This document shows, piece after piece, positions 1 through 64,000 of a stretch of 64,000 bases of DNA. The stretch lies in the IMG/VR virus record IMGVR_UViG_3300035703_000008, positions 124,001 through 188,000 of that record; one strand, written 5' to 3'. The position numbers and the translations under genes are program-made. The notes beneath the pieces are model-generated. The model was not told where the DNA came from. It was given only the letters and a program-made list of their open reading frames with translations, and searched no databases. Within the stretch, counting starts at the first letter, position 1. Every line of letters begins with the position of its first letter.

Positions 1-3000
1 GAGCCAGCCTGATACCAGCACGCGACCTTGGCGACTGCCCGTGGCAGGATCATAGATGAGATCAGCAAAGATGCTGACATCATCCAGCACTATCATGTGT
101 TCGTAGTTGGTGAATCTCAGTTCGATGTAGTTGATAGTGTCTGATGTCAACGATGTCACGCGGAAAGTGTTGTCGAGACGATCGATCACGAGATTGCTCT
201 GTGACAGAGTGAGACGATTTTGATTGAGTATGAGATTTTCTGGCGTGGGTGTGGCAATGCTTTCGGCCACAGCAAAGGGTCTCGTCACTGTGAGACGAGT
301 GGCACTGGGGTTGAGATTGATCAAGGATCCCTCGCTCCAGCCTTGCTGGCTCCAGTACAGGAATTCCTGTGCCATCTGATTCCAGTTCAGCACATAGCCG
401 TTTTCTTGATTTTCAAACTCCAGACCTTGCAGAGTCAACAGCTGACCGTAGCTGAGCAGGAAATCACAGACCGCGGTTTCATTGGTAAACACATAGCCGT
501 AAGGCACACGCACCACCGTATCGGTGTAGGTGGTGGGCACACGCACCTGTTGATTGCCCACTGTGATCTGCCGTGTGGGTCCGGCCACTTGGCTGACAAG
601 GATTTCAAAATAGGGTCGCGTGGTGCTGTATCCCAACACTGCCCAACCTGTGTCGGTCTTTTGCACGATCACCGAACTGTAGGTCACCCGCTCAAATGCT
701 TGATTTTTGTACAACAGCAGCTGATAACTTTCGTCGGGCAGGAGCAGGCTGGTGTTGAGACTGTTGGGCGTAGATCTTTCAGTGTAGATCTTGAGATATT
801 TCTTGTCAGTGAACGCTGCGGTTCTCCAACACAATCTCACTCCGGTATTGGCCAGCACAGTTTCGAGATCGCTGGTGCTGTTGCTGCCGGTCTGGCGATT
901 GTAGTCGATGATCCAGTTCATGAAGCTGGCCTTGCTGACACCGTTGCCATACAAGGGTGCTAGATTCTTGGCGTCAAGGCGGTATCTACGATCCCACAGC
1001 CACTGGCCGAGATCAGGTTCAAACTGATAACGATCTCGGTCGGCAAACAAGGAAAAGAACTTGGCCGGTTTGGTGAGAGCCAGCAGCCGCATGATCGAGA
1101 ATGGGTAGGAGCTGCTGGATCTCCACGAGCTTTCTACTGGGCCACCGTCACCAAATGTCCAGGATCTGCGCATGGTTTCAAGGCTGTAGTTGCCTACCAC
1201 TGAATTCAGCGGGCTCAGTAAGTTTCCTTCCGAGTCCGACGGAATAACATCAGTGAGACCGGGTCTGGCGTATCTGGGCAGATAGTAGATTCCTGCAGGA
1301 TCACGCACCAGTCCTTGCTCGAGGTCATCCCAGAGCACCAAGTTGCCCGAAGTATAAGGAGCGGGTCCATATTGATTCTGCCACCAGTCGGGCTCTTCGC
1401 TGAATCCCAGCATTTCCCAGGGAGTGACATTGGGTCTTTCAGTGTCGTAGAAATAGAGATAGATACCACGCCATGCGCCTGGCATGAGCTCACCGCTGAT
1501 GCGATCTGAGCTCTGGCTGTAGTTCCAGGTAAACTCATTGGTGGCCACATAGTTCTGTGTGGTGTAGTCCAGCTTGTTCCAGCCCACCCAGCTGAGGAAA
1601 TCTGTGCTCAACATCTGATTGATTTCTTCCAGGGTATAATCCGTGTCACGAAAACGCCCGGGTATCACTTCAGATTCCACGAGCGGAACCGGAGTGGCCA
1701 CTTTGAGGTTGTCAAAGATGCGTGTTTCAAACTCCAACAATATCTGATCACGCACATCACCAAATGCGCGAGTTATTGATCCGTCGTGGCCTTGTATTAC
1801 CATCACTGATCCCGTGGATGTCTTGTCCAGGAACATTTGTGGACGGAATGCGGGATATAGGCCCATCTTGGTGGGTGTGTTGGGAACAAAACTACCGTAA
1901 GTGGTGGCATATTCACGTATGACGATGACATCGCCCACAGTCAAAGGCACAGTTACCGTGAGATTGGGTGCATCCACGGCCACTTCATACTCGTAACCTT
2001 TGGTCAATAAACGACCATTGAGGTATACCAACAAACCTAGGTAGTTGCTCGAGGTAAAGTCGTAGACCTGCTGGGTGTCAAACGTGGGAGTACTGATGGG
2101 TGTATAGGTATAGGTAGTCGATGTGAAAGTTTCGCTGGCCGGAATCATGTCTGACCAGTAGAACGGACTCATGTTGGTCTTGGCCGAAGCGATCTCGGTC
2201 ATGACCTGATCCAAGACCTGTGTGGGCGTAAGATTGACGAAGTCGCCCTTGCCAGCCAGATCCAACATTATGTTTTTGAACTTTTCATATTCCTGGCTGT
2301 TGAATCTCAGTGCAGAAAAGATATCATAGGCACGATGCCGCAAGAATGAACCAGCCAACACCAACGGTGATGAATGCTGCACGATGTTGTCGCCGTAGCG
2401 CAGGATGTTGCCAAGGTCGCGGGTGTTGTTGGCACCATTGATGGGTCCTTGGATATCAATGAGATTCTGGCCAATGCTGTTGTAGTGATTGCGTATGGTT
2501 CCTAGAGTGAACCCGGCACTGTCTTGATTGAGAGGATTGTTTTCGAGATTCAGCGGAATCTGGTAGTAGGCCGACGGCGAAGCCTGATTGGAGATCAGCT
2601 GTGCTTCGATCACGGTTCCCACTGCAGGCGGATCCTGGAAAGTGACCACGGTATTGGTAACCGTGGAAGTCATTGTATACTCGTCGGGGTCAACAAAGGC
2701 ACCATCTACGAATATCTGCAGCACCGGCACCGCGGAATCGGGAGCAGGAGGTACGTCAAATATGAGACTGATACCGTCGAACACGAATCGGAAAACCTGT
2801 CGGCTGCGATTTTCTGTTATGGCAGGTTGCCATCCGATCTGGCTGCTAAATCTGATACGATCAAAGTACTGTCTGACAAATCCTTCACTGATATTGATCT
2901 CGGTGGATACATTGTCTCTCACATAAAGGAAAGTGTCCTCGTAGAGATAGTTGGTGAAAAGTATGTCACCAATGTTGTTGATATTGAGGTAGCGCAATGC

Positions 3001-5487
3001 GAAACCAAGAACCTCGTCCTGGATCTGGGTACCACCTACAGCATAGCCAAACAGGCGTGTTCCTGCGAATGTAGAGCTGGGATACACTGCTCGGTCGCCG
3101 TAGCTGACACCGTTGGCATCTTTGACGTCAAACAACGGAGCTTGATTCACCGAAGTTTTTTCCTGTGCTGGTAGCCATGTTACCCCGTCAAAGTAGAAAC
3201 TCTTGCCCTGGAGAGTGACTCCGTTGAGGGAGACCACAGTTTGATTGACGCGAGCCTCGCCGTCAAACACCGGAGTGAGATTGATCACTGGTTGCCGGAT
3301 CAAGGGAGGCTGGGTGTCAGGAGTGATAAAGCTCACTTCAAACACACGGTTGCGAACAGCTGGATCAATGTCGGCGGCAAAAATAACTCGTGTGCCAGCT
3401 ACGAACTGATAACCATCAACTCCATAACTGATGGCACCGTTGATGTTGGAAAAAGCATCGGTTTCGCGGAAATCAATGATGTCCACTGGCTCTTTGCCCC
3501 AGGTACCAAACTGATACATGGCCATGCTGGGACGGAATTCAATGATGGGACGTTTGGCTCGCAAGTTGTTGTCCAACACTGCCACTTGATTGTTGTACTC
3601 GGCCGTGGCATTGATCACATCGATGTGGAACCAGCGATTGCTGCGAGTCCATGCGTTGAGATCTCGGCTACCACGACTGATGGTGAGATAATCAGGATGT
3701 GTTGGCACGCTCAACGTGGCACTGTATGGTGTACGGATATAGGTCTCGGGAGTGACCAACCATGACACAGGGATCAATCTTATACCGTTGCCGTTGGCAG
3801 CACCAGGTTCGGCCACGGATGGCAGCGGTGCTTCTTCGGGCACGCCGGCACCGGGATTGGCCAAGCTGAGTTCTACTGTGTCATAGATGTACTGCTGGAA
3901 CACGTCTTCGCGATGCACTGATCCCGTGACTCGGCGACCTTGGTACCAGTGCCAGGGTCCAAAATAGGCTTCACCATCGATGAATCCCACCCGCACAGAC
4001 ACTCCTGGTCCAGTGCCCACACCTTCCACGTAGTACTCTTGATTTTGATAGGTGCTGGGATTGATGGATCCACGGAATACCACTTTGAGACCATTGGTAA
4101 ACTTGACTCCATTGGGGGCTGTGTAATCCTTGGCGCCGATGATGTCATCGATGTCGATGGTCTCGACCTTGTCTTGTTCGATGAGTCGAATCTGACCAAA
4201 AAGATCAGGGTTGGTGCTGTCCTGATACCATAAAGTATCTTGTATGGCTGTGAGCAAGGGCTGCTGCTCAAAGTATCCGTTGTTGTTTTTGTACCAAACT
4301 GTGCTGCTCCATGTAGAGCCAAACTGTGCTGTGACCTTGGAATCCACAGGCACGGGGCGCACGCTGGAGAGATGCATGTACTTTCGACCATCACCGTCGT
4401 CGAGATATTGTATCAGCCACACGCTGTAGCGCAGGTCAAGATCGTCGATGTTGGTGACTTGATCAAAAGGCACAGTGTCGAAGCTGCCGGACTGGCCGTT
4501 CAGCGAGTTCTGTCTTGGCAACGGATCAAACTGAGTGGTGATCTGCCAGCCACCAATACCAGGATCCACTGTGCGGTTGACAAAGATTATGGTGCGACCT
4601 TCGAGATTGGTGATACCGTCAATGCCTTTGGGATATGCGGCTTGGAAGTCAGACACATATACATTGTTGATGTCTGAGAATCTTATGGTATCTGACACTA
4701 GATCCACGTTACCAGCATCGACTAGAGTGTAGTAGAAATCTTGTGCTGTTTTCAAGGGCACATTGAAGATCACTGTGCCCGAGTCAGAGCCGTTGTTGCT
4801 GACACCTAGAACATCGCGACTGGAGATATTGGATCGTCCAGGCATGGTGCCTGCGGGCTGACCGGGACGATTGGGAGCAGCTTGTATCCAAAAGTCATTG
4901 CCGGGTTGATCGACCACGAATTCATAGTTGCCGCCGCGAACCAAGGTGATCACAGGATTGTTACCAGCCACGCCTGAGAATTGATAGGCCTTGACTTCGG
5001 CTGTGTCCACGCGAGTGACATCATAGACATCGGTGAGGGGAATATCAGTGCCGCTGACATCTACTGCATCGGGACCTTCAGGCAACCAATAATACTGGCT
5101 GTAGTTTACGAATTTGTCAAGGTCGCAGAATGGATCCCAGCTATAGTATTCGCTTTCCCAGAGACGATCTTGATTCAAGGTCTCTGCGCCCTGGAGGTCC
5201 AAGGCATCGATCATGCCGGGATAGGTTATGGCATCTGTGACCGTGTTGGTATCGGGTCGGAAGAATGCCACGCCGGGTTCGAGCTGATAGTTGTTGCGAG
5301 CGGCTGATATTTCTGTGACATACGAATCTGCGGGATTGATACCGGGACCCACCCGTCGACCCACATAGCCCTGTGTGCGTCGTAGATTGGGCTCTTGCGT
5401 GAGCTGGTCCAGCGTGGCTGCCAGGAACTTGCGATTGGTATCTGTACGAAAAATGTCAGGTAAGAGATCTACCGTTCGTCTTGCCAT
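1..5487 (-). CDS. Very large baseplate wedge/structural protein (gp7-like position), partial, runs off the window's left edge
   Basis: ATG at 5487 overlaps the gp6-like stop (TGATG). Begins MARRTVDLLPDIFRTDTNRKFLAATLDQLTQEP and is still in frame at base 1 (..GRVLVSGWL). Absent from the ORF track, consistent with no stop in the window. Confidence 0.8.
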   Translation of the reverse strand, partial: MARRTVDLLPDIFRTDTNRKFLAATLDQLTQEPNLRRTQGYVGRRVGPGINPADSYVTEISAARNNYQLEPGVAFFRPDTNTVTDAITYPGMIDALDLQGAETLNQDRLWESEYYSWDPFCDLDKFVNYSQYYWLPEGPDAVDVSGTDIPLTDVYDVTRVDTAEVKAYQFSGVAGNNPVITLVRGGNYEFVVDQPGNDFWIQAAPNRPGQPAGTMPGRSNISSRDVLGVSNNGSDSGTVIFNVPLKTAQDFYYTLVDAGNVDLVSDTIRFSDINNVYVSDFQAAYPKGIDGITNLEGRTIIFVNRTVDPGIGGWQITTQFDPLPRQNSLNGQSGSFDTVPFDQVTNIDDLDLRYSVWLIQYLDDGDGRKYMHLSSVRPVPVDSKVTAQFGSTWSSTVWYKNNNGYFEQQPLLTAIQDTLWYQDSTNPDLFGQIRLIEQDKVETIDIDDIIGAKDYTAPNGVKFTNGLKVVFRGSINPSTYQNQEYYVEGVGTGPGVSVRVGFIDGEAYFGPWHWYQGRRVTGSVHREDVFQQYIYDTVELSLANPGAGVPEEAPLPSVAEPGAANGNGIRLIPVSWLVTPETYIRTPYSATLSVPTHPDYLTISRGSRDLNAWTRSNRWFHIDVINATAEYNNQVAVLDNNLRAKRPIIEFRPSMAMYQFGTWGKEPVDIIDFRETDAFSNINGAISYGVDGYQFVAGTRVIFAADIDPAVRNRVFEVSFITPDTQPPLIRQPVINLTPVFDGEARVNQTVVSLNGVTLQGKSFYFDGVTWLPAQEKTSVNQAPLFDVKDANGVSYGDRAVYPSSTFAGTRLFGYAVGGTQIQDEVLGFALRYLNINNIGDILFTNYLYEDTFLYVRDNVSTEINISEGFVRQYFDRIRFSSQIGWQPAITENRSRQVFRFVFDGISLIFDVPPAPDSAVPVLQIFVDGAFVDPDEYTMTSTVTNTVVTFQDPPAVGTVIEAQLISNQASPSAYYQIPLNLENNPLNQDSAGFTLGTIRNHYNSIGQNLIDIQGPINGANNTRDLGNILRYGDNIVQHSSPLVLAGSFLRHRAYDIFSALRFNSQEYEKFKNIMLDLAGKGDFVNLTPTQVLDQVMTEIASAKTNMSPFYWSDMIPASETFTSTTYTYTPISTPTFDTQQVYDFTSSNYLGLLVYLNGRLLTKGYEYEVAVDAPNLTVTVPLTVGDVIVIREYATTYGSFVPNTPTKMGLYPAFRPQMFLDKTSTGSVMVIQGHDGSITRAFGDVRDQILLEFETRIFDNLKVATPVPLVESEVIPGRFRDTDYTLEEINQMLSTDFLSWVGWNKLDYTTQNYVATNEFTWNYSQSSDRISGELMPGAWRGIYLYFYDTERPNVTPWEMLGFSEEPDWWQNQYGPAPYTSGNLVLWDDLEQGLVRDPAGIYYLPRYARPGLTDVIPSDSEGNLLSPLNSVVGNYSLETMRRSWTFGDGGPVESSWRSSSSYPFSIMRLLALTKPAKFFSLFADRDRYQFEPDLGQWLWDRRYRLDAKNLAPLYGNGVSKASFMNWIIDYNRQTGSNSTSDLETVLANTGVRLCWRTAAFTDKKYLKIYTERSTPNSLNTSLLLPDESYQLLLYKNQAFERVTYSSVIVQKTDTGWAVLGYSTTRPYFEILVSQVAGPTRQITVGNQQVRVPTTYTDTVVRVPYGYVFTNETAVCDFLLSYGQLLTLQGLEFENQENGYVLNWNQMAQEFLYWSQQGWSEGSLINLNPSATRLTVTRPFAVAESIATPTPENLILNQNRLTLSQSNLVIDRLDNTFRVTSLTSDTINYIELRFTNYEHMIVLDDVSIFADLIYDPATGSRQGRVLVSGWL

Positions 5488-8400
5488 CAATACTCACCTG
5501 TCTGGCTGATGGTGCTGCTGACCCCACCATTGGAGGCCATGGTGGCTGGATAAAGTCCCGACACCGGTGTCTGGCTGCGTATGTTGCTCTGGGTAAGGGC
5601 TTCGATCACTTCCACGTCATTGACCGTGGCCGCTGAAACAAAAATCTCGTTGGGAGCGGACCTCACTTCATAAAGGTCGCCAAAGGTCTTGAGCGGATTC
5701 AGAGGAACCAACACCACCGAGCTCACTATAGATCCCATGCGTTCGTGTAGATAGGCCGCCAGCTCTGAAAAGAAAAAGCTGTCACCAAAGTCCCATTTGT
5801 CAATGGTGAAGTAGTTGTTGACATTGGCTATGACCTGGCTCTTGATCTCGCTGATGCTGGCCGTGCTGCGTGCAGCACGCACCACTTTGATGGTGGCTCT
5901 TAATTCGGGCGCAGCCTTGGCACCAAACAAGGGCTTGAACACCACAGAATTCAACACCACATTGTCGGATATCATCTTGTAGTCATTGAGTCCTGAATAG
6001 GCCGTGGTCAGCTCGTCGATGGTAGGGATCTCGGGTTCGGGTACCGTGCCCGTGGTATCTTTGATGTAGTTCTGATAGGCCGTGTAGTATTCTTGTACCA
6101 CCACATAGAGATCGATGATGTTGGTGGTGCCTGGATCGATCACATTGGTGAGAGCCGAATTGTGACGATACTGATAGTAGAGATCCTGGCGACCAGTGCG
6201 AGCTATAAAGTCAAACCGTTCGGTAAGCACACGCTGGATGTTGCCATTGGTCTGTGTCACTGTGAGCTCGTAGAATTTCTGTGTTTGGTAAGCATAAAAA
6301 ACTTGGCCGTTCACGTATTCGCTCTTGACTAGCTCGATGGCATCCAAGGTGGCATAGATGGCATTGATCACGCCCGCGGCCAGGGGCAAGAATCTCTCGA
6401 GGTCATCAAAGTCAGTGAGCTGCTGGAAAAATACCAGCTTGGTAGTAGCTGCCACATTGGGTGCCACGATATCATCAAAGAAATCCGGATCATCGGCAAC
6501 ACCGTCGGCATCCGAGTCGAGATAGCTGACCACCACTTGATAGTCATTGACGAATCCGTCACTTTCCACGGGCTGACCAATGATGTCCATGGTCACGTCA
6601 CTGTTGAGCGGCAAATTGCTGTCGGGTCTACTGTTGCTCTTGAGTATGCGCACAAAGTCATTGATCACAAGACCGGTCTTGGGGTCATAGATCTTTTCGC
6701 CACCACCAAAGAAGAATCTGGTTTCGATCACAGATGCGAAGAGATAATCCAGCCCGCGTGACACCACAGTGTAAGATTCACCGTTGGTGGTAAACTGTAT
6801 CAGCCAGGATGCATCGAGATTGAGTCCGGGATTGGCCAGGGCCGTGCCATGACTGGAATAACTGAAAGCAGCATCGGCTGCGAGATTGGTACTGGTGATG
6901 AGATACCAAGTGGCTGTGAGATTGTCGTAGCCTAGTCCAAAGTTGCGGAACAGTTCAATCTGTTGCAGCATGCTCTGTTCAAGGCTGGAAGGCAGATCGT
7001 CCACAAACTTGGCGATCACTTGCACAGCTCGTGCTCCAGTGGGCACAAAATTATTGATAGTGACCGGTCCAGTGCCGTCAGAGAGATTGCCTTGCCCGTT
7101 GTTGGTGCCATCGCCCACCACCGACATCGTGGTGGCCCAGATCACTAGTTTTTCATCGGCACGAGTGGGTGTACCTGCCACCAAGCGATTGTTGGCATCA
7201 AAAAAGTAGCCCGTGGGCGGAACAAATTTGACCAATGCACCTTGCTGTATGTACTTGGCATTGTTGGTAGTGAACGAACCAATGGGCTGTGGAATATTAA
7301 GGCTGTTCTGGAAATAGCCGGTGGTCTCATTGACCATAGTGGTGCTCTGCCGCCAGCTGAGATTGAGCACTGTGAGATCAGGCCTGGGAAAGTTGTAGCG
7401 AGTGGGGTCAACTGAGTTCCTGCCATAATAAAACTGGATCATGCTGCGACTGGAAAGCACCGGCTCGATGTTGTTGTTGATCACGTCCACGATGTCGTTG
7501 CGATTGATCCAATCAAATTGGAAATTGGGCAACACATTCTGGCGATATAGCACTCCGTCACTGCCAAAGATATTGGTAGACGAATATTTGCCGGTGATGT
7601 CTGTGAGATCTACATAACGTGTGGTTCCCACTGAGCTACGGGCAACAGCTTTGCTCTTGATGATCGAGTTGTAACGAGTGAACGGAAAGTTGTTGTAGTC
7701 TTCACCGTTGACCATGCGATTCTGTGTGTAATAACGAGCCGGGGCACGCTGCTTGATCTCGTCAATGGTCTCGCGAGCCTGTGCGTTCGAAACCGGAGTG
7801 GTGATACCGCAAGTGAATGTGATGGTTTCGAGTCGTCCAAAGCGGCTCACATAAGTGAGAGCGATAGGCACACTCTGCATCTCTTCGGGGTTGATGATGT
7901 ACTCAAGCCCGTTGCTGGCACGCACATAGGCACGGAAAAAGCCCACGGGCACTTCGGCAAAAACACCATCACCGAATGTCAGCGTGATCTGATCGTTGGC
8001 ACGGCTGGTTATGGAATAGAGCTGACGCTGATCGGGAGCCAGTTGCTCGACTGCGCCCGCATACACGCTCTCTACATATTGCCATTCTCCGGCGATGCTG
8101 CCCACATCATCGAGCTTGTAGAGCCAATGATCTTGATCGTTACAACCTTCCACATTGATGTTCACTGTGCGGTTGGGCACAGCTTCGCTGAGGTTGAAGT
8201 CTTGATTCTGCAGCACCCCTTGCTTGAACAAGAAAAAGAATCCAGTGTTGTCGCTGCCAAACCCCAACTGATCGTTGCGATAGAGCATGTTGAATGCGCC
8301 GGATGGTCGCGGTGCTGGTTCGTACACATAATCACGACCTTGCGTGGTACTGCTCACAGCTTCAAATGGCATGTTCACACCATCCACTGCGGCTGTGTAC

Positions 8401-8999
8401 GGAGTCACGGGCAAGAATCCCGGCACGAGATTTACTGTATACTCGTCGGTGCGTATGCCAAGTATGGTGGCTGAATTGGCAGGTCTACCAAACTTCTGGC
8501 TGTCAACCAAAGCAGCATTGACCACTGTGGTAAACTGCTCGAACCAGTTGGGATTAGTAGGATCATTCCAGTCAATGGTGACATTGCTGAGGCTCACACC
8601 GTTGTAGTCCACGACATTTTCTGTGGTAGAAACTGAAAATACCTTGAGAAATCCTTGTGCAGCTTGGTTGCGCTTGGGAGTATAGCTGACAAGATTGGCC
8701 AGGCGCACCACGCTGTCTCTGCGTTCGGCTGTGTCGAGATAGTTTTCCCTGGCATTGAGATCGTTGCGGAAAGCCATGGCCTGGCCCATGAAAGCGATCA
8801 CGTCCAGGAGGGCGATAAACTCTGAACTTTCGATGTAGTCGTTGAAAGTTTCGGGATAATAAAGTCGGAGATAGTCTACGAAGCTCTTGCGCAGAGTCTC
8901 GAAATCGTAGCTCTGGAAGTCGGCTTCACGGTAGGTCTGGTACAGCCTTTTCCAGTCCTCTACCCCAAATATAGCGGTTTGTCTAGTAGTCTTGGCCAT
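5487..8999 (-). CDS. Baseplate wedge subunit, T4 gp6-like
   Basis: 1170 aa; N-terminal YDFETLRKSFVDYL..FNDYIESSE..LLDVIA..ARENYLDTAERRDSV..LA..VSY.P and ETIDEIKQRAP..Y.TQNRMV..EDY motifs typical of gp6/baseplate J. Confidence 0.85.
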   Translation of the reverse strand: MAKTTRQTAIFGVEDWKRLYQTYREADFQSYDFETLRKSFVDYLRLYYPETFNDYIESSEFIALLDVIAFMGQAMAFRNDLNARENYLDTAERRDSVVRLANLVSYTPKRNQAAQGFLKVFSVSTTENVVDYNGVSLSNVTIDWNDPTNPNWFEQFTTVVNAALVDSQKFGRPANSATILGIRTDEYTVNLVPGFLPVTPYTAAVDGVNMPFEAVSSTTQGRDYVYEPAPRPSGAFNMLYRNDQLGFGSDNTGFFFLFKQGVLQNQDFNLSEAVPNRTVNINVEGCNDQDHWLYKLDDVGSIAGEWQYVESVYAGAVEQLAPDQRQLYSITSRANDQITLTFGDGVFAEVPVGFFRAYVRASNGLEYIINPEEMQSVPIALTYVSRFGRLETITFTCGITTPVSNAQARETIDEIKQRAPARYYTQNRMVNGEDYNNFPFTRYNSIIKSKAVARSSVGTTRYVDLTDITGKYSSTNIFGSDGVLYRQNVLPNFQFDWINRNDIVDVINNNIEPVLSSRSMIQFYYGRNSVDPTRYNFPRPDLTVLNLSWRQSTTMVNETTGYFQNSLNIPQPIGSFTTNNAKYIQQGALVKFVPPTGYFFDANNRLVAGTPTRADEKLVIWATTMSVVGDGTNNGQGNLSDGTGPVTINNFVPTGARAVQVIAKFVDDLPSSLEQSMLQQIELFRNFGLGYDNLTATWYLITSTNLAADAAFSYSSHGTALANPGLNLDASWLIQFTTNGESYTVVSRGLDYLFASVIETRFFFGGGEKIYDPKTGLVINDFVRILKSNSRPDSNLPLNSDVTMDIIGQPVESDGFVNDYQVVVSYLDSDADGVADDPDFFDDIVAPNVAATTKLVFFQQLTDFDDLERFLPLAAGVINAIYATLDAIELVKSEYVNGQVFYAYQTQKFYELTVTQTNGNIQRVLTERFDFIARTGRQDLYYQYRHNSALTNVIDPGTTNIIDLYVVVQEYYTAYQNYIKDTTGTVPEPEIPTIDELTTAYSGLNDYKMISDNVVLNSVVFKPLFGAKAAPELRATIKVVRAARSTASISEIKSQVIANVNNYFTIDKWDFGDSFFFSELAAYLHERMGSIVSSVVLVPLNPLKTFGDLYEVRSAPNEIFVSAATVNDVEVIEALTQSNIRSQTPVSGLYPATMASNGGVSSTISQTGEY

Positions 9000-9018
9000 G
9001 GCATTCTAAGTGTTTTTT

Positions 9019-9024
9019 TATTTA
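9019..9024 (-). promoter_or_regulatory. Late promoter TAAATA for gp6-like gene
   Basis: TAAATA 19 nt upstream of ATG; same motif recurs before most structural genes; T4 gp55 recognises TATAAATA. Confidence 0.65.
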
Positions 9025-9047
9025 TCGATGCTAAAAACGGCGCAGTT

Positions 9048-9422
9048 TTAGACGAAGCTGGCTCTGCGTGTTTCTTGATCGAAAAAGATAGCCAAGCGTT
9101 CAGCAGTGCTGCTGGACACTACCTGCACCTGCAGTTCAATGAGTATGCCATTGTCCTGGGGATACACTGTGGCATCTGTGACAAACAAGCGTGGGTCTTG
9201 ACCTACCACACGCTGCAGTTCTTGCAGTATGGCTCGTTCGGTGTCAGGAGTCTGATTCTCAAACACATAGCTCCAGATCACGGTGCCATATTCGGGACGC
9301 CCGGGCAGACTGCCTTGCTGTATGCTCAAGGCGTTGGCCAAGTCGCGTTTGATCAAGGCAAAATCCGTGAGCGTGAATTTCTTGAACTGATCTATGGTGT
9401 TGAAGCCGATGAATGTGGTCAT
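9048..9422 (-). CDS. Baseplate wedge subunit, gp25-like
   Basis: 124 aa; LIKRDL.NAL..QQGS..GRPEYGT.IW..VFE and DPR motifs of the GPW/gp25 family. Confidence 0.85.
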   Translation of the reverse strand: MTTFIGFNTIDQFKKFTLTDFALIKRDLANALSIQQGSLPGRPEYGTVIWSYVFENQTPDTERAILQELQRVVGQDPRLFVTDATVYPQDNGILIELQVQVVSSSTAERLAIFFDQETRRASFV

Positions 9423-9426
9423 GCTT

Positions 9427-9434
9427 TATTTATA
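9427..9434 (-). promoter_or_regulatory. Late promoter TATAAATA, 4 nt before ATG
   Basis: Full T4 late consensus on the minus strand. Confidence 0.75.
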
Positions 9435-9436
9435 GG

Positions 9437-10825
9437 TCAGCTCTGCACACGGCTGCGCCACAGAGCTATGAGCTCTTTGTTGATGGCGCTGCGCTTTTGC
9501 AGAATGTTGATCAATCTTATTAGAGAGTCTGCATAAGGTTTGACATAAGCCGCAAGGTCGCTCACTCCCGGATTGGCCTGAGTGAATGCTATGATGGGAT
9601 CAATATACTTCTTTCGATTGTCATTGTAGAGCGACCTCACAGCTTGGTATTTGGCGTCATAGGCGTCGATCTCGGCCGTGGTAATGGCCGAGCCTAGATC
9701 GTCGAGACGTTTGGCTTCGGGCATGAGCGCATCGAATTGAGCATTGACTCCATCCAAGAAAACGATGGCTTCTTCGACCAATCGATCAAACTCGTCGCGC
9801 TTGTCAGCGTTGGGATCAGGCGCCGGAGCTTCGCGTTCCACGGGTCCATACTCAATGGGCGGCACTTTGGGATCATCCACGGCGGAATTCACTGCACTGT
9901 CTACACCGGCACGCTTCACGGTTTCCACAGCACCAGCGGGTGCTGTATCGATCTTGGGCAATTTGTTGGCAACTAGGTCAGCGGCCTGTTGTCCACCTTT
10001 GCAGATCCCGCCGATCTGATCAGCGATGTTGGGCGGTGCTTTGCCGGCTGCCCAGTCGGCCACGGCCTGTGGTCCCAGCTTGGCTGAACCTTGTACTAGG
10101 CCTGCCAGCTTGTCGGCGCTTTCCTTGCCCGAGGCCACGCCCAGGCTCTTGAGTTTGTCCAACCCTTGGCTCATGAGGTTGGTCTGCGTGGCTGCTTGTA
10201 TGTTGGTGTTTTTGAGGAATCCGTCAAGGTTGGTCACGCTGCTTTTGCCGGCCCACACAAACGGTGATGACAGCACTTTGTTGAGCTGTCGGTTTGAAGC
10301 CACTTGCTCGGGGGTGATGTCGCCGCCTTCGGCATTGATCTTTTCGGCTTCGGCTCTATCCTGGTCAGTGACCGTGGGGGTGCTGCCAAAACTGCTCACA
10401 GTGCCAGGCTTGACGAATCCCTGTTCTTCCAGTTGCTTGGGAGTGAGTCCAAACTGACCGATGCCTTTGGTGGCGCTTATGGCCGAAGCAGGCTGTGCCA
10501 CAGCGGCTGCGGCCTGTCCCAGCATGCCGGTGACCTGTTGTGGATTGAGAGAACCAATGCTTTTGGTGGCAGGAATCTGCTTGAGGACTTGTGCAGCATT
10601 CACGGGATTCTTTATGGGCAGATTGTCAAGTCCGGCCAAGGCCGCGGTGGCCTGCTTGGCAGCGCCGGTGGTACCGGCCAAAGCCTGTCCGATGCCAAGG
10701 TTTTTTAAAGCACCCGAGTTGAACTGTTGATCAAAGATCTTGCGTGCATCTGCTTCGGTGACTCCGTTGGCAGCCTTGACTTCGAACTTTTCGCCGTTGG
10801 GTCCAGTAAAACTATAGCTGGGCAT
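9437..10825 (-). CDS. Baseplate-associated virion protein, possible degenerate lysozyme-like domain
   Basis: 462 aa between gp5- and gp25-like genes, start overlaps upstream stop; central GIGQFG...L..QG.VK...W.GK..V..L..FL.N...Q segment. Confidence 0.55.
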   Translation of the reverse strand: MPSYSFTGPNGEKFEVKAANGVTEADARKIFDQQFNSGALKNLGIGQALAGTTGAAKQATAALAGLDNLPIKNPVNAAQVLKQIPATKSIGSLNPQQVTGMLGQAAAAVAQPASAISATKGIGQFGLTPKQLEEQGFVKPGTVSSFGSTPTVTDQDRAEAEKINAEGGDITPEQVASNRQLNKVLSSPFVWAGKSSVTNLDGFLKNTNIQAATQTNLMSQGLDKLKSLGVASGKESADKLAGLVQGSAKLGPQAVADWAAGKAPPNIADQIGGICKGGQQAADLVANKLPKIDTAPAGAVETVKRAGVDSAVNSAVDDPKVPPIEYGPVEREAPAPDPNADKRDEFDRLVEEAIVFLDGVNAQFDALMPEAKRLDDLGSAITTAEIDAYDAKYQAVRSLYNDNRKKYIDPIIAFTQANPGVSDLAAYVKPYADSLIRLINILQKRSAINKELIALWRSRVQS

Positions 10826-12321
10826 CAGGCTGTCCTCACGATGCTAGTGTCTGCGGGTACATCATCGCTGTCCTTGACATCACCGCCTTCGGTGAGTTCC
10901 ACTTGCACATCCACGCCGCGATTGTGATAGGGATAGGGTTCGTGTGTGGGCGCACGACTCACGATGGTCTTGATCTTGGTGGGGCTTTCTCCCCACCCTT
11001 GATTGGGAGTAAAGATAGTGTCCGGCAACTCTTTGTCCTCGAGCTTGACTGCTTTGTCGGCCGTGGGAGGTGCAGGTCCATTGAGATCGATCTTGCCGGC
11101 CTTGAAGGCCAGGGTATCACCACCGTTCCAACCGCCCGCAGTGGCATTCTTGAGTGCTAGGGTACCATCACTGAGCACACTGATGGCATTGGTGGCATAT
11201 TGATTCATCTTGTTGCTGCTGATCAGTTCCAAGAGATCCACAGCTTCGACCTTGATCTCGTTGCTTTTGAGATTGATAGACTCGCCGGCATACATGTTGA
11301 TCTTTTTGTCGGCATGCAGGTTGATCTCGCCCTGGGTGCGAACGTTCACCGAGTTGGTGGCAAACACGTCTACGGTGCCTTCGCTGCCCAACTCAATCCA
11401 GGTCTGGCCGTTGGCATGCAGGATATAAAAGAAATCACCGTCGTCGCTCATGGTGATCTGATGGCCTTTGGAGGTGCGCAACCTCATGACATTGTCGTAG
11501 CCGCGGAGATCTCCGTCGTCCATGACCAGGCTGTGTCCTCCGCGTCGTCCAGTGACTTCAACGTCGGTGGGTTTCACTGTGCCGGCATTGAGTTTTTCCT
11601 GTATTTCTTCGTCGTTGATGCCGCCCTGATATACTGGACGTCCCGGTGTAGAGATACCAAATGTAGAGCTGGGGCTTTCGCGCTGGCTGCTGGAAGTGAT
11701 GGGCCCGCGGCGCGGATCGCGTATCACACCTTGCTGGATCATCACTCCGGTGACCCAGGAATGCACGGGCTTGATTTGATCCCAGAATCTCGGACTTTCG
11801 ATGATGCCCGAGTTTTCATTGTTGATTTCTGTGACTGGCACTTGCGCAGCATCAGTGAGATAGGGTTCTTGTTTCTCGCTGTCCACTTGATAGCGAGCTG
11901 TGGCACCAATGGCCGGGATCATGTGATTGATGCCGGGTTCAGGCACACAACCCAGATAGTAACCTTGATTGGGGTCTCCAGCCACAAAGAAACAGATCAC
12001 TTGTGTGCCGAGGTCGGGTGGTGTGAACCACATGCCGTAGCTCTGCTGATTGCCGGTGTAGGTGCCCACACCAGTGGTAGTGCCTTGATGTGGTGTAGCT
12101 CCGTAGAATGGAGGGATGTAGCTCACTGTGCGCCAGAGACTGGCATCATCGGGCGTGTCACCACCAAACTGCTCGATGTAAACTTGCAAGCGTCCGGCAC
12201 GAGTGGGGTCCACGTTGTTTTTGACTACTCCGATAAAAGGGCCAAATTCAGCGGGCATACCGCCGCGATCAAACTTGTAGCCCGAAGCTAGACCTTTGGT
12301 TTTGACTATGTTATCTGCCAT
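10825..12321 (-). CDS. Baseplate hub/tail spike, gp5/VgrG-like (OB fold plus beta-helix, no lysozyme domain seen)
   Basis: GVVKNNVDPTRAGRLQV, PPDLGTQV.C.F, GHSLVMDD, RLRTSKGHQITMSD motifs. Confidence 0.85.
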   Translation of the reverse strand: MADNIVKTKGLASGYKFDRGGMPAEFGPFIGVVKNNVDPTRAGRLQVYIEQFGGDTPDDASLWRTVSYIPPFYGATPHQGTTTGVGTYTGNQQSYGMWFTPPDLGTQVICFFVAGDPNQGYYLGCVPEPGINHMIPAIGATARYQVDSEKQEPYLTDAAQVPVTEINNENSGIIESPRFWDQIKPVHSWVTGVMIQQGVIRDPRRGPITSSSQRESPSSTFGISTPGRPVYQGGINDEEIQEKLNAGTVKPTDVEVTGRRGGHSLVMDDGDLRGYDNVMRLRTSKGHQITMSDDGDFFYILHANGQTWIELGSEGTVDVFATNSVNVRTQGEINLHADKKINMYAGESINLKSNEIKVEAVDLLELISSNKMNQYATNAISVLSDGTLALKNATAGGWNGGDTLAFKAGKIDLNGPAPPTADKAVKLEDKELPDTIFTPNQGWGESPTKIKTIVSRAPTHEPYPYHNRGVDVQVELTEGGDVKDSDDVPADTSIVRTA

Positions 12322-15300
12322 TAATCATCTCTCGCGATAAGCTGGCTATTGCCAGTGGTGGTAGGTGTTGCGGCGTTGGGATCAGCGGCAGCGCCGATGA
12401 TCTGATAACTCTGTGTTTGCGGATCATATTTTTTGTTCACCCAACCTGAATTTCGGTCGTAGTCCACATAAGTCACAGTTTCCCCGGTATTTAATGCGCG
12501 TACCTGAGCAGCCAGGGCATCGTTGGTACCGGCCACTAGCTGATTTCCGGTGCCCACGGAGTCGGTATAGAGATAGGCTCCCGAGTTGGGGTCTCTGGTA
12601 ACACCCGGCGGCAATGAAGTGACGCCTGGCTGTGTGGGTACCACTGTTCCCACAGTGGTAGTGTCCGTGGTAGCTGGGTTGTTTTCGGTGGCAGGAGCTG
12701 GCTGCGACTCGGGTTCGGAATTGGTGGCTGGTGTCACCGACGAATCTCCGGCCTGTGCCGTGGATTCGTTGGGCGTGCCTGTGGGTGCTGCCGGAGTACC
12801 GCCCGAGGTCTGAAGGGTGCTGGCCACGTTGCCGGCCACGTTGGTGGGATTCCTTGTAGTATTGGCTGGAGGATTGTCGGCATTCTGTCGATCCTCTTCG
12901 CTCAAGGACTGGCTGGTAGGCGGTACTGGGAATATGATCAGCACACCTTCCAGTTCCTGCGTGAATTTGCCCTGGCTAAACACGCTTTCTACCGTGACTG
13001 CTTTGTAGACAAAACTCTGCCGCGGAGATCCAGCTTCGCCAGCAGCTCGATTGATACCGTAGTTTTTGCGACCTGGATCCATGACCCCGGTCTGGTTGTC
13101 ATAGTCCACGGGCTTGTTGAAGGCCACTTCGAACAGCACTTCCTGATTTTCAAAGTTGATGGTACCGTCGGGCAAGAATGGACCTGAATATACCTTGAGT
13201 CCTTGCACACCCGACCAGATCTCGCCCTGCTGCAGCCAAGCCGGATCGCCCACGATAGTCATCTTGATGCGACTCTGATCTGCCGGGCTGTAGAGATAGT
13301 CTGCGGCATTGGCACCGGGCTCGTTGATCACGCTGCGCCGCTGACCTTGATCGCTTTGATTGCTGCGTGTGCTGTAGGTGCGTTTTTCGTATTCGCGATA
13401 GTCGCTGGTGGCACCGGGGTAGCCCTGCGGTCCATTGACCACGATGTAGTAGAGATAGTTGTAGTCCTGCTCGAGATTGAGTATGGATGTGTTTTGCCCA
13501 GTGAACCAGTAGTTGTAGATCTTGTGCGTGCCTTGGAAACGGCTGGTAGGAAAATACTCGCTCTTGACCCCATTGACCTTGTACATGGTGATCTGGTATC
13601 GCATGCGATAGGCATAGTCGTTGCGCTTGACATCGTATTTGAGTGGCTCGGCTTCAACACCGATACGATACCAGGCCAACACATCTGCAGGCTGTCCTTG
13701 TGGTATATCCACTCGTTTACCGGTCTTGTCCACTGTAGGCATCTTGGTCTGCTGATCATAGATGAAGCTGCTGTTGCGCAGGGTCTGATCAATGAAACGC
13801 ACGATGTTGGTGCCGGCCACGATGGGAACGCTCTTGCTGGAGTTGTTGGCATTTTGCTTGCGCCCGTCTTTGCGATCGGCCGCGTCCTGGCTCTGCACCA
13901 TGCTGGTGGAACCCCAGTTAGTGGGCGATCCCGGCAACGTTGGCGGCTGTAACATGGCATCCTGCAGGACCTGATCCACGATGTCAATCACGTACTCGTC
14001 GGCCACAGACTGATACCCGCGCTTGACTCGATCCTGCTGATAGCGATTGAGAGCGTCGCAGAGTCCGCCAGTGAGCGTGGGCTTGGGTGCTGCCGATGCC
14101 TTGGGCGGAGCTTGATTTTGTGTGGGACTGGTGCCGGCCGTGACCGTGACTCCGGGCACTTCGCCGGTGTCGGAAGCATTGCCCGAGTTGGCATTGGGCG
14201 AGGCCGTGGTAGTGGCAGTGTCTTGATCGCGGAAGGTGAGATTACCGGTCAAGAGTTCTTTGAGTGTGGTGGCTGTAACTTCCACGTTGTAGGGTATGGT
14301 GCCACGACCTTGGCCGAGATTGATCAGGCTCTGCGGTACCGCGGCCTGGCATTCGTATTCAGTGAGTCGATTGGCCACACGGAACTTGATGGCAGAAAAC
14401 TGGAAAGGTATGAATTTTTCGATCACGGCTTCGGGACCTACACTGCCGTCGGCATTGCGCACTGCACCCTTGGCCGTGATGGCACGACCATACTCGTCGT
14501 AGCCGTAGAATCTGATCACCATGAGAAAGTTCTGCGCTGCATAGTTCTGGCGCTGTGTGCCGCCACGCTTGGCCACATAGTCCTGGGTGGCCGCATAGAG
14601 ATTGTCCAAGAACGTGATGCCGTTGGGTTCAATCACTTTGAAGGTCATCTCAAAAACATTGTGTGGCCCTTGTGTGGCTTTGCCGGATATCACGCTCTTG
14701 AGGCGCACGTCATCGATATAGAAGTCCAAAGGGAAGAACTGATTGCGACCTGGAACCTGTCCGCCCGTGGTAGTGATAGTGCCCGAATCAGGATCGATGG
14801 TGGAATTCACTGTGCCGGCTACCTGGGTAGGTGCTCCCGCTGAACTCATCAAGAGATGGAAGCCAGCGATGTCTTTTTTCTTGGAAGTGATGAGCCGACG
14901 ATAGTCATCGGGACTCATGATGTAGATGCTGATGTTGTAGCTGTAGCTGGCATAACGATCCAACACATTGTCTTGTGGTACTATGGCACGAGTGGGACCG
15001 CCAAAATAAGTGTTGATCTGTGTTTTGGTAGCATTGAGTTGATCGTCACCGGTGCTGCCCACACCAGGTGCACTGGTGGGCTGCACATTCCTGGCCGTGG
15101 CACCACTGGCCACTTGCGCGGCATTGTCACCGGTGTTGGTATTTTTGTTGGCCGTGGCCGGAGTTGATGCTGTGCTGCCTCCAGCTGGGGTACCTGTGGC
15201 AGCGGCATCGTCGGTGGGCACGTTTTGACCGCTGTTGTTGGCTGCAGGGCTGTTGGGACCCAGGGCCGATCCTGGCTGTGCTGTGGCCGGTGGAGTCTGC

Positions 15301-15890
15301 TGTGTTTCTTCCAGGGTGCGCAAGCGATCATTGGTGCCGTCACCACCGCTGGTAACAGGACCACCGCCATCACCGCCACCCGGTGCTACTCCTTGATTAG
15401 TGGAAGCATTGCTGGGTATTGTGGTAGTACGTTGAGGTTCTACTTCAGCGGTGTCGCCAGTTCCACCCGACGCTACCACAGCAGGGGGAGGCTCAGGGTT
15501 CTGTGTGTTGGCGCCATCGTCTCGGGCTGTTTGGGCTTGTTGTACAGTATCACCGGTGCTCTGTACTGGTGCCTTGTTGGCAGCTATCACGGCCTGGGTG
15601 GCATCATAGAGCGCACGCTGGGCCGTGCTGATTTCTGAATCCAGCTGCTGAATCCTGGAATCCAGAGCGTCTCGCTGCTGTCGCAGCTGATTGCGCTGGG
15701 CTTTGAGTGCGTCGGCCTTGGCAGTGTCGCCACGATCAAGGGCTGCGTTGATGGCTTGGAGGCTGAAGTCGCGCAGTTGGATGTCTATGCGTCGTCGGTC
15801 TCTCTCTGCTGCCAAAAGTTCAGCATTGAGTCGATCCAAGATATCGCGTGCTTGATCTTCACGCCGTTCCAGTTCTTCAACAGTGGCCAT
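12321..15890 (-). CDS. Baseplate hub protein (gp27-like position) with coiled-coil and low-complexity extensions
   Basis: 1189 aa; core NVLDRYASYSYNISI...FYIDDV...VIEPNG.TFL and IVGDP.WL...F..GKFTQ.L motifs; operon context. Confidence 0.6.
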   Translation of the reverse strand: MATVEELERREDQARDILDRLNAELLAAERDRRRIDIQLRDFSLQAINAALDRGDTAKADALKAQRNQLRQQRDALDSRIQQLDSEISTAQRALYDATQAVIAANKAPVQSTGDTVQQAQTARDDGANTQNPEPPPAVVASGGTGDTAEVEPQRTTTIPSNASTNQGVAPGGGDGGGPVTSGGDGTNDRLRTLEETQQTPPATAQPGSALGPNSPAANNSGQNVPTDDAAATGTPAGGSTASTPATANKNTNTGDNAAQVASGATARNVQPTSAPGVGSTGDDQLNATKTQINTYFGGPTRAIVPQDNVLDRYASYSYNISIYIMSPDDYRRLITSKKKDIAGFHLLMSSAGAPTQVAGTVNSTIDPDSGTITTTGGQVPGRNQFFPLDFYIDDVRLKSVISGKATQGPHNVFEMTFKVIEPNGITFLDNLYAATQDYVAKRGGTQRQNYAAQNFLMVIRFYGYDEYGRAITAKGAVRNADGSVGPEAVIEKFIPFQFSAIKFRVANRLTEYECQAAVPQSLINLGQGRGTIPYNVEVTATTLKELLTGNLTFRDQDTATTTASPNANSGNASDTGEVPGVTVTAGTSPTQNQAPPKASAAPKPTLTGGLCDALNRYQQDRVKRGYQSVADEYVIDIVDQVLQDAMLQPPTLPGSPTNWGSTSMVQSQDAADRKDGRKQNANNSSKSVPIVAGTNIVRFIDQTLRNSSFIYDQQTKMPTVDKTGKRVDIPQGQPADVLAWYRIGVEAEPLKYDVKRNDYAYRMRYQITMYKVNGVKSEYFPTSRFQGTHKIYNYWFTGQNTSILNLEQDYNYLYYIVVNGPQGYPGATSDYREYEKRTYSTRSNQSDQGQRRSVINEPGANAADYLYSPADQSRIKMTIVGDPAWLQQGEIWSGVQGLKVYSGPFLPDGTINFENQEVLFEVAFNKPVDYDNQTGVMDPGRKNYGINRAAGEAGSPRQSFVYKAVTVESVFSQGKFTQELEGVLIIFPVPPTSQSLSEEDRQNADNPPANTTRNPTNVAGNVASTLQTSGGTPAAPTGTPNESTAQAGDSSVTPATNSEPESQPAPATENNPATTDTTTVGTVVPTQPGVTSLPPGVTRDPNSGAYLYTDSVGTGNQLVAGTNDALAAQVRALNTGETVTYVDYDRNSGWVNKKYDPQTQSYQIIGAAADPNAATPTTTGNSQLIARDD

Positions 15891-15893
15891 GGA

Positions 15894-16193
15894 TTAGAAC
15901 CCCAGGGTGGATCGTAGAGTGGTGATCTTGGGCAGGTAGATTCGTTTGCCCTGTTCAAAGTCCCAGGGCGGTGCTGTGAGAGTGTTGGGATTGCGCTGAT
16001 AGAACACCCACCACAGCCCGGCATCGTTGTAAAGGTCATAGGCCAAGAGGTCGGGCCGATACTGATAGGTCTGGCTGATGGCCACGAACTTGTCGTCGCT
16101 TTCGCGAGGTATGGGCCGGTTCACCATGTTGTCAAGATAGAACTGGCTGTAAGGCGTGAGATAATAAGGGCTGGTCGCCGAATAGTTGGCCAT
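15894..16193 (-). CDS. Baseplate wedge subunit, gp53-like (LysM-related)
   Basis: 99 aa; YRPDLLAYDLY....LWWVF..RN....P..DF..G..IYLP. Confidence 0.85.
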   Translation of the reverse strand: MANYSATSPYYLTPYSQFYLDNMVNRPIPRESDDKFVAISQTYQYRPDLLAYDLYNDAGLWWVFYQRNPNTLTAPPWDFEQGKRIYLPKITTLRSTLGF

Positions 16194-17953
16194 TACCAGA
16201 ATCCTCCTTTGATGAGATCACCGTTGGCAAATTGCTTGAGGCTGAATTGTTTGCTGACTTGTTCGCGAGTCTGTATGGGCAGCAGGCGGATGCTGACTTC
16301 TAGTCGAGTAGGCACATAAGTGGGCGAGTTGGTGCCCAGGGTAGGCGGTGCTGGAGGTGTGGCCACTGCGCCTGGCTGTGCGTTAATGGAACTGAGGCGC
16401 TGTGTGACGGCATCAAACGGACCAGTGGTAGTGGTTTGGCGTATGCGTTTTTGCAGCAGTCCCGTGGAAGAGATATTGGGACTGCGAGCACGGATGTAGT
16501 CCACGTCCGCGGGTAGATTGTAGTTGAAGCTGGTGATCACGCAGGGATGCAGGTTGAACTGATACTCGCCCAGACCTTGTAGATATACCAAGGGCGGAGG
16601 TGTTCCGCGCTCGGCGTCCTGACCATAGAACATCTTGGTAGCTGATCGGAAAAAGTGTATCACTGCTAGGAGATATTCGGCTTCCTTGGTGTCCTGGGCT
16701 GTGAACGGACACTCGATGGAGATCTCTTCCACGGCGCTGCCTTGATAGAAATAGCCGCGATAGTTGCTGTGCGTGAGATCATAGGGCGTGTATTTTGCTG
16801 TGTAGGCTGTGCTGATTTGCGGAGTGTAAGGGAATACCACACCGTCGGTGTCTTTGAGCGGTTGCAGGATGCCAGGACTGGCAGCATTGTAGAGATAGGT
16901 ACTCAACGGTGCCAGTCTCAGCTTGACACGCCAGTCTCCGTCGTTGGCCTGTTTGCGTTGTTGTTGCAGCACGGCCTGGGCACGAGCACGATCCACAGCG
17001 GCCTGCTGTGCTGCGGCCTGCTCTTCTTGGAGTGCTTGCACATCAGCCAGGCTTTCAGTATTGGTGGGAGTTTCTCCGGGATCGGTCTGTGGATAGGCCG
17101 GGTCATCGTCCACGGGATTGTCTTCGGCCTGTCGCCCTTCTTCGGAGAGTCCAGCAGCGCTGGTCTCGGCTCCGTCTACTTCATAGGGATCAGGCTGCGC
17201 TGTGGGGTTGTCCTGGGCTTGGATATCTTCTTCAGAGATATCACCAGCACCGGCACCGTCTACTTCATACGGATCGGGCTGCGGCGTATCGTTGGCATCG
17301 GCCACAGAGAAATCCACGGGATCGTCTTCTTCGCCATAGGGAGATACACCGTCGGGCGTTCCTCCCAGGAATTCTGAATCAGGAACTTCGCCAGGATCGG
17401 TCTGTGTATAAGGACTGGGCTGATCTATGGGATTGTCTTGGGCCTGGATGTCCTCTTCGGCGATGTCGCCAGCACCGGCACCGTCTACTTCATACGGATC
17501 GGGCTGTGTGGCCGGAGGCGGTGTTGCTACCGAACTGCCCGGAACCGTGTTCTGGGCTTGCTCCTGTGCTGCCTGGCTGGCCGGTTCATTGGGTGTGTTT
17601 AGGGGAACTTCGTTGCCGCTGCCGGGCGGACGAGCCACTTCTTTGAGGATCTGATCATCGACGTAGCGTATGTTGTTCTGTGTTTCGGTGATCTGATTGT
17701 TGGTCTGGGTAAGAGCTTGGCGAGAACTGGAAATCTGGCGATCCAGGGCATCGGCTTCTTGTTCCAGGAGAATGCGCTGTGGATCAGCTGGCGGCAATCG
17801 CTCAATGTTGCGTTCAACCACATCCAGCTGATCTTCGTAGCGAAACACTTCGCTGCTCTGCGTGCGTGCCGTGGCCAGCAGACCATCTAGTCGAACTTGC
17901 AGCTCGGCTTTGGTGGCGTTGTAGCTGTTGATGGTTTCTGCTTGGGTGGCCAT
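16193..17953 (-). CDS. Tail tube initiator/baseplate protein (gp48/gp54-like) with long N-terminal extension
   Basis: C-terminal GVVFPYTPQI...THSNY...FTAQ...EA.YLLA..HF.RS.TKM.YG...GTPPP..L.G.G..F...P.VI.SF domain. Confidence 0.65.
   Translation of the reverse strand: MATQAETINSYNATKAELQVRLDGLLATARTQSSEVFRYEDQLDVVERNIERLPPADPQRILLEQEADALDRQISSSRQALTQTNNQITETQNNIRYVDDQILKEVARPPGSGNEVPLNTPNEPASQAAQEQAQNTVPGSSVATPPPATQPDPYEVDGAGAGDIAEEDIQAQDNPIDQPSPYTQTDPGEVPDSEFLGGTPDGVSPYGEEDDPVDFSVADANDTPQPDPYEVDGAGAGDISEEDIQAQDNPTAQPDPYEVDGAETSAAGLSEEGRQAEDNPVDDDPAYPQTDPGETPTNTESLADVQALQEEQAAAQQAAVDRARAQAVLQQQRKQANDGDWRVKLRLAPLSTYLYNAASPGILQPLKDTDGVVFPYTPQISTAYTAKYTPYDLTHSNYRGYFYQGSAVEEISIECPFTAQDTKEAEYLLAVIHFFRSATKMFYGQDAERGTPPPLVYLQGLGEYQFNLHPCVITSFNYNLPADVDYIRARSPNISSTGLLQKRIRQTTTTGPFDAVTQRLSSINAQPGAVATPPAPPTLGTNSPTYVPTRLEVSIRLLPIQTREQVSKQFSLKQFANGDLIKGGFW
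17244..17506 (-). repeat. Internal direct repeats encoding QPDPYEVDGAGAGDI(A/S)EEDIQAQDNP
   Basis: Identical 38-nt copies at 17244-17281 and 17469-17506; a third partial copy near 17170-17195. Confidence 0.85.
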
Positions 17954-17970
17954 GATCTATCCTTGTGCTT

Positions 17971-17976
17971 TATTTA
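17971..17976 (-). promoter_or_regulatory. Late promoter TAAATA heading the baseplate operon
   Basis: TAAATA, then AAGGA SD, then ATG at 17953. Confidence 0.7.
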
Positions 17977-18014
17977 CCGTGGTCATAAACGGCTAACTTT
18001 ATAGTCAGTGGCCA

Positions 18015-18042
18015 TTGACATCGTGGCCCAATCTGTTATACT
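18015..18042 (+). promoter_or_regulatory. Sigma70-type promoter for the gp55 operon
   Basis: TTGACA-16nt-TATACT with TG extended -10; AGGAG SD before TTG start. Confidence 0.7.
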
Positions 18043-18066
18043 AAGTATGTTTACAGGAGAAGTCAT

Positions 18067-18954
18067 TTGAGCACAACACCACCGCGAGTAAACTATCTCA
18101 ACAACCGTGATCTCCTCAAAGAGATCCATCTCAGCAAAAATACCTATTGCACATTCCGAGATCCCGTAACTGATCATCAATACGACATAATCTTGCCCTC
18201 GGTCACCAAGATCAACCAAAGAACCATAGCCGAGGCACGGAGGAATCGCGCAGCGCGACTTGCCCGAGAAAGTGGTGAAGAGGTCAACGAAAAACGCATC
18301 CCGCACACCGATCTTGTTTTCCGTGTCATGACCTGGGAACACATACCCCAGGCACCCAAGAAACAGCCCAAAACACAGGCCAAAAAGAAAAAGCTCGAAG
18401 ATATCCTAGGCTTTGAAGAGCTGCCCGACGAGGATCCCTTGGCAGATCTCGTCGAAGATATCGTCATCGATACCACTCATGTGCGTGTAAATTTCCCACC
18501 GTTTTGGCATTACCGACTCGACGAAGAAAAAACACCATTTGTGGTAGGCAAAAGCCATTGGCGCGGCGATCTCAGCACTGGGGAGTATTCCAGAGAGCAC
18601 GGTGAAATGACACGCAAACTGGCCATGATGTTCATGAAGCTGTGCGAACGCTATGCCACTCGATCAAACTGGCGCGGCTATACCTACAACGAAGAGATGC
18701 GTGGGCAAGCTCTGCTACAACTCAGCCAGATCGGTCTGCAGTTTGACGAATCAAAGAGCCAAAATCCCTTTGCCTACTACACCGCAGCCATTACCAACTC
18801 GTTTACACGGGTGCTCAACATCGAAAAGAAAAACCAAAATATCAGGGACGACATCTTGGAAATGAACGGACTCAATCCTTCGTGGACTCGTCAGTATGCC
18901 AATGCTGACCGTGGCATGATGAGTGGCCCTGTGACCATCGGTTCTGACGAGTGA
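18067..18954 (+). CDS. Late-transcription sigma factor, T4 gp55-like
   Basis: NYLNNRDLL, RSNWRGYTYNEEM, FDESKSQNPFAYYT....NSF.R.L..EKK motifs; upstream of gp47/gp46 as in T4. Confidence 0.9.
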   Translation: MSTTPPRVNYLNNRDLLKEIHLSKNTYCTFRDPVTDHQYDIILPSVTKINQRTIAEARRNRAARLARESGEEVNEKRIPHTDLVFRVMTWEHIPQAPKKQPKTQAKKKKLEDILGFEELPDEDPLADLVEDIVIDTTHVRVNFPPFWHYRLDEEKTPFVVGKSHWRGDLSTGEYSREHGEMTRKLAMMFMKLCERYATRSNWRGYTYNEEMRGQALLQLSQIGLQFDESKSQNPFAYYTAAITNSFTRVLNIEKKNQNIRDDILEMNGLNPSWTRQYANADRGMMSGPVTIGSDE

Positions 18955-18958
18955 TTAC

Positions 18959-19858
18959 ATGACAACTCTGTTGCATATCACACATCCTGCATTAGATTTA
19001 CAGACAATAGATCCAAGATCGACTTTGATTTCTGGTAGATTGCCTGAAAAACTACCTGATGTCGCACACACATCCCTAGGAGATTTACATGCCGGTGATA
19101 TCATTGATCTAGCCGCTAAATATCACGAATTACAATTTCACGATCAGTTTTTTGATATTGATAGCGATATCTTTCAAGAAACGCAGTTATTATTAAACTT
19201 TTTACAACATCGCAATATAATAAAAAACTTTAAAAAACCTAGTCCTGTTGAATTTTATCAAAATACCGGATACCATCACAAAGATCCTTGTTTATGGGTA
19301 TTTGGGTGTAGTCATTCATACGGGGTTGGGTTAGAACCATTGCAACGATACGGCCAATTACTGGCCGATCGTCTAGGTCTACCATTAATATTAGTTGCTG
19401 AGCCCGGTTCGTCTCTGACTTGGAGTCTAGATCAAATACATCGGTCCGATATCAAAGAATCCGACCTTGTAATTTGGCAGATTACTACCCCTTATAGAAA
19501 ATTAAAGTTTGATGTATCTCCTAAACATGTGATGCTGTCTAGTCGTGCCAGTCATTGTTATCTAGAAGTATTCACGAATCAACAAGTATTTTTTGATCAT
19601 GTGAGTATGATAAGGCAAGGTATTAACTACCTAAGATCAAAACATATTAGATTTGCAATGACATCGTTGGATAGTAAAGATTACTATTATCAGTACTTAA
19701 AAGAGTATACTCGATACCCAGAGTATTGTTATACACCAGAAATATGGAAAGATCGAGCCAGCGATGGTCTTCACCCAGGTCCTTTGAGTAATTCCGCACT
19801 TGCAGATCGTTTGTTTATTCATCTACAATTAGATATTCATACCAAAACAACAACATGA
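18959..19858 (+). CDS. Hypothetical protein with SGNH/GDSL-like domain
   Basis: VFGCSHSYGVG, A.PGSS, terminal DGLHPG; visibly AT-richer than flanks. Confidence 0.6.
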   Translation: MTTLLHITHPALDLQTIDPRSTLISGRLPEKLPDVAHTSLGDLHAGDIIDLAAKYHELQFHDQFFDIDSDIFQETQLLLNFLQHRNIIKNFKKPSPVEFYQNTGYHHKDPCLWVFGCSHSYGVGLEPLQRYGQLLADRLGLPLILVAEPGSSLTWSLDQIHRSDIKESDLVIWQITTPYRKLKFDVSPKHVMLSSRASHCYLEVFTNQQVFFDHVSMIRQGINYLRSKHIRFAMTSLDSKDYYYQYLKEYTRYPEYCYTPEIWKDRASDGLHPGPLSNSALADRLFIHLQLDIHTKTTT

Positions 19859-20871
19859 GCAACCTTTTCCGCAAAGCCATAGTATTCACCGACATCCATT
19901 TTGGGCTCAAATCCAACAGCTTGATACACAATCAAGACTGTGAACGTTTTGTGGACTGGATCATCGCCACAGGCCGGGAGCATGGTTGCGAGACCGGCAT
20001 GTTCCTGGGCGACTGGCACCATCATCGTGCATCGATCAATCTACAGACCCTGAACTTCAGTTTGCAGGCCTTGGAAAAGCTGAGTGCGGCGTTCTCGCAG
20101 TTCTTCTTTATCCCAGGCAATCACGATCTCTACTATCGTGACAAACGTGACATCCATGGTGCAGCCTGGGCCCGTCACTTGCCCAATATCCACGTATGCA
20201 ACGACTGGTTCCAGGAAGGCGATGTCATAATCGCCCCGTGGCTAGTGGGCGATGACCATAAAAAGATTTCGAAGATGTCGGCCAAGTACATGTTTGGACA
20301 CTTTGAGCTACCGCACTTCAAGATGAATGCCATGGTAGAGATGCCGGACCACGGTGAGATACAAGCCGAGCACTTTGGACACTATGACCAAGTGTTTAGT
20401 GGACACTTCCACTTGCGCCAGCACAAAAACAACATCAACTACATCGGCAATGCTTTTCCGCACAACTTCGCCGATGCCGGGGACAGCCAGCGCGGTGCTA
20501 TGATCCTCGAGTGGGGGGCGGAACCGGAGTATCACGCCTGGCCGGACCAACCTCTCTACAATGTCTGGGATCTTAGCCATGTCATTGACAATGCTGAGAA
20601 AATTTTACGCCCGAACATGCATGTCCGAGTACAGCTAGACATCGATATCAGCTACGAAGAAGCCAACTTTATTCGAGAAACATTTGTGCAAAAATATACT
20701 CTGCGAGAGATGGCTTTGATCCCAAACAAGAGATCGGCCCTGGAAGAAGACATGGCACCCGGCGATGTAAAATTTGAATCAGTAGATCAAATCGTTATAG
20801 ATCAGATCACCAAGATTGAAAGCGAATTCTACGATCCTAAATTATTACTACAAATTTACAATACGCTATGA
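19855..20871 (+). CDS. Recombination endonuclease subunit, gp47/Mre11/SbcD-like
   Basis: Metallophosphoesterase motifs DIHFG, GDWHH, GNHD, GHFE, SGHFH. Confidence 0.92.
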   Translation: MSNLFRKAIVFTDIHFGLKSNSLIHNQDCERFVDWIIATGREHGCETGMFLGDWHHHRASINLQTLNFSLQALEKLSAAFSQFFFIPGNHDLYYRDKRDIHGAAWARHLPNIHVCNDWFQEGDVIIAPWLVGDDHKKISKMSAKYMFGHFELPHFKMNAMVEMPDHGEIQAEHFGHYDQVFSGHFHLRQHKNNINYIGNAFPHNFADAGDSQRGAMILEWGAEPEYHAWPDQPLYNVWDLSHVIDNAEKILRPNMHVRVQLDIDISYEEANFIRETFVQKYTLREMALIPNKRSALEEDMAPGDVKFESVDQIVIDQITKIESEFYDPKLLLQIYNTL

Positions 20872-22259
20872 TAGAAATCAAAGATCAAAATGTAGTCATA
20901 GCAGCCATGCCATTGATCGACAGCATGCACGCACCAATGGCGGCACCAGCTGTGCTGAAAGCATCTCTATCTCGTGCCGGCATCAAGTCTACAGCGTTAG
21001 ATCTAAATATTGAAGTATTAGTCAAAGTCCGATCCCACCATGAAGAAAAAGCCATTAGAAAATTCTTCAACAAACAGGAAGCAGAGGACTGGATAGTACA
21101 CGAAATATCCAAGATATTGTTATATTGTGCCAATCGAATTACTGCATTGAAACCCACAGTGATTGCATTGAGTTTGTTGACATTCCAGGCTCAAAATTTT
21201 ACTTTATGGTTATGCCTTTTGTTGCGCCAACTTTGCCCGGATGCAAGAATAGTAATCGGCGGCCCTGGAATAAAAAACCTAGTGGCTAACTTTGATGATA
21301 AGTTCCGAGATCTAGCATTGGAAAAAGGATTGATCGATCATTATATCACCGGAGATGGCGATCAAGCATTGATAGAATATGTAAAAGGCAATTATGACTT
21401 TCCCGGTATCAACACAGACCATTGGGAACCAGTCAAAGATTTAGATTCGTTACCGTATCCAGATTGGTCCGATTATAATTTTTATCTTTATTCGCAAACC
21501 TACATGCCTTTGGTTGATGCCAAAGGCTGCGTGAGAAACTGTGAATTTTGTGATATCATTGAGTTTTGGGAAAAATTCCAGGCTAGAAAAGCTGAAAATA
21601 TTTTCAAAGAAATGTTACATCAGATATCTCAATACGGCTATCGAGATTTTGATTTCAGAAGTAGTTTATCAAACGGCAATCTCAAAGAGTTCAAAAAATT
21701 GCTATCTCTGATGTATGAGTATAATCTATCTAAACCTTACAGACCAGAACAGATTAGCTGGAATGCATCATTTATAGTCAGACAAAAGAGTCAACACCCA
21801 GAATCGATGTGGCAACAAATGGGAGCTACTCATGCTACATTGAGTCTAGGCGTAGAAAGTGTGGTGCCTCACATCAGGCAGGATCTGGGTAAACACTTTG
21901 AAAACGAAGACATCGACTGGCACCTTGAAATGGCTAAAAAATACAATGTCAAGATTATCATGATGATCATCACCGGCTATCCAACTGAAACAAGAGAAGA
22001 TTGGGAATTTACCAAGCAATGGTTCAGAGATCGAGCTCAATATAAAGATATCATGACACGTCTTTTTTTGACCCCGGCTGGCATTTTACCCGGAACTGGC
22101 TTGCATAGGAATTCTGAATCGCATGGTATTATATGGATCGGGAAACCCAATATTGGAAATTGGCAAACTAAAAATATAGGCCGCGAAGAAAGACTAGAGT
22201 ATCATTCAGAATTGGTTTTATTGTGCAAAGATCTAGGATTCAATCTCGATGCTTACTAA
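20868..22259 (+). CDS. Cobalamin-binding radical SAM protein
   Basis: N-terminal B12-binding-like domain (IVIGGP, GDGD), KGCVRNCEFC CxxxCxxC, GVES, ITGYPTETREDW. Confidence 0.85.
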   Translation: MIEIKDQNVVIAAMPLIDSMHAPMAAPAVLKASLSRAGIKSTALDLNIEVLVKVRSHHEEKAIRKFFNKQEAEDWIVHEISKILLYCANRITALKPTVIALSLLTFQAQNFTLWLCLLLRQLCPDARIVIGGPGIKNLVANFDDKFRDLALEKGLIDHYITGDGDQALIEYVKGNYDFPGINTDHWEPVKDLDSLPYPDWSDYNFYLYSQTYMPLVDAKGCVRNCEFCDIIEFWEKFQARKAENIFKEMLHQISQYGYRDFDFRSSLSNGNLKEFKKLLSLMYEYNLSKPYRPEQISWNASFIVRQKSQHPESMWQQMGATHATLSLGVESVVPHIRQDLGKHFENEDIDWHLEMAKKYNVKIIMMIITGYPTETREDWEFTKQWFRDRAQYKDIMTRLFLTPAGILPGTGLHRNSESHGIIWIGKPNIGNWQTKNIGREERLEYHSELVLLCKDLGFNLDAY

Positions 22260-22653
22260 TAATCTGACATTGACGTTCTGTTCCGAGAAGCGGTCTCATG
22301 ATCTAGCTATAACGCTGAAAGATCGGAATAATACAATAATCAATACGATTACATTTGAAGACGATACAAAGAAATCAACAACATTCGATTTATCGTTTCC
22401 TAATACATTGAAAATCAAACTAACAAATGCCGCAGATGGTAATTTTTCAGTGCATCTCGAAAGTGTGAAATTATCTGGATTATACCTGACAGATCAAATC
22501 CTTGATCAGATATGTCATGTACACTTTCTGGATTCAGATACCACATTGGTATCGCGGACATGGAATCAGTCTGGCGTAATATCGATTGACTTCTTTGCGG
22601 CTGATTGGATACAATATCATTTACTATACGGAAACAAGATTACTAAGTCATGA
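22249..22653 (+). CDS. Hypothetical protein
   Basis: 134 aa, overlaps both neighbours, AT-rich like the radical SAM gene. Confidence 0.6.
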   Translation: MLTNNLTLTFCSEKRSHDLAITLKDRNNTIINTITFEDDTKKSTTFDLSFPNTLKIKLTNAADGNFSVHLESVKLSGLYLTDQILDQICHVHFLDSDTTLVSRTWNQSGVISIDFFAADWIQYHLLYGNKITKS

Positions 22654-24413
22654 TCCAGATCAAAGACCTTACAGTCAAAAACTTTATGAGCGTAGGCAAT
22701 GCCACACAGGCCGTCAACTTTGATCGAAAAGATCTCACCTTGGTACTGGGCGAAAACTTGGATCTCGGTGGCGATGGTAGCAGGAACGGCACGGGCAAAA
22801 CCACAATCATCAATGCTCTTTCGTATGCCCTATACGGACAAGCCTTGACTAACATCCGACGAGATAATCTCATCAACAAGACCAATGGCAAAAACATGTT
22901 GGTGAGTTTGGACTTCTCTGTGAACAGTCAGGACTATCGTGTGGAACGAGGCCGTAAGCCAAACATCCTCAAATTTTATGTCAATTCAGAAGAAAAACAA
23001 GCGTCCGACGACAGCCAAGGTGACAGTCGTGAAACACAGGATGCCATAGAATCTGTGCTGGGTATGACGCACGATATGTTCCGGCATATCTTGGCCCTCA
23101 ATACCTACACTGAACCATTCCTAAGCCTCAAGGCCAATGACCAGCGTGCCATCATCGAGCAACTGCTAGGTATCACGCTACTAAGTGAGCGTGCCGAAAA
23201 GATCAAAGAACTCAATCGTGCCACCCGAGATGCCATCGCACAAGAAGAATTCCGTATCCGTGCTGTGCAGGAAGCCAATGTCAGGATCGAAGAGCAGATC
23301 GTTAGTCTAGAAAAGCGCCGTGACCTTTGGCTACGGAAACAACGAGAAGATTGTGCCAATCTAGAATCAGCTATATCCGCGCTGGAGCACATCGATATCG
23401 AAGCCGAAGTACAGGCACACCGAGATTTAGAACTGTTCCACAGTCGCAAGAAACAGATCGACGAGCATCAGAAGTGGGTGCGACAAATCGATCTCGACGA
23501 CGCCAAGCTAGAAAAAGATCAAGCCAAGCTACAGCGAGACATTGATGCGCTGCGAGAACATCGTTGCCATGCCTGTGGACAAGAATTGCACGATAGCAAG
23601 CAAGACGAAATCCTGGCCGAGAAACAAAAGAACTTGCAAGAGATCGTGCTGCAACTCTTGGCCAACAGCACCCAGAGGATCGAACATCTCAACGAGATCA
23701 GCGACCTTGGCGAACTTGGTGCAGCACCGCAGGTATTCTACGACGATCTTGAACAAGCACTGGGGCATAAAAACAGCATCGATGGCCTGCGTCGAGATCT
23801 TGCTAATCGACAGGCCGAAACTGATCCATACACCGAACAAATCGCCGACATGCGCGGTCAAGCCTTGCAAGAGGTCACTTATGACACACTCAATGAACTC
23901 ACAAGGGTACAGGAACACCAAGACTTCTTGCTCAAGCTCTTGACCAACAAGGATTCGTTTGTACGCAAGAAGATCATTGATCAGAATCTTTCTTATCTCA
24001 ATGCCCGACTCACTCACTATCTAGATCGGATCGGTCTTCCGCACCAAGTGGCTTTCCAAAACGATCTCTCCGTGGAAATCACTGAACTGGGCAGGGATCT
24101 AGACTTTGACAACCTCAGTCGTGGCGAGCGTAACCGTCTCATACTCTCCATGTCATGGGCATTCCGAGATGTTTGGGAAAGCCTGTATTCGCCCATCAAT
24201 GTACTGTTCATCGACGAACTCATCGATTCGGGCATGGACACAGCCGGCATGGAATCCAGCCTAGCTCTTTTGAAGAAGATGAGCCGAGAAAGAAACAAAA
24301 GCATTTGGCTGGTGAGCCATCGCGACGAGTTGGCTGGGCGTGTAGGTAACATCCTGCGCGTGGTCAAAGAAAACGGTTTTACTTCCTATAACATAGACGT
24401 GGACATCGCATGA
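22650..24413 (+). CDS. Recombination ATPase subunit, gp46/Rad50/SbcC-like
   Basis: Walker A NGTGKTT, zinc hook CHAC, signature LSRGE, Walker B LFIDE, SH motif. Confidence 0.93.
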   Translation: MIQIKDLTVKNFMSVGNATQAVNFDRKDLTLVLGENLDLGGDGSRNGTGKTTIINALSYALYGQALTNIRRDNLINKTNGKNMLVSLDFSVNSQDYRVERGRKPNILKFYVNSEEKQASDDSQGDSRETQDAIESVLGMTHDMFRHILALNTYTEPFLSLKANDQRAIIEQLLGITLLSERAEKIKELNRATRDAIAQEEFRIRAVQEANVRIEEQIVSLEKRRDLWLRKQREDCANLESAISALEHIDIEAEVQAHRDLELFHSRKKQIDEHQKWVRQIDLDDAKLEKDQAKLQRDIDALREHRCHACGQELHDSKQDEILAEKQKNLQEIVLQLLANSTQRIEHLNEISDLGELGAAPQVFYDDLEQALGHKNSIDGLRRDLANRQAETDPYTEQIADMRGQALQEVTYDTLNELTRVQEHQDFLLKLLTNKDSFVRKKIIDQNLSYLNARLTHYLDRIGLPHQVAFQNDLSVEITELGRDLDFDNLSRGERNRLILSMSWAFRDVWESLYSPINVLFIDELIDSGMDTAGMESSLALLKKMSRERNKSIWLVSHRDELAGRVGNILRVVKENGFTSYNIDVDIA

Positions 24414-24973
24414 AATACATGATCACCGGTGGTAACTCAGGGCTAGGAGCCATACTATGTCAACGATTCGATGGCGACAGTTACAGTCGAGTCAATGGTT
24501 ACGACATCGGCAAAGACTATCACAAACTCGCTGGCATCAGCATGGACTACGATGTGTTCATCAACAATGCCTATGACGGAGTACTAGGCGAGAGCTGGCA
24601 TGGTGTTGGTCAGACACGCTTGCTACACGAAGTGGCCATGACATGGCAATGCCACAACAAAACCGGATTCATCATCAACATTGGTGGAGTAGGCAGTGAG
24701 GATTTGTCAGCACCGTTTCCTGGGTGGGAAAGCTATAATTCCAATAAACGAGCTCTCAAACACATGAGCTTACAGTGGACCCAGGCATTTAAAAACTCCC
24801 AAGTCAAGTTCCGCACGAGCTTGCTAACTATAGATCGACTGGATAAAAACAGCATCAACGACGGACACGATCTCAACAACATCGCTGATATGATTGAATT
24901 GTGTCTGAACGTTCGTGCCAACACCTGCATCGGAGAAATCAAGGCGTGGGTTAATTTGGATCATAAACAGTAA
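24410..24973 (+). CDS. Short-chain dehydrogenase/reductase-like protein
   Basis: ITGGNSGLG, DVFINNA, IINIG, YxxxK (YNSNK). Confidence 0.8.
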   Translation: MKYMITGGNSGLGAILCQRFDGDSYSRVNGYDIGKDYHKLAGISMDYDVFINNAYDGVLGESWHGVGQTRLLHEVAMTWQCHNKTGFIINIGGVGSEDLSAPFPGWESYNSNKRALKHMSLQWTQAFKNSQVKFRTSLLTIDRLDKNSINDGHDLNNIADMIELCLNVRANTCIGEIKAWVNLDHKQ

Positions 24974-24988
24974 TATCAACGCAACAAT

Positions 24989-25507
24989 ATGCCATCACCA
25001 AGCAAAGCCAAAGGCAACTCGTTTGAACGACAAACTGCAGATTTTCTCACCAATCTCTACGGCGAAAAGTTCATGCGGGTGCCGGGCAGCGGTGCGTACA
25101 TTGGTGGCAAAAACACACACCGCAAGCAGTTCCTACACGAAGGCCAGATACGCAGTTTCAAAGGGGATATCATCCCCGGCGAAAGTTTTCCGCGTTTCAA
25201 TGCCGAGTGCAAATCCTACAAAGACTTTCCTTTCCATCAACTTTTTTCTGGCTCAGTTAAGATCCTGGACTCATGGATTGATCAATGCGTGGATGTCGCC
25301 GACGACGGTGACTTCAACATCATATTCATGAAGTTCAACAGAAAAGGCACCTTCGTAGCCGTTCAGGCCCAGCCCAACACTTCCCAACTAATTTTTACTC
25401 GGCATTTCAACTACACTTCCGGGCTTCGCGGACATTGGATGATCATGGATCATGACATGTTCTGGGAGCTCAACTCTGACACAGTCAAGGCAATCTGCAA
25501 GGCATAA
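24989..25507 (+). CDS. Holliday junction resolvase-like PD-(D/E)xK nuclease
   Basis: SKAKGNSFER...RVPGSGA...GDII...ECK pattern of Hjc-like resolvases. Confidence 0.75.
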   Translation: MPSPSKAKGNSFERQTADFLTNLYGEKFMRVPGSGAYIGGKNTHRKQFLHEGQIRSFKGDIIPGESFPRFNAECKSYKDFPFHQLFSGSVKILDSWIDQCVDVADDGDFNIIFMKFNRKGTFVAVQAQPNTSQLIFTRHFNYTSGLRGHWMIMDHDMFWELNSDTVKAICKA

Positions 25508-25509
25508 CA

Positions 25510-25964
25510 GGCAGTAAGGGCTCGCACAGGCCGATTTCTTGTGCCCTAGACCTGGACTTCGAGTCGCAGGGATGGAAGACCCACCGCGCCAGTGGGCACT
25601 CAACCACTACCCGCAAGGATGAAGATGGCAAAGACCTGCCGTTTGGTTGTTTGAACAGGATATAAAAGGCCCAATGAGGGGAGCAAAACCCCAGGCACAT
25701 GCGTGGTGACGGCGTACTACACATGTGTTGCCGTTGTGATAAGACGGAGTGAGCAGGTACCGGACAACCGCCTGCTTGGAACAAGTGCGTTCCGTAGCTC
25801 TAACGCTGTGTGACTGTGCAACTCGGATGATACCAGTTTTTTCTTAGCCCTTTGCTGGGCTAAGTGTGACCGCTTAATCTGGATGATACTGATATCTCGC
25901 TTGCGCTCGAAATAAATCAGTGATGAGCGCAAGCGAAATCACTAGAACTGCGCAGCAGTTCTCT
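25510..25964 (+). ncRNA. Candidate large structured non-coding RNA (~455 nt), family not recognised
   Basis: Largest intergenic gap in a tightly packed genome; about 14 consecutive stems with G-U pairs on the + strand, a GCAA tetraloop and a duplicated hairpin module. Confidence 0.7.
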
Positions 25965-25970
25965 TAAATA
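25965..25970 (+). promoter_or_regulatory. Late promoter TAAATA, 6 nt before ATG
   Basis: TAAATA-GATCCT-ATG, no SD. Confidence 0.65.
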
Positions 25971-25976
25971 GATCCT

Positions 25977-27230
25977 ATGAACGTTGACAAAAGCACTTTC
26001 TGTGCTGCTCCTTGGTTCCAAATCAAAAATACCACGCTTGGAAGTTACTGTAGCTGTTGCGAGATAGACCACGACAAAAGCACTTTCTCGGGCAACAAAG
26101 ATTTCGCTTGGCCCACGCATCTACCATCGCACTGGAACAACAGCGATTATGCTCGATACCTTAGGTCTGAGCTCACCAATGGTGTGCGTCTCCCCGAATG
26201 TCACAAGTGTTGGAGCAAAGAAGATGCTGGACAACAAAGTCTTCGACAAACTATCAATGACACCGTGGCTGGCAATCGACCTTTTGAATCTAGTTGGATG
26301 CAATCCTACTTTAGAAAAAAGCAAGATTACGAACATGATTTACTTTTGGCTGCCGATGTACAGGTCACCAATCTTTGCAACTTTGGCTGTGTGATGTGTG
26401 AGCCGGGTAGCAGCAGCCATCTCTATCGAAGATGGCGGAGAGATCAGGACCATCCGTTGATAAAAAAACAGTTGATGATCTTCCCCAACGGCTATCTTGA
26501 TCAGGTGAAAGAAACATACATCAACAGAAACAACTACGAGCTACTGCAACACGTGATAGATCAATCTCCGCGGTACTTGAAGATCATAGGCGGTGAGCCT
26601 TTGTTGGATCAGCAGTTGATGTCTGTGTTGTGCAATCAGCTTCCCGAAGTCAAATCAAAAATCAAACTTTACATCACTACCAATGGGAGCCAAGATCTCT
26701 GCCACGCACAACAACGGTTGTCGGGTTACCAGGAAATTTTTTGGGTAGTCAGTCTAGAGTCCACGGGCAAACTGCAGGACTATGTGAGAAAAGGCAGCGT
26801 ATGGTCCGAGATCGAGCACAACATTGACAGGTTTGTAAGCGAACACAGCAGTCAACACCTTTACATAGCCTATGTGATACAGAGTCTCACATTGGCTGGG
26901 CTGCCAACATTGTTGGAATGGGCCCAGCAACGCAACATTCCAGTGGCTACCAGTTTGCTGGCCAAACCTGAATTCATGGATGTTAGATCGTTGCCCACGG
27001 AGATGAAATCAAAGTTGATTGATCAATTGTCGCAGGCAACAAAGTATTCGATACCGCTGGAGATACAAAATCCAGCATCTGTCAATATTGCAGGGTTGTG
27101 CGAGCTCATCGGGCGCACCCAGTACGATAGATCTGCCATGTTGGATCTACGAGAGTGGTTGGATTGGTACGATCCCGACCAGCAATGGCGAGACATCATT
27201 CCCGAGTGGGCACCATATTTCTCGGAGTAA
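25977..27230 (+). CDS. Radical SAM protein with N-terminal SPASM/twitch-like Cys cluster
   Basis: FCAAPW..CSCC..ECHKCW..E, NLCNFGCVMC, GGEP, TTNG. Confidence 0.85.
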   Translation: MNVDKSTFCAAPWFQIKNTTLGSYCSCCEIDHDKSTFSGNKDFAWPTHLPSHWNNSDYARYLRSELTNGVRLPECHKCWSKEDAGQQSLRQTINDTVAGNRPFESSWMQSYFRKKQDYEHDLLLAADVQVTNLCNFGCVMCEPGSSSHLYRRWRRDQDHPLIKKQLMIFPNGYLDQVKETYINRNNYELLQHVIDQSPRYLKIIGGEPLLDQQLMSVLCNQLPEVKSKIKLYITTNGSQDLCHAQQRLSGYQEIFWVVSLESTGKLQDYVRKGSVWSEIEHNIDRFVSEHSSQHLYIAYVIQSLTLAGLPTLLEWAQQRNIPVATSLLAKPEFMDVRSLPTEMKSKLIDQLSQATKYSIPLEIQNPASVNIAGLCELIGRTQYDRSAMLDLREWLDWYDPDQQWRDIIPEWAPYFSE

Positions 27231-27755
27231 TCAGTCATAGTCAACGAGACTGACCAGCGCGATACCTTGCTCGGTGACACGGCGTCGACCAGGCAAGAAA
27301 TCTAGATTGGCGATCACGCCGGCTGCGAGATGATCCACGGCAAAGTGTTGTCTCAAGATTGATGCCACAGCCAGCACGGTACCGCCAGTGGCGATCACGT
27401 CATCGACGATGAAAGGACGATCGCCGATCTGCGCTGATTGTTGAATTTCAATGGTGTCTGAGCTGTATTCAGTGTCGTAATCGGCTGAATATACAGCTCC
27501 GGGTAACTTGCCTTTTTTGCGAGCCAGCACCAAGGGAAATCCGTGTGTGCGTGCCAGGATAGCACCCATGACGAACCCACGGCTTTCAACAGCCACGATG
27601 CTGGTAGCACGATGTGCTTTCACATATTTTGACATCTCGGTGCAGCAATGATCCAGCACATGTGGCGTGTTGAACACTTGATTGAGATCGAGGAAATCAA
27701 CACCTTTTTTTGGCCAGTCTTTTACTGTGAGTATGTTGTCTCTGATGTTGATCAT
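27231..27755 (-). CDS. apt: Adenine phosphoribosyltransferase
   Basis: DWPKKGVDFLD, ESRGF, ARKKGKLPG, EYS, PRPP-binding IVDDVIATGGT; start placed at the ATG overlapping the upstream stop. Confidence 0.9.
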   Translation of the reverse strand: MINIRDNILTVKDWPKKGVDFLDLNQVFNTPHVLDHCCTEMSKYVKAHRATSIVAVESRGFVMGAILARTHGFPLVLARKKGKLPGAVYSADYDTEYSSDTIEIQQSAQIGDRPFIVDDVIATGGTVLAVASILRQHFAVDHLAAGVIANLDFLPGRRRVTEQGIALVSLVDYD

Positions 27756-28084
27756 AGTTGGTCGGGCCAATCTCTGAAAAGTGCATGCTGGATGTCACCG
27801 GCAACAAACTGGTTGAAACTTTTGTGTTTGGTCTCGAGCTCGCCTTCTTGTGGCACCACTCTGCGGAAAGCATCATCCATTTGGGCCATGTTTTTGAACT
27901 CCATGAGGATCATCCATTCGGGCATGTCTGCGATTGAGCGGAAGCCCATCTTGCAGCGTGTGATACGATAACTTTCCATCCGTCCTTCAGAGACCAAATG
28001 ATCAAAGAAACTACGCATGCCGTTGACCCAGTCCAGGTCAGATATGTCGCCTTCTTTGTTGGCCCATATAGTGTAAAGATCCAT
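27752..28084 (-). CDS. DUF6614-like small ferredoxin-fold protein
   Basis: MDLYTIW..., YRITRCKMGF, EW.I.MEF..MAQMDDAF, ALFRDWPD pattern recalled from DUF6614 proteins. Confidence 0.55.
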   Translation of the reverse strand: MDLYTIWANKEGDISDLDWVNGMRSFFDHLVSEGRMESYRITRCKMGFRSIADMPEWMILMEFKNMAQMDDAFRRVVPQEGELETKHKSFNQFVAGDIQHALFRDWPDQL

Positions 28085-28518
28085 TATTTCAGTGGTCCTA
28101 ATATTTCAAATCCCTGTATGTCAAGCATATAGGGTTCTACCGATTCAAAGTACATGAATCGATAACCGCGATCACGATAGATCGCGCACTCGTTTTCCAA
28201 ACTTCGTATGCCCAGCCTTAACCGGGGATTTCGATAGTCCCAGGCAAAGTGATCGCTGAGTATGCTTTCTGCGTCCCAGATGCGATACATGCTCCAGGCC
28301 ACCAAGTGATCCCGATCATAATAACCAATCAATTCAGTGTTGGGTGCAGTGAGTCGCCCAGGTACCATGGGCATCACGCTCTGGAAATGCTTGTGGACGC
28401 AGTAGTCTCGGTACACTCGTTGCACATCGTTCACGGGCACTGGGTCTAGGATCTGTGCCGGGATGTCGTTGACATAGTGCGTGTCCTGGAGATTGATGCG
28501 ACCAAACTGCCAGCTCAT
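28084..28518 (-). CDS. GNAT-fold protein resembling the C-terminal domain of Arg/Leu-tRNA-protein transferases (ATE1/Bpt)
   Basis: GYYD.D.LVAWS, FAWDY...RLRLGI.SL..EC...R..GY.FMY resembles ATE_C YDP....SLG....L.EI......G..Y.YLG. Confidence 0.55.
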   Translation of the reverse strand: MSWQFGRINLQDTHYVNDIPAQILDPVPVNDVQRVYRDYCVHKHFQSVMPMVPGRLTAPNTELIGYYDRDHLVAWSMYRIWDAESILSDHFAWDYRNPRLRLGIRSLENECAIYRDRGYRFMYFESVEPYMLDIQGFEILGPLK

Positions 28519-29012
28519 GATCTGGGATCCTCTCGACCTTCAAACAGCACCGCAAGATAGTCTTCGGACCACCCATCGTAGTAACCTTTGGCAGCGATGA
28601 GTCGTGCAAAGTCGTTGAGTTTTGACAAAGGTTGTACAAAAGTGATGGCCCAGGTGCCTTGATTCATGCACACCCCGTTGATCTCTTCGTGATCGTCGGG
28701 GTGATCTGCCAGCGCGATGATGTCGCGACCGAGTAAAAAACCTGTGTTGAGCTCGCGCACCTGGCGATTGAATTCATCGGCGGTGAAATCTTTGGGATCA
28801 TAGATGTAACCAATCACCATGAATTCACCAAGATCGATCTTTTGTAGATCGGTATAGGGATCAATGATGCCTGGCCGTAGATCCAGTTGGCGATCTAGTC
28901 TAGCTTTCCGAGCATACGGACACGGCGGCCAGCCTTGGAGTCCGGGATTGGGCTGCTCAACGAACCCGGTGATCCAGTTTAAAACATCTTGTTTGGCTTG
29001 TACGAAATCCAT
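28515..29012 (-). CDS. DUF1415-like protein
   Basis: W...FVE.P......PCPYARKA, ADHPD motifs. Confidence 0.5.
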   Translation of the reverse strand: MDFVQAKQDVLNWITGFVEQPNPGLQGWPPCPYARKARLDRQLDLRPGIIDPYTDLQKIDLGEFMVIGYIYDPKDFTADEFNRQVRELNTGFLLGRDIIALADHPDDHEEINGVCMNQGTWAITFVQPLSKLNDFARLIAAKGYYDGWSEDYLAVLFEGREDPRS

Positions 29013-29014
29013 GA

Positions 29015-29254
29015 TTAGAAAAACGGCAGTCCTGATTTTTTAGTGGTATCGAGATTTTCCTTGATGATACCATTGACTATGTCGCGATCGCTCCAGCTCA
29101 TCTGCATGGCTTCGCTGATAGTGACGCCTCCGCGCATGAACCAACACAATTTCAGCGTCTCGGTCTTGATCGCTTTGGCCTCCTTTTCCAGTCGTTCTAT
29201 GTACTTGACCACGCCCGCGGGGTCTAGGATCAGGAGGCGGCTTCGAAAAAATTT
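29015..29254 (-). CDS. gp51-like baseplate/tail assembly chaperone ORF, probably reached by -1 frameshift from the gp26-like gene
   Basis: -1 frame open through the slippery site; LCWFMRGG.T..EAM.MS..DR..IIKENL.TTKKSGLPFF; no convincing SD/start of its own. Confidence 0.65.
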   Translation of the reverse strand, partial: KFFRSRLLILDPAGVVKYIERLEKEAKAIKTETLKLCWFMRGGVTISEAMQMSWSDRDIVNGIIKENLDTTKKSGLPFF

Positions 29255-30066
29255 GCCATGTCCAGGGTAAACTGTTGCTGGTACTCGTTGCTGCAAGCGG
29301 TACACTTCATCTTGAGCGGTTTCAGCTCGCCGGTTTCTTTCACGGCCACGATGTGATCTCGGATCTTGGCAAACATCTTGCGATCACAGTTGGCCAACCA
29401 TTCGGCGATGTGCTCGGGATCCTCGACCTGTGCTGCAGGAGTCTGCACCAATCTGATGTTTTGTGCCAGAGCTTGGGTAGTGATCTCAGTGATCTTTTTC
29501 AGCATGGCTCCCATCTGTGCCAGTCGCTGCTGATCTTCCATGTCAGCAGCACCAAGGGCCTGCAGGGTCTTTTGTTCTTCAAACTGGCGCATGCTGTTTT
29601 CATTGATCTGGCGATAGGTCATGGGCCGGAAATACAGCTTGAGATCGCCCAGTTCCAGGAATTCGTCGTAGTCGGGCCGGCCAATGTTTTCCAGGATCTG
29701 ACGCAGGTCCAGGGCGTAATCTTCTTCGTTTTCGCATTTGGGACAGCGTGTGGTGATCTCCATCTCATGACCGTAAGTGGCGATGCGTATGGCCGTGATC
29801 ACGGTGTCGATGTCCATGCTGGGCATTTTCCAAGCATCTCGGATGTTGGGCACACAGCTTTGGATCACCGACGGCACCGCTGATCCGTTGAACAGGGCAT
29901 CAGGTGTGCGATAAGTGATCTCGTCCAGGGTGGTCATGGGCATCACGGGATATTCGCCGTTGGCAGTGGGTTCCAACGCGCCTTCGGGATAGTAACGGCC
30001 ATCGCTGGGCAGGCGGATATAGATCGCCGGTTGGCGGAAATACTGCTTGAGTGGGTTGTTTGGCAT
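29230..30066 (-). CDS. Baseplate hub assembly protein, T4 gp26-like
   Basis: NPLKQYFRQP..YI.LPS.G, MT..DEI, D.D...AIRIATYG, CPKC and CTAC zinc motifs, ends NFFEAAS; start placed at ATG 30066. Confidence 0.8.
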   Translation of the reverse strand: MPNNPLKQYFRQPAIYIRLPSDGRYYPEGALEPTANGEYPVMPMTTLDEITYRTPDALFNGSAVPSVIQSCVPNIRDAWKMPSMDIDTVITAIRIATYGHEMEITTRCPKCENEEDYALDLRQILENIGRPDYDEFLELGDLKLYFRPMTYRQINENSMRQFEEQKTLQALGAADMEDQQRLAQMGAMLKKITEITTQALAQNIRLVQTPAAQVEDPEHIAEWLANCDRKMFAKIRDHIVAVKETGELKPLKMKCTACSNEYQQQFTLDMANFFEAAS

Positions 30067-30081
30067 GGTTTTAGGTTTGGG

Positions 30082-30108
30082 TAAATAAGATGCAGCGAAA
30101 TATTTATA
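30082..30108. promoter_or_regulatory. Face-to-face late promoters: TAAATA (+, 30082-30087) and TATAAATA (-, 30101-30108)
   Basis: Motifs read directly in the 55-nt gap between divergent genes. Confidence 0.65.
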
Positions 30109-30121
30109 GGCCAAAAACTCT

Positions 30122-33100
30122 GTGGATCAAGAACTAGCACTTTTAATTGAACAACTGCGCGAGCTGACCCCGGCTCTGCGCAGCATGGGCGAGACCCAGG
30201 CCACGGCTTATACACGAGCCTCGGACCGCTTTGTGGCCAGCATGGCCAAAGTCGTGGCCAGCATGGAGAAAAGCAATCAAACACGGGCCCAGCAACAGCG
30301 AGCCACAGAAAAGTTCATTCGCGAAGTAGAAAAAGCCGCTGATGCCACCGAAGAATATCGCCAAGAACAAGAACGCCTGGCCCGTGAGCAAGAAGATGCT
30401 GCACGCGCCGCCGAAGAGCTGGCAGGTTCTCTAGATAGAGCCAGCCGCGCCAGCGATGCCGATCGAAATCGTGCAGCACTGCGCATGATGCGAGATCAGC
30501 GTCGTGCTCAATTTGATGATCAGAGAGAAGTTACCGCGGGTCGGCTGTTTGACGAATTTGGCCGTGGTACCACTCTCATGGGTGCCGCACGCGAGGGCCT
30601 TGAGAATCTTGGAGGCACCAGCATTGGTGCCACAGCAGGCCTACGCTTGTTCACTGCTGGTATAGAAGGTGCAGGCAAGGCCCTGCTCAGCTATGCCAAG
30701 GCCATGTACGACGGGGAACAAGGCGCGGCTGTTGCGGCCAAATCTGTGAAAGAATTCGCGGATACGGTCAGTAACGCGGCCATGGCCATTGGCACAGCCA
30801 TGATGTTGATCCCGAAGTTGGGCATAGCCGCTCGCGTCGCTGGCGCGGCCGTGACGGCACTTGGCGGTGCAGCCAAACTTGGCGCCGAAGCCACAAAACT
30901 CGCGGCCGAACAAAGCGATCGTCTCTACAAAAACTATCAGGTTCTCGGAAAATCCGGTGTGACCGCAGCCGATGGCATGATGGGCTTGGCCGAAGATGCG
31001 CAGCGTTTGGGTTATGGACTCAACGATGTTGATCTTGCTGCATTCCAGCAGACCCTGGGTGGTGCCAGCAAAGATCTAGCCATGCTGTCAGGTTCGGCCG
31101 TGGACGGACGCCGGAGCTTTGCTCGGTTTTCGGGCGATATAACACGCAGCGAGCTTGGCGAATACTTCATGAATCTTGGCATGAGCGTGGACGAGATCAA
31201 CGCAGGCACAGCAGGATTCGTCAAGCAACAGGTCAATCTTGGTCGTGCGCAAGGCATGACACAGGCACAGCTGACGCAAGGTGCTGTCAAGTATCTCAAA
31301 GAACTGGATGTGCTGACCAAGCTCACGGGCATGCAAAAGCAAGAGCTTGAAGCGCAGATGGATTCCAACCGCAGGAACGAGAGATTCCGCGCAGCCATCG
31401 AAAAAGTGCGGGCCGAGCAAGGTGACGAAGCTGCTAGAAATCTCGAAATGAACATGGCCGTGGCCTCAGAGCGATTCCCTGGTCTGGCCAAAGGTCTCAT
31501 GGATATCTCGGCGGGATTCGTCAACACCGAAGAAGCACAAAAAGTATTCCGCGCTGGCATGCAAGACGTGCCCATGCTGATGACCAAAGGACTGGGATCG
31601 GGCTTCCAGGAAATGGGGCAAGCCGCACAGAGAACCACAGATGCATTCGGGCATTTGGCAGCCGTGGGTGCCTACGGTGATGTGTTTGGCGACTATTATG
31701 AAAGCATGAAGGCCGCGGGCATGAGCAACGAGGATGCTGCCAAGCGTGCCCTAGAGTTGGCCGAGATACAGAAAAAACAAGGTGAAGGCGCTGACGCTGC
31801 TACCAAAGCACAGACTGAACTGCGACGCAGCCAGATGAACGCCAGGGACGACCTGCAAAACATGGTCAAAACTGGTGTGGTGTCTGCCACCAACGGCCTG
31901 AATTCGTTTGGAAAAGCCGCAGAAACCGTGGCCGATTCCATACGCAAGATGTTTGGCATCAAGACACCGGCATCAGAATTCAAAGGGCAAGTTGATCCAG
32001 AGCAGGTGAAAAAATCCCAGGAACAACTGGAGCTGGCCAAGAAGCGCAGTGAACTGGCTGACAAAAACCTAGCAGCAGCACGAGCTGAACTCGAAGAATT
32101 ACAAAAGCAAAATGCCAGTTTTAGAAAAACGCGAGAAGCAAGGATCCGTGTATTCAAAGCACAGGAAGAACAGAGTCGCGCCCAGACTGCTCTAGCTGGT
32201 GCTACAAAAAGAGCCAGAGCAGCGGCACCGGCTGCTCAAGGAGCTCCAGGAGCTCCATCAGCTGGAGGAACTCCCTCACTCGGCACAACACCAGCACTTG
32301 GTACACCGTCTACTACACCGGCCACCGCCCCAAGCACTACCTCCCCAACCACTGGTGCAACACCTGCCGGAGGCCAGGACACAGCTGGAGCTACCGCTCC
32401 AACCAGCGACCTAGTACCCAAGCTGCTGGACTTTATTGGAAAAATAGAATCTCGCAACAACTACAACGTGTTAGTGGGAGGAAAAACCAAATCTGATCCA
32501 GCTCTCACAGACATGACCGTGGCACAGGTGCAAGAATTCCAGAGCAAGATGCTGGGCATGGGCCGAGAAAGCACAGCAGTGGGCAAATATCAGATCATCA
32601 GAAAAACCCTGGCTGGACTGATAGAAGAGGGAGTGGTCAAACCTTCGGACAAGTTTGATGCCGCTACCCAAGACAAGCTGGCCATAGCCTTGCTGGAACG
32701 TCGTGGGCTCAGAGACTATCAGTCGGGCAAGATCAAACCCAACACGTTTGCCGACAACCTTGCCATGGAGTGGGCCAGTTTGCCTATGTCCAACAATCGC
32801 AGCTACTATGCTGACATTGGCAGCAACAAGAGCGGTGTTGATCGTGACGCTGTCATGCAAGTGATCGCTGCAGCCAAAGGTGGAGTAGCACAAGGGCCCA
32901 AGCTAGGGTATCCAGCTGTGCTACACGGTACCGAAGCTGTGGTACCTTTGCCTGATGGCAAACACATTCCAGTTGACATCAAAAACTTTGATATTCGAAA
33001 GATCATAGATTCTATGATGACTAAAAAATCCCGCGCATTGGGATTTGACAACAAGAATATCTCAGTTGATATCAAAAACTTTGATGTACAAAAAATCATG

Positions 33101-33592
33101 GATACCATGATGACCAAGTGGATGGATCCATCAGCTGTGCGACAACTACAGGGCAAGGACCGTGGGGATAAGTCAATAGAATCCAGCTTTGCCTATCTCA
33201 TGGACAACTACGGAAAAGAGTCAAAGAATCTTGATCGTATCACAGAGTCGTTGTCCACGATGTTTGCTAGCATGCAAGATCGAGTGCTGCCAGAGATATC
33301 AAACTTAAAAGACAGCGTGTTTACTTCTATCGCAGACATGCGATCTCGTGAAATCGCAACCACGGGCACAGCCATCGATGATCAATTCTTGCAAGAACTG
33401 CGGGCAGTGAACAGAGAACTGCCCACAGCAGTAGAACGTGCGGTACGAACAGCCATGACTGACACACAACGGGCACAAGCTGATGTATCTGCGGCTGTGA
33501 AATCCCTGATCCCCGAACTGCAAACACAGACACAGGTCTTGCAACGTCAGACATCAGTGAGCGAGCGTATATTACAGGCAGCACAAAACTAG
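30122..33592 (+). CDS. Tape measure-like protein with C-terminal lysozyme-like domain
   Basis: 1156 aa, Ala/Gly-rich helical; IESRNNYN...TAVGKYQII...FD...QD.LA..L...EWASLP muramidase motifs; LHGTEAVVPL. Confidence 0.75.
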   Translation: MDQELALLIEQLRELTPALRSMGETQATAYTRASDRFVASMAKVVASMEKSNQTRAQQQRATEKFIREVEKAADATEEYRQEQERLAREQEDAARAAEELAGSLDRASRASDADRNRAALRMMRDQRRAQFDDQREVTAGRLFDEFGRGTTLMGAAREGLENLGGTSIGATAGLRLFTAGIEGAGKALLSYAKAMYDGEQGAAVAAKSVKEFADTVSNAAMAIGTAMMLIPKLGIAARVAGAAVTALGGAAKLGAEATKLAAEQSDRLYKNYQVLGKSGVTAADGMMGLAEDAQRLGYGLNDVDLAAFQQTLGGASKDLAMLSGSAVDGRRSFARFSGDITRSELGEYFMNLGMSVDEINAGTAGFVKQQVNLGRAQGMTQAQLTQGAVKYLKELDVLTKLTGMQKQELEAQMDSNRRNERFRAAIEKVRAEQGDEAARNLEMNMAVASERFPGLAKGLMDISAGFVNTEEAQKVFRAGMQDVPMLMTKGLGSGFQEMGQAAQRTTDAFGHLAAVGAYGDVFGDYYESMKAAGMSNEDAAKRALELAEIQKKQGEGADAATKAQTELRRSQMNARDDLQNMVKTGVVSATNGLNSFGKAAETVADSIRKMFGIKTPASEFKGQVDPEQVKKSQEQLELAKKRSELADKNLAAARAELEELQKQNASFRKTREARIRVFKAQEEQSRAQTALAGATKRARAAAPAAQGAPGAPSAGGTPSLGTTPALGTPSTTPATAPSTTSPTTGATPAGGQDTAGATAPTSDLVPKLLDFIGKIESRNNYNVLVGGKTKSDPALTDMTVAQVQEFQSKMLGMGRESTAVGKYQIIRKTLAGLIEEGVVKPSDKFDAATQDKLAIALLERRGLRDYQSGKIKPNTFADNLAMEWASLPMSNNRSYYADIGSNKSGVDRDAVMQVIAAAKGGVAQGPKLGYPAVLHGTEAVVPLPDGKHIPVDIKNFDIRKIIDSMMTKKSRALGFDNKNISVDIKNFDVQKIMDTMMTKWMDPSAVRQLQGKDRGDKSIESSFAYLMDNYGKESKNLDRITESLSTMFASMQDRVLPEISNLKDSVFTSIADMRSREIATTGTAIDDQFLQELRAVNRELPTAVERAVRTAMTDTQRAQADVSAAVKSLIPELQTQTQVLQRQTSVSERILQAAQN

Positions 33593-33605
33593 GGTTAAAT
33601 ATCGT

Positions 33606-35396
33606 ATGGGTTGGAAAAAATACTTCAAGGTAGCAAATGCCAATGGTGAGCTGAGTCCGCTTTCGGGATCAACTGCACAGGGTCTGCCCGGCTATGGGCG
33701 CAACAACGGTGCAGATCCCATGACCGGGCATGCTAATGTGGTGTACCGCAACTATGCCAGCCAACTGCCTGAAGTCTATTCAGGACACCCCAATCGTATT
33801 GAAAGATACAATCAATACGAAAACATGGACACCGATTCAGAGATCAATGCCTGTCTGGATATCATATCAGAATTTTCCACCCAGGTCGATGAGCAAACTG
33901 GTGTGCCTTTCCGTGTCAGCTACAACGAGCAGCCCACTGACAGCGAAGTAGAAATCATCAAAAAACAGCTCAAGCAATGGGTCAAGCTCAACAAGCTAGA
34001 TCAGCGCATATTCAAGCTGTTCCGTAACACACTCAAGTACGGAGACCAGGTCTTTGTGCGCGACCCAGAAACATTTGAGATGTACTGGGTAGACATGACC
34101 AAGGTCAGTCGAGTGATCGTCAACGAAAGCGAGGGCAAAAGACCCGAGCAGTATGTGATCCGAGACATCAACCCCAACTTCCAGAATCTCACGATCGCAG
34201 CCAAGACCACATCAGATTATCAGAGCAATCCTCCCAGCTCGGGTTATGTGGGTCAGTTCAACTACACAGCGCCGCAGTCCAATGTGCCAGGTGGTAGTGC
34301 TGGCCAGAGCCGATTCTCAGCGGCTATGAACGAAGCCGTGTTGGATGCCAAGCATGTGGTGCACATCAGCCTCAGCGAAGGACTGGACTTTTTCTGGCCG
34401 TTTGGGCAGAGCATACTTGATGTGATCTATCGTGTTTTCAAGCAGAAAGAACTGCTAGAAGATGCGGTGCTGATCTATCGCGTGAGTCGTGCTCCTGAGC
34501 GCCGGGTATTCAAGATTGACGTGGGCAACATGCCTAGCCACATGGCCATGAGCTTTGTGGAGCGTGTTAAAAACGAGATCCATCAGCGCAGGATACCCAG
34601 CCATACCGGGGGTGGAGATGGTCGACACATCATGGATTCGGGCTACAACCCACTTAGTATCAACGAAGACTACTTTTTCCCACAGACCGCAGACGGTCGT
34701 GGTTCCAGCGTAGAAACACTGCCCGGCGGGTCAAATCTCGGCGAGATCGACGACCTCAAGTACTTCAACAACAAGATGTGCCGCGGTCTGCGTGTGCCTT
34801 CCAGCTATCTGCCCACCGGACCCGACGACAGCGACCGCCCCATGAACGATGGACGTGTGGGCACAGCGCTCATCCAGGAGTATCGTTTCAATCAATACTG
34901 CGAGCGTCTACAGCGTCTAGTGGTACAAAAGCTCGACGACGAGTTCAAGATGTTCATGCGTTGGCGTGGCCTCAACATTGATTCGGGTCTGTTCAATCTT
35001 GAATTTTGCCCCCCGCAAAACTTTGCCAGCTATCGCGAAGCCGAGTTGGATACCACTCGTGTGAGCACTTTCCAAAGCCTTGATGGTGTACCTTATTTCA
35101 GCAAGAGATTCTTGCTCAAACGCTATCTTGGACTCACTGAAGAAGAGATCACAGAAAACGAGACCATGTGGTTGGAAGAGCGCAGCAAACCAGACATGCC
35201 GGGTGCTACTGGACAGGATCTGCGATCTGTGGGCATCAATCCTGCCGATCTCGAGTCTGATATCACAACCGGTGAAGAGTTGTCAGATCTTTCCATAGGT
35301 GCACCAGGAGAGATTGGTGCTGGAGAACCAGGCACCACCGGAGCCAGCCCAGGACAACAGCCAGGTGCGGCCGTGACTCCCCCGCCAGCCGCATAA
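33606..35396 (+). CDS. Portal protein, T4 gp20-like
   Basis: LEDAVLIYRVSRAPERRVFKIDVGNMP, EDYFFP, TLPGG.NLGEIDDLKYF. Confidence 0.95.
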   Translation: MGWKKYFKVANANGELSPLSGSTAQGLPGYGRNNGADPMTGHANVVYRNYASQLPEVYSGHPNRIERYNQYENMDTDSEINACLDIISEFSTQVDEQTGVPFRVSYNEQPTDSEVEIIKKQLKQWVKLNKLDQRIFKLFRNTLKYGDQVFVRDPETFEMYWVDMTKVSRVIVNESEGKRPEQYVIRDINPNFQNLTIAAKTTSDYQSNPPSSGYVGQFNYTAPQSNVPGGSAGQSRFSAAMNEAVLDAKHVVHISLSEGLDFFWPFGQSILDVIYRVFKQKELLEDAVLIYRVSRAPERRVFKIDVGNMPSHMAMSFVERVKNEIHQRRIPSHTGGGDGRHIMDSGYNPLSINEDYFFPQTADGRGSSVETLPGGSNLGEIDDLKYFNNKMCRGLRVPSSYLPTGPDDSDRPMNDGRVGTALIQEYRFNQYCERLQRLVVQKLDDEFKMFMRWRGLNIDSGLFNLEFCPPQNFASYREAELDTTRVSTFQSLDGVPYFSKRFLLKRYLGLTEEEITENETMWLEERSKPDMPGATGQDLRSVGINPADLESDITTGEELSDLSIGAPGEIGAGEPGTTGASPGQQPGAAVTPPPAA

Positions 35397-35404
35397 ATAC
35401 TGAT

Positions 35405-35623
35405 ATGATACTAAACGAGATCTATGAACGCCCACCCGAGGAATTCCAAGACACTGCGCAGGACAACAGCCAACCACGCCTGGGCGATCTCCGCAAGACC
35501 AAACTCACTCTGCGTCAACTCAATAAGCTGCGCAGGATGAACGATGTTCGTTCTTACGAGTACAAGGAAAAGCTCAAAAACATCCAGCTGATCTATGCAC
35601 CACCGGCTCAACCTCTGGGTTGA
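35405..35623 (+). CDS. Small prohead-associated protein
   Basis: 72 aa after portal with own TAAATA (35394-35399); RKTKLTLRQLNKLR. Confidence 0.7.
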   Translation: MILNEIYERPPEEFQDTAQDNSQPRLGDLRKTKLTLRQLNKLRRMNDVRSYEYKEKLKNIQLIYAPPAQPLG

Positions 35624-35725
35624 TCGTCATTTTCCAGTAATATTTCCTGATTTTATAGCTTAAACTGCTTATAAAACCCTCCATGGCTTAAATATCTAAC
35701 AGAGCCATTACTTTTGGAGGGTCTC

Positions 35726-36583
35726 ATGAATAAATTTGAACAACTGATCGAATACGTGATCAATGACGAGGAAGCAAAAGCTCGCGAGCTTTTCCACGAG
35801 ATCGTCGTTGACAAGAGCCGTCAGATCTACGAAGAACTCATGCAAGAGGAGTCCACCGAAGACGAAGACGAGAAAGCCGAAAAGGCCGGTGAAAAAGTCA
35901 CCAAAGATCTTGAGTACGATGATGCCAAAGATCGCAAGGAAAAGAAGATGGACGAAGGCATGCACGACATGGATGAAACCATGGGCGGCGACGCTGCTGA
36001 CGACCTCATCGACGATGTAGAAACCGAAGAACAAGGCCTTTCCATGGAAGCCGAAGGTGATGACGAAGAAGATCATCACGATGACATGGGCGGCAACGAA
36101 GAGCTGGAAGATCGTGTGGTTGATCTCGAAGACAAGCTCGACGAACTCATGGCTGAATTTGAAGCTCTCATGGGCGGCGATGAAGACATGGGCGACGAAG
36201 AAGGCGAAGAGATGGACATGGACATGGAAGTTGACACTGACGGTGGCGACGACATGACTGACATTGAAGTAGCTGACGACGAGTTTGAAACCGAAGGCAT
36301 GATGGAAGCTGTGACACTGAAAGCAGTGCCCAAGCCCACACACGGCGATAACGGTGCTAACAACAAGAGCCCTGTGGCTGCCAATGCTGGCGCTAAAGGT
36401 GCAATGGCTCAGCCCGTCAAGATGACTGGCGATACAGCGCAAGGACGTCCTGCTCCCACAGCAAAAGATGCCATCGGCAAGGTTGGTAACACACCTGCTC
36501 AAAGCACACAAGAACCCAAGCCTGCAACCAAGCCCCATCTGGCACAGGCCTCCGGTGTCAACACCAAGTCTGTTATCCAATAA
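35726..36583 (+). CDS. Acidic prohead core/scaffold-like protein
   Basis: Very D/E-rich; between portal and protease; TAAATA 35689-35694 and GGAGG SD before ATG 35726. Confidence 0.7.
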   Translation: MNKFEQLIEYVINDEEAKARELFHEIVVDKSRQIYEELMQEESTEDEDEKAEKAGEKVTKDLEYDDAKDRKEKKMDEGMHDMDETMGGDAADDLIDDVETEEQGLSMEAEGDDEEDHHDDMGGNEELEDRVVDLEDKLDELMAEFEALMGGDEDMGDEEGEEMDMDMEVDTDGGDDMTDIEVADDEFETEGMMEAVTLKAVPKPTHGDNGANNKSPVAANAGAKGAMAQPVKMTGDTAQGRPAPTAKDAIGKVGNTPAQSTQEPKPATKPHLAQASGVNTKSVIQ

Positions 36584-36595
36584 GGATCCGGGTAA

Positions 36596-37222
36596 ATGGC
36601 TCTTTACCTAAGAGAAAATCTTACCTTCAACCAAGCCAACATTGTTGTGGAAGGCGCGGGAGAAGGTAAGGATCTCTATATGAAAGGTATCTGTATCCAA
36701 GGCGGGGTTAAAAATGCCAATGAGCGTGTTTACCCTGTGCAAGAGATCGAGCGTGCAGTGCAAACACTGAACGAGCAGATCACCGAAGGCTACAGTGTCA
36801 TGGGCGAAGTTGATCACCCCGATGATCTCAAAGTAAACCTAGATCGAGTCAGTCACATCATCACTTCGATGTGGATGGACGGTCCCAACGGTTTTGGAAA
36901 ACTAAAAATATTGCCCACGCCCATGGGTCAGCTGGTTTCTACCATGCTGAATTCTGGTGTGAAGCTAGGAGTTTCGAGTCGTGGCAGCGGTAATGTCGAC
37001 GACCGTACAGGATACGTCAGTGACTTTGAGATAGTCACTGTCGATATTGTTGCCCAGCCCAGCGCTCCCAACGCATATCCCAAGGCTATCTACGAAGGAC
37101 TCATGAACATGAAATATGGTCATCGTACCCTCGAGATAGCACGCGATGCTGGTCAGGACAACAAAGTACAGAGATACTTGAAGAGCGAAGTAATCAAGCT
37201 CATCAATGATCTCAAAATCTAG
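36596..37222 (+). CDS. Prohead protease, T4 gp21-like
   Basis: N.NERVYP, GEVDHP, VSH, TPMG, GVSSRGSG, D.VA.PSAP.A. Confidence 0.95.
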   Translation: MALYLRENLTFNQANIVVEGAGEGKDLYMKGICIQGGVKNANERVYPVQEIERAVQTLNEQITEGYSVMGEVDHPDDLKVNLDRVSHIITSMWMDGPNGFGKLKILPTPMGQLVSTMLNSGVKLGVSSRGSGNVDDRTGYVSDFEIVTVDIVAQPSAPNAYPKAIYEGLMNMKYGHRTLEIARDAGQDNKVQRYLKSEVIKLINDLKI

Positions 37223-37231
37223 GAGAATCGC

Positions 37232-38323
37232 ATGTTTGATGCACTGAAACCACTACTAGATAGCGATCTTATCAATGAAGACACTCGCACAGCGATTTCT
37301 GAAGCCTGGGAAACCAAGCTCAATGAAGCTCGTGAGCAAGTGCGTGCAGAACTCCGCGAAGAGTTTGCACAACGCTATGAGCATGACAAAACAGTGATGG
37401 TGGAAGCCCTAGATCGCATGGTAACAGAAGGTCTCTCTGCAGAGATCCAGGCTGTGACTGCTGAAAAGCAAGCACTGGCCGAAGATCGCGTTCGTTTCCA
37501 AAGCAAGATGAAAGAAAGTGCCTCGAAGTTTGACAGCTTCATGGTTTCTAAACTTGCCGAAGAAATCGGCGAACTGCGCAAGGATCGCAAACAGCACAAC
37601 GAAGGATTCAAGAAACTCGAGAAATTCGTGGTGCGTGCCCTTGCTGAAGAGATCCGGGAATTTGCCGAAGACAAGCGTGACTTGGTGGAAACCAAAGTGC
37701 GTCTGGTCAGCGAAGCAAGATCCAAGCTGGAATCACTGAAAGCACGATTCATCAAAGAATCTGCTAACAAGATGAGCCGGGCTGTTAGCCAGCATCTCCG
37801 GGCCGAACTGACCCAGTTGCAAGAAGACATCAAGATTGCTCGAGAGAACAATTTTGGTCGTCGCTTGTTTGAAGCGTTTGCTGCCGAATTTGGTGCTACT
37901 CATCTCAATGAGAACGCCGAAGTCCGCAAGCTCTCGCAGCTTGTTCAAGACAAGAACCGTCAACTGGCAGAAGCCACCCAGACCCTCGAGAAAGCCAAAG
38001 TTCTCGTTGAGTCCAAGGACCGTGAGATTCGCATGATCAAAGAATCCAATGTGCGTCAAAGCACAATGGAAGAGCTGCTGAGTCCTCTCAACGAGGAAAA
38101 GCGTGAGGTCATGAAGAATCTCTTGGAAAGCGTTCAAACCAACCGTTTGAAGAACGCTTTTGAGAAATATCTACCAGCAGTACTCGCTGAAGGCAAATCA
38201 TCGAAAGCTCGTCAAGTGATCGCTGAAAGCCATGTCGAAGTCACTGGTGATAAAAGTGTCAAGGCAGTTGAAGACGAATCTCGTTCCAACGTGATCGACA
38301 TCAAACGCCTGGCAGGACTGTAA
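37232..38323 (+). CDS. Prohead core scaffold protein, gp22-like
   Basis: Coiled-coil, E/K-rich, between protease and capsid genes. Confidence 0.85.
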   Translation: MFDALKPLLDSDLINEDTRTAISEAWETKLNEAREQVRAELREEFAQRYEHDKTVMVEALDRMVTEGLSAEIQAVTAEKQALAEDRVRFQSKMKESASKFDSFMVSKLAEEIGELRKDRKQHNEGFKKLEKFVVRALAEEIREFAEDKRDLVETKVRLVSEARSKLESLKARFIKESANKMSRAVSQHLRAELTQLQEDIKIARENNFGRRLFEAFAAEFGATHLNENAEVRKLSQLVQDKNRQLAEATQTLEKAKVLVESKDREIRMIKESNVRQSTMEELLSPLNEEKREVMKNLLESVQTNRLKNAFEKYLPAVLAEGKSSKARQVIAESHVEVTGDKSVKAVEDESRSNVIDIKRLAGL

Positions 38324-38340
38324 TATAAAGGAGACATAGA

Positions 38341-39558
38341 ATGTCACAAGAACTGCTTGAAAGCCGTTGGGACGAGACCAAAGATGCCCTCATGGAAGGC
38401 CTCAAAGGTAGCCGTCGCAATACAATGGGTGTAATCCTTGAGAACACTCGCAAGTACCTGAAAGAGAATGCCAGCCCCGGTTCTACAGTTTCGGGTAACA
38501 TCGCCACTCTGAACCGTGTGATCCTGCCAGTGATTCGACGGGTCATGCCCACTGTCATCGCTAACGAACTCGTTGGTGTGCAGCCCATGACTGGTCCTGT
38601 TGGCCAGATCCACACTCTGCGTGTGCGTTATGCTTCGACCATGACTGACCAAACAGCAGCCGCTACTTCCGTAGTTGCTGGTGAAGAAGCTCTGTCACCA
38701 TTTAAGATCGCTGTTGCTTACTCCGCTGGCGCTCGTGGTGCTGACAACGCTGCTACAACACAAACTGCTGCCCAGGGTTATGCTGGTGGCACAACTGCTC
38801 TGCTCGAGGGCAACGGTGGTCGTCAGATCTCCGTGCAGATCCTGAAGCAGGCTGTTGAAGCCAAAACTCGTAAACTGCAAGCTCGCTGGACATTTGAAGC
38901 TGCTCAAGACGCACAAGCCATGCACGGTATTGACGTTGAGGCAGAAATCATGGCCGCACTTGCCCAGGAAATCACTGCTGAAATCGATCAGGAGATCCTC
39001 CTGAGCCTCCGCAGCCTGGCCACTACAGAGTTCACATACAACCAAGCTACCGTTTCTGGTACAGCTACATTCGTTGGTGACGAGCACGCTGCTCTTGCTG
39101 TTCTCATCAATCGTGTTGCTAACCTGATCGCTCAGCGTACACGCCGTGGCGCAGGTAACTGGGCAGTTGTTTCGCCCGCTTCGTTGACTGTGCTCCAGTC
39201 CGCAACAACTTCTGCTTTTGCTCGTACTACAGAAGGTACTTTCGAAGCACCTACCAACACCAAGTTCGTTGGAACACTGAACGGCGCAATGCGTGTGTTC
39301 GTTGACTCCTATGCCAGCGACTCCACACCTGTGCTGGTTGGTTACAAGGGTTCGTCTGAGGCTGACGCAGCAGCATTCTACTGCCCCTACATCCCCCTCA
39401 TGAGCTCTGGTGTTGTTCTGGATCCCACAACGTTTGAACCCGTTGTGAGCTTCATGACACGTTATGGCTACATCGAGCTTACAAACACAGCCTCGTCCTT
39501 TGGCAACGCAGGCGACTATGTTGGTGAGATCGCTGTTTCTAACCTGTCGTTCTCCTAA
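38341..39558 (+). CDS. Major capsid protein, T4 gp23-like
   Basis: RRVMP..IA.ELVGVQPMTGP, RKLQARWT.EAAQD...HG.D.EAE, FYCPYIPL, MTRYG. Confidence 0.97.
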   Translation: MSQELLESRWDETKDALMEGLKGSRRNTMGVILENTRKYLKENASPGSTVSGNIATLNRVILPVIRRVMPTVIANELVGVQPMTGPVGQIHTLRVRYASTMTDQTAAATSVVAGEEALSPFKIAVAYSAGARGADNAATTQTAAQGYAGGTTALLEGNGGRQISVQILKQAVEAKTRKLQARWTFEAAQDAQAMHGIDVEAEIMAALAQEITAEIDQEILLSLRSLATTEFTYNQATVSGTATFVGDEHAALAVLINRVANLIAQRTRRGAGNWAVVSPASLTVLQSATTSAFARTTEGTFEAPTNTKFVGTLNGAMRVFVDSYASDSTPVLVGYKGSSEADAAAFYCPYIPLMSSGVVLDPTTFEPVVSFMTRYGYIELTNTASSFGNAGDYVGEIAVSNLSFS

Positions 39559-39575
39559 TCAGAGAATCGTAACAA

Positions 39576-39607
39576 AACAAAAAAGCCCCGAAAGGGGCTT
39601 TTTTGTT
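39576..39607. terminator. Rho-independent terminator after capsid gene (bidirectional)
   Basis: AAAAAAGCCCC-GAAA-GGGGCTTTTTT. Confidence 0.9.
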
Positions 39608-39639
39608 GATGTTTGTACAGTCTTATTCATAGATACAAA

Positions 39640-39667
39640 AACAAAACCCGCTAACGCGGGTTTTGTT
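39640..39667. terminator. Second terminator hairpin (likely for the converging minus-strand gene)
   Basis: AACAAAACCCGC-TAAC-GCGGGTTTTGTT. Confidence 0.8.
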
Positions 39668-39682
39668 GATTAAATGTAGAAT

Positions 39683-40075
39683 TTAATTGGAATCGATTAA
39701 CGATCTCAAAGTTTGGTTATCTAATGATTCTAAATTTAAATCTGAATTGTGAAGATGCTGATATGTTGCACGAAGTTGACGAAACAGTAATTCTTTTGGA
39801 TGAGAAGAAATTGGAGTCACAAATCCTAAATCAAGATCTTCTCTACTTTGATAGATTTTAGTTACCACATTGCCGTTGACAGTGACTTGTAGTTTTTCTT
39901 GAGAAATAAGAAGTTCATTTTGGGCAACTAAACTTTGCTCCATTGCTAGAAAGTCAGTGAGATCTTCGGGATTTGTGACGTTAGCTTCTAGCCAAGCGAC
40001 AAAATTGTAAGGCTCACCGGTGTCAATAACACAAGTGATTGTTCCGTCTTGATTCTGAGTTGAAGTAAAAGCCAT
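39683..40075 (-). CDS. Hypothetical protein
   Basis: 130 aa; own TAAATA (40098-40103) and AAGGA SD; AT-rich. Confidence 0.7.
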   Translation of the reverse strand: MAFTSTQNQDGTITCVIDTGEPYNFVAWLEANVTNPEDLTDFLAMEQSLVAQNELLISQEKLQVTVNGNVVTKIYQSREDLDLGFVTPISSHPKELLFRQLRATYQHLHNSDLNLESLDNQTLRSLIDSN

Positions 40076-40128
40076 GGTGGTTTCCTTTTGTTGTGTTTAT
40101 TTATGTTTGATACTGAGTAAATAGATGT

Positions 40129-40734
40129 ATGACATCATTTTTCACTCCTCCGGGATATTCTGGCACAGCTGAACTCACAGCTTCTAGTGGGCTTGAAATA
40201 GTAAATCAAGGTCTTTGGAAATTTAGTCAATCTGGTTACAACGACGGAGCTACATTTGGTCTCAGTCTCACCCATCCTAAGCCGTTGTCGGGCGGAACAC
40301 TTTCTTTATCGGCACAGGCATGGACTATATCCACAGTGGGCAACGATCTCACATCTTACACTGATATCAGTACTGGTATTACATATCCTGCGGATCAATG
40401 CCAGATCTCAATCACAGGTAAATGGGTGGTGAAGCGGACTCCTAATTCTAATTCTTTCAACGGTGTAGGAGTGATCTATACCGGGTCAACGGTGACAGAT
40501 CTTGGATCTAGAGATATGACCACGTATCTACTAGATTTTGAAAGTAGATCAGCCACATATGTGATACAAGGGTCAGGGGTAACCGGCGGTGCCCAAGATA
40601 CTTTTTCTAATCGAGTGTTTTCGTGCGTAGTCGAAGAGTCAGCCAGCACAGACAATAGTAATCGCGAGTTTCAGTCAAACAGCACGGTAAGACCGGTATG
40701 GGTATACAGTTTCCGTAAAAGTTGGCAAATTTAA
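40129..40734 (+). CDS. Hypothetical Ser/Thr/Gly-rich protein (possibly virion)
   Basis: 201 aa; TAAATA (40118-40123) 5 nt before ATG. Confidence 0.7.
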   Translation: MTSFFTPPGYSGTAELTASSGLEIVNQGLWKFSQSGYNDGATFGLSLTHPKPLSGGTLSLSAQAWTISTVGNDLTSYTDISTGITYPADQCQISITGKWVVKRTPNSNSFNGVGVIYTGSTVTDLGSRDMTTYLLDFESRSATYVIQGSGVTGGAQDTFSNRVFSCVVEESASTDNSNREFQSNSTVRPVWVYSFRKSWQI

Positions 40735-41072
40735 TCGCTGAATGCTGAACGAAACTTTTGCCAAAATTCTAGATAGATTGTGTTGCGACTCTCAGGGATG
40801 GTATCACACCACTGATCGTGAATTTCCGTTGACTTCCAATTGATAATCGGACCGTCCTCGGTAAATTCTTTCCAGGCATCCCCGGCTGCCATAGCATCAG
40901 CTACCATTTTTTCATGTTCGAGATGAACCTCTTGCCAGAGATCTTGCTCCTCCTGCGGCAAAGTCTTCATCCAGACATTTATTTCAATGGGACGACCTGA
41001 CTCGTCTTTGGGCCATTTAACGGTTATTTTTCGATGGTTGTCGTTGTGTTGCAAATTTACTATGTCTGACAT
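40731..41072 (-). CDS. Hypothetical protein
   Basis: 113 aa; TAAATA (41078-41083) 5 nt before ATG. Confidence 0.7.
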   Translation of the reverse strand: MSDIVNLQHNDNHRKITVKWPKDESGRPIEINVWMKTLPQEEQDLWQEVHLEHEKMVADAMAAGDAWKEFTEDGPIINWKSTEIHDQWCDTIPESRNTIYLEFWQKFRSAFSD

Positions 41073-41208
41073 AAAAATATTTATTCCTGGATTATTTTTC
41101 GTAAATCTATGTTAAATACTATCAACGTATTCTGCGTTTTATGCGGCGATTAATACCCACCGCGTACCGGATAGAACCCGGATCGGACTTCTTTTAAGGA
41201 GAAAACAA

Positions 41209-41724
41209 ATGGGACGTCCTCTCAAGATCAAGAAAACTACAACCAAAGATGTTGGTTTTAACAGCTTTGACCAGCTAGAAAACCCAGTTTACCCGGCCAC
41301 TCTCAACACTACCCAGTTCTTGGGTGTAGTAGGTGGCGCCAACGCTTCTGTGGCCACTACCAGCTATCCAGTGGTCAAGTGCCAGGTTTTTGGCGCCGGC
41401 GAAAGCGCCGAAGAAGCAGGCTACATCATCCGCCAAAAAGGTTCTACCACATATCTGGTGTATGGTCAGACTTCGGGCAACACCTTCCAGTGCATCTTGG
41501 CCAATCAAGCCACTGGAAACCTCACAGCCGGCAACATGAACATCGCTATTTTTGCCGGCGACAGTTCTGATATCCTTGTCAAGAAGCTCACAAACAAATG
41601 GGCCTTAGACTACAGCGACAATCGTTATGTGATCAACTTCTTCAGCGACGAAGGAACTGAGATCAAATCGGGAACACGCGGCAACACCAACCCCCTCGCG
41701 ATCACAGAAAACTATACTTCTTAA
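41209..41724 (+). CDS. Virion structural protein (head decoration-like candidate)
   Basis: MGRPLKIKK start, GYIIRQKG...YLV; strong TAAGGAG SD; TAAATA 41113-41118. Confidence 0.6.
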   Translation: MGRPLKIKKTTTKDVGFNSFDQLENPVYPATLNTTQFLGVVGGANASVATTSYPVVKCQVFGAGESAEEAGYIIRQKGSTTYLVYGQTSGNTFQCILANQATGNLTAGNMNIAIFAGDSSDILVKKLTNKWALDYSDNRYVINFFSDEGTEIKSGTRGNTNPLAITENYTS

Positions 41725-41738
41725 ATATCGCAGGCTCT

Positions 41739-41774
41739 GGATCCTCCTTGCGCTACATACAAGGAGGATTTTTT
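41739..41774 (+). terminator. Terminator-like hairpin that also sequesters the next gene's SD
   Basis: ATCCTCCTTG(41741-50)/CAAGGAGGAT(41760-69) perfect 10-bp stem, T tract, then ATG 41775. Confidence 0.7.
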
Positions 41775-42383
41775 ATGACCGCATTTGTTCTTGGCAATGG
41801 TGTTAGTCGTAGGGGCATTGATGTCCACGATCTCTTACGGCATGGTGCTGTGTACGGCTGCAATGCCCTTTATCGTACAAGCACCCCCACGGTATTGGTA
41901 GCTACAGATCGACCCATCAGCGAAGAAATACAAGCATCGGGCTATGCAAAAAACAATCGGTTTTACACTCGCAGGCCCTTGCCAGGCACAGGGGCGCAGA
42001 AGGTTCCTGACTGCTATCGAGGATTCAGTTCAGGTCCCATTGCTGCTGGACTGGCAGCCATGGATCGACACAATCCTGTGATCTTGTTGGGTTTTGATCT
42101 TGGGCCCGATGCTGACGGTAGATTCAACAATGTCTATGCTGACACGGATTTTTACAAAAAAACCGGCGATCTCCCCACCTTCACAGGTAACTGGGTGCGT
42201 CAGCTGATCACGGTGGCACGGGACCATCCCGGTCAGAGATTCGTACGAGTTCATGGTGATACCACTGCGCGTGTCGCAGACTTTGATGCAGTACCAAACT
42301 GGTTGACAATGCCTATCTCTGACTTGATTTTGCTAATAAATAAGGGCAAAGGATCTCTGGATGAATACCTACAAAAACGTTAG
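41775..42383 (+). CDS. DUF115/Maf-like (GT-A-related) nucleotide-binding protein
   Basis: AFVLGNG.SR, YGCNALYR, LVATD, SSGP.A..LA, LLGFD. Confidence 0.6.
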   Translation: MTAFVLGNGVSRRGIDVHDLLRHGAVYGCNALYRTSTPTVLVATDRPISEEIQASGYAKNNRFYTRRPLPGTGAQKVPDCYRGFSSGPIAAGLAAMDRHNPVILLGFDLGPDADGRFNNVYADTDFYKKTGDLPTFTGNWVRQLITVARDHPGQRFVRVHGDTTARVADFDAVPNWLTMPISDLILLINKGKGSLDEYLQKR

Positions 42384-42990
42384 CGGCGACTACATCATCA
42401 CTGTAGACAGTGGCGATGGAAATGTGATCATCAACGGCAACCTCAATGTAGAAGGAAACGTGACCTACATTGAGACCACTGAACTCAAAGTTGATGATCC
42501 TTTTATTCTGGTAGCTGCACACAATATAGGTCCTAATGAAGCTAACGCTCTTTTCTTTAGTCAAGGACTGGTTACTAAAACATCTAGTTCAACCTATGCT
42601 GGACTGAGATTTGACAACGACTCATTGACCTGGCAGATCAGCCCCAATGTCAACGAAGATGGCAGCGAGATCACTGCCTATCAGACCATCGGTGTAGCTA
42701 CGGCTGGCAGCGTAGGCGGTCCTCTCTATAGTATCCAGATCCACGATGCAGGGAATGTATTTGGCGGTTATTCTGATTTTTCTTATGATTACGCCAACGA
42801 TCGAGTTACCCTACAAGGGCATCTCTCGTTTGGAAATGTAGGTACAGCGCCACCTGCCACGGCCAACACTGTGGCTCTTTATCACAATCAACAAGGTAGT
42901 GGAGGTACTGGACTTTATGTCAAGAGCTCTATTACCGAAGACGAGTTGGTCAGCAAGAGTGCGGCCATCGTGTTTTCAATCATTTTTTAA
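42361..42990 (+). CDS. Tail fibre-associated structural protein
   Basis: GNLNVEGNVT.....L.VDDP.I.V motif shared with the N-terminus of the 2119-aa fibre; TAAATA 42337-42342. Confidence 0.7.
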   Translation: MNTYKNVSGDYIITVDSGDGNVIINGNLNVEGNVTYIETTELKVDDPFILVAAHNIGPNEANALFFSQGLVTKTSSSTYAGLRFDNDSLTWQISPNVNEDGSEITAYQTIGVATAGSVGGPLYSIQIHDAGNVFGGYSDFSYDYANDRVTLQGHLSFGNVGTAPPATANTVALYHNQQGSGGTGLYVKSSITEDELVSKSAAIVFSIIF

Positions 42991-42999
42991 GGAAGTATC

Positions 43000-43329
43000 A
43001 TGCCAATCGCAACAGCCAGTGTGACTACCAGTGCCGGAAACGTGTATGTGAGTTCGGGCAACACGGCCATCACATTTATGAGCATATGTAACTATGCTGC
43101 CTCTAACGTGTCGGTAGACATACATGCAGTGCCAGCTGGAGATACAGCTGGCAATGACAACGTGATCATCACAGGCCTTGAGCTTAATGCTGCCGGCAAC
43201 GGCAGCGGAGACACCTATCAGCTCTATTCCGGCGGTGAAAAACTGCTGCTAGGCAACAATGACACCATACAGATCGCAGCCAGCGCAGGTAATTCCGTGA
43301 CCGTGGTCACCAGTTACACCACTATCTAA
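43000..43329 (+). CDS. Small virion structural protein
   Basis: 109 aa, beta-rich, EKLLL..NDTI; in fibre operon. Confidence 0.65.
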   Translation: MPIATASVTTSAGNVYVSSGNTAITFMSICNYAASNVSVDIHAVPAGDTAGNDNVIITGLELNAAGNGSGDTYQLYSGGEKLLLGNNDTIQIAASAGNSVTVVTSYTTI

Positions 43330-43727
43330 TGGGCTATTTTGTTAAAAATCGTAGGCTGCAATCGGGATCGTCGGGCGTTCTTTTGCCTTACGGACCCAGC
43401 TCGAGTCGTCCTGACAGCCCTGTATTTGGTCTCACGCGATTCAACACCGAGCTTGGTGCCATTGAATTCTTTGACGGGATACAGTTTGTGCAACTGGGCG
43501 AGAGCGGTGCTATCAACTACACAGTGGATGCCTTTACCGGTGATGGAAGCACTGTTAGTTTTAACATGAGCGTGGCTGAATCCCAGGCAACGCAGATCAT
43601 TGTGTTTGTGGGATCAATCTATCAAACTCCCGGTGTTGCCTACACTGTAAACGGAACTATCACTATCACATTCACATCTGCACCGCCTTCGGGTGAGCCT
43701 ATATCCGTTATCCATAGCGATAGTTGA
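43329..43727 (+). CDS. Small fibre-associated protein
   Basis: P.G....RP.....G..RFN......EF.DG and FTGDG....F...V.V...YQ.P...Y...ITF..AP..G..I modules also present in both large fibres. Confidence 0.7.
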   Translation: MGYFVKNRRLQSGSSGVLLPYGPSSSRPDSPVFGLTRFNTELGAIEFFDGIQFVQLGESGAINYTVDAFTGDGSTVSFNMSVAESQATQIIVFVGSIYQTPGVAYTVNGTITITFTSAPPSGEPISVIHSDS

Positions 43728-43756
43728 TCCCATAAATAAGGGATAAAGGGCCGCTG

Positions 43757-45835
43757 ATGTCAATCAACAAAATTTCAGGAAATATACTGCAGGACAATCT
43801 GCAGCGTGGATCTAATCTCACTTTCCAGACTGATCTTTTGGTCGTTGATGTGGTCAATCAACGGATTGGTGTAAACACTGCTGCTACTACCCATGTTCTC
43901 ACCGTGGGTGGAAATATTTCAGCCGGCAACATCGATGCAGCCAATGTTGTTGTCATTGACGGAGTGTTTGCTAACACCGTCAACATTGTTGGTAATTCGG
44001 TGTTTGACGGTGTTACGATATCGGGCAACTCTATATCGGCTGCATCAGGACGCCTTGAACTTGGCAGTGCAGCCAACATCGAAATACTGGGCGGAAGCCT
44101 AGGATTTGTTCTTACCACAGACGGAGCTGGAAATCTTGATTGGACCAGCACATCTAACATCACTGGCGTGCTGGGTAATCTAGTAGATCTTGGCACACCA
44201 TCGGCGGGAAATCTCGTCAGTAATGCAGTAACTTTGACAGCGAATACATCAGTGACCGACGGCATAGCACAACTCAACGTGATACTCGGCAAGCTGGTAC
44301 CTCCAGCTCCACCAGCCTTTCCTGGATCAAGTTCCCTTTCGATTACTACATCTACCACATCGGCTCGCATGTGTTTGGGGTTTACTCAACCTGACAACAC
44401 GCCTGGCGCCAACAAAGCAGTAGCAGCTGGTACTTTGGTGTCGGTGATACGTGGCAGTTCTTATTCAACCAATACTATTTCCAATACCGGACCAGGAGAT
44501 TCAGGCACATTGACCCTGTACCTCAATGGCACAGGTGCTGGCAATGTTACCTTCAACTCGGGAGCTAATCCCACTGCCAATGGTACCTACAGCAACCTTG
44601 TAGTCACCAACAACTATGACTACAACGTGGCCAATGCCAACATCGCTTCAGGTTTCTGGTATGTGTTTTCAGCTCGCGGCGCAGGCACAGTGACTTCGGG
44701 CTGGAACGAAGTTGGAATGACTCACAGCGGTGCTGGGTCAACAAATACGCCATCCTGGTATTATGACAACTCTACTGTGGCAGCCCCACAGTTTACAAAC
44801 ACCTCGATAGCTCCAACTTCCAACAGTTTCAGCTATACCAGCACCATACCGCACTACACTTCGAGTACTCAGTTTACCATTGGGTTTGACGTGAATCGCC
44901 TGTCAGCGAACATGTATCCCAATTCCAACAATCTCACATCAACCACCGCAGCAGGAGGTAGTTTTGCTGCCCCGGCCGCGATAACCTATGCTGCAGCCGG
45001 CATATCCACGCCCTTGGCACAGAATCTCTATGCCAACACCGGAGCAGTTACAGCTTCGACAACCGTGTCCGTCACTACCGGGTTTGGATCTAGCAGCACA
45101 GGGCCTTCGATATCGGTGACCAATAGCTACAACACCGGATCAAATACCTTCAGTCCCGGTGCAACAGTGCTGAGAAAAACAGGTACAGCCACAGCCGTTG
45201 ACGAAGGCAACGTGGTGGTCACTAATGTGGGAACTGGATCAGGCAACGCCGTGCGTATAGCGAACCCAGGCAGTGGAAACACGCCGGCTTACACAGCCAG
45301 CGCTACCGCATTTGACAGTCAAAACGGCCCTTTGCAGACCTATGATGCTGTGGTGGTTGGATCAGGCAGCCAAGGTGTGCTGAGACATGACCAGACCAAT
45401 TACAGTACAGGATATCTTCCTGTGGGCCCTGATCTGTCTGTGGGACGCAGTGGCACACAGTATTTCACCATCAAGTTTGTTCGCACCGATGTCAGCAAGT
45501 TTGACATACGCTATTCGGGCAACGTGGCCGGAATGTGGGTGGCCCTTCCTGGATCAGCCATAGATTCGAGCTCGGGCGCCAATGGCTGGATAGACATGAC
45601 TGTGGCCTATGCTGGCAGTGGATACCCTGGCGTGAACGCACCCGGCAACGGCAGCGATGGTTGCAGCCTAGGTGGTGTTGTACAAGTGAATACCACGGTG
45701 GCCAATGCCAGCAAGACCTGTACGTTTGGTACAGTGTCTAGTTCCGGCACAGCTACCAATGAAATCTATGTGAGAATCGCACTCACATCCGGTCAGAGTG
45801 TCACGGCTCTGTCATTACAACAGGCGACTAACTGA
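43757..45835 (+). CDS. Virion structural/tail fibre protein
   Basis: 692 aa, S/T/G/N-rich; TAAATA 43733-43738. Confidence 0.7.
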   Translation: MSINKISGNILQDNLQRGSNLTFQTDLLVVDVVNQRIGVNTAATTHVLTVGGNISAGNIDAANVVVIDGVFANTVNIVGNSVFDGVTISGNSISAASGRLELGSAANIEILGGSLGFVLTTDGAGNLDWTSTSNITGVLGNLVDLGTPSAGNLVSNAVTLTANTSVTDGIAQLNVILGKLVPPAPPAFPGSSSLSITTSTTSARMCLGFTQPDNTPGANKAVAAGTLVSVIRGSSYSTNTISNTGPGDSGTLTLYLNGTGAGNVTFNSGANPTANGTYSNLVVTNNYDYNVANANIASGFWYVFSARGAGTVTSGWNEVGMTHSGAGSTNTPSWYYDNSTVAAPQFTNTSIAPTSNSFSYTSTIPHYTSSTQFTIGFDVNRLSANMYPNSNNLTSTTAAGGSFAAPAAITYAAAGISTPLAQNLYANTGAVTASTTVSVTTGFGSSSTGPSISVTNSYNTGSNTFSPGATVLRKTGTATAVDEGNVVVTNVGTGSGNAVRIANPGSGNTPAYTASATAFDSQNGPLQTYDAVVVGSGSQGVLRHDQTNYSTGYLPVGPDLSVGRSGTQYFTIKFVRTDVSKFDIRYSGNVAGMWVALPGSAIDSSSGANGWIDMTVAYAGSGYPGVNAPGNGSDGCSLGGVVQVNTTVANASKTCTFGTVSSSGTATNEIYVRIALTSGQSVTALSLQQATN

Positions 45836-48162
45836 TGGCCGTATCTCTAGCTCAATACGTTGATCTGCTGTTCAAGAAGCTGCAAGGTGTAGCCAAAACA
45901 GCCAATGCCACGGTCAAAGGAGCCAGCAACGAAAGCATCGCCAGTCCCCCGCTGCTGCGTGGCGACATCATTTGGATGGACAGCGATCAGATACCTGGAA
46001 CAGCACAGGCATTGGCCAATATCGCACAAGCCTACACCGGAGCCAATGCTGTCGAATGCGTGGCCGACACTACGGTACCGCCCATTGGTGGAGTGAGACC
46101 AACTTGGTTGACAAATCTTGACTATTGGATACCTCAAGAGTTTGGATCCACATGGCTGCCCAAGATCTATGTTGATAGTCCGGGTGTGGCCAACGTTGAA
46201 GCCACGGGCACTCAGATTTTTGCAGCAGGTATTGGTGGTGCCGGCGAGTACTACTTTGACACACAAGCTGGTGTGCTCAATTTCATTGGTGAGACCATAC
46301 CTTCTACCTTGACCTCGGGCAAGGTGATCTATGTGTCGGGTTACCGATATGTGGGCGCAGTGGGCATCAACAGTGGATCCGGTAATGTCAATCTAGCTAA
46401 CCTGCGTGTGGCCAACACCACGATCACCACCGATGGCACGATTGGTAACATCGTGCTTGAGCCCACAGGCAACGGTATAGCAATCATTGACACCACCACA
46501 GGACTCCTGGTACCTGTGGGTAACACAGCTCAACAACCTGTGCCGGCCAGTACAGGAACCATACGATTCAATTCAGAAACAGTGGTCTTGGAAGTCTATG
46601 ACGGCAACAGCTGGGTGCCTGCTGGCGGATCGACATTTAATATCAGCAATCAGACCATCAATCCCGACGGCATCACGGATACTTTTGTTTTGAATTATGA
46701 TGCCACTGACGACACGGTATTGGTCACCATCAACGGCATCATGCAGACACCGGCAGTGTCATACAGCATCACTGGTAATTCGATCACATTTGCTGAGATA
46801 CCCGAACCCACAGACACGGTACAAATAAGATATATCTCGGCCACTGAAACTGTGACGTTTATTGACAATGTGTCGGGCAATGCTTTGGTTCGTACAGAAA
46901 CATCCGGGGATGTCACGATACTTTCTACAGGAACCATTGACCTCACGGGCAACCTACTGCCATCGGCCAACATCACGTATTCCTTGGGCAACACTGATCT
47001 GCGTTGGAGCGATCTCTGGCTGTCGGGCAACACCCTGGTGCTTGGCAATATCGTGGTCAAAAATACCACGGGCAATGTCATTGGGTTTTTTGGTCCCGAT
47101 GGCGTTACCCCAGCCACACTTGATGCCAATGCCGAAATCGTCAGCGATGCCATAGCCAGCGGTACCAGCGAGATTGACTTTGCTGCACCCAACGGTAACA
47201 TACAAGCTACTGTGGGCGGATCCACAGTGGCAGTGATATCAACGTCGGGCATCACGATCACCGGTGATATCACTGCTGGAAACTATGTTGGGAACGGTAG
47301 CCAACTCACTGATATAGTAGTCAGCTCTGTACCAGCAGCCAATGTCATTGGCCTGGCCAATGTGGCAACCTCTGGCGACTACACCGATCTTATCAATACG
47401 CCCACGATACCCACTCACACGTCAAATCTCGTCAATGATTCGGGATTTATAACCACAGCCACTGCCAATGTGATATCTGTGAATGGTCAGTCAGGTGTGG
47501 TCACTATTGCCACTTATGGCAACACTGATGTAGCCAACTATCTGCCCACGTATTCAGGAAACATTGGCGGAACGTTGACCACAGCCGGTCAGCCCAATAT
47601 CACTGCTGTGGGTACGTTGGGGTCGTTGACAGTGACTGGCAATATCACCGGCGGTAACATGTCAGTGTCAACGGGTTCGATCACTGTGGGCAATGTCATC
47701 AATGCCAACGGTAACGGTGTGGGAAATATTGGATCGAGCTCTAATTATTTTGACACCATATTTGCACGAGCCACATCTGCACAATATGCCGACGTGGCAG
47801 AAAAATTCATCAGCGATCAGGTGTATTCACCAGGCACTGTGTTAGTGTTTGGTGGATCCCAGCAAGTCACACTATGTGATCGTTACGCCGATCCCAGGGC
47901 CGCTGGCATAGTTTCCACTGATCCAGCCTATCTCATGAATAGCGGAGCATCCGGAATCACAGTGGATCTAGCACTTACCGGTCAGGTCCCTTGTTTGGTA
48001 GTGGGCCCTGTGAGCAAAGGCGATATCCTGACCACTTCAGACTTGCCAGGGTATGCATGCCGATTGGAGTCTGAGCACTGGCGCCCGGGCGTGATCATAG
48101 GCAAAGCTCTGGAAAGCTGCAGAAGCGGACATCATCGTATATTGGTATTTGTTTGTCGATGA
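45835..48162 (+). CDS. Tail fibre protein with C-terminal intramolecular chaperone (peptidase G2-like) domain
   Basis: ATSAQYADVAEKF...PGTV..GIVST.PAYLMN...ALTGQVPC.V.G...KGD...IGKALE. Confidence 0.75.
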   Translation: MAVSLAQYVDLLFKKLQGVAKTANATVKGASNESIASPPLLRGDIIWMDSDQIPGTAQALANIAQAYTGANAVECVADTTVPPIGGVRPTWLTNLDYWIPQEFGSTWLPKIYVDSPGVANVEATGTQIFAAGIGGAGEYYFDTQAGVLNFIGETIPSTLTSGKVIYVSGYRYVGAVGINSGSGNVNLANLRVANTTITTDGTIGNIVLEPTGNGIAIIDTTTGLLVPVGNTAQQPVPASTGTIRFNSETVVLEVYDGNSWVPAGGSTFNISNQTINPDGITDTFVLNYDATDDTVLVTINGIMQTPAVSYSITGNSITFAEIPEPTDTVQIRYISATETVTFIDNVSGNALVRTETSGDVTILSTGTIDLTGNLLPSANITYSLGNTDLRWSDLWLSGNTLVLGNIVVKNTTGNVIGFFGPDGVTPATLDANAEIVSDAIASGTSEIDFAAPNGNIQATVGGSTVAVISTSGITITGDITAGNYVGNGSQLTDIVVSSVPAANVIGLANVATSGDYTDLINTPTIPTHTSNLVNDSGFITTATANVISVNGQSGVVTIATYGNTDVANYLPTYSGNIGGTLTTAGQPNITAVGTLGSLTVTGNITGGNMSVSTGSITVGNVINANGNGVGNIGSSSNYFDTIFARATSAQYADVAEKFISDQVYSPGTVLVFGGSQQVTLCDRYADPRAAGIVSTDPAYLMNSGASGITVDLALTGQVPCLVVGPVSKGDILTTSDLPGYACRLESEHWRPGVIIGKALESCRSGHHRILVFVCR

Positions 48163-48318
48163 TTTTGCTGACCTGACTAAATAAAAACACAACATCAACG
48201 GTCGCAACGACCAAGCGTTCTCCCAAAAAATCCACTCTGTCTTTTTGCCAGGCACGAAGACTGATTTCCTATGATTTCGGTAAATATGCTGGATGCCCAT
48301 GGGGCGGGAGACTAAAAA

Positions 48319-51300
48319 ATGGCCGTGACACGAATTAATAATAATCAGATATCCGACGCATCGGCAGGTAATGCGTATGTGGGTATCAATGCTGCAGTTA
48401 AGCTGCAGGATTACTCGATCACCTCGGGTAAGATCTCTAACAACCTGACTTATGGTAGCGATCTTACTGTCGCAGGTAACCTTACTGTACAAGGTAACAC
48501 AACAACAATCGACACCGTTAACGTGGTCGTCGAAGATCCACTGCTGCTGCTTGCTGCTGCACAGACCGGATCGCCCACGCTGGACATTGGCTTTATTGGC
48601 AAGCGTGGTACCAGCGATAACATCGCGTTTGTCTGGGACGAAAGCGAAGGATTGTTTGCAGCCGCATTCACTTCTAGCGAAGTCACAAACACAACTATCA
48701 CTATCAACAGCTATGCCAGCGTGAAATCTCTGGATTCTGCTGTGACTGGAAATCTTTCGGTAACAGGAATCAGCACATTTACTGGCAATGTCACACTGGG
48801 CAACCTCTTTGTTGACGGTCAAAAAACCATTGATGTTGGCAACAGCATCATCGGCAATGTGCAGTATCCTGTGGCCAACACTGATGCTGCAACCAAGAAG
48901 TTTGTTCTCGACGAAACCAGCGGCGGCTTCTTTGTCACTGATGCAGCAAATGCCAGCCCCCAAGAAGTCAAAAAGGGCGAGTACCTTAGATTCCTTGGCA
49001 CCACTAATGAAGTCGACGTCGCAGTAGGCGCCACAGACAATGTTACAATCGGCTTGCCTGCTAATGTAACTATCAGCAACGACCTCACAGTCAACAACAA
49101 CGCCACTATCGAAGGCGAGATTTTTGCCAACGGCAACATCCTGGTATCTGTGGCTAATACTTACAGCCTGGGCAATGCTTCTCATCGTTTCAAGGATCTT
49201 TACCTCAGTGGCAACACACTGTATCTGGGCAATGTTGAGCTTTCCCAGACTACAACTGATCGTACCATCCCTGTTGTCACCATTTCTGCCAATGGCTCAG
49301 ACGCAGTAGCCAACGCTGAATCGTTTAACGCTTCCAATGCTGTCACAGCTGGCGGCAACGTTACTGGTGCCAATGTTATTGCTACAGCCAATGTCACTGC
49401 CACAGGCAACGTATCAGGTGGCAACGTATTGGCCACAGCAGGGCTGTATGGCGCTTCTTTGAGCGTGACTGGCAACATCGCAGGTGGAAACCTCAGTTCA
49501 GCTGGTATCATCACAGCAGTTGGTAACATCGCAGGTGGAAATCTTGCTGCTAGCGGTGCTATTGATGCCACAGGTAATGTCACAGCTGGCAACGTGATCA
49601 CAGTTGGTGTTGTAACTGCCACAGGCAACGTAACAGGTGGAAACCTGATCACAGCTGGTGCAGTGACTGCCACAGGCAACATCACAGCCACAGGCAATGT
49701 TGTAGGCGGAAACCTCGTAACAGCTGGAAACCTCGAAGCCAACAATGCTTCTATTGCTGGTTCGTTCAGTGCCAACAACCTTTCGGCAGTGAACAATGTC
49801 ACTGGCAACGTGATCACATCCAACACCAGCATCAACGGTCAGACCGTGGTAGCTTCTGGAAACGTCACAGCTGGTAACGTGATCTCCAGCGGTATCGTAA
49901 GTGCCACAGGCAACGTGAGCGGTGGAAACCTGACCACAGCTGGCCTCGTAAGTGCCACAGGCAACGTGAGCGGTGGAAACCTGACCACAGCTGGCCTCGT
50001 AAGTGCCACAGGCAACGTGAGCGGTGGAAACCTGACCACAACTGGTAAAGTGTCTGCTGCAACTGGTACATTCACTGGCGACGTTGACGTAGCTAATCTT
50101 TCTGCTTCTGGTACAGCCACAGTCACAGGCAATGTGCTGGCTGGTAACCTCAACACTGGTGGAAAAGTAGTGGCCACTGGCAACATTGACAGTTCCGCTC
50201 ATATTTCGGCAACAAACAGCATCACAGCTGGCGGTAACATCTCTGGTGGTAATATCAGTGCTTCGGGCACAATCGCTGCCACAGGCAATGTGTCAGGAGG
50301 TAACCTTACTACACTGGGCGCAGTAATAGCATCCGGTAACGTCACTGGTGACAATCTCTTTGGCGATGCACTGTTTGGCGTCACTGGCGACTTCAATATC
50401 TATGCACCTGCTGGTAACCACAGCATCATCCTTAATGCTACTGGTACAGGTACCATCGACGTTGGCAACGTCAGAATCACCACACTGGCTGAACCCAGCA
50501 ACGACAACGATGCCGCAACCAAAGGCTATGTTGACTCGGTAGCACAGGGTCTCGATGTCAAAGCTTCGGTGGTAGTTGCTACTACAGCACCTCTGCCTGC
50601 ATTTACCTATAACAACGGTAATGCTGGTGTTGGCGCTACAATCACAGCTTCTGCAGCTGGTAACCTCGAGATTGACGGTGTAACAGTATCCACTGGCGAT
50701 CGCGTGCTGATCAAGAACGAAACCGGTGCTGATGAGCCTTACAACGGTATCTACGTAGTGACCACAGCGGGTACACCCAGCGTACCGTTTGAACTGACAC
50801 GTTCCACAGACATGGACAACGGAAGCCCCAGCGGTGAGTTCCCTGGTGCGTTTACGTTTGTCGAAGAAGGTACAGTGAACTTTGATTCGGGCTGGGTATG
50901 TACTACCAACGCTCCAGTCACAGTGGGCACAACACCTATCACGTTCCAGCAGTTCTCGGGTGCAGGTTCGATCGTTGCTGGTAACGGTCTGGGCAAAACA
51001 GGTAGTACACTGTTCGTCAACGTTGACAACGATACCACAGCTATCGTAGCTGACAACGTGGTAGTTAAAGCAGGTGCTAACCTGGTAACTCCCAACATTG
51101 GCAACGCCACAGGTACCACACTCACACTCACAGGCAACGTAGTAGCTGGTAACGTCAACTCCAACGGCGCAGTCACAGCTGGAACAAGCGTCACAGCCAC
51201 AGGCAACATCAGCGGTGCTAACTTGTTGGCCAGTGGTTATGTAGCTGCTTCGGGCAACGTAAGCGGTGCTAACTTGTTGGCCAGTGGTTTTGTATCTGCC

Positions 51301-54300
51301 ACAGGCAACGTAATTGGTGCCAATGTTGTCGCTGTCAATGGACTGTACGGTACCACATTGTCAGTTGTGGGCAATGTCGATGCTGGCAACCTCAACACCA
51401 CAGGCAAAGTAGTTGCAGTTGGCAACGTTGATGCAGGTAACGTCAACACTGCTGGTAATGTAGCTGCAAACTTTGTGTTTGCTACAGGCAACGTTGATGC
51501 AGGTAACCTGATCACTTCGGGCGTGATGACTGCCACAGGCAACGTAACAGGTGGTAATGTACTCACAGCTGGTATCGTAAGTGCTACAGGTAATGTAAGC
51601 GGCGGCAATGTAACCACAGCTGGTCGTGTTGATGCCACAGGTAACGTGGCTGGTGGAAACTTGACCACAGCTGGTCGTGTTGATGCAGTTGGCAACGTGG
51701 CTGGTGGAAACCTGACCACAGCTGGTGCAGTTGATGCAATTGGTAACGTATCTGGCGGTAATGTACTGTCCAGCGGTATCGTAAGTGCCACAGGCAACGT
51801 GAGCGGTGGAAACCTGACCACAGTGGGACAAGTTCTTGCCACAGGCAACGTAGCTGGCGGCAACATCACCACAGTGGGCGGTGTCACTGCTACTGGCAAT
51901 GTCAACGCATTTGACGTAGTAGCCAGCAACGCACTGATTGGTAACAGCCTGGTAATTAGCGGCAACATCAACGGTGGAAACCTCAACGCTGTTAATGCTG
52001 TCAATGCCGGTACTACAGTGACCGCAGTTGGAAATGTCACGGGTGGTAATGTACTCACAGCTGGTATCGTAAGTGCCACAGGCAACGTCACAGGTGGTAA
52101 TGTACTCACAGCTGGTATTGTAAGTGCTACAGGCAATGTAAGCGGTGGCAACGTAACCACAGCTGGTATCGTGAGCGCCACAGGCAATGTAACAGGTGGA
52201 AATCTGGTTGCGATTGGCGATGTCAGCGGTGCTACACTCACTATCAGCGGTAATGTAGCAGGTGGAAACCTGATCACTTCTGGTCAAGTTCTTGCCACAG
52301 GCAACGTAACAGGTGGTAATGTACTCACAGCTGGTATCGTAAGTGCCACAGGCAACGTCACAGGCGGTAACCTGATCACAGCAGGTGAAATGACTGCTAC
52401 AGGCAACGTCACAGGCGGTAATGTAATCACAGCTGGTATCGTAAGTGCCACAGGCAACGTAACAGGTGGAAACCTTATTACTAGCGGTTCCGCTGAAATC
52501 ACAGGAAATGCTTCGGCTAACAACCTGTCAGTGACAACTACTGCTGCGCTGGGCAACATCGTGATCTCTGGTGATGACGTAACTGGTACCAACGGCAAAG
52601 TAACATTCAATGCTGCTGGTGACGACATTGACTTTGTGTTCTCGGGCAACAATGCTGCCAATTTGCTGGTAGTTGATTCTGGGGCCGACACAGTGTTGAT
52701 CAACACTGGAACACCGGTTACAGACTCCTTGCTCACCATTGGTGGTGCAAGCTCAATGATCATCCCCGTGGGTAATACAAGCCAGCGTCCGCTAGCACCT
52801 GTGAGTGGTATGATCCGATTCAACAGCCAGCTCGACCAGTTTGAGTTCTATGACAACAACAGCTGGACCACAGCCGGTGTTGAGTTCACAGTGATCGCTT
52901 CCGAAACCTTCAACGGTGACGGTGCTACCACAGTGTTTACATTGAGCTCTAACCAGACCACAGCTTCCTGTATCGTCAGCATCAACGGTGTGGTACAGTT
53001 GCCCGTGACAGCTTACGCTGTAACAGGCGGAACTACACTGACATTTACTGAAGCTCCTGAAGTAGGTGACGTGATTGAAGTACGCGAGATCACAACAACT
53101 ACCACTATCATGGGTATCAGCAATGGTGATGCTTCTGCTCAGATCGAAGCTTCAGCCAACACCGCTGATATCGATATCACTGGTAACCTGCTGCCTACAG
53201 CCAATGTCACATATAACTTGGGTAGCAATACTGCAGCTTGGAACGACCTGTATCTGGCAGGTAACACCATTTACCTCGGACCCCTGCGTCTTGAAGCTGC
53301 TGACGCCAACACATTCGTGGTGTTGAACAGCAGCGGACAACAGGCCAACATCGACGTTGGTGCAGTTGACGTCTCGGCTATCTCCAGTGGAACCACAACA
53401 ATTGGTATCGCAACACCCAATGGAAATGCTTATGTGAGCGTGGGCGGACAAGCCAATCGTTTGGTGGTAAGCACTGCAGGCGCTAATGTTGATGGAACAT
53501 TTGGTGTCACAGGCAACATCACTGGTGGCAACGTAAGTGCTACAGGAATTGCTGGTACATTGAGCACAGCAGCACAGCCCAACATCACCAGTGTTGGTAC
53601 ACTGACAAGTCTGGCAGTAACTGGCAATATCAGTAGTGGCAACGTAATTGCTACAGGAATCGCTGGTACACTGAGCACAGCAGCGCAGCCCAATATCACC
53701 AGTGTTGGTACACTGGGATCGTTGACTGTAACTGGCAATATCAGTGGTGGAAATCTTGCAGGCACATTGACCACAGCAACACAGACCAACATCACAACAA
53801 TTGGTACACTGGGATCGTTGACTGTAACAGGCAACGTCAACACTGGTAACGTAAGTGGTACTACAGGTACATTTACTAATGTGTCTGGTACATTGACCAC
53901 AGCAGCACAGACCAACATTACTAGTGTTGGTACACTGGGCAGCCTGGCAGTTACAGGAAACGTTTCAACTGGTAACGTAAGTGGTACTACAGGTACATTT
54001 ACTAATGTGTCTGGTACATTGACCACAGCAGCACAGACCAACATCACATCGTTGGGTACACTGGGAAGTCTGGCAGTTACTGGCAATATCGGTGGTGGCA
54101 ACCTCAACATTACAGGAAACATCGTTGACAGCGGAGCACTCAGCATCATCACAGGATCCAATGGTAATCTTACATTGAATGCTGGAACTGGCTCTATCAT
54201 AGTCAACAGTGACATCCTAAATGGTCGTGCCAATGGCGTCGGCAATATTGGTTCTAGTACTGGTTACTTCAACACAATTTTTGCCAAGGCCACAAGTGCT

Positions 54301-54678
54301 CAGTACGCTGACTTGGCAGAGATGTATGAAGCCGATGCTGCTATCGAACCTGGTACAGTGGTGTGCTTTGGTGGAGACAAAGAAGTACAAGTTTGTGCCC
54401 ACGACGAAGACACAGCAGTGGCTGGCGTGATATCTACCAACCCCAGCTACATCATGAACTCGGCCCAGACTGGCGAGCACGTGGTTGCTGTGGCATTCAC
54501 AGGTCGCGTACCTTGTAAAGTAGTTGGTCCTGTCAAGAAGGGTGATCTCATGGTATCGGCTGGCAATGGTGCAGCCAAGGCCAAGAAGGATCCCAAAGTT
54601 GGTACAGTGATTGGTAAAGCACTGGCCGACTTTGATGGTGCCGAAGGCGTGATCGAAGTGGTAGTTGGACGCTTCTAA
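48319..54678 (+). CDS. Long tail fibre protein with 17-aa ATGNVTGGN repeats and C-terminal intramolecular chaperone domain
   Basis: 2119 aa; many (S)ATGNV(T/S)GGN(L/V).T.G repeats; DAATK.YVD; GDRVL.KN...NGIY; ATSAQYADLAE C-terminal domain. Confidence 0.85.
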   Translation: MAVTRINNNQISDASAGNAYVGINAAVKLQDYSITSGKISNNLTYGSDLTVAGNLTVQGNTTTIDTVNVVVEDPLLLLAAAQTGSPTLDIGFIGKRGTSDNIAFVWDESEGLFAAAFTSSEVTNTTITINSYASVKSLDSAVTGNLSVTGISTFTGNVTLGNLFVDGQKTIDVGNSIIGNVQYPVANTDAATKKFVLDETSGGFFVTDAANASPQEVKKGEYLRFLGTTNEVDVAVGATDNVTIGLPANVTISNDLTVNNNATIEGEIFANGNILVSVANTYSLGNASHRFKDLYLSGNTLYLGNVELSQTTTDRTIPVVTISANGSDAVANAESFNASNAVTAGGNVTGANVIATANVTATGNVSGGNVLATAGLYGASLSVTGNIAGGNLSSAGIITAVGNIAGGNLAASGAIDATGNVTAGNVITVGVVTATGNVTGGNLITAGAVTATGNITATGNVVGGNLVTAGNLEANNASIAGSFSANNLSAVNNVTGNVITSNTSINGQTVVASGNVTAGNVISSGIVSATGNVSGGNLTTAGLVSATGNVSGGNLTTAGLVSATGNVSGGNLTTTGKVSAATGTFTGDVDVANLSASGTATVTGNVLAGNLNTGGKVVATGNIDSSAHISATNSITAGGNISGGNISASGTIAATGNVSGGNLTTLGAVIASGNVTGDNLFGDALFGVTGDFNIYAPAGNHSIILNATGTGTIDVGNVRITTLAEPSNDNDAATKGYVDSVAQGLDVKASVVVATTAPLPAFTYNNGNAGVGATITASAAGNLEIDGVTVSTGDRVLIKNETGADEPYNGIYVVTTAGTPSVPFELTRSTDMDNGSPSGEFPGAFTFVEEGTVNFDSGWVCTTNAPVTVGTTPITFQQFSGAGSIVAGNGLGKTGSTLFVNVDNDTTAIVADNVVVKAGANLVTPNIGNATGTTLTLTGNVVAGNVNSNGAVTAGTSVTATGNISGANLLASGYVAASGNVSGANLLASGFVSATGNVIGANVVAVNGLYGTTLSVVGNVDAGNLNTTGKVVAVGNVDAGNVNTAGNVAANFVFATGNVDAGNLITSGVMTATGNVTGGNVLTAGIVSATGNVSGGNVTTAGRVDATGNVAGGNLTTAGRVDAVGNVAGGNLTTAGAVDAIGNVSGGNVLSSGIVSATGNVSGGNLTTVGQVLATGNVAGGNITTVGGVTATGNVNAFDVVASNALIGNSLVISGNINGGNLNAVNAVNAGTTVTAVGNVTGGNVLTAGIVSATGNVTGGNVLTAGIVSATGNVSGGNVTTAGIVSATGNVTGGNLVAIGDVSGATLTISGNVAGGNLITSGQVLATGNVTGGNVLTAGIVSATGNVTGGNLITAGEMTATGNVTGGNVITAGIVSATGNVTGGNLITSGSAEITGNASANNLSVTTTAALGNIVISGDDVTGTNGKVTFNAAGDDIDFVFSGNNAANLLVVDSGADTVLINTGTPVTDSLLTIGGASSMIIPVGNTSQRPLAPVSGMIRFNSQLDQFEFYDNNSWTTAGVEFTVIASETFNGDGATTVFTLSSNQTTASCIVSINGVVQLPVTAYAVTGGTTLTFTEAPEVGDVIEVREITTTTTIMGISNGDASAQIEASANTADIDITGNLLPTANVTYNLGSNTAAWNDLYLAGNTIYLGPLRLEAADANTFVVLNSSGQQANIDVGAVDVSAISSGTTTIGIATPNGNAYVSVGGQANRLVVSTAGANVDGTFGVTGNITGGNVSATGIAGTLSTAAQPNITSVGTLTSLAVTGNISSGNVIATGIAGTLSTAAQPNITSVGTLGSLTVTGNISGGNLAGTLTTATQTNITTIGTLGSLTVTGNVNTGNVSGTTGTFTNVSGTLTTAAQTNITSVGTLGSLAVTGNVSTGNVSGTTGTFTNVSGTLTTAAQTNITSLGTLGSLAVTGNIGGGNLNITGNIVDSGALSIITGSNGNLTLNAGTGSIIVNSDILNGRANGVGNIGSSTGYFNTIFAKATSAQYADLAEMYEADAAIEPGTVVCFGGDKEVQVCAHDEDTAVAGVISTNPSYIMNSAQTGEHVVAVAFTGRVPCKVVGPVKKGDLMVSAGNGAAKAKKDPKVGTVIGKALADFDGAEGVIEVVVGRF
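49895..50040 (+). repeat. Near-perfect 51-nt tandem repeat (x3) within fibre gene
   Basis: CGTAAGTGCCACAGGCAACGTGAGCGGTGGAAACCTGACCACA at 49896, 49947, 49998. Confidence 0.9.
53842..54044 (+). repeat. 126-nt-period duplication within fibre gene
   Basis: Identical ~77-nt block starting ACTGGTAACGTAAGTGGTACTACAGG at 53842 and 53968. Confidence 0.85.
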
Positions 54679-54696
54679 GCATCACAGGCAGTAACT

Positions 54697-54729
54697 AAAA
54701 TAGGGCAGCTGACGCTGCCCTATTTTTTT
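54697..54729 (+). terminator. Rho-independent terminator after fibre gene
   Basis: AAAATAGGGCAGC-TGAC-GCTGCCCTATTTTTTT. Confidence 0.9.
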
Positions 54730-54760
54730 GGCTAAGTAATCAAGACTAGGAGAGGGTCAG

Positions 54761-55423
54761 ATGATACAGCAAAAATTCCGCAAAGATTATTCAGGCGAAT
54801 TTATCGTCCTACAAGTGAGATATGTAGATGGAAAAAAACAAGAGATACGCGAATGGGTCGAGAATCCCATACAAAATGATCACATGAAACGAGCTGCTGT
54901 GATCGGTACCAACCTCGATCGACACTTTTTCGACTATTCAAAACTGGAGCGTCATCGTGGAGGACTCTTGGCCAGTAAAAAACTACAGACCTATGTCACA
55001 GGGCAGATGTGGAAGGAAATCAAGGCTGATTTTCTAGTAGAAACTGACCGATCTCTCTTGGAAGAATTTATAAAAGAAAAGTACACCTCAACTCGTGTGT
55101 GTTATACCACAGCCACGAATTGTATCCGATATCCGGGCGAATTCTATCTCGTGCCTTTCAACCCCAAAATTGATGTCATGGCTTTGCCATTGTATCTTGC
55201 AGCATTTGACGGTCACGAAGAGATTTTCGTGATGGGCTATACTAAAATCACGGAATCGGGAACCAAAGCCTGGCGAACCAACGTGGATCAAGTGATACGA
55301 GCCTATCCGGGCGTGAAGTTTTATTTTGTCGGACCGGAGACAAATACTCCAGAAATGTGGAGACACAACAAAAATGTCAGTTGCATGACCTATCGAGATT
55401 TCATCACTTACTGTGATGTGTGA
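54761..55423 (+). CDS. DUF115/Maf-like protein, distant paralogue of 41775-42383
   Basis: AAVIG...DR, LQTY......ADFLV.TD, LYLAAFDGH.EIF.MGY, W...V..V...YP...F..V. Confidence 0.55.
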   Translation: MIQQKFRKDYSGEFIVLQVRYVDGKKQEIREWVENPIQNDHMKRAAVIGTNLDRHFFDYSKLERHRGGLLASKKLQTYVTGQMWKEIKADFLVETDRSLLEEFIKEKYTSTRVCYTTATNCIRYPGEFYLVPFNPKIDVMALPLYLAAFDGHEEIFVMGYTKITESGTKAWRTNVDQVIRAYPGVKFYFVGPETNTPEMWRHNKNVSCMTYRDFITYCDV

Positions 55424-55833
55424 ACTGTGGTCCTGATGGTGTCTATTTTTTGACGAACAGCATCGAAGTTTATCATGTTCCATAGTCCGGGATGCATGGG
55501 CTTGGGCCATGAACCCGAGTCAATCCAGGCATATCCCAGATGTTCGTCGTTGAGCCTGGGACCAAACTCGTTGAGTACACAACAGAAGAACGTGTGATAA
55601 ACGAACCCACCGTCGGCACTGGTAAACTGTTCTAAAGGAACCAACTTGACATGATCGGGAAACTCGCCAATCTCTTCTTGGCATTCGCGAGTCATGGCAG
55701 CCAACAAACTTTCCCCAGCTTCGGCTTTGCCGCCGGGTAGTCCCCAGGTCATGGGATGTTTGGCATCGTTCCTTAGCAGATAAAGATATCGCTGTGTGTC
55801 GAGGCTGTAAAACCATACACCAACTGCGTTCAC
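55408..55833 (-). CDS. Nudix hydrolase
   Basis: Nudix box PGGKAEAGES...AMTRECQEEIG; GTG start overlapping gp15-like stop. Confidence 0.9.
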   Translation of the reverse strand: MNAVGVWFYSLDTQRYLYLLRNDAKHPMTWGLPGGKAEAGESLLAAMTRECQEEIGEFPDHVKLVPLEQFTSADGGFVYHTFFCCVLNEFGPRLNDEHLGYAWIDSGSWPKPMHPGLWNMINFDAVRQKIDTIRTTVHTSQ

Positions 55834-57212
55834 AGAACCAGACTCCATTCGCCTGACGGGTAAAGTCCTTCGTAGCTTTTGACCCATTCTCTGCCGGTCC
55901 ATCTGTATTGCAATCCCGTAGTGATGTTGGTCATGTATTGTACATTGGTTCCAGTCTCGCTGTCAAATGCCACTTGCCATTGACCATCTGCGTACTGTAT
56001 CACATCGTTGGCCGTGGCCACTACTGGGCCCCATGCAGCAGCAAATGCGGTGTCAGTGTCGCTGCCAATGTCGTTGAGTATGAGATATCGTTGTCCTTCG
56101 GCTGCGGCAGGCAAACCAGCACCCGGACCACTGAGCAAGGGATCAATCACGGCATCTACGGGATCCAAGGTGTTTACAGGCACAGTGTCTTGGTCGATGT
56201 CAACCAGCAAGAATCTTTCATCGGTGGGGTCGTAGCTCACGGTTCCGATGATTTCGTTATCGCCGCCCCACTGATCAGAAAATCTTATCTGCGAAATTCC
56301 CGGCCTCAGCACACCATACATGCCCACTACAGCAGGCCAAAACTCGTTGCTGAACGGCGAGTCGGGTGGATTGACATTGCTGTTGGGCTGATCAACCACG
56401 GCTGAATATTTGAGTACCTGTACCTTGTTGCCCAACAGCAAGGTCTGGAAGTTGTAAGGCGTGAATTTTTGGCGTGTGCCCAGCAAGAGATCATTGTTGG
56501 TGATGGCTTCGTTGGCATCACCTTGTGCATCAAACACCGAGTAAATGATCTTCTCTACCACTCCCAGTTTCTTGATCTTGGCCGGAGCAGAGATCCAGAT
56601 AGGAACAGTGAATCTCATGGTCATGATATCGATGGGATTTTCTGTGCCTTGGGGGATGGTACGACTGCTCCAAGTCACATTGTCCAAGTCCACGGTGGTG
56701 AGGCTGGTCCAATCGATGTAGCTGTCGGTGCTTTGTATTTCCAATGCAGGATTGAACAAGGTAGAGATCTGTTCGAAGATCTGGAACTTTTGGTTGGTAT
56801 TTGAAGTCCAGATATCGCAGTTGATGGTCATCTTATAGGGCACTGGCATGAGTCGTTCGATGGTGAAGGCATTGCCCTGCGTGGTCTCGTAGCTTTCAGT
56901 GTCGGGATCATAGGTGCGTTGACGTACCTGCATCTTGTTGACGAAGTAGGGCTCTTGCATCCTAGGACGATCGTAGTCCATGCCCACGATGTAAAAAGTG
57001 ATCAATGGAGTAGATGGCATGGAGTTGGCCGAGTTCTCCTGTATGATGGTCTGTGCCTGGCGGCTGGCATCACCGTAGCGTACCGGGACACGCACCAAAG
57101 TGGCTTCGAGGCTTTCATCACGACCATACTCGACTTGGAAGTTGGAAAAGATCCTAGCAAACTGCAAAAGGAATCTGCGTATCTGTTCGTCGTAAAAATG
57201 TTGCTGAGCCAT
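55830..57212 (-). CDS. Tail sheath stabiliser/terminator, gp15-like, with C-terminal extension
   Basis: FYDEQIRR...QF..IFSNF, VPV.YG, MPVPY......IW..N..Q..QI.EQI...FNP. Confidence 0.8.
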   Translation of the reverse strand: MAQQHFYDEQIRRFLLQFARIFSNFQVEYGRDESLEATLVRVPVRYGDASRQAQTIIQENSANSMPSTPLITFYIVGMDYDRPRMQEPYFVNKMQVRQRTYDPDTESYETTQGNAFTIERLMPVPYKMTINCDIWTSNTNQKFQIFEQISTLFNPALEIQSTDSYIDWTSLTTVDLDNVTWSSRTIPQGTENPIDIMTMRFTVPIWISAPAKIKKLGVVEKIIYSVFDAQGDANEAITNNDLLLGTRQKFTPYNFQTLLLGNKVQVLKYSAVVDQPNSNVNPPDSPFSNEFWPAVVGMYGVLRPGISQIRFSDQWGGDNEIIGTVSYDPTDERFLLVDIDQDTVPVNTLDPVDAVIDPLLSGPGAGLPAAAEGQRYLILNDIGSDTDTAFAAAWGPVVATANDVIQYADGQWQVAFDSETGTNVQYMTNITTGLQYRWTGREWVKSYEGLYPSGEWSLVL

Positions 57213-58573
57213 TATCTTCCTGGTGGTCTTGGGTTAGGCGGTAAGTTGCCACCTTGATCGCCGTTGTCGGCCAAGGGACGTAGTGCTTGACTGAGACTCT
57301 GCCGGCTGGGTATGTTGCCCATATCGGTGGTAGACACGGTGTATTCGTTGTTGACAAAACTGCTTCGCAGCGTCTGATTGCTGGGACCATTGGTGAGATT
57401 GGTACGCACCTTGTCCTCGATCTTGAGCCAACCACGTCCGTTGAAGCGAAACAAACGATTTGGGAAATAATCCAAGCGCAGGCAGTAGTCGCCTTCTTGT
57501 GGGTTGGTAGGAAAGCTCACGCCTGGCGTCACAGGCAGGCCATTTGGGGCTATGCCGTCGCCGGTGAGATAGCCCATGGTCCAACCATCGGCTCTTGGGG
57601 TTTGACTGGCATCAGCCACTCCTACTCCGGTGTAGTCTACAGTGGGTACAGTACCGTCCACTGTGGGACCTGCTGGATTGGCCGGTGTGCCATCGGGGTT
57701 GGTGGGGAATATGTAAAACTTCACAGTGTCGTAGCCACTGAGAGGAACTTCTACTTCGGCCTGTGCCAGTATGGCATCATTGATCTCAAGGTCTTTGTTG
57801 CGGGTGCTGGCCTTGTCAGCTATGGTAGTGGGGTTGGTGATCTCGCGCCAGTAGTTGGTGTCTGTGATGGGTGTGCCCACTGGCACATCTACACGGGCTT
57901 CGTAGTAGACATCTCCTTGATTCACTATGGTACCTGCAGGATAGAAGTTGCCTGGATCCCAGATGTTTTCAGGCATGAACGGCCGGTCGATGATTTCCTG
58001 GTACTCTTGTGCATTGACCATGGGTGTGGCTTTCACACGCCACAAATGGGGCAACCAAGTCTGCGAAAAACCTTCGCTGGCGAAAGCAGCATCTTGTACC
58101 ACATAATATTTGGGAAGAGCCCGGGTAATGGCAGCATTCAAGGGATTGGGATCTTTGAGATTTGGGACTTCGATCACATCGCCACTCATGATTTTCCTAC
58201 CAATGGTGTCGATCATGTTGTTGTAGTGGAATGTCATGAACAAGGTATCGTTGTTTAGGAACAGTCCAAATTGCGTGAGATCAAAGTCGATGTCCTGGAT
58301 CTGGTACACGGCTCGCATCTGGTACACATCGGGATCATAGGAACGATCTCGGTTTTCCAGCAGCAAGAGATCCTGTATGAACAACGGATTGCTTTCGTCA
58401 TAGACTGGCTGCGTGGCATCAGCGTTTCCGGGGTCATCGGGCAAGACTTTTGGGCCCAGATACTTGTGCAGATAGATGTCAACCCCGCCGACTTGATACA
58501 TTTCGGCGATAGTGCGATCAAAAAAACGGTAATCGTTGGTTTGTTGGGGTCGCCAAAGGCTCAATCTGGGCAT
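57212..58573 (-). CDS. Neck/head-closure protein, gp14-like
   Basis: DLLLLENRDR.Y, FDLTQFGLFL.ND, GRK.MSGDV.E.P; next to gp15-like gene; TAAATA 58581-58586. Confidence 0.7.
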   Translation of the reverse strand: MPRLSLWRPQQTNDYRFFDRTIAEMYQVGGVDIYLHKYLGPKVLPDDPGNADATQPVYDESNPLFIQDLLLLENRDRSYDPDVYQMRAVYQIQDIDFDLTQFGLFLNNDTLFMTFHYNNMIDTIGRKIMSGDVIEVPNLKDPNPLNAAITRALPKYYVVQDAAFASEGFSQTWLPHLWRVKATPMVNAQEYQEIIDRPFMPENIWDPGNFYPAGTIVNQGDVYYEARVDVPVGTPITDTNYWREITNPTTIADKASTRNKDLEINDAILAQAEVEVPLSGYDTVKFYIFPTNPDGTPANPAGPTVDGTVPTVDYTGVGVADASQTPRADGWTMGYLTGDGIAPNGLPVTPGVSFPTNPQEGDYCLRLDYFPNRLFRFNGRGWLKIEDKVRTNLTNGPSNQTLRSSFVNNEYTVSTTDMGNIPSRQSLSQALRPLADNGDQGGNLPPNPRPPGR

Positions 58574-58595
58574 AGTCTTGTATTTAGCGGCAAGG

Positions 58596-58624
58596 TTGAC
58601 TCAAAATTCCAGTTTTGCTAAAAT
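58596..58624 (+). promoter_or_regulatory. Sigma70-type promoter
   Basis: TTGACT-17nt-TAAAAT with TG extension; ATG 5 nt downstream. Confidence 0.7.
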
Positions 58625-58629
58625 ACACT

Positions 58630-58902
58630 ATGACTTTGGAAAACTGGCATGAACTAGATCGCCGTTTGACCCAGGCAAAAAATGCCTATCTCAGTGTGAA
58701 CACAGGTACCATGGATCTTTTCCGCATGCACCGCGCTGCCAGTAGGCTACTACAACAGGCCAACTCTGAGTGGGTCAACTGTAGACATCGTGGACAGGGC
58801 AGTGCTAGATTTGATCATTTGCTGACAGAAGCTGAACAAGTCATAAAGAATTTTGAAGGTCATTGCATGTTGGCTAAACTAATGCACAAGGAGCAGAGAT
58901 GA
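58630..58902 (+). CDS. Hypothetical protein
   Basis: ATG 58630 directly after the promoter; ATGA overlap with next gene. Confidence 0.65.
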   Translation: MTLENWHELDRRLTQAKNAYLSVNTGTMDLFRMHRAASRLLQQANSEWVNCRHRGQGSARFDHLLTEAEQVIKNFEGHCMLAKLMHKEQR

Positions 58903-60047
58903 ACGCTGTGGCACACAAACCCATCAAGACATTGATGCCAAAAACCGCGGATGTAAAATACACCGGGCCTGAACCCGAATGGCGCACCCAACCCGATAGC
59001 GACAATCGCAACAGCCGCCTGGGAGCAGGGTTTTACTGGTATGGATACCATTACGGCAAAAAGGAAGTGAAAGAATTCATCATTGATTGGCTTGTCCGCA
59101 ACGATCGACCAGCAGAAGCCAAAGAATTCGCCAGGGTGCCCGAATCTGCTGTGCCCAACGTGTATGGTTGGTTGGCTCGCATGAATCTCCGAGGTCTGCA
59201 ACTCAACGATCACGAGCTGCTCAAGCTCAACGATGAGATCAAGTCACATCTCAGTTCTGTACGAGCAGTCAAGGAAGTGGTCAGTAAACCCGAGGAAGCG
59301 GTGGCAGCTCGACCCACGATCCAGGATCGACTACGAGAGAAGATGTTGGAAGCGGCTGGTGAACTCGAAGGCATGTATGACGCCATGATCCAGGCCGGTG
59401 CCAAGATGAGCGCCGATTACAAACCTATCACGGTTCTGCGTGGCGTGAACGTGGCTCCACAACTCACGTCAGAAATCGTCCAGCAGTGGCGAGCTCGACT
59501 CGATGAGCTCGAGCTGGTCATTGAGGGCAAAGACGCACAGCTAGTGGAAGGGTATGGCAATTTTGGCAAGCTGCAACTGCGGAATCTAGTCAAGTTCTGC
59601 GAGCAGGTCATCTCTGACTGCGGCAGTTATGTACAGATCAAGAAGACCGAGCGTGCTCCACGCAAGAAAAAGCCAGTGAGCCCTGAAAAGCTCACAGCCA
59701 AATTCAAGTATCTACGAGAATTTGACGAACTCAAACTGGTCAGTGAACCTGTGACCAAACTGGTTGGCGCCCAAGAGGCCTGGTTGTACGACACCAAGAA
59801 ACGCAAGCTGATCTATGTGGTAGCCGACACGCATGCTGGGTCGTTTACCGTGAAAGGGTCTGCGATCATTGGCTTTGACACCACCAACTCTGTTCAGAAG
59901 ACCTTGCGTAAGCCACCCGAGCAGATTCCGGCATTGTTGAAGGGCGGAGTAGCTCAGCATCGCCGGTATTTCAAAGATATCCGGGCCACCGAAGTCAAAT
60001 TCAACGGTCGTGGAAACGAGAACTTGGTACTGTTAAAGATCCGCTAA
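58899..60047 (+). CDS. Hypothetical protein (early/middle)
   Basis: 382-aa ORF with typical codon use; no family recognised. Confidence 0.75.
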   Translation: MNAVAHKPIKTLMPKTADVKYTGPEPEWRTQPDSDNRNSRLGAGFYWYGYHYGKKEVKEFIIDWLVRNDRPAEAKEFARVPESAVPNVYGWLARMNLRGLQLNDHELLKLNDEIKSHLSSVRAVKEVVSKPEEAVAARPTIQDRLREKMLEAAGELEGMYDAMIQAGAKMSADYKPITVLRGVNVAPQLTSEIVQQWRARLDELELVIEGKDAQLVEGYGNFGKLQLRNLVKFCEQVISDCGSYVQIKKTERAPRKKKPVSPEKLTAKFKYLREFDELKLVSEPVTKLVGAQEAWLYDTKKRKLIYVVADTHAGSFTVKGSAIIGFDTTNSVQKTLRKPPEQIPALLKGGVAQHRRYFKDIRATEVKFNGRGNENLVLLKIR

Positions 60048-60069
60048 ATACTGGGGCAAGGAGCCCCAA

Positions 60070-60831
60070 ATGGCAGATCAAACGCTGGACCCACTCAAGA
60101 AACGACTCATTGAATATGTGCAGCTACAGCTCGGTGATCAGATCGTCGACATCGAGCTGGACCCGGCTCATTACGAAGCTGCATATCAACGCACGTTAGG
60201 TGTGTATCGTCAACGAGCGCAAAATGCCTACGAAGAAAGCTACAGTTTTCTCAAGCTCTTGGACAATGTCAACGAGTATGTTCTACCACAAGAGGTAAGC
60301 CAGGTCCGTAATATCTATCGCAGAAACATCGGACTAGGCACTGGCGGTACCGGCAGTAGTTTTGATCCCTTCGCGCAGGCAGCCATGAACATCTATCTCC
60401 TGGCCTATGATCAGGCTGGTGGATTGGCCACTTACGACTTTTACAATCAGTATGTGGAACTAGCGGCTCGCATGTTTGGTGGGTACATCAACTACACATG
60501 GAATCCAGTGACCAAGAAGCTGCAACTCATACGTGATCCACGCGGATCTGGAGAAGTAGTTCTGCTATGGACCTACAACCTCAGACCCGAGATCGTGCTC
60601 CTGAGCGATCATCAGATCAGCCAATGGATACGAGATCACATGGTGGGTGCTGCCAAATACATCATCGGCGAAGCTCGAGAAAAGTTCGCATCGATCGCAG
60701 GACCACAAGGCGGGTCGACACTGAATGGTGCTGCTATGAAAGCCGAAGGTCAGGCCATGATGGACCGTTGTGTGGAAGATCTCAAACTTTATGTGGATGG
60801 AAGTCAGCCCCTGACTTTCGTGATAGGCTGA
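60070..60831 (+). CDS. Neck protein, T4 gp13-like
   Basis: LIEYV.L.LG..IVDIELD, IGEAREKF..I.GP.GG.TLNG..MK.E; TAAATA 60045-60050. Confidence 0.85.
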   Translation: MADQTLDPLKKRLIEYVQLQLGDQIVDIELDPAHYEAAYQRTLGVYRQRAQNAYEESYSFLKLLDNVNEYVLPQEVSQVRNIYRRNIGLGTGGTGSSFDPFAQAAMNIYLLAYDQAGGLATYDFYNQYVELAARMFGGYINYTWNPVTKKLQLIRDPRGSGEVVLLWTYNLRPEIVLLSDHQISQWIRDHMVGAAKYIIGEAREKFASIAGPQGGSTLNGAAMKAEGQAMMDRCVEDLKLYVDGSQPLTFVIG

Positions 60832-61109
60832 TGCGAGCCAGCGAATTCATCGACGAGCACCGCATGGTTTGGCGCCGCAATCCTCGGACTGGTAAAGTCA
60901 CTCTACGGTGGCGTTGCGAATCGGGTTGGAGGAAAAATCGCACAGTGCCAGCAGTCAGCGATTGTGGTAAAGCCCCAGACATCGCGCAGGCACAGCAAAT
61001 GAAACGCACTCGTGCCAAGACCAAAATCCGGCAAGCCCGAAGGACCAAGCGTACCAAACGAGTGAATCCATCTAGTAAATTGGCACAAAGACTCAACAAG
61101 AGTCGCTAG
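60831..61109 (+). CDS. Small highly basic protein (possible internal head/DNA-binding protein)
   Basis: TGATG overlap with gp13-like stop; MRASEFIDE then R/K-rich. Confidence 0.65.
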   Translation: MRASEFIDEHRMVWRRNPRTGKVTLRWRCESGWRKNRTVPAVSDCGKAPDIAQAQQMKRTRAKTKIRQARRTKRTKRVNPSSKLAQRLNKSR

Positions 61110-61135
61110 ACTTTTTCAAAAAAATCAGCTATACT
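61107..61135 (+). promoter_or_regulatory. Sigma70-type promoter
   Basis: TAGACT-17nt-TATACT; ATG 6 nt downstream. Confidence 0.6.
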
Positions 61136-61141
61136 ACCAGC

Positions 61142-61672
61142 ATGGCTGATATCATGATTGACATCGAAACCTGCGGCACCGGACCCGACGCCTGCATCCT
61201 TACTATCGCGGCACAGTGCTTTGATCCCTTGAATCGACACGAGTTTGGCGAATATCGCAGCTACTATGCCAGGATCGATCCTGGTAGCCAACCCAATCGC
61301 AGTGTGCAGGATGAAACCATCGCTTGGTGGGCGACCCAGCCTCCCGAAGCCCAAGAGGAAGCATTTGGCGAAGACAATCGTATACCATTGAAACAAAGCC
61401 TGGAAGAGTTGGGCAAGTTGATCTGGCAAAGCAAACGATTCTGGGCCAACGGTCCCACATTTGATGCCAACATACTCGAGCATGCCTACAAAGAAGCTGG
61501 TATGGCCCTGCCCTGGAAATTTTTCGTGGTCAGAGATGCTCGCACAGTGTATGGGCTATGTCCCACCCTTGACAAGTATCCAGCCAGCCATCATGCCCTA
61601 GAGGATTGCCGCAGGCAGATCTATCTACTCTGGGACAGCCTAGAAACACTCAAAGTAAAGGAATTGGTGTGA
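61142..61672 (+). CDS. 3'-5' exonuclease (DEDDh, DexA/ExoVIII-like)
   Basis: MIDIET, WANGPTFD, RDART, HHALED. Confidence 0.88.
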   Translation: MADIMIDIETCGTGPDACILTIAAQCFDPLNRHEFGEYRSYYARIDPGSQPNRSVQDETIAWWATQPPEAQEEAFGEDNRIPLKQSLEELGKLIWQSKRFWANGPTFDANILEHAYKEAGMALPWKFFVVRDARTVYGLCPTLDKYPASHHALEDCRRQIYLLWDSLETLKVKELV

Positions 61673-62160
61673 ACTTTTTCATTGACATGGATGATGTGGT
61701 AGCTGACTGGCGTGCGCAGGCCCAGACCTTTCTGGGCATCGAATGGGACCGAGAATCCAACGAACGCATTCCGCAAACAGACTGGGATCGACTCACCCAG
61801 AATGAGAGATTCTACCTGGATCTCCCAGTTCGTGAAGGCGCCACTGAACTCATGTCTTGGATGACAAAGAGACAGCGCAGCACCGGCGATGGAGTATTCT
61901 TCCTCACAGCAATACCACACGATTACAGCATGCCCTATGCGGCCCAAGACAAGGTCTGGTGGGCATATCGATATTTTCCCGATGTTCCTGTGTTTTTTGG
62001 ACCATTTAGCCACGACAAATGGCGACATTGCTGCCCCGGCGATGTTCTCATCGACGATCGGTCCAGCAACTGCGGAGAATGGACTTCGGCAGGAGGGCGT
62101 GCCCATGTGTATCGAGATTGGGCATCATGCAAACTCTGGCTCGAGGAGACACTGGCATGA
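61669..62160 (+). CDS. 5'(3')-deoxyribonucleotidase-like HAD hydrolase
   Basis: IDMDDVVADW, FLTA, K..W, LIDDR..N..EW...GG; GTGA overlap start. Confidence 0.82.
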   Translation: MNFFIDMDDVVADWRAQAQTFLGIEWDRESNERIPQTDWDRLTQNERFYLDLPVREGATELMSWMTKRQRSTGDGVFFLTAIPHDYSMPYAAQDKVWWAYRYFPDVPVFFGPFSHDKWRHCCPGDVLIDDRSSNCGEWTSAGGRAHVYRDWASCKLWLEETLA

Positions 62161-62792
62161 TTATTGGAGTTTGCGGCCTCATCGGTGCCGGCAAAGACAC
62201 AGTGGCCGACTATCTAGTCAACGTACACGAGTTTCGCAGGGATAGTTTTGCAGCCACACTCAAAGATGCCGTGAGTGCTGTGTTTGGCTGGGATCGTGAC
62301 ATGCTGGAAGGACGCACTAAAAGCAGCCGGGAATGGCGGGAACAGGTAGATCCATGGTGGAGCCAACGCCTGGGAATACCGCAACTGTCGCCTCGCTGGG
62401 TACTACAGCAGTGGGGAACCAATGTGCTTAGACAAGGTTTCCACGATGACATCTGGATCGCTAGCGTGGAGAACAAGATAAGGAATTCCTCTGATGATGT
62501 GGTGATATCTGACTGTAGATTCCCCAATGAGATTGATGCCATACGCAGTGCCGGCGGCATAGTAGTACGTGTGGTAAGGGGCAAAGATCCCAGCTGGTTT
62601 GACCAGGCCCGCAGCCATCTGATGTCAGGCAATGATTTACCCGATGATGCTCCGCACTCCAGCGAGTGGGCCTGGGCTGCCACTGAATTTGACTATATCG
62701 TTGACAACAACGGCAGCATGGATGAGCTTTATATCCAGCTCAACGATCTGGTTCGATGTCTCCGGGTCGCCAAGGTAGATCCAGCTTTGTGA
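62157..62792 (+). CDS. Deoxynucleoside monophosphate kinase, T4 gp1-like
   Basis: IIGVCGLIGAGKDT, SFA..LKD, PR..LQ..GT, ISDCRFPNE, HSSE. Confidence 0.9.
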   Translation: MIIGVCGLIGAGKDTVADYLVNVHEFRRDSFAATLKDAVSAVFGWDRDMLEGRTKSSREWREQVDPWWSQRLGIPQLSPRWVLQQWGTNVLRQGFHDDIWIASVENKIRNSSDDVVISDCRFPNEIDAIRSAGGIVVRVVRGKDPSWFDQARSHLMSGNDLPDDAPHSSEWAWAATEFDYIVDNNGSMDELYIQLNDLVRCLRVAKVDPAL

Positions 62793-63084
62793 TCTCTTCG
62801 ATGCAGTTGAGGCACACAGTTTTAAGATTTCTCAGTTCACAGTCGTTGAGATCACCGTTGACATGATATACCACGAGTTGAGTTCGGTATCTTGCTATGA
62901 AGCCACATCGATCGCATGTGGCTTTCTTTTTATATCCTGCTAGTTCCCAACGTGGTTTGGGCTTCTTGAGATTCTTCCCGCGCCTAATACAGGACGAACA
63001 CCGGCTACGATAGTAGATTTTGCCACGATGATATCCATTGATGGCAGCGAGATTTTTACCACAGACTTGACATAAAGGACGCAT
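62740..63084 (-). CDS. Zinc-finger HNH-like protein
   Basis: CQVC, CSSC, CDRC, YHVNGDLND....NLKTVCLNC; TAAATA 63090-63095. Confidence 0.75.
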   Translation of the reverse strand: MRPLCQVCGKNLAAINGYHRGKIYYRSRCSSCIRRGKNLKKPKPRWELAGYKKKATCDRCGFIARYRTQLVVYHVNGDLNDCELRNLKTVCLNCIEEITKLDLPWRPGDIEPDR

Positions 63085-63182
63085 AGCGGTATTTAGCGAC
63101 GCGGACCTTAATTAAGGCACCTGTTCACGGCATTTTTTTGGCTCACCAATAAATATGCTTAACCATTAAAAAGGATGAAAAT

Positions 63183-64000
63183 ATGGCACTTGTATCTCCT
63201 GGCGTAGAAGTTACCATCATTGATGAAAGTAACTATCTTCCTGCCTCAACAAATTCGGTACCCTATATCCTGCTCGCCACAGCCCAGAACAAGGCTTCAG
63301 GCACAGGACTAGGCGTCGCAGCTGGCACACTCAAAGTCAATGCTGGTAAAGTATACCTCATCACCAGCCAGCGAGATCTAGCAGCGACTTTTGGAAACCC
63401 TTTCTTCTACAAAACATCGGCTGGTACTCCCATCAACGGTTACGAGCTCAACGAATATGGATTGTTGGCAGCACATTCGGTGCTGGGAATCAGCAATCGT
63501 GCCTACATCCAGCGAGCTGACATTGACCTCAGCGAGCTCACAGCTACCCTGGTCCGACCCACAGGTGCTCCAGCCAATGGCACATATTGGCTAGATACCA
63601 CACAAACTCAGTGGGGCATTTTTGAATGGAACCAAGCCACTGGTGCATTCTCTTCTAAAACTCCCATCGTGATCACAGATTCCTCGCAGATCACCGGTAA
63701 TGCTCCCAAACAAGAGATTGGTGCCATTGGTGACTATGCTGTTAATGCAGTAAGCGTATTCAACCCCATTTACAAGAAGCAGTCCAACAACGCCTGGGTG
63801 CTGGTAGGATCTAATCTTTGGAAATCGGGTCTGATCACTGTGCAGGGAACTAACACAGTTTCGGGCGCGACATTGACCCCCGGTGATTATCTCATCATCA
63901 ACGGCGTTACAGTGTCGGTGCCTTCCGCAGGCACAGTGGCATCATTTGTATCTGCAGTAAATTCGGCTGCCATCACCGGAGTCACAAGCACAGTGGGCAC
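63183..64000 (+). CDS. Tail sheath protein, T4 gp18-like, partial
   Basis: MALVSPGVEVTIIDESNY...ITSQRDL..TFG.P...ELNEYGL; TAAATA 63150-63155; runs off the right edge. Confidence 0.9.
   Translation, partial: MALVSPGVEVTIIDESNYLPASTNSVPYILLATAQNKASGTGLGVAAGTLKVNAGKVYLITSQRDLAATFGNPFFYKTSAGTPINGYELNEYGLLAAHSVLGISNRAYIQRADIDLSELTATLVRPTGAPANGTYWLDTTQTQWGIFEWNQATGAFSSKTPIVITDSSQITGNAPKQEIGAIGDYAVNAVSVFNPIYKKQSNNAWVLVGSNLWKSGLITVQGTNTVSGATLTPGDYLIINGVTVSVPSAGTVASFVSAVNSAAITGVTSTVG

What the first reader, a model, noticed from the sequence alone, without database searches (positions are those of the whole stretch)
27231..29012. Coupled module: DUF1415-like + aminoacyl-tRNA-protein-transferase-like + DUF6614-like + APRT
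Seen: four genes with overlapping stop/start codons directly downstream of the late gp26/51 operon. The 144-aa protein resembles only the C-terminal GNAT domain of ATE1/Bpt; the preceding protein has a PCPY motif. Known: ATE1/Bpt move Arg/Leu from aminoacyl-tRNA to acidic N-termini for N-degron proteolysis; APRT salvages adenine. Inference: a phage protein-tagging or tRNA-dependent modification system, possibly a split transferase. It lies ~1.3 kb from the candidate RNA with T-loop-like modules; a link is speculative.
Basis: partly seen in the sequence, partly recalled or inferred. Interest (0 to 1): 0.7.

Follow-up and report, generated by a model that had tools for sequence, protein, structure and literature searches.

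The report
Phage heme-protein plus truncated arginyltransferase cassette
A large uncultured phage carries three tightly coupled genes of unknown function: a predicted heme-thiolate oxygenase, a stripped-down relative of the enzymes that move amino acids from tRNA onto proteins, and a small DUF6614 protein; they travel together in dozens of related phages, often next to an arginine-using amidinotransferase, which points to undescribed arginine/guanidino chemistry, not protein tagging for degradation.

Summary
The four genes are real. Their stop and start codons overlap, and they follow a T4-type baseplate-hub gene behind a TATAAATA late-promoter motif.

Only three genes form a conserved unit:
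- **A165** (28515-29012) has a DUF6875/DUF1415 "sandwich" fold. That family is the thiolate-heme cytochrome P422 family, and the nearest solved structure is the guanidine N-hydroxylase AglA. Its Cys31-Pro32 is invariant.
- **B144** (28084-28518) is the GNAT core of Bpt/ATE1 without the N-terminal acceptor domain. It is not an ordinary acetyl-CoA GNAT.
- **C110** (27752-28084) is a DUF6614 protein.

A sits beside B in 43 of 43 loci with enough flank, across at least three genomic contexts and arrangements. B is followed by C or by an amidinotransferase homologue. The APRT gene recurs in only one other locus, so it is a lineage-specific neighbour.

B144 keeps the acidic residue that specifies arginine in ATE1. 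In this clade, however, the catalytic lysine is methionine, with fixed Q90H, G125E and Y42H changes in or near the active site, and the gene is still under purifying selection.

My best reading (confidence about 0.4) is a late-expressed tailoring pathway centred on arginine or guanidino groups. The precedent is the valanimycin pairing of an N-hydroxylase with an aminoacyl-tRNA transferase. N-degron tagging, a split transferase and a link to the nearby RNA (Rfam Polynucleobacter-1) are not supported. The substrate is unknown.

The parts
30101..30108 (-). TATAAATA motif (the T4 late-promoter consensus), 34 nt upstream of the hub gene's ATG. It probably drives hub, p96, A165, B144, C110 and APRT as one late transcript.
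   Evidence: only 2 matches in 64 kb (0.46 expected by chance). No sigma-70-like site or minus-strand terminator-like hairpin lies inside 27231-30100, apart from a weak promoter-like match at 27751-27780. Co-transcription is inferred, not shown.
29230..30066 (-). Baseplate hub protein (T4 gp26-type). The likely start is ATG 30066; the ORF list gives TTG 30114.
   Evidence: Pfam T4_baseplate 4.8e-16 and PHROG 150 'baseplate hub' 3.6e-18. Sequence read.
29015..29305 (-). p96, a 96-aa protein of unknown function. It always lies between the hub gene and A165 in hub-context loci.
   Evidence: A remnant of it accompanies the A165 homologue in the Oscillatoria sp. PCC 10802 chromosome (L052).
28515..29012 (-). 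A165: a DUF6875/DUF1415-superfamily 'sandwich'-fold protein and predicted thiolate-heme oxygenase, with an invariant Cys31-Pro32.
   Evidence: AF2 pLDDT 95.7. Single stand-out solved match is AglA 9ub3, Z 7.1 against 4.0 for the next. AFDB clusters: DUF6875 at E 3.8e-6 and DUF1415 at 1.6e-3. Atlas TM 0.84. Homologues hit the PF21780 N-terminus at E 1e-4 to 7e-3. The L059 bridge passes both Pfam cut-offs. Cys-Pro is invariant down to 23% identity.
28084..28518 (-). B144: the minimal ATE/Bpt-type GNAT core (the aminoacyl-tRNA transferase fold) without the ATE_N domain. This is the 'M-type' variant, with Met131 at the catalytic-lysine position.
   Evidence: AF2 pLDDT 95.6. Swiss-Prot AFDB top hits are Bpt. 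VIA top hits are the MprF/aaPGS and FemX C-lobes, Z 14-15. A1 against A3 gives hhalign 99.9%. A3 against solved ATE1 gives E 5e-8, including the YK motif. Residue mapping.
27752..28084 (-). C110: a DUF6614 protein and the most conserved member of the cassette. Its fold and role are unknown.
   Evidence: Pfam PF20319 5e-22, 78.5 bits. It is 57-92% identical in loci where A165 is 46-64%. There are 23 invariant columns, many of them polar. dN is 0.08-0.20 with saturated dS.
27231..27755 (-). Adenine phosphoribosyltransferase. It is coupled to C110 by an ATGA overlap here but is not a conserved member of the cassette.
   Evidence: NCBIfam NF002636 152.8 bits against a cut-off of 125. Pfam Pribosyltran. 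The PRPP motif FIVDDVIATGGT is visible. It is present next to the cassette only in L011.

Best explanation
A165, B144 and C110 form a phage-specific enzyme cassette. In many relatives an amidinotransferase joins it, and this genome encodes one elsewhere.

**Proposed working**
1. A165 is a thiolate-heme oxygenase of the P422/YqcI-YcgG type. It hydroxylates a nitrogen or carbon of the substrate, most plausibly a guanidino or amine group.
2. The amidinotransferase, where present, uses L-arginine to build or supply the guanidino group.
3. B144 is an ATE/Bpt-type catalytic core that keeps the acidic pocket residue which reads arginine in ATE1. It binds an arginyl or basic aminoacyl donor (aminoacyl-tRNA in the lysine-bearing 'K-type' relatives) and couples it to the oxidised acceptor. 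In this window's 'M-type' clade the active site has been rebuilt (K131M, G125E, Q90H, Y42H), so the chemistry is probably derived and not classical aminoacyl transfer.
4. C110 carries out or assists a further step that I cannot name.

In this lineage the cassette is expressed late, with the baseplate-hub genes.

**Shown**
- Gene order and coupling.
- Folds and family relationships.
- Residue states.
- Co-occurrence across loci.
- Purifying selection.

**Inferred**
- Heme binding by A165.
- Identity of the donor.
- The order of steps.
- Late co-transcription.

**Unknown**
- Whether the acceptor is a virion protein, a nucleic acid or a small molecule.
For: **Coupling and co-occurrence**
- Stop and start codons overlap.
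- A is adjacent to B in all 43 loci with enough flank. These cover hub-TMP context, islands with IF1-, IscA- and SOD-like ORFs (read from sequence, not searched), and an arrangement with A, E and C on the opposite strand.
- B is followed by C (35 loci) or directly by the amidinotransferase (6 loci).
- The amidinotransferase is inserted between A and B, between B and C, after C, or in place of C. It matches AGAT, HsvA, SxtG and StrB1 at E 1.4e-12, with the catalytic His and Cys kept.
- This genome has its own copy at C1:94314-95339.

**A165**
- AglA is a Cys-ligated heme guanidine N-hydroxylase (PMC12866846).
- DUF6875 is the thiolate-heme cytochrome P422 family, with an RxGxVCP motif (bioRxiv 10.64898/2025.12.11.692455).
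- A165 has an invariant GWPPCP.

**B144**
- It is Bpt/ATE-like by structure and by profile.
- Glu110 aligns with klAte1 Glu277, the arginine-specifying residue, which is Gln in the leucine-transferring Bpt (PMC9351520).
- Tyr130 aligns with the essential Tyr303.

**Selection and precedent**
- dN/dS is 0.05-0.2, with saturated dS.
- An N-hydroxylase paired with an aminoacyl-tRNA transferase is known from valanimycin: VlmH/R with VlmA (PMC11705231).
Against: - No substrate, product or activity is known for any of the three proteins.
- Heme binding by A165 rests on fold and one Cys-Pro motif. Its own sequence gives no Pfam hit at E up to 1, and the P422 Trp-binding motifs are not conserved.
- B144 lacks the lysine whose K304A change kills klAte1, so it may not transfer aminoacyl groups at all.
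- The amidinotransferase is not adjacent in this genome. It lies 57 kb away and is only 32% identical to the adjacent type.
- The complex prediction gave no verdict.
- The arginine theme rests on three separate family-level analogies.
Confidence: 0.4

Rival explanations
1. B144 is a Bpt/ATE1-like N-terminal aminoacyl transferase that tags host or phage proteins for N-degron (ClpS/ClpAP) proteolysis, and A165 supplies the missing N-terminal half (a split transferase).
For: B144 is structurally closest to Bpt. It keeps the Tyr303 and Glu277 equivalents. A165 and B144 are always adjacent, with an ATGA overlap.
Against: - The ATE_N domain, with the acidic-N-terminus pocket (Arg80, Tyr25, Tyr87; PMC9351520), is absent. 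The match begins at Bpt residue about 60-70.
- A165 has a different fold, the DUF6875/AglA sandwich, and shows no ATE_N match.
- The catalytic lysine is methionine in this clade.
- The complex prediction gave no verdict.
Confidence: 0.08
2. In the M-type clade B144 is a non-catalytic or ligand-sensing subunit (a pseudoenzyme). It binds arginine, aminoacyl-tRNA or a tRNA 3' end and regulates or targets the heme enzyme A165. The catalysis is done by A165, and by the amidinotransferase where present.
For: The catalytic Lys is replaced by Met, together with co-ordinated G125E, Q90H and Y42H changes that are fixed in all 47 M-type sequences. The donor pocket (S106, E110) and Tyr130 are retained. 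Purifying selection is strong.
Against: The replacement residues (two His and one Glu at or near the beta4-beta5 cleft) look like a new catalytic or metal site and not like decay. K-type and M-type proteins occupy the same gene neighbourhoods, which suggests the same overall role.
Confidence: 0.2
3. The three genes are unrelated 'moron' genes that merely share an insertion hot spot downstream of the hub operon, with no common pathway.
For: APRT, the radical SAM gene, the SDR gene and the PDDEXK gene next to the cassette vary from locus to locus, so the region is a variable island. A165-family genes occur alone in isolated phages (HMO-2011, CRP-345/810, S-SCSM2R) and in bacteria.
Against: A-B adjacency holds in 43 of 43 loci, across different contexts, strand arrangements and 40-85% identity. 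Start and stop codons overlap. The amidinotransferase inserts inside the cassette without separating it.
Confidence: 0.1
4. B144 is an ordinary acetyl-CoA-dependent GNAT acetyltransferase.
For: It has the GNAT fold, and Foldseek also lists acetyl- and myristoyl-CoA enzymes such as VipF, Eis and NMT.
Against: - No Pfam acetyltransferase family matches at E up to 1.
- The CoA pyrophosphate motif Q/R-x-x-G-x-G/A is replaced by the ATE-type L-R-L-G-I-R-S.
- The matches are to the second lobes of tandem GNAT enzymes; I did not check in the structures which lobe binds CoA.
- Swiss-Prot matches are almost exclusively Bpt.
- The profile chain leads to ATE1 only.
Confidence: 0.05

Closest known systems
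Bpt (aspartate/glutamate leucyltransferase) and eukaryotic ATE1 arginyltransferase (Pfam ATE_N + ATE_C)
   Same: B144 has the same GNAT core. TM by query is 0.72-0.81 to Bpt models. A profile chain reaches solved ATE1 at E 5e-8. It shares the W-D-x-x-P...LG..S...E motif, the tyrosine before the catalytic lysine, and the acidic residue at klAte1 Glu277.
   Different: - It has no ATE_N domain, so it lacks the Cys-rich region and the acidic-N-terminus pocket.
- The catalytic lysine is methionine in this clade, with fixed Q90H, G125E and Y42H changes.
- It is always paired with a heme-type protein and DUF6614.
- It was found only on phage or phage-like contigs.
Cytochrome P422 (DUF6875) and the YqcI/YcgG heme N-hydroxylases (AglA, DcsA); DUF1415
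   Same: A165 has the alpha/beta sandwich with a four-stranded sheet. It has an invariant Cys-Pro near the N-terminus, where P422 (RxGxVCP, Cys58) and AglA (Cys44) ligate heme.
   Different: - It is shorter, at 165 aa against 180-300.
- The motif is GWPPCP and not RxGxVCP.
- The P422 Trp-binding motifs SBR1 and SBR2 are absent, and only an SBR3-like MNQG is present.
- A165 itself gives no Pfam hit.
- No redox partner was identified.
Valanimycin VlmH/VlmR + VlmA, and other tRNA-dependent tailoring transferases (Sba18/Sbb17, FemX, MprF/aaPGS)
   Same: This is a pairing of an N-hydroxylase with a GNAT-fold aminoacyl-tRNA-dependent transferase that acylates the hydroxylated small molecule (PMC11705231). 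The MprF and FemX C-lobes are the best solved structural matches to B144.
   Different: In valanimycin the hydroxylase is a flavoenzyme and not a heme protein, and the transferase has a tandem GNAT architecture. The phage cassette adds DUF6614 and often an amidinotransferase. No product is known.
L-arginine:glycine amidinotransferase family (AGAT, HsvA, SxtG, StrB1)
   Same: The roughly 375-aa protein inserted in the cassette in related phages, and the copy at C1:94314-95339 of this genome, match the family's C-terminal catalytic region. The His and Cys are conserved in the cassette-adjacent copy aligned; one search gives the match for this genome's copy (E 6.5e-16).
   Different: There is no Pfam hit, identity is low, the acceptor is unknown, and the gene is not inside the finding's coordinates.

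Membership tests
ATE/Bpt aminoacyl-tRNA-protein transferases | Pfam ATE_C match above the gathering score | tested here: not met
   14.5 bits against a cut-off of 25, E 0.056. Longer relatives of 225-262 aa do pass.
ATE/Bpt aminoacyl-tRNA-protein transferases | Homology of the GNAT core, by profile and by structure | tested here: met
   A1 against A3 gives hhalign 99.9%, E 1.4e-36. A3 against solved ATE1 gives E 5e-8. Swiss-Prot AFDB top hits are Bpt, TM 0.72-0.81.
ATE/Bpt aminoacyl-tRNA-protein transferases | N-terminal ATE_N domain with the acceptor (acidic N-terminus) pocket | tested here: not met
   B144 aligns from Bpt residue about 60-70 onward. No ATE_N hit. A165 is not ATE_N-like.
ATE/Bpt aminoacyl-tRNA-protein transferases | Catalytic lysine (klAte1 Lys304, FemX Lys305) | tested here: not met
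   Met131 in B144 and in 116 of 120 close homologues. Lys in 27 of 27 distant 'K-type' relatives. K304A is inactive (PMC9351520).
ATE/Bpt aminoacyl-tRNA-protein transferases | Tyr preceding the lysine (klAte1 Tyr303) and the acidic donor-pocket residue (Glu277) | tested here: met
   Tyr130 is invariant. Glu110 is present in 85-100% of the family.
ATE/Bpt aminoacyl-tRNA-protein transferases | Use of aminoacyl-tRNA as donor | not testable with these tools
   Needs an in vitro assay.
Acetyl-CoA-dependent GNAT acetyltransferases | CoA pyrophosphate-binding motif Q/R-x-x-G-x-G/A after beta4, and Pfam Acetyltransf matches | tested here: not met
   The sequence there is L100-R-L-G103-I-R105. No acetyltransferase family at E up to 1.
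Cytochrome P422 (DUF6875) / DUF1415 thiolate-heme proteins | Pfam PF21780 or PF07209 above cut-off | tested here: not met
   A165 gives no hit. Homologues score 16.8-22.8 bits against a cut-off of 24.5. The bridging homologue L059 passes both, at 40.7 and 37.7 bits.
Cytochrome P422 (DUF6875) / DUF1415 thiolate-heme proteins | Sandwich fold: a four-stranded sheet flanked by helices | tested here: met
   AF2 model. DUF6875 clusters at E 3.8e-6. Atlas TM 0.84. AglA Z 7.1 over 141 residues.
Cytochrome P422 (DUF6875) / DUF1415 thiolate-heme proteins | Conserved heme-ligating Cys in a ...CP motif | tested here: met
   Cys31-Pro32 is invariant in A2, A5 and A6. The exact RxGxVCP spacing is not kept (GWPPCP).
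Cytochrome P422 (DUF6875) / DUF1415 thiolate-heme proteins | Trp-binding motifs SBR1 to SBR3 | tested here: not met
   Only an SBR3-like M116-N-Q-G119 is present. SBR1 and SBR2 are not recognisable in A2 or A5. Motifs are from the bioRxiv preprint 10.64898/2025.12.11.692455.
Cytochrome P422 (DUF6875) / DUF1415 thiolate-heme proteins | Heme b binding and oxygenase activity | not testable with these tools
   Needs expression and spectroscopy.
DUF6614 (PF20319) | Pfam match above cut-off over the full length | tested here: met
   78.5 bits against a cut-off of 25; residues 1-109 against profile positions 1-107 of 116.
Adenine phosphoribosyltransferase | NCBIfam equivalog above cut-off, and the PRPP-binding motif | tested here: met
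   NF002636 152.8 bits against a cut-off of 125. The motif VDDVIATGGT is visible.

The most novel reading that the evidence does not exclude
Abundant freshwater and subsurface T4-like jumbo phages encode an undescribed tailoring pathway with four parts:
- a miniature P450-like (P422/AglA-type) heme-thiolate N-oxygenase;
- a repurposed ATE/Bpt-fold enzyme that has swapped its catalytic lysine for a new His/His/Glu site;
- an amidinotransferase;
- DUF6614.

Together they would install a new arginine-derived or N-hydroxyguanidino modification. The target would be a baseplate or virion protein, a nucleic acid or a small molecule. Aminoacyl-tRNA or arginine would serve as a building block.
Probability: 0.25. 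Interest if true: 0.85.

Novelty: new variant of a known kind. Interest (0 to 1): 0.62.

Why it matters
ATE1/Bpt-type transferases are known only as N-degron enzymes, and the P422 and YqcI/YcgG heme-thiolate families were described only in 2025. This cassette strictly couples a truncated ATE/Bpt core to such a heme protein and to DUF6614. It is represented by hundreds to thousands of metagenomic sequences: 508 B144-family and 1100 A165-family proteins in the database of clusters at 90% identity, and an Atlas cluster of 3698 members that is 99% viral. It would be the first functional context for DUF6614. It would also be a second functional context for the ATE fold, and a case of aminoacyl-tRNA-type or arginine chemistry recruited by phages and expressed with baseplate genes. 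The natural K-type/M-type pair offers a ready-made experiment on how the ATE active site can be rebuilt.

Tried and rejected
- **Complex prediction (A165 + C110 + B144):** score 0.01, no verdict. This is not evidence either way.
- **Alignment-based locus searches:** two failed for lack of a conserved stretch. P0248 found nothing in viral contigs.
- **GenBank phages:** no DNA match to the region and no protein match for B144 or C110. A165 has only distant stand-alone homologues. The genes next to it in HMO-2011 are unrelated to the amidinotransferase and to C110.
- **C110 supplying the lost lysine in trans (M-type only with C):** rejected. K-type B also occurs with C in L044-46 and L050-51.
- **DNA-hypermodification link:** no TGT/DpdA or thymidylate-synthase family in the contig, which is only about 60% complete. 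Left open.
- **PF21780 search of the genome:** no match at E up to 1.
- **PDB sequence searches:** the A165 and C110 profiles found nothing useful. Foldseek against PDB found nothing for A165.
- **Druad1 (anti-Druantia, 44 aa):** it was annotated 'DUF6614' in bioRxiv 10.1101/2024.04.14.589459. I set it aside because it is less than half the domain length and its authors found no BLAST homologues.
- **The 152-aa gene upstream of P0271:** it is not an A165 relative.
Full report
**Setting.** The window is positions 124001-188000 of a single 208,932-bp viral contig, estimated about 60% complete. It was assembled from a subsurface metagenome. It is a T4-like large phage, and relatives occur on contigs of 320-374 kb. 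No GenBank phage matches the region at the DNA level.

**The observation.** Four minus-strand ORFs are present:

| Name | Coordinates | Length |
|---|---|---|
| A165 | 28515-29012 | 165 aa |
| B144 | 28084-28518 | 144 aa |
| C110 | 27752-28084 | 110 aa |
| PRTase | 27231-27770 | 179 aa as listed |

The junctions read as follows. A165/B144 overlap as ATGA. B144/C110 overlap as TAATG. C110/PRTase overlap as ATGA if the PRTase starts at ATG 27755 and not at the listed TTG 27770. Upstream lie p96 (29015-29305), whose stop is two bases before A165's ATG, and a baseplate-hub gene (Pfam T4_baseplate 4.8e-16, PHROG 150).

A TATAAATA motif, the T4 late-promoter consensus, lies 34 nt before the hub gene's ATG at 30066. 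It is one of only two such motifs in 64 kb. No minus-strand terminator-like site interrupts the run of genes. Late co-transcription with the hub genes is therefore plausible, but it is inferred.

**B144.** Several lines of evidence agree.
- *Direct family search.* Pfam gives only a sub-threshold ATE_C match, 14.5 bits against a cut-off of 25.
- *Exhaustive HMMER search.* It found 93 relatives. These include 225-262-aa proteins that pass ATE_C and match B144 with their C-terminal two-thirds.
- *Profile comparisons.* The B144 family profile (A1) matches the profile of these long relatives (A3) at 99.9% probability, E 1.4e-36. A3 in turn hits only solved ATE1 structures, at E 5e-8. A1 alone already ranks five ATE1 entries first, at E 0.012-0.034.
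- *Structure.* The AF2 model is confident (pLDDT 95.6). Against Swiss-Prot AlphaFold models, nearly all of the top 30 matches are Bpt. TM by query is 0.72-0.81, aligned to Bpt residues about 60-240. Against solved structures the best Z-scores (14-15) are to the C-terminal GNAT lobes of MprF/aaPGS and FemX, which both depend on aminoacyl-tRNA.
- *Acetyl-CoA signature.* No acetyltransferase Pfam family matches. The CoA-binding Q/R-x-x-G-x-G/A motif is replaced by an ATE-type L-R-L-G-I-R-S.

**Residue-level reading of B144.** I used the klAte1 study (PMC9351520) and the alignments.
- *Donor pocket.* klAte1 Ser255, Ser273, Glu277 and Tyr289 correspond to B144 Ser88, Ser106, Glu110 and Met122.
- *Arginine-specifying residue.* Glu277 gives ATE1 its arginine specificity, and the leucine-transferring Bpt has Gln there. 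Its equivalent Glu110 is kept in 85-100% of the phage family.
- *Essential tyrosine.* Tyr303 corresponds to the invariant Tyr130.
- *Catalytic lysine.* Lys304 (K304A is dead; it is equivalent to FemX Lys305) is Met131 in B144. It is also Met in 116 of 120 close homologues and in every locus at 60% identity or more. More distant relatives, at about 35-48% identity, keep Lys.
- *Fixed differences.* A comparison of 27 K-type and 47 M-type sequences shows Y42H, Q90H, L124F, G125E and K131M.
- *Location of the changes.* By the klAte1 mapping, position 125 is the backbone neighbour of the lysine, and position 90 is two residues along beta4 from a pocket serine. Those changes therefore lie in the active site.
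- *Selection.* The M-type is under purifying selection, with dN/dS of 0.09-0.19.

This looks like a rebuilt active site and not a decayed one. I cannot say what chemistry it supports.

B144 also lacks the whole ATE_N domain, which in ATE1 forms the acidic-N-terminus pocket (Arg80, Tyr25, Tyr87).

**A165.**
- *Sequence searches.* There is no Pfam or NCBIfam hit.
- *Solved structures.* The AF2 model is confident (pLDDT 95.7). Foldseek finds nothing in the PDB. An exhaustive structural scan gives one stand-out match, AglA (9ub3), at Z 7.1 over 141 residues; the next hit is at 4.0.
- *What AglA is.* It is a YqcI/YcgG-family enzyme with a "sandwich" fold, and its heme is ligated by Cys44. It N-hydroxylates guanidine groups (PMC12866846).
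- *Predicted structures.* AlphaFold clusters and the ESM Atlas place A165 with DUF6875 and DUF1415 proteins: E 3.8e-6 and 1.6e-3, and TM up to 0.84.
- *What DUF6875 is.* It was renamed cytochrome P422 in a 2025 preprint. These are thiolate-ligated heme b enzymes with an RxGxVCP motif that hydroxylate tryptophan (bioRxiv 10.64898/2025.12.11.692455).
- *Sequence bridges.* A165 homologues hit the N-terminal, Cys-containing part of PF21780 at E 1e-4 to 7e-3. One alphaproteobacterial homologue, L059, passes both the PF21780 and PF07209 cut-offs.
- *The cysteine.* Cys31-Pro32, in GWPPCPYAR, is invariant down to 23% identity.

I conclude that A165 is a small member of this thiolate-heme superfamily. 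Heme binding itself is inferred. The P422 Trp-binding motifs are not conserved, so the substrate differs.

A165 is not an ATE_N equivalent, so the split-transferase idea has no support.

**C110 and APRT.** C110 is a clear DUF6614 protein (78.5 bits) and the most conserved of the three. It has many invariant polar residues. I could not model it, and PDB sequence search gives nothing. The PRTase passes an NCBIfam APRT equivalog model.

**Co-occurrence.** I fetched 32 IMG/VR loci with B144, seven more with K-type queries, ten genome-collection loci with an A165-family profile and several short metagenomic contigs.
- *A with B.* A165 and B144 homologues are adjacent in all 43 loci with enough flank.
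- *C.* C110 is present in 35 loci. In the six with enough flank that lack it, an amidinotransferase homologue directly follows B.
- *Contexts.* The contexts differ between loci:
  - tape-measure/hub/p96 followed by A-B-C;
  - islands whose ORFs read like IF1, IscA and superoxide dismutase (by eye, not searched);
  - an arrangement with B on one strand and A, E and C on the other.
- *APRT.* It occurs next to the cassette only in L011.
- *"Bacterial" hits.* The hits that carry A-B-C are phage-like contigs, with hub and tape-measure genes, binned into MAGs. Genuine chromosomes carry A165 homologues alone: Oscillatoria sp. PCC 10802 and Bdellovibrionia.
- *Isolated phages.* They have only distant, stand-alone A165 homologues.

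**The amidinotransferase.** A protein of about 375 aa recurs at varying positions: between A and B, between B and C, after C, or in place of C. It has no Pfam hit. It matches AGAT, HsvA, SxtG and StrB1 at E down to 1.4e-12, with the catalytic His and Cys aligned. This genome has a 341-aa homologue at C1:94314-95339 (E 6.5e-16 to AGAT). That copy lies 57 kb from the cassette, beside a carbamoyltransferase and a radical SAM/SPASM gene.

**Synthesis.** Three independent family-level clues point to arginine or guanidino chemistry:
- the amidinotransferase uses arginine as donor;
- the nearest solved relative of A165 hydroxylates guanidines;
- B144 retains the acidic residue that reads arginine in ATE1.

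A hydroxylase paired with an aminoacyl-tRNA-dependent GNAT transferase has a precedent in valanimycin biosynthesis. There VlmH/R make a hydroxylamine, and VlmA esterifies it with seryl-tRNA (PMC11705231). I therefore favour a late-expressed tailoring pathway over N-degron tagging, at confidence about 0.4. The acceptor is unknown. The position next to baseplate genes here, and next to structural genes for A165 homologues in HMO-2011 and S-SCSM2R, makes a virion protein one candidate. That is speculation.

**The RNA.** The candidate RNA is Rfam Polynucleobacter-1 (RF01718, 118 bits) at 25519-25652 on the plus strand, 1.6 kb from the APRT end and convergent with the cassette. It lies 0.4-2.1 kb beyond the cassette in four of six hub-context loci and in none of six loci with other contexts. 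This is lineage synteny and not an obligatory link.

**Limits.** There is no biochemical evidence. The complex prediction gave no verdict. No RNA-seq run holds the region. The contig is incomplete, so the absence of partner genes proves nothing.

Noticed in passing
window 25519-25652 (+): Full-length Rfam Polynucleobacter-1 RNA (RF01718, 118 bits), just downstream of a PDDEXK/RusA-like gene (24989-25507). The same RNA recurs in L005, L010, L012 and L013 at 0.4-2.1 kb from the cassette. So this orphan sRNA family is carried by these phages.
   Followed up: partly
window 41123-41211 (+): Rfam freshwater-2 RNA motif (RF02980, 68.8 bits against a gathering score of 49.9).
   Followed up: no
window 25977-27230 (+): Twitch-domain radical SAM protein (NCBIfam N_Twi_rSAM, 222 bits). 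It converges on the APRT gene with no spacer between the two stop codons.
   Followed up: no
window 30101-30108 (-): TATAAATA (the T4 late-promoter consensus) in the divergent gap between the tape-measure gene and the hub gene. It implies that the hub gene starts at ATG 30066 and not at the listed TTG 30114.
   Followed up: partly
G000:C1:92000-101000 (L037): A second cluster of tailoring-type genes outside the window: an amidinotransferase homologue (L037:6314-7339), a carbamoyltransferase (8103-9584, minus strand), a radical SAM/SPASM protein (11483-12793, minus strand) and two unassigned proteins of 370 and 386 aa.
   Followed up: partly
L052 (Oscillatoria sp. PCC 10802, NZ_KB235948.1 around 3.247 Mb): A cyanobacterial chromosome carries an intact A165 homologue (43% identity, CPY motif). 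It is preceded by a remnant of the phage p96 gene. This suggests transfer from a related phage and may be a clue to the host.
   Followed up: no
L050, L051 (Haliscomenobacter sp. MAG, contigs of 183 and 148 kb): Two contigs binned in one MAG each carry tape-measure, hub, p96 and A-B(K-type)-C. They are probably phage contigs, so this is either a clue to the host or a binning artefact.
   Followed up: no
L023-L027 around the cassette: In this arrangement the cassette is flanked by two radical SAM genes, a PP-loop ATPase (TilS/QueC-like N-terminus) and an Asp/Asn beta-hydroxylase-like protein. These are further tailoring-type neighbours.
   Followed up: partly
window 10001-18000 against 18001-24000: A sharp composition change: GC 0.55 with AT skew about -0.19, then GC 0.43-0.45 with positive AT skew.
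   Followed up: no
G000:C1:49115-66733: Thirteen tRNA genes, including tRNA-Arg(TCT). L036 has an eight-tRNA cluster, also with tRNA-Arg(TCT), 4.5 kb upstream of its cassette.
   Followed up: no

What the first reader, a model, noticed from the sequence alone, without database searches (positions are those of the whole stretch)
29015..29260. Probable -1 programmed frameshift fusing gp26-like and gp51-like ORFs (lambda G/GT-style chaperone pair in a T4-like phage)
Seen: gp26-like ends ATG GCA AAT TTT TTC GAA GCC GCC TCC TGA, with two overlapping in-phase X XXY YYZ heptamers (A AAT TTT and T TTT TTC; 29254-29245). The -1 frame reads on as FRSRLLILDPAGVVKYIERLEKEAK...KKSGLPFF to 29015 and has no clear SD/start of its own. 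The pair is divergently adjacent to the tape measure gene. Known: lambda gpG/gpGT tail chaperones arise by -1 frameshift beside the tape measure gene, whereas T4 genes 26 and 51 are described as separate genes. Inference: gp26/gp51 here are the G/GT equivalent, giving ~278-aa and ~350-aa products.
Basis: partly seen in the sequence, partly recalled or inferred. Interest (0 to 1): 0.8.

Follow-up and report, generated by a model that had tools for sequence, protein, structure and literature searches.

The report
Conserved frameshift in phage hub-chaperone gene
A jumbo phage's gp26-like baseplate-hub gene carries an invariant slippery site (T TTT TTC) that very probably lets some ribosomes slip back one base and add a 76-residue tail, so that one gene makes both a gp26-like and a gp51-like hub-assembly chaperone; the same device is conserved in marine cyanophages and other jumbo phages.

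Summary
The gp26-like gene (30066..29230, minus strand) ends AAT TTT TTC GAA GCC GCC TCC TGA. The -1 frame stays open from the heptamer to 29015.

The -1 frameshift reading is strongly supported by comparison. The in-frame xxT TTT TTC is invariant in 74/74 distinct relatives of the window and in 74/74 distinct cyanomyovirus contigs. It is also present, as T TTT TTC or T TTT TTT, in the isolates Phosso, Atu_ph07, 121Q, RaK2, PA5oct, RsoM2USA, a Vibrio jumbo phage, Stenotrophomonas CM1, S-BM1 and Aeh1. The codon before it changes amino acid but always ends in T. The codon periodicity of substitutions switches from the 0 frame to the -1 frame exactly at the heptamer. The -1 peptide (FFRxRLL...) is conserved even where no start codon exists.

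T4 gp26 and gp51 are paralogues (both PF12322). gp51 has an extra C-terminal domain (Gp51_C) that the -1 extension probably matches. The 278-aa product therefore corresponds to gp26 and the 350-aa product to gp51.

This parallels lambda G/GT, but the protein does not belong to any known tail-chaperone family. No description was found in the searchable literature. Nothing was tested experimentally. Only T TTT TTC is conserved, not A AAT TTT.

The parts
29230..30066 (-). gp26-like baseplate-hub assembly gene, 0-frame product 278 aa (ATG 30066, TGA 29232-29230)
   Evidence: PF12322 T4_baseplate E=4e-16 and phrog_150. The N-terminus MxxNPL aligns with homologues. AF2 model pLDDT 88.7. 4228 homologues, nearly all about 278 aa.
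29245..29251 (-). Conserved slippery heptamer T TTT TTC (0-frame codons AAT TTT TTC), the proposed -1 tandem-slippage site
   Evidence: Invariant in 74/74 distinct window-clade loci and in 74/74 distinct cyanomyovirus loci. Present as T TTT TTC in Phosso, Atu_ph07, 121Q, RaK2, PA5oct, Vibrio 2.275.O, S-BM1 and Aeh1, and as T TTT TTT in RsoM2USA and CM1. The wobble T of the preceding, variable codon is always kept.
29248..29254 (-). Second overlapping heptamer A AAT TTT, specific to the window and its AAT subgroup
   Evidence: The preceding codon is AAT in only 19 of 76 relatives and AGT in 47, so this heptamer is not conserved.
29015..29251 (-). -1 frame extension: 78 codons counted from the heptamer plus the stop TAA 29017-29015. 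It adds 76 residues after Phe274, giving a 350-aa product. Helical, Gp51_C-like domain.
   Evidence: Exactly 78 aa from the heptamer in nearly all relatives, with the conserved motifs FFRxRLL, CWYMRGG and ETTKKSGLPFF. Coding periodicity in the -1 frame starts at the heptamer, and there are 0/69 stops. AF2 pLDDT 89.8, four helices. hhalign against the T4-like gp51 C-terminus gives E=2.2e-5, probability 76%. The ESM Atlas returns 'putative Gp51' / PF28602 clusters at score 0.91.
29230..29244 (-). Dual-coding overlap: 0 frame reads E-A-A-S-stop, -1 frame reads R-S-R-L-L
   Evidence: The second position of the first 0-frame codon varies freely (E/G/A/V), which is the Arg wobble in the -1 frame. 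The wobble C of the third 0-frame codon GCC is near-invariant, being the first base of a Leu codon in the -1 frame. The stop varies TGA/TAG/TAA, which are synonymous Leu codons in the -1 frame.
29178..29238 (-). Possible stimulatory stem in the window: GCCUCCU (29238-29232) pairs with AGGAGGC (29184-29178). It starts 6 nt after the heptamer.
   Evidence: Present in the MFE fold of the window. Across 35 relatives 80% of cells pair, against 42-62% for slid controls, but two central pairs are broken in about half the sequences, and RNAalifold finds no consensus structure. Inconclusive.
29210..29212 (-). GTG used by gene callers as the start of a 65-aa stand-alone ORF (rival start)
   Evidence: P0121 is 65 aa. 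This GTG is not conserved in relatives, and it lies downstream of conserved coding sequence.
30101..30108 (-). T4-type late promoter motif TATAAATA, about 35 nt upstream of the gp26-like ATG
   Evidence: One of only two occurrences in the 64 kb window, against 0.46 expected. The consensus is from my own knowledge of T4 late promoters.
30122..33592 (+). Divergent 1156-aa neighbour, a putative tape-measure/hub protein with a lysozyme-like segment
   Evidence: phrog_430 matches residues 798-894. Weak homology to the syntenic PA5oct virion protein (1e-8), and to 121Q gp597 and RaK2 ORF088. The RaK2 depositors call ORF088 tape-measure-like. No significant similarity to T4 gp29.

Best explanation
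The gp26-like gene is decoded in two ways. Most ribosomes read AAU UUU UUC GAA GCC GCC UCC and stop at UGA, giving a 278-aa protein that corresponds to T4 gp26.

A fraction of ribosomes, with tRNA-Phe on UUU in the P site and on UUC in the A site, slip one base back on U UUU UUC. They re-pair with UUU UUU and continue in the -1 frame (CGA AGC CGC CUC CUG ...). They pass the 0-frame stop and terminate at 29015, giving a 350-aa protein made of gp26 residues 1-274 plus a 76-residue helical domain.

This long form has the architecture of T4 gp51, that is PF12322 plus Gp51_C. The single gene therefore supplies both hub-assembly chaperones, which T4 encodes as two paralogous genes. This is functionally parallel to the lambda G/GT pair.

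Shown here: the anatomy of the site; the conservation of the heptamer at synonymous sites; the switch of coding frame; the absence of a conserved start; the paralogy of T4 gp26 and gp51. Inferred: that slippage is ribosomal and actually occurs; its efficiency; the homology of the window's extension to Gp51_C (probable); the chaperone role.
For: 1. Heptamer conservation. TTTTTTCG is invariant in 74/74 distinct relatives that share 50-68% protein identity with the window. The preceding codon is AGT, AAT, CAT, ACT, CGT or GAT, always ending in T. Elsewhere in these genes Phe is 64% TTT and NNY codons are 54% T. Other conserved Phe residues use both codons: the DALFNG motif has TTC 50 and TTT 7.

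2. Frame switch. Upstream of the heptamer, substitutions peak at 0-frame third positions (mean entropy 1.41). Between the 0-frame stop and the first conserved Met they peak at -1 frame third positions (1.61, against 0.88 at second positions). 0/69 sequences have a -1 frame stop in the 20 codons after the heptamer, against 69/69 and 65/69 in the other two frames.

3. No conserved start. 20 of 76 relatives have no ATG, GTG or TTG between the heptamer and codon 21. Five have a -1 frame stop directly in front of the heptamer. Yet residues 3-20 (RxRLL.LDSDQISK..) are conserved.

4. Phylogenetic depth. The same site and a homologous -1 ORF occur in Phosso, Atu_ph07, 121Q, RaK2, PA5oct, RsoM2USA, Vibrio 2.275.O and Stenotrophomonas CM1. 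They also occur in 74/74 distinct cyanomyovirus contigs plus S-BM1, where the preceding codon is AGT, TCT, GCT, GGT or AAT, and in Aeh1.

5. Rosetta-stone support. T4 gp26 and gp51 are both PF12322. gp51 homologues carry an extra PF28602 domain. Cyanophage -1 domain against the gp51 C-terminus: hhalign probability 95.5%, E=1.4e-8. Jumbo-phage -1 domain against the gp51 C-terminus: 76%, E=2.2e-5. The Aeh1 -1 ORF is hit by the gp51 C-terminus HMM at 4e-6.

6. Anticorrelation. T4 and Aeromonas phage 25 have a full-length gp51 and no heptamer in gp26; T4 reads GAG TTC TTT GAG.

7. Literature context. PMC3037559 notes that cyanophage gp51 is only about 20% of the T4 length and is 'missing' in Aeh1, with no explanation. 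PMC3004832 lists gp26 and gp51 as hub assembly chaperones.

8. Termination pattern. Among the 150 best cluster representatives none carries an in-frame C-terminal fusion; matches run to within about a dozen residues of the protein's C-terminus.
Against: There is no experimental evidence: no junction peptide, reporter assay or ribosome profiling.

No conserved downstream stimulatory RNA structure was found.

U UUU UUC is not among the classic high-efficiency bacterial heptamers (own knowledge), although U-rich sites are used in phage tail genes.

In Phosso, Atu_ph07 and 121Q an ATG overlaps the gp26 stop (ATGA or TAATG), so the small protein could also be made separately there.

In a pf16-like phage, in Listeria phage LIS04 and in an uncultured 484-kb phage the small ORF has its own ATG and there is no X XXY YYZ site. 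The extension can therefore exist as a free protein.

Homology of the window clade's extension to Gp51_C is weak when that clade is tested alone (hhalign 25%, E=7.5e-4).
Confidence: 0.85

Rival explanations
1. No recoding occurs. The small ORF is an ordinary separate gene, translated from its own start (in the window GTG 29212 or a non-canonical codon) or by termination-reinitiation coupled to the gp26 stop. On this view the T-run is conserved only because gp26 needs a C-terminal Phe-Phe.
For: FF is conserved at protein level even in T4 gp26, which ends ..EFFELL. Gene callers predict stand-alone ORFs of 58-72 aa. Phosso, Atu_ph07 and 121Q have ATGA or TAATG overlaps. Cygsa01, LIS04 and LR756508 have separately initiated small ORFs.
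Against: A need for FF does not explain the invariant choice TTT TTC, nor the invariant wobble T of a preceding codon whose amino acid varies. T4 encodes the same FF as TTC TTT. Coding periodicity and residue conservation in the -1 frame begin at the heptamer, upstream of any start codon in 20 of 76 relatives, and in five of them directly after a -1 frame stop. The candidate starts are not conserved in position.
Confidence: 0.06
2. The frame change is made at the RNA level. RNA polymerase stutters on the T6 run and adds one U to some transcripts, and these encode the fusion in a single frame.
For: The conserved element is a homopolymer run of six T, extended by the conserved wobble T. RsoM2USA has T9 and CM1 has T7, lengths at which slippage becomes more plausible (own knowledge of transcriptional slippage in bacteria and IS elements). 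The protein outcome would be identical, so the comparative data cannot fully separate the two mechanisms.
Against: Runs of six are generally too short for efficient polymerase slippage, which becomes appreciable at about 8-9 or more (own knowledge). The run is capped at six in about 150 distinct sequences instead of drifting longer. Part of that cap is explained by the Arg codon CGN that starts at the C. The run always sits in exact X XXY YYZ phase.
Confidence: 0.07
3. The heptamer is a chance feature and the -1 ORF is not expressed.
For: In-phase slippery heptamers do occur by chance in single sequences.
Against: Invariance across about 150 distinct sequences and more than ten isolates from distant clades. 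Constant length of 78 aa. Protein-level conservation. A confident AF2 fold for the extension.
Confidence: 0.01

Closest known systems
Lambda gpG/gpGT, and P2 gpE/gpE+E', tail assembly chaperones made by -1 programmed frameshifting (Xu, Hendrix & Duda 2004; cited from my own knowledge and from the reference list seen)
   Same: Two products share an N-terminus. The slippery heptamer lies a few codons before the short form's stop. No obligatory downstream structure is evident. The extension is a small domain. The gene is associated with the tape-measure gene. The T4 homologues are assembly chaperones, and gp51 is absent from the particle. In Listeria phage LIS04 the PF12322 gene sits exactly between the tail tube and tape measure genes. 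P2 also uses a U-rich heptamer (own knowledge).
   Different: The protein family and fold are unrelated: PF12322, about 280 aa with a 4-Cys motif, and no hit to TAC families or to PDB chains. In the window the gene is divergent from, not upstream of, the tape-measure-like gene. The T4 genetics concern the baseplate hub rather than the tail tube. Binding to the tape measure is untested.
T4 gp26 and gp51 (baseplate hub assembly chaperones, both Pfam PF12322; gp51 additionally Gp51_C, PF28602)
   Same: The 0-frame product is a gp26 homologue. It ends at the same FF motif, and T4 gp26 ends FFELL, which resembles the trans-frame FFRxRLL. The frameshift product reproduces the two-domain architecture of gp51.
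   Different: T4 uses two separate, divergently transcribed paralogous genes and has no slippery site (TTC TTT). The window's extension is longer, 76 against about 50 residues. It is only probably homologous to Gp51_C (hhalign 25-76%).
Short 'gp51' (T4-GC_12) ORFs of cyanomyoviruses
   Same: They occupy the same position after gp26, lie in the same -1 frame and follow the same T TTT TTC site. The annotated ORF of about 31 aa in S-BM1 is the tail of the -1 extension.
   Different: They belong to a different sequence subfamily, which is clearly Gp51_C (E=1.4e-8). The 0-frame stop comes one codon after the heptamer instead of four. They have been treated in the literature as truncated stand-alone genes (PMC3037559).

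Membership tests
-1 programmed ribosomal frameshift site (tandem slippage) | X XXY YYZ heptamer in phase with the upstream frame | tested here: met
   AAT TTT TTC gives T TTT TTC in 0-frame phase at 29251-29245.
-1 programmed ribosomal frameshift site (tandem slippage) | Heptamer conserved at synonymous positions among relatives | tested here: met
   74/74 and 74/74 distinct sequences in two clades, plus more than ten isolates. The preceding codon varies but always ends in T.
-1 programmed ribosomal frameshift site (tandem slippage) | -1 frame open and under protein-coding constraint from the site onward, without its own conserved start | tested here: met
   The periodicity switches at the heptamer. 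0/69 sequences have a stop. 20 of 76 have no start before codon 21. Five have a -1 stop directly upstream.
-1 programmed ribosomal frameshift site (tandem slippage) | Downstream stimulatory structure or upstream SD-like stimulator | tested here: inconclusive
   The window has a 7-bp stem 6 nt downstream. There is no consensus structure in 35 relatives. 80% of cells pair, against 42-62% in slid controls.
-1 programmed ribosomal frameshift site (tandem slippage) | Trans-frame protein demonstrated | not testable with these tools
Tail assembly chaperone pair (lambda G/GT type) | Short and long forms sharing an N-terminus through a -1 shift near the 3' end of the short ORF | tested here: met
   Inferred from comparative data: 278 and 350 aa, with the shift 4 codons before the stop.
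Tail assembly chaperone pair (lambda G/GT type) | Gene located between the tail tube and tape measure genes, on the same strand | tested here: not met
   In the window the gene is divergent from the 1156-aa tape-measure-like gene. The feature is met in the relative LIS04, where the order is sheath, tube, PF12322 gene, tape measure.
Tail assembly chaperone pair (lambda G/GT type) | Sequence or fold membership in known TAC families | tested here: not met
   Pfam returns only PF12322. The PDB profile search finds nothing significant. Foldseek against the PDB finds no hit with E below 0.4. BFVD hits are all gp26/gp51-type.
Tail assembly chaperone pair (lambda G/GT type) | Binds the tape measure protein, needed for assembly, absent from virions | not testable with these tools
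   Only literature on the T4 homologues is available: gp26 and gp51 are listed as hub assembly chaperones, and gp51 is not in the particle (PMC3004832).
PF12322 T4_baseplate (gp26/gp51) | Profile match above the curated cut-off | tested here: met
   59.8 bits against a cut-off of 24.5, E=4e-16. T4 gp26 and gp51 both match.
Gp51_C (PF28602) | Profile match of the -1 extension to the C-terminal domain of gp51 | tested here: inconclusive
   This Pfam model is not in the local library. Local hhalign gives: all jumbo-phage extensions against the gp51 C-terminus 76%, E=2.2e-5; the window clade alone 25%, E=7.5e-4; the cyanophage extension 95.5%, E=1.4e-8. ESM Atlas score is 0.91 to PF28602 clusters. 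A jumbo-phage HMM does not reach T4 gp51 (E=0.16).

The most novel reading that the evidence does not exclude
The gp26/gp51 family is the T4-superfamily and jumbo-phage counterpart of the G/GT tail assembly chaperones. The ancestral state would be one gene with a -1 frameshift, kept today by cyanomyoviruses, Aeh1 and RaK2-, PA5oct- and Atu_ph07-type jumbo phages. The T-even lineage would have replaced recoding by gene duplication, hard-wiring the long form as gene 51 and keeping the short form as gene 26. This would extend the 'universal' tail-chaperone frameshift to the phage group long regarded as the exception. It would also explain why cyanophage gp51 looks truncated and why Aeh1 seems to lack it.
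Probability: 0.5. Interest if true: 0.85.

Novelty: new variant of a known kind. Interest (0 to 1): 0.75.

Why it matters
If true, one of the most widespread structural gene modules in the ocean and in jumbo phages is mis-annotated. The gp26-like family alone has more than 4000 clusters at 90% identity. At present the long form is missing from annotations. The extension is either left unannotated (RaK2, PA5oct, Aeh1) or called as a truncated ORF of 31-72 aa.

The model gives a concrete explanation for a published oddity: cyanophage gp51 is about 20% of the T4 length, and gp51 is 'absent' from Aeh1.

It links the poorly understood T4 hub chaperones gp26 and gp51 into a single short-form/long-form system. 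It also makes their stoichiometry and mechanism testable with simple heptamer mutants in cultured phages. Finally, it offers a clean natural example of recoding and gene duplication as alternative ways to make the same protein pair.

Tried and rejected
- Pfam and PHROGs on the small ORF gave no family.
- BLASTP of the small ORF, and of the 121Q and S-BM1 extensions, against T4 gp51 gave nothing significant. Only profile methods see the relation.
- A PDB sequence-profile search and Foldseek against the PDB, for both AF2 models, gave no meaningful hits. No structural link to tail assembly chaperones could be made.
- RNAalifold on 35 relatives found no conserved downstream structure.
- I looked for natural in-frame fusions in the window's clade. 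P0075 (349 aa) turned out to be an N-terminal extension. None of the 150 best representatives has a C-terminal fusion.
- The 1156-aa neighbour against T4 gp29 showed no similarity.
- The cyanophage gene after gp26/'gp51' matches an 'endolysin' PHROG, not a tape measure. Tape-measure adjacency is therefore not claimed for cyanophages.
- There is no second PF12322 paralogue in the window.
- Nine literature searches found no description of this frameshift. The library lacks most subscription journals, so earlier reports cannot be excluded.
As a result read laying was not used, and the test for transcriptional slippage could not be run.
Its two pieces were analysed separately.
Full report
**What is there.**
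On the minus strand the window carries a 278-aa gene (ATG 30066, TGA 29232-29230). It is a clear relative of T4 gp26 (Pfam PF12322 T4_baseplate, E=4e-16; phrog_150 'baseplate hub'). It ends GAC ATG GCA AAT TTT TTC GAA GCC GCC TCC TGA. The -1 frame is open from 29305 to 29015 and reads ..FFRSRLLILDPAGVVKYIERLEKEAK...KKSGLPFF.

The window is 100% identical to part of a 209-kb IMG/VR contig. Its closest cultured relatives are jumbo phages at 27-34% protein identity: Sinorhizobium Phosso, Agrobacterium Atu_ph07, and the E. coli 121Q, RaK2 and PA5oct types.

The neighbourhood is a T4-like structural module:
- gp6-like wedge, gp5-like hub and gp25-like genes upstream;
- gp46/47-like nuclease genes;
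- a divergent 1156-aa protein with a lysozyme-like segment;
- then gp20 portal, gp21 protease and gp23 capsid genes.

A T4-type late promoter motif, TATAAATA, lies about 35 nt upstream of the gp26-like start. It is one of only two copies in 64 kb.

**The heptamer is conserved at the nucleotide level.**
I fetched 87 IMG/VR loci with a relative of the gene. All 87, and the three isolates first fetched, have xxT TTT TTC in phase near the 3' end. Among 74 distinct full-length junctions the eight bases TTTTTTCG are invariant.

The codon in front changes its amino acid: AGT 47, AAT 19, CAT 3, ACT 3, CGT 3, GAT 1. It always ends in T. Elsewhere in the same genes Phe is 64% TTT and NNY codons are 54% T. 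Other conserved Phe residues use both codons; for example the DALFNG motif has TTC 50 and TTT 7.

**The reading frame switches at the heptamer.**
Upstream of it, variation peaks at third positions of the gp26 frame (mean entropy 1.41). From the first base after TTTTTTCG onward, variation peaks at third positions of the -1 frame. Between the 0-frame stop and the first conserved Met the mean is 1.61, against 0.88 at second positions.

In the short overlap the pattern is telling:
- The second base of the first 0-frame codon varies freely (E/G/A/V). It is the wobble of an invariant Arg codon in the -1 frame.
- The wobble C of the 0-frame GCC is almost fixed. It is the first base of a Leu codon in the -1 frame.
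- The stop varies among TGA, TAG and TAA, which are synonymous Leu codons in the -1 frame.

None of 69 sequences has a -1 frame stop in the 20 codons after the heptamer. In the other two frames 69/69 and 65/69 do. Counted from the heptamer, the -1 peptide is exactly 78 residues in nearly every relative. It begins FFRxRLL.

**No conserved start codon.**
In 20 of 76 distinct relatives there is no ATG, GTG or TTG between the heptamer and codon 21. In five, a -1 frame stop sits directly in front of the heptamer. Residues 3-20 are nevertheless conserved.

The window itself has Leu where most relatives have Met21. The aligned ATG of Phosso and Atu_ph07 is AGC in the window. Gene callers therefore choose assorted starts, giving ORFs of 58-72 aa.

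**Depth of conservation.**
The same site and a homologous -1 ORF occur in PA5oct, RaK2, Vibrio phage 2.275.O, RsoM2USA (T TTT TTT inside a T9 run) and Stenotrophomonas CM1 (T TTT TTT). The extension is unannotated in RaK2 and PA5oct, and it is truncated to 40 aa in Atu_ph07.

It also occurs in cyanomyoviruses. S-BM1 and all 74 distinct related contigs have xxT TTT TTC, one more codon, a stop, and a -1 ORF of 62-70 aa starting FFR. The preceding codon there is AGT, TCT, GCT, GGT or AAT. The 31-aa 'gp51' annotated in S-BM1 is the tail of this ORF.

Aeromonas phage Aeh1 has GAT TTT TTC GAC TGA and an unannotated -1 ORF.

**Relation to T4 gp26 and gp51.**
T4 gp26 and gp51 both match PF12322 over their full lengths, so they are paralogues. 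All gp51 homologues carry a second precomputed domain, PF28602, which the ESM Atlas names Gp51_C.

T4 gp26 ends ..EFFELL, encoded GAG TTC TTT GAG, which is not slippery. It is followed by gene 25. T4 gp51 continues past the equivalent point as ..VFKLLVNPDEIF..MIPAERGFVLKLIEKDKQ.

Profile comparisons gave:

| Query | Target | Result |
|---|---|---|
| cyanophage -1 domain | T4-like gp51 C-terminus | hhalign 95.5%, E=1.4e-8 |
| all jumbo-phage -1 domains | T4-like gp51 C-terminus | hhalign 76%, E=2.2e-5 |
| window clade alone | T4-like gp51 C-terminus | hhalign 25%, E=7.5e-4 |
| gp51 C-terminus HMM | Aeh1 -1 ORF | 4e-6 |
| cyanophage HMM | Aeh1 -1 ORF | 1.7e-10 |

The ESM Atlas returns 'putative Gp51' / PF28602 clusters for the window's extension at score 0.91.

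The frameshift product therefore has the gp51 architecture and the unshifted product the gp26 architecture. This is certain for cyanophages and Aeh1, and probable for the window.

Phages with a full-length gp51 (T4, Aeromonas phage 25) lack the heptamer in gp26.

A tree of the PF12322 domains places T-even gp26 and gp51 as sisters with moderate support (85/78). They sit inside a group with Aeh1 and the cyanophages. The jumbo phages form a separate, well-supported clade. This fits a duplication in the T-even lineage, but the support is moderate and the root is arbitrary.

**Literature.**
The T4 tail review lists gp26 and gp51 as hub assembly chaperones and says gp51 is not in the particle (PMC3004832). 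Sullivan et al. 2010 noted that cyanophage gp51 is about 20% of the length of T4 gp51 and lacks the first ~200 residues. They also noted that Aeh1 lacks gp51, and they do not mention frameshifting (PMC3037559). Nine full-text searches found no description of recoding in gp26 or PF12322. The library omits most subscription journals.

**Comparison with G/GT.**
The logic is the same:
- short and long chaperone forms;
- a shift site a few codons before the stop;
- a small added domain;
- no obligatory RNA structure;
- proximity to a tape-measure-like gene.

In Listeria phage LIS04 the PF12322 gene lies exactly between the tail tube and tape measure genes. But the fold is different. AF2 models of both pieces are confident (pLDDT 88.7 and 89.8). 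Neither matches any PDB chain. BFVD hits are only gp26/gp51-type proteins of many myoviruses. I therefore file this as 'works like G/GT' and not as 'is a TAC family member'.

**Rivals and limits.**
- *Separate initiation.* It cannot be the whole story, for the reasons above. It may co-exist with the shift. Phosso, Atu_ph07 and 121Q have an ATG overlapping the stop. In a pf16-like phage, LIS04 and an uncultured 484-kb phage the small ORF has its own ATG and there is no X XXY YYZ heptamer (LIS04 still carries a T6 run).
- *Transcriptional slippage on the T6 run.* It would give the same protein and cannot be excluded from sequence alone.
- *Stimulatory structure.* No conserved one was found. A GC-rich 7-bp stem 6 nt downstream exists in the window and in part of its clade.
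- *Efficiency and function.* Both are untested.

Noticed in passing
window 30101-30108 (-) and 9427-9434 (-): TATAAATA, the T4 late-promoter consensus (own knowledge), occurs only twice in 64 kb against 0.46 expected. One copy lies about 35 nt upstream of the gp26-like ATG. The other lies just upstream of a gp25-like ORF (tblastn hit to T4 gp25 at 9111-9353).
   Followed up: partly
L099 (Listeria phage LIS04) 2486-3445: The gene order is sheath, tube, PF12322 'baseplate hub', 230 unannotated bases, tape measure. That is the classic tail-chaperone position. A homologue of the small domain lies in the +1 frame, with an ATG 8 codons before the stop and a T6 run (GAG TTT TTT AGT) that is not in X XXY YYZ form. 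A jumbo-phage HMM hits it at E=3e-4.
   Followed up: partly
L181 (Aeromonas phage Aeh1) 2195-2378: Aeh1 is reported in the literature as the only T4-like phage lacking gp51. It has GAT TTT TTC GAC TGA at the end of gp26 and an unannotated 60-aa -1 ORF. The gp51 C-terminus and cyanophage HMMs hit that ORF at 4e-6 and 1.7e-10.
   Followed up: yes
L093 (RaK2) 3349-3714, L092 (PA5oct) 3349-3573, L002 (Atu_ph07) 3822-4058: The -1 extension is not annotated at all in RaK2 and PA5oct. In Atu_ph07 it is represented only by a 40-aa CDS that starts at an internal Met.
   Followed up: yes
L094 (RsoM2USA) and L096 (Stenotrophomonas CM1), gp26-like 3' ends: These two have T TTT TTT instead of T TTT TTC, with T-runs of 9 and 7. 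In CM1 the 0 frame runs 10 more codons after the site. Longer runs make transcriptional slippage more plausible there.
   Followed up: no
L182 (Pseudomonas phage Cygsa01) 1795-1982 and L098 (uncultured 484-kb phage LR756508): In these lineages the heptamer is absent (..AGC ATT TTC ACC TAA TG and ..AAC TTT CTA TTC..). The small ORF has its own ATG, in the -1 frame with a TAATG overlap in Cygsa01 and in the +1 frame in LR756508. The extension domain can therefore apparently work as a free protein.
   Followed up: partly
L100-L179 (cyanomyovirus contigs), 10-14 nt upstream of the heptamer: A conserved GAG GGN or GAA GGN (Glu-Gly) puts an SD-like GAGG or AGGA about 10 nt upstream of the slippery site. 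That is the spacing of the dnaX frameshift stimulator (own knowledge). It may be coincidental to the coding.
   Followed up: no
window 29230-30066 (-), protein residues 108, 111, 255, 258: Four nearly invariant Cys residues (CxxC ... CxxC) suggest a zinc-ribbon-like site in the gp26-like protein. One homologue is named 'ribosomal protein S27E' by JGI.
   Followed up: no
window 25977-27230 (+) and 27231-27770 (-): Close to the tail genes there is a radical-SAM-domain protein (phrog_14086). Next to it is a 179-aa ORF with a PRPP-binding-type motif (VDDVIATGGT, recognised by eye only).
   Followed up: no
BFVD hits of the gp26-like model: The gp26/gp51 fold is predicted in many other myovirus groups, usually as uncharacterised proteins of 200-690 aa. 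They include phiKZ-like jumbo phages, Campylobacter CP220, phiRSL1, an Ackermannviridae 'cysteine-rich protein' and Bacillus BCD7.
   Followed up: no
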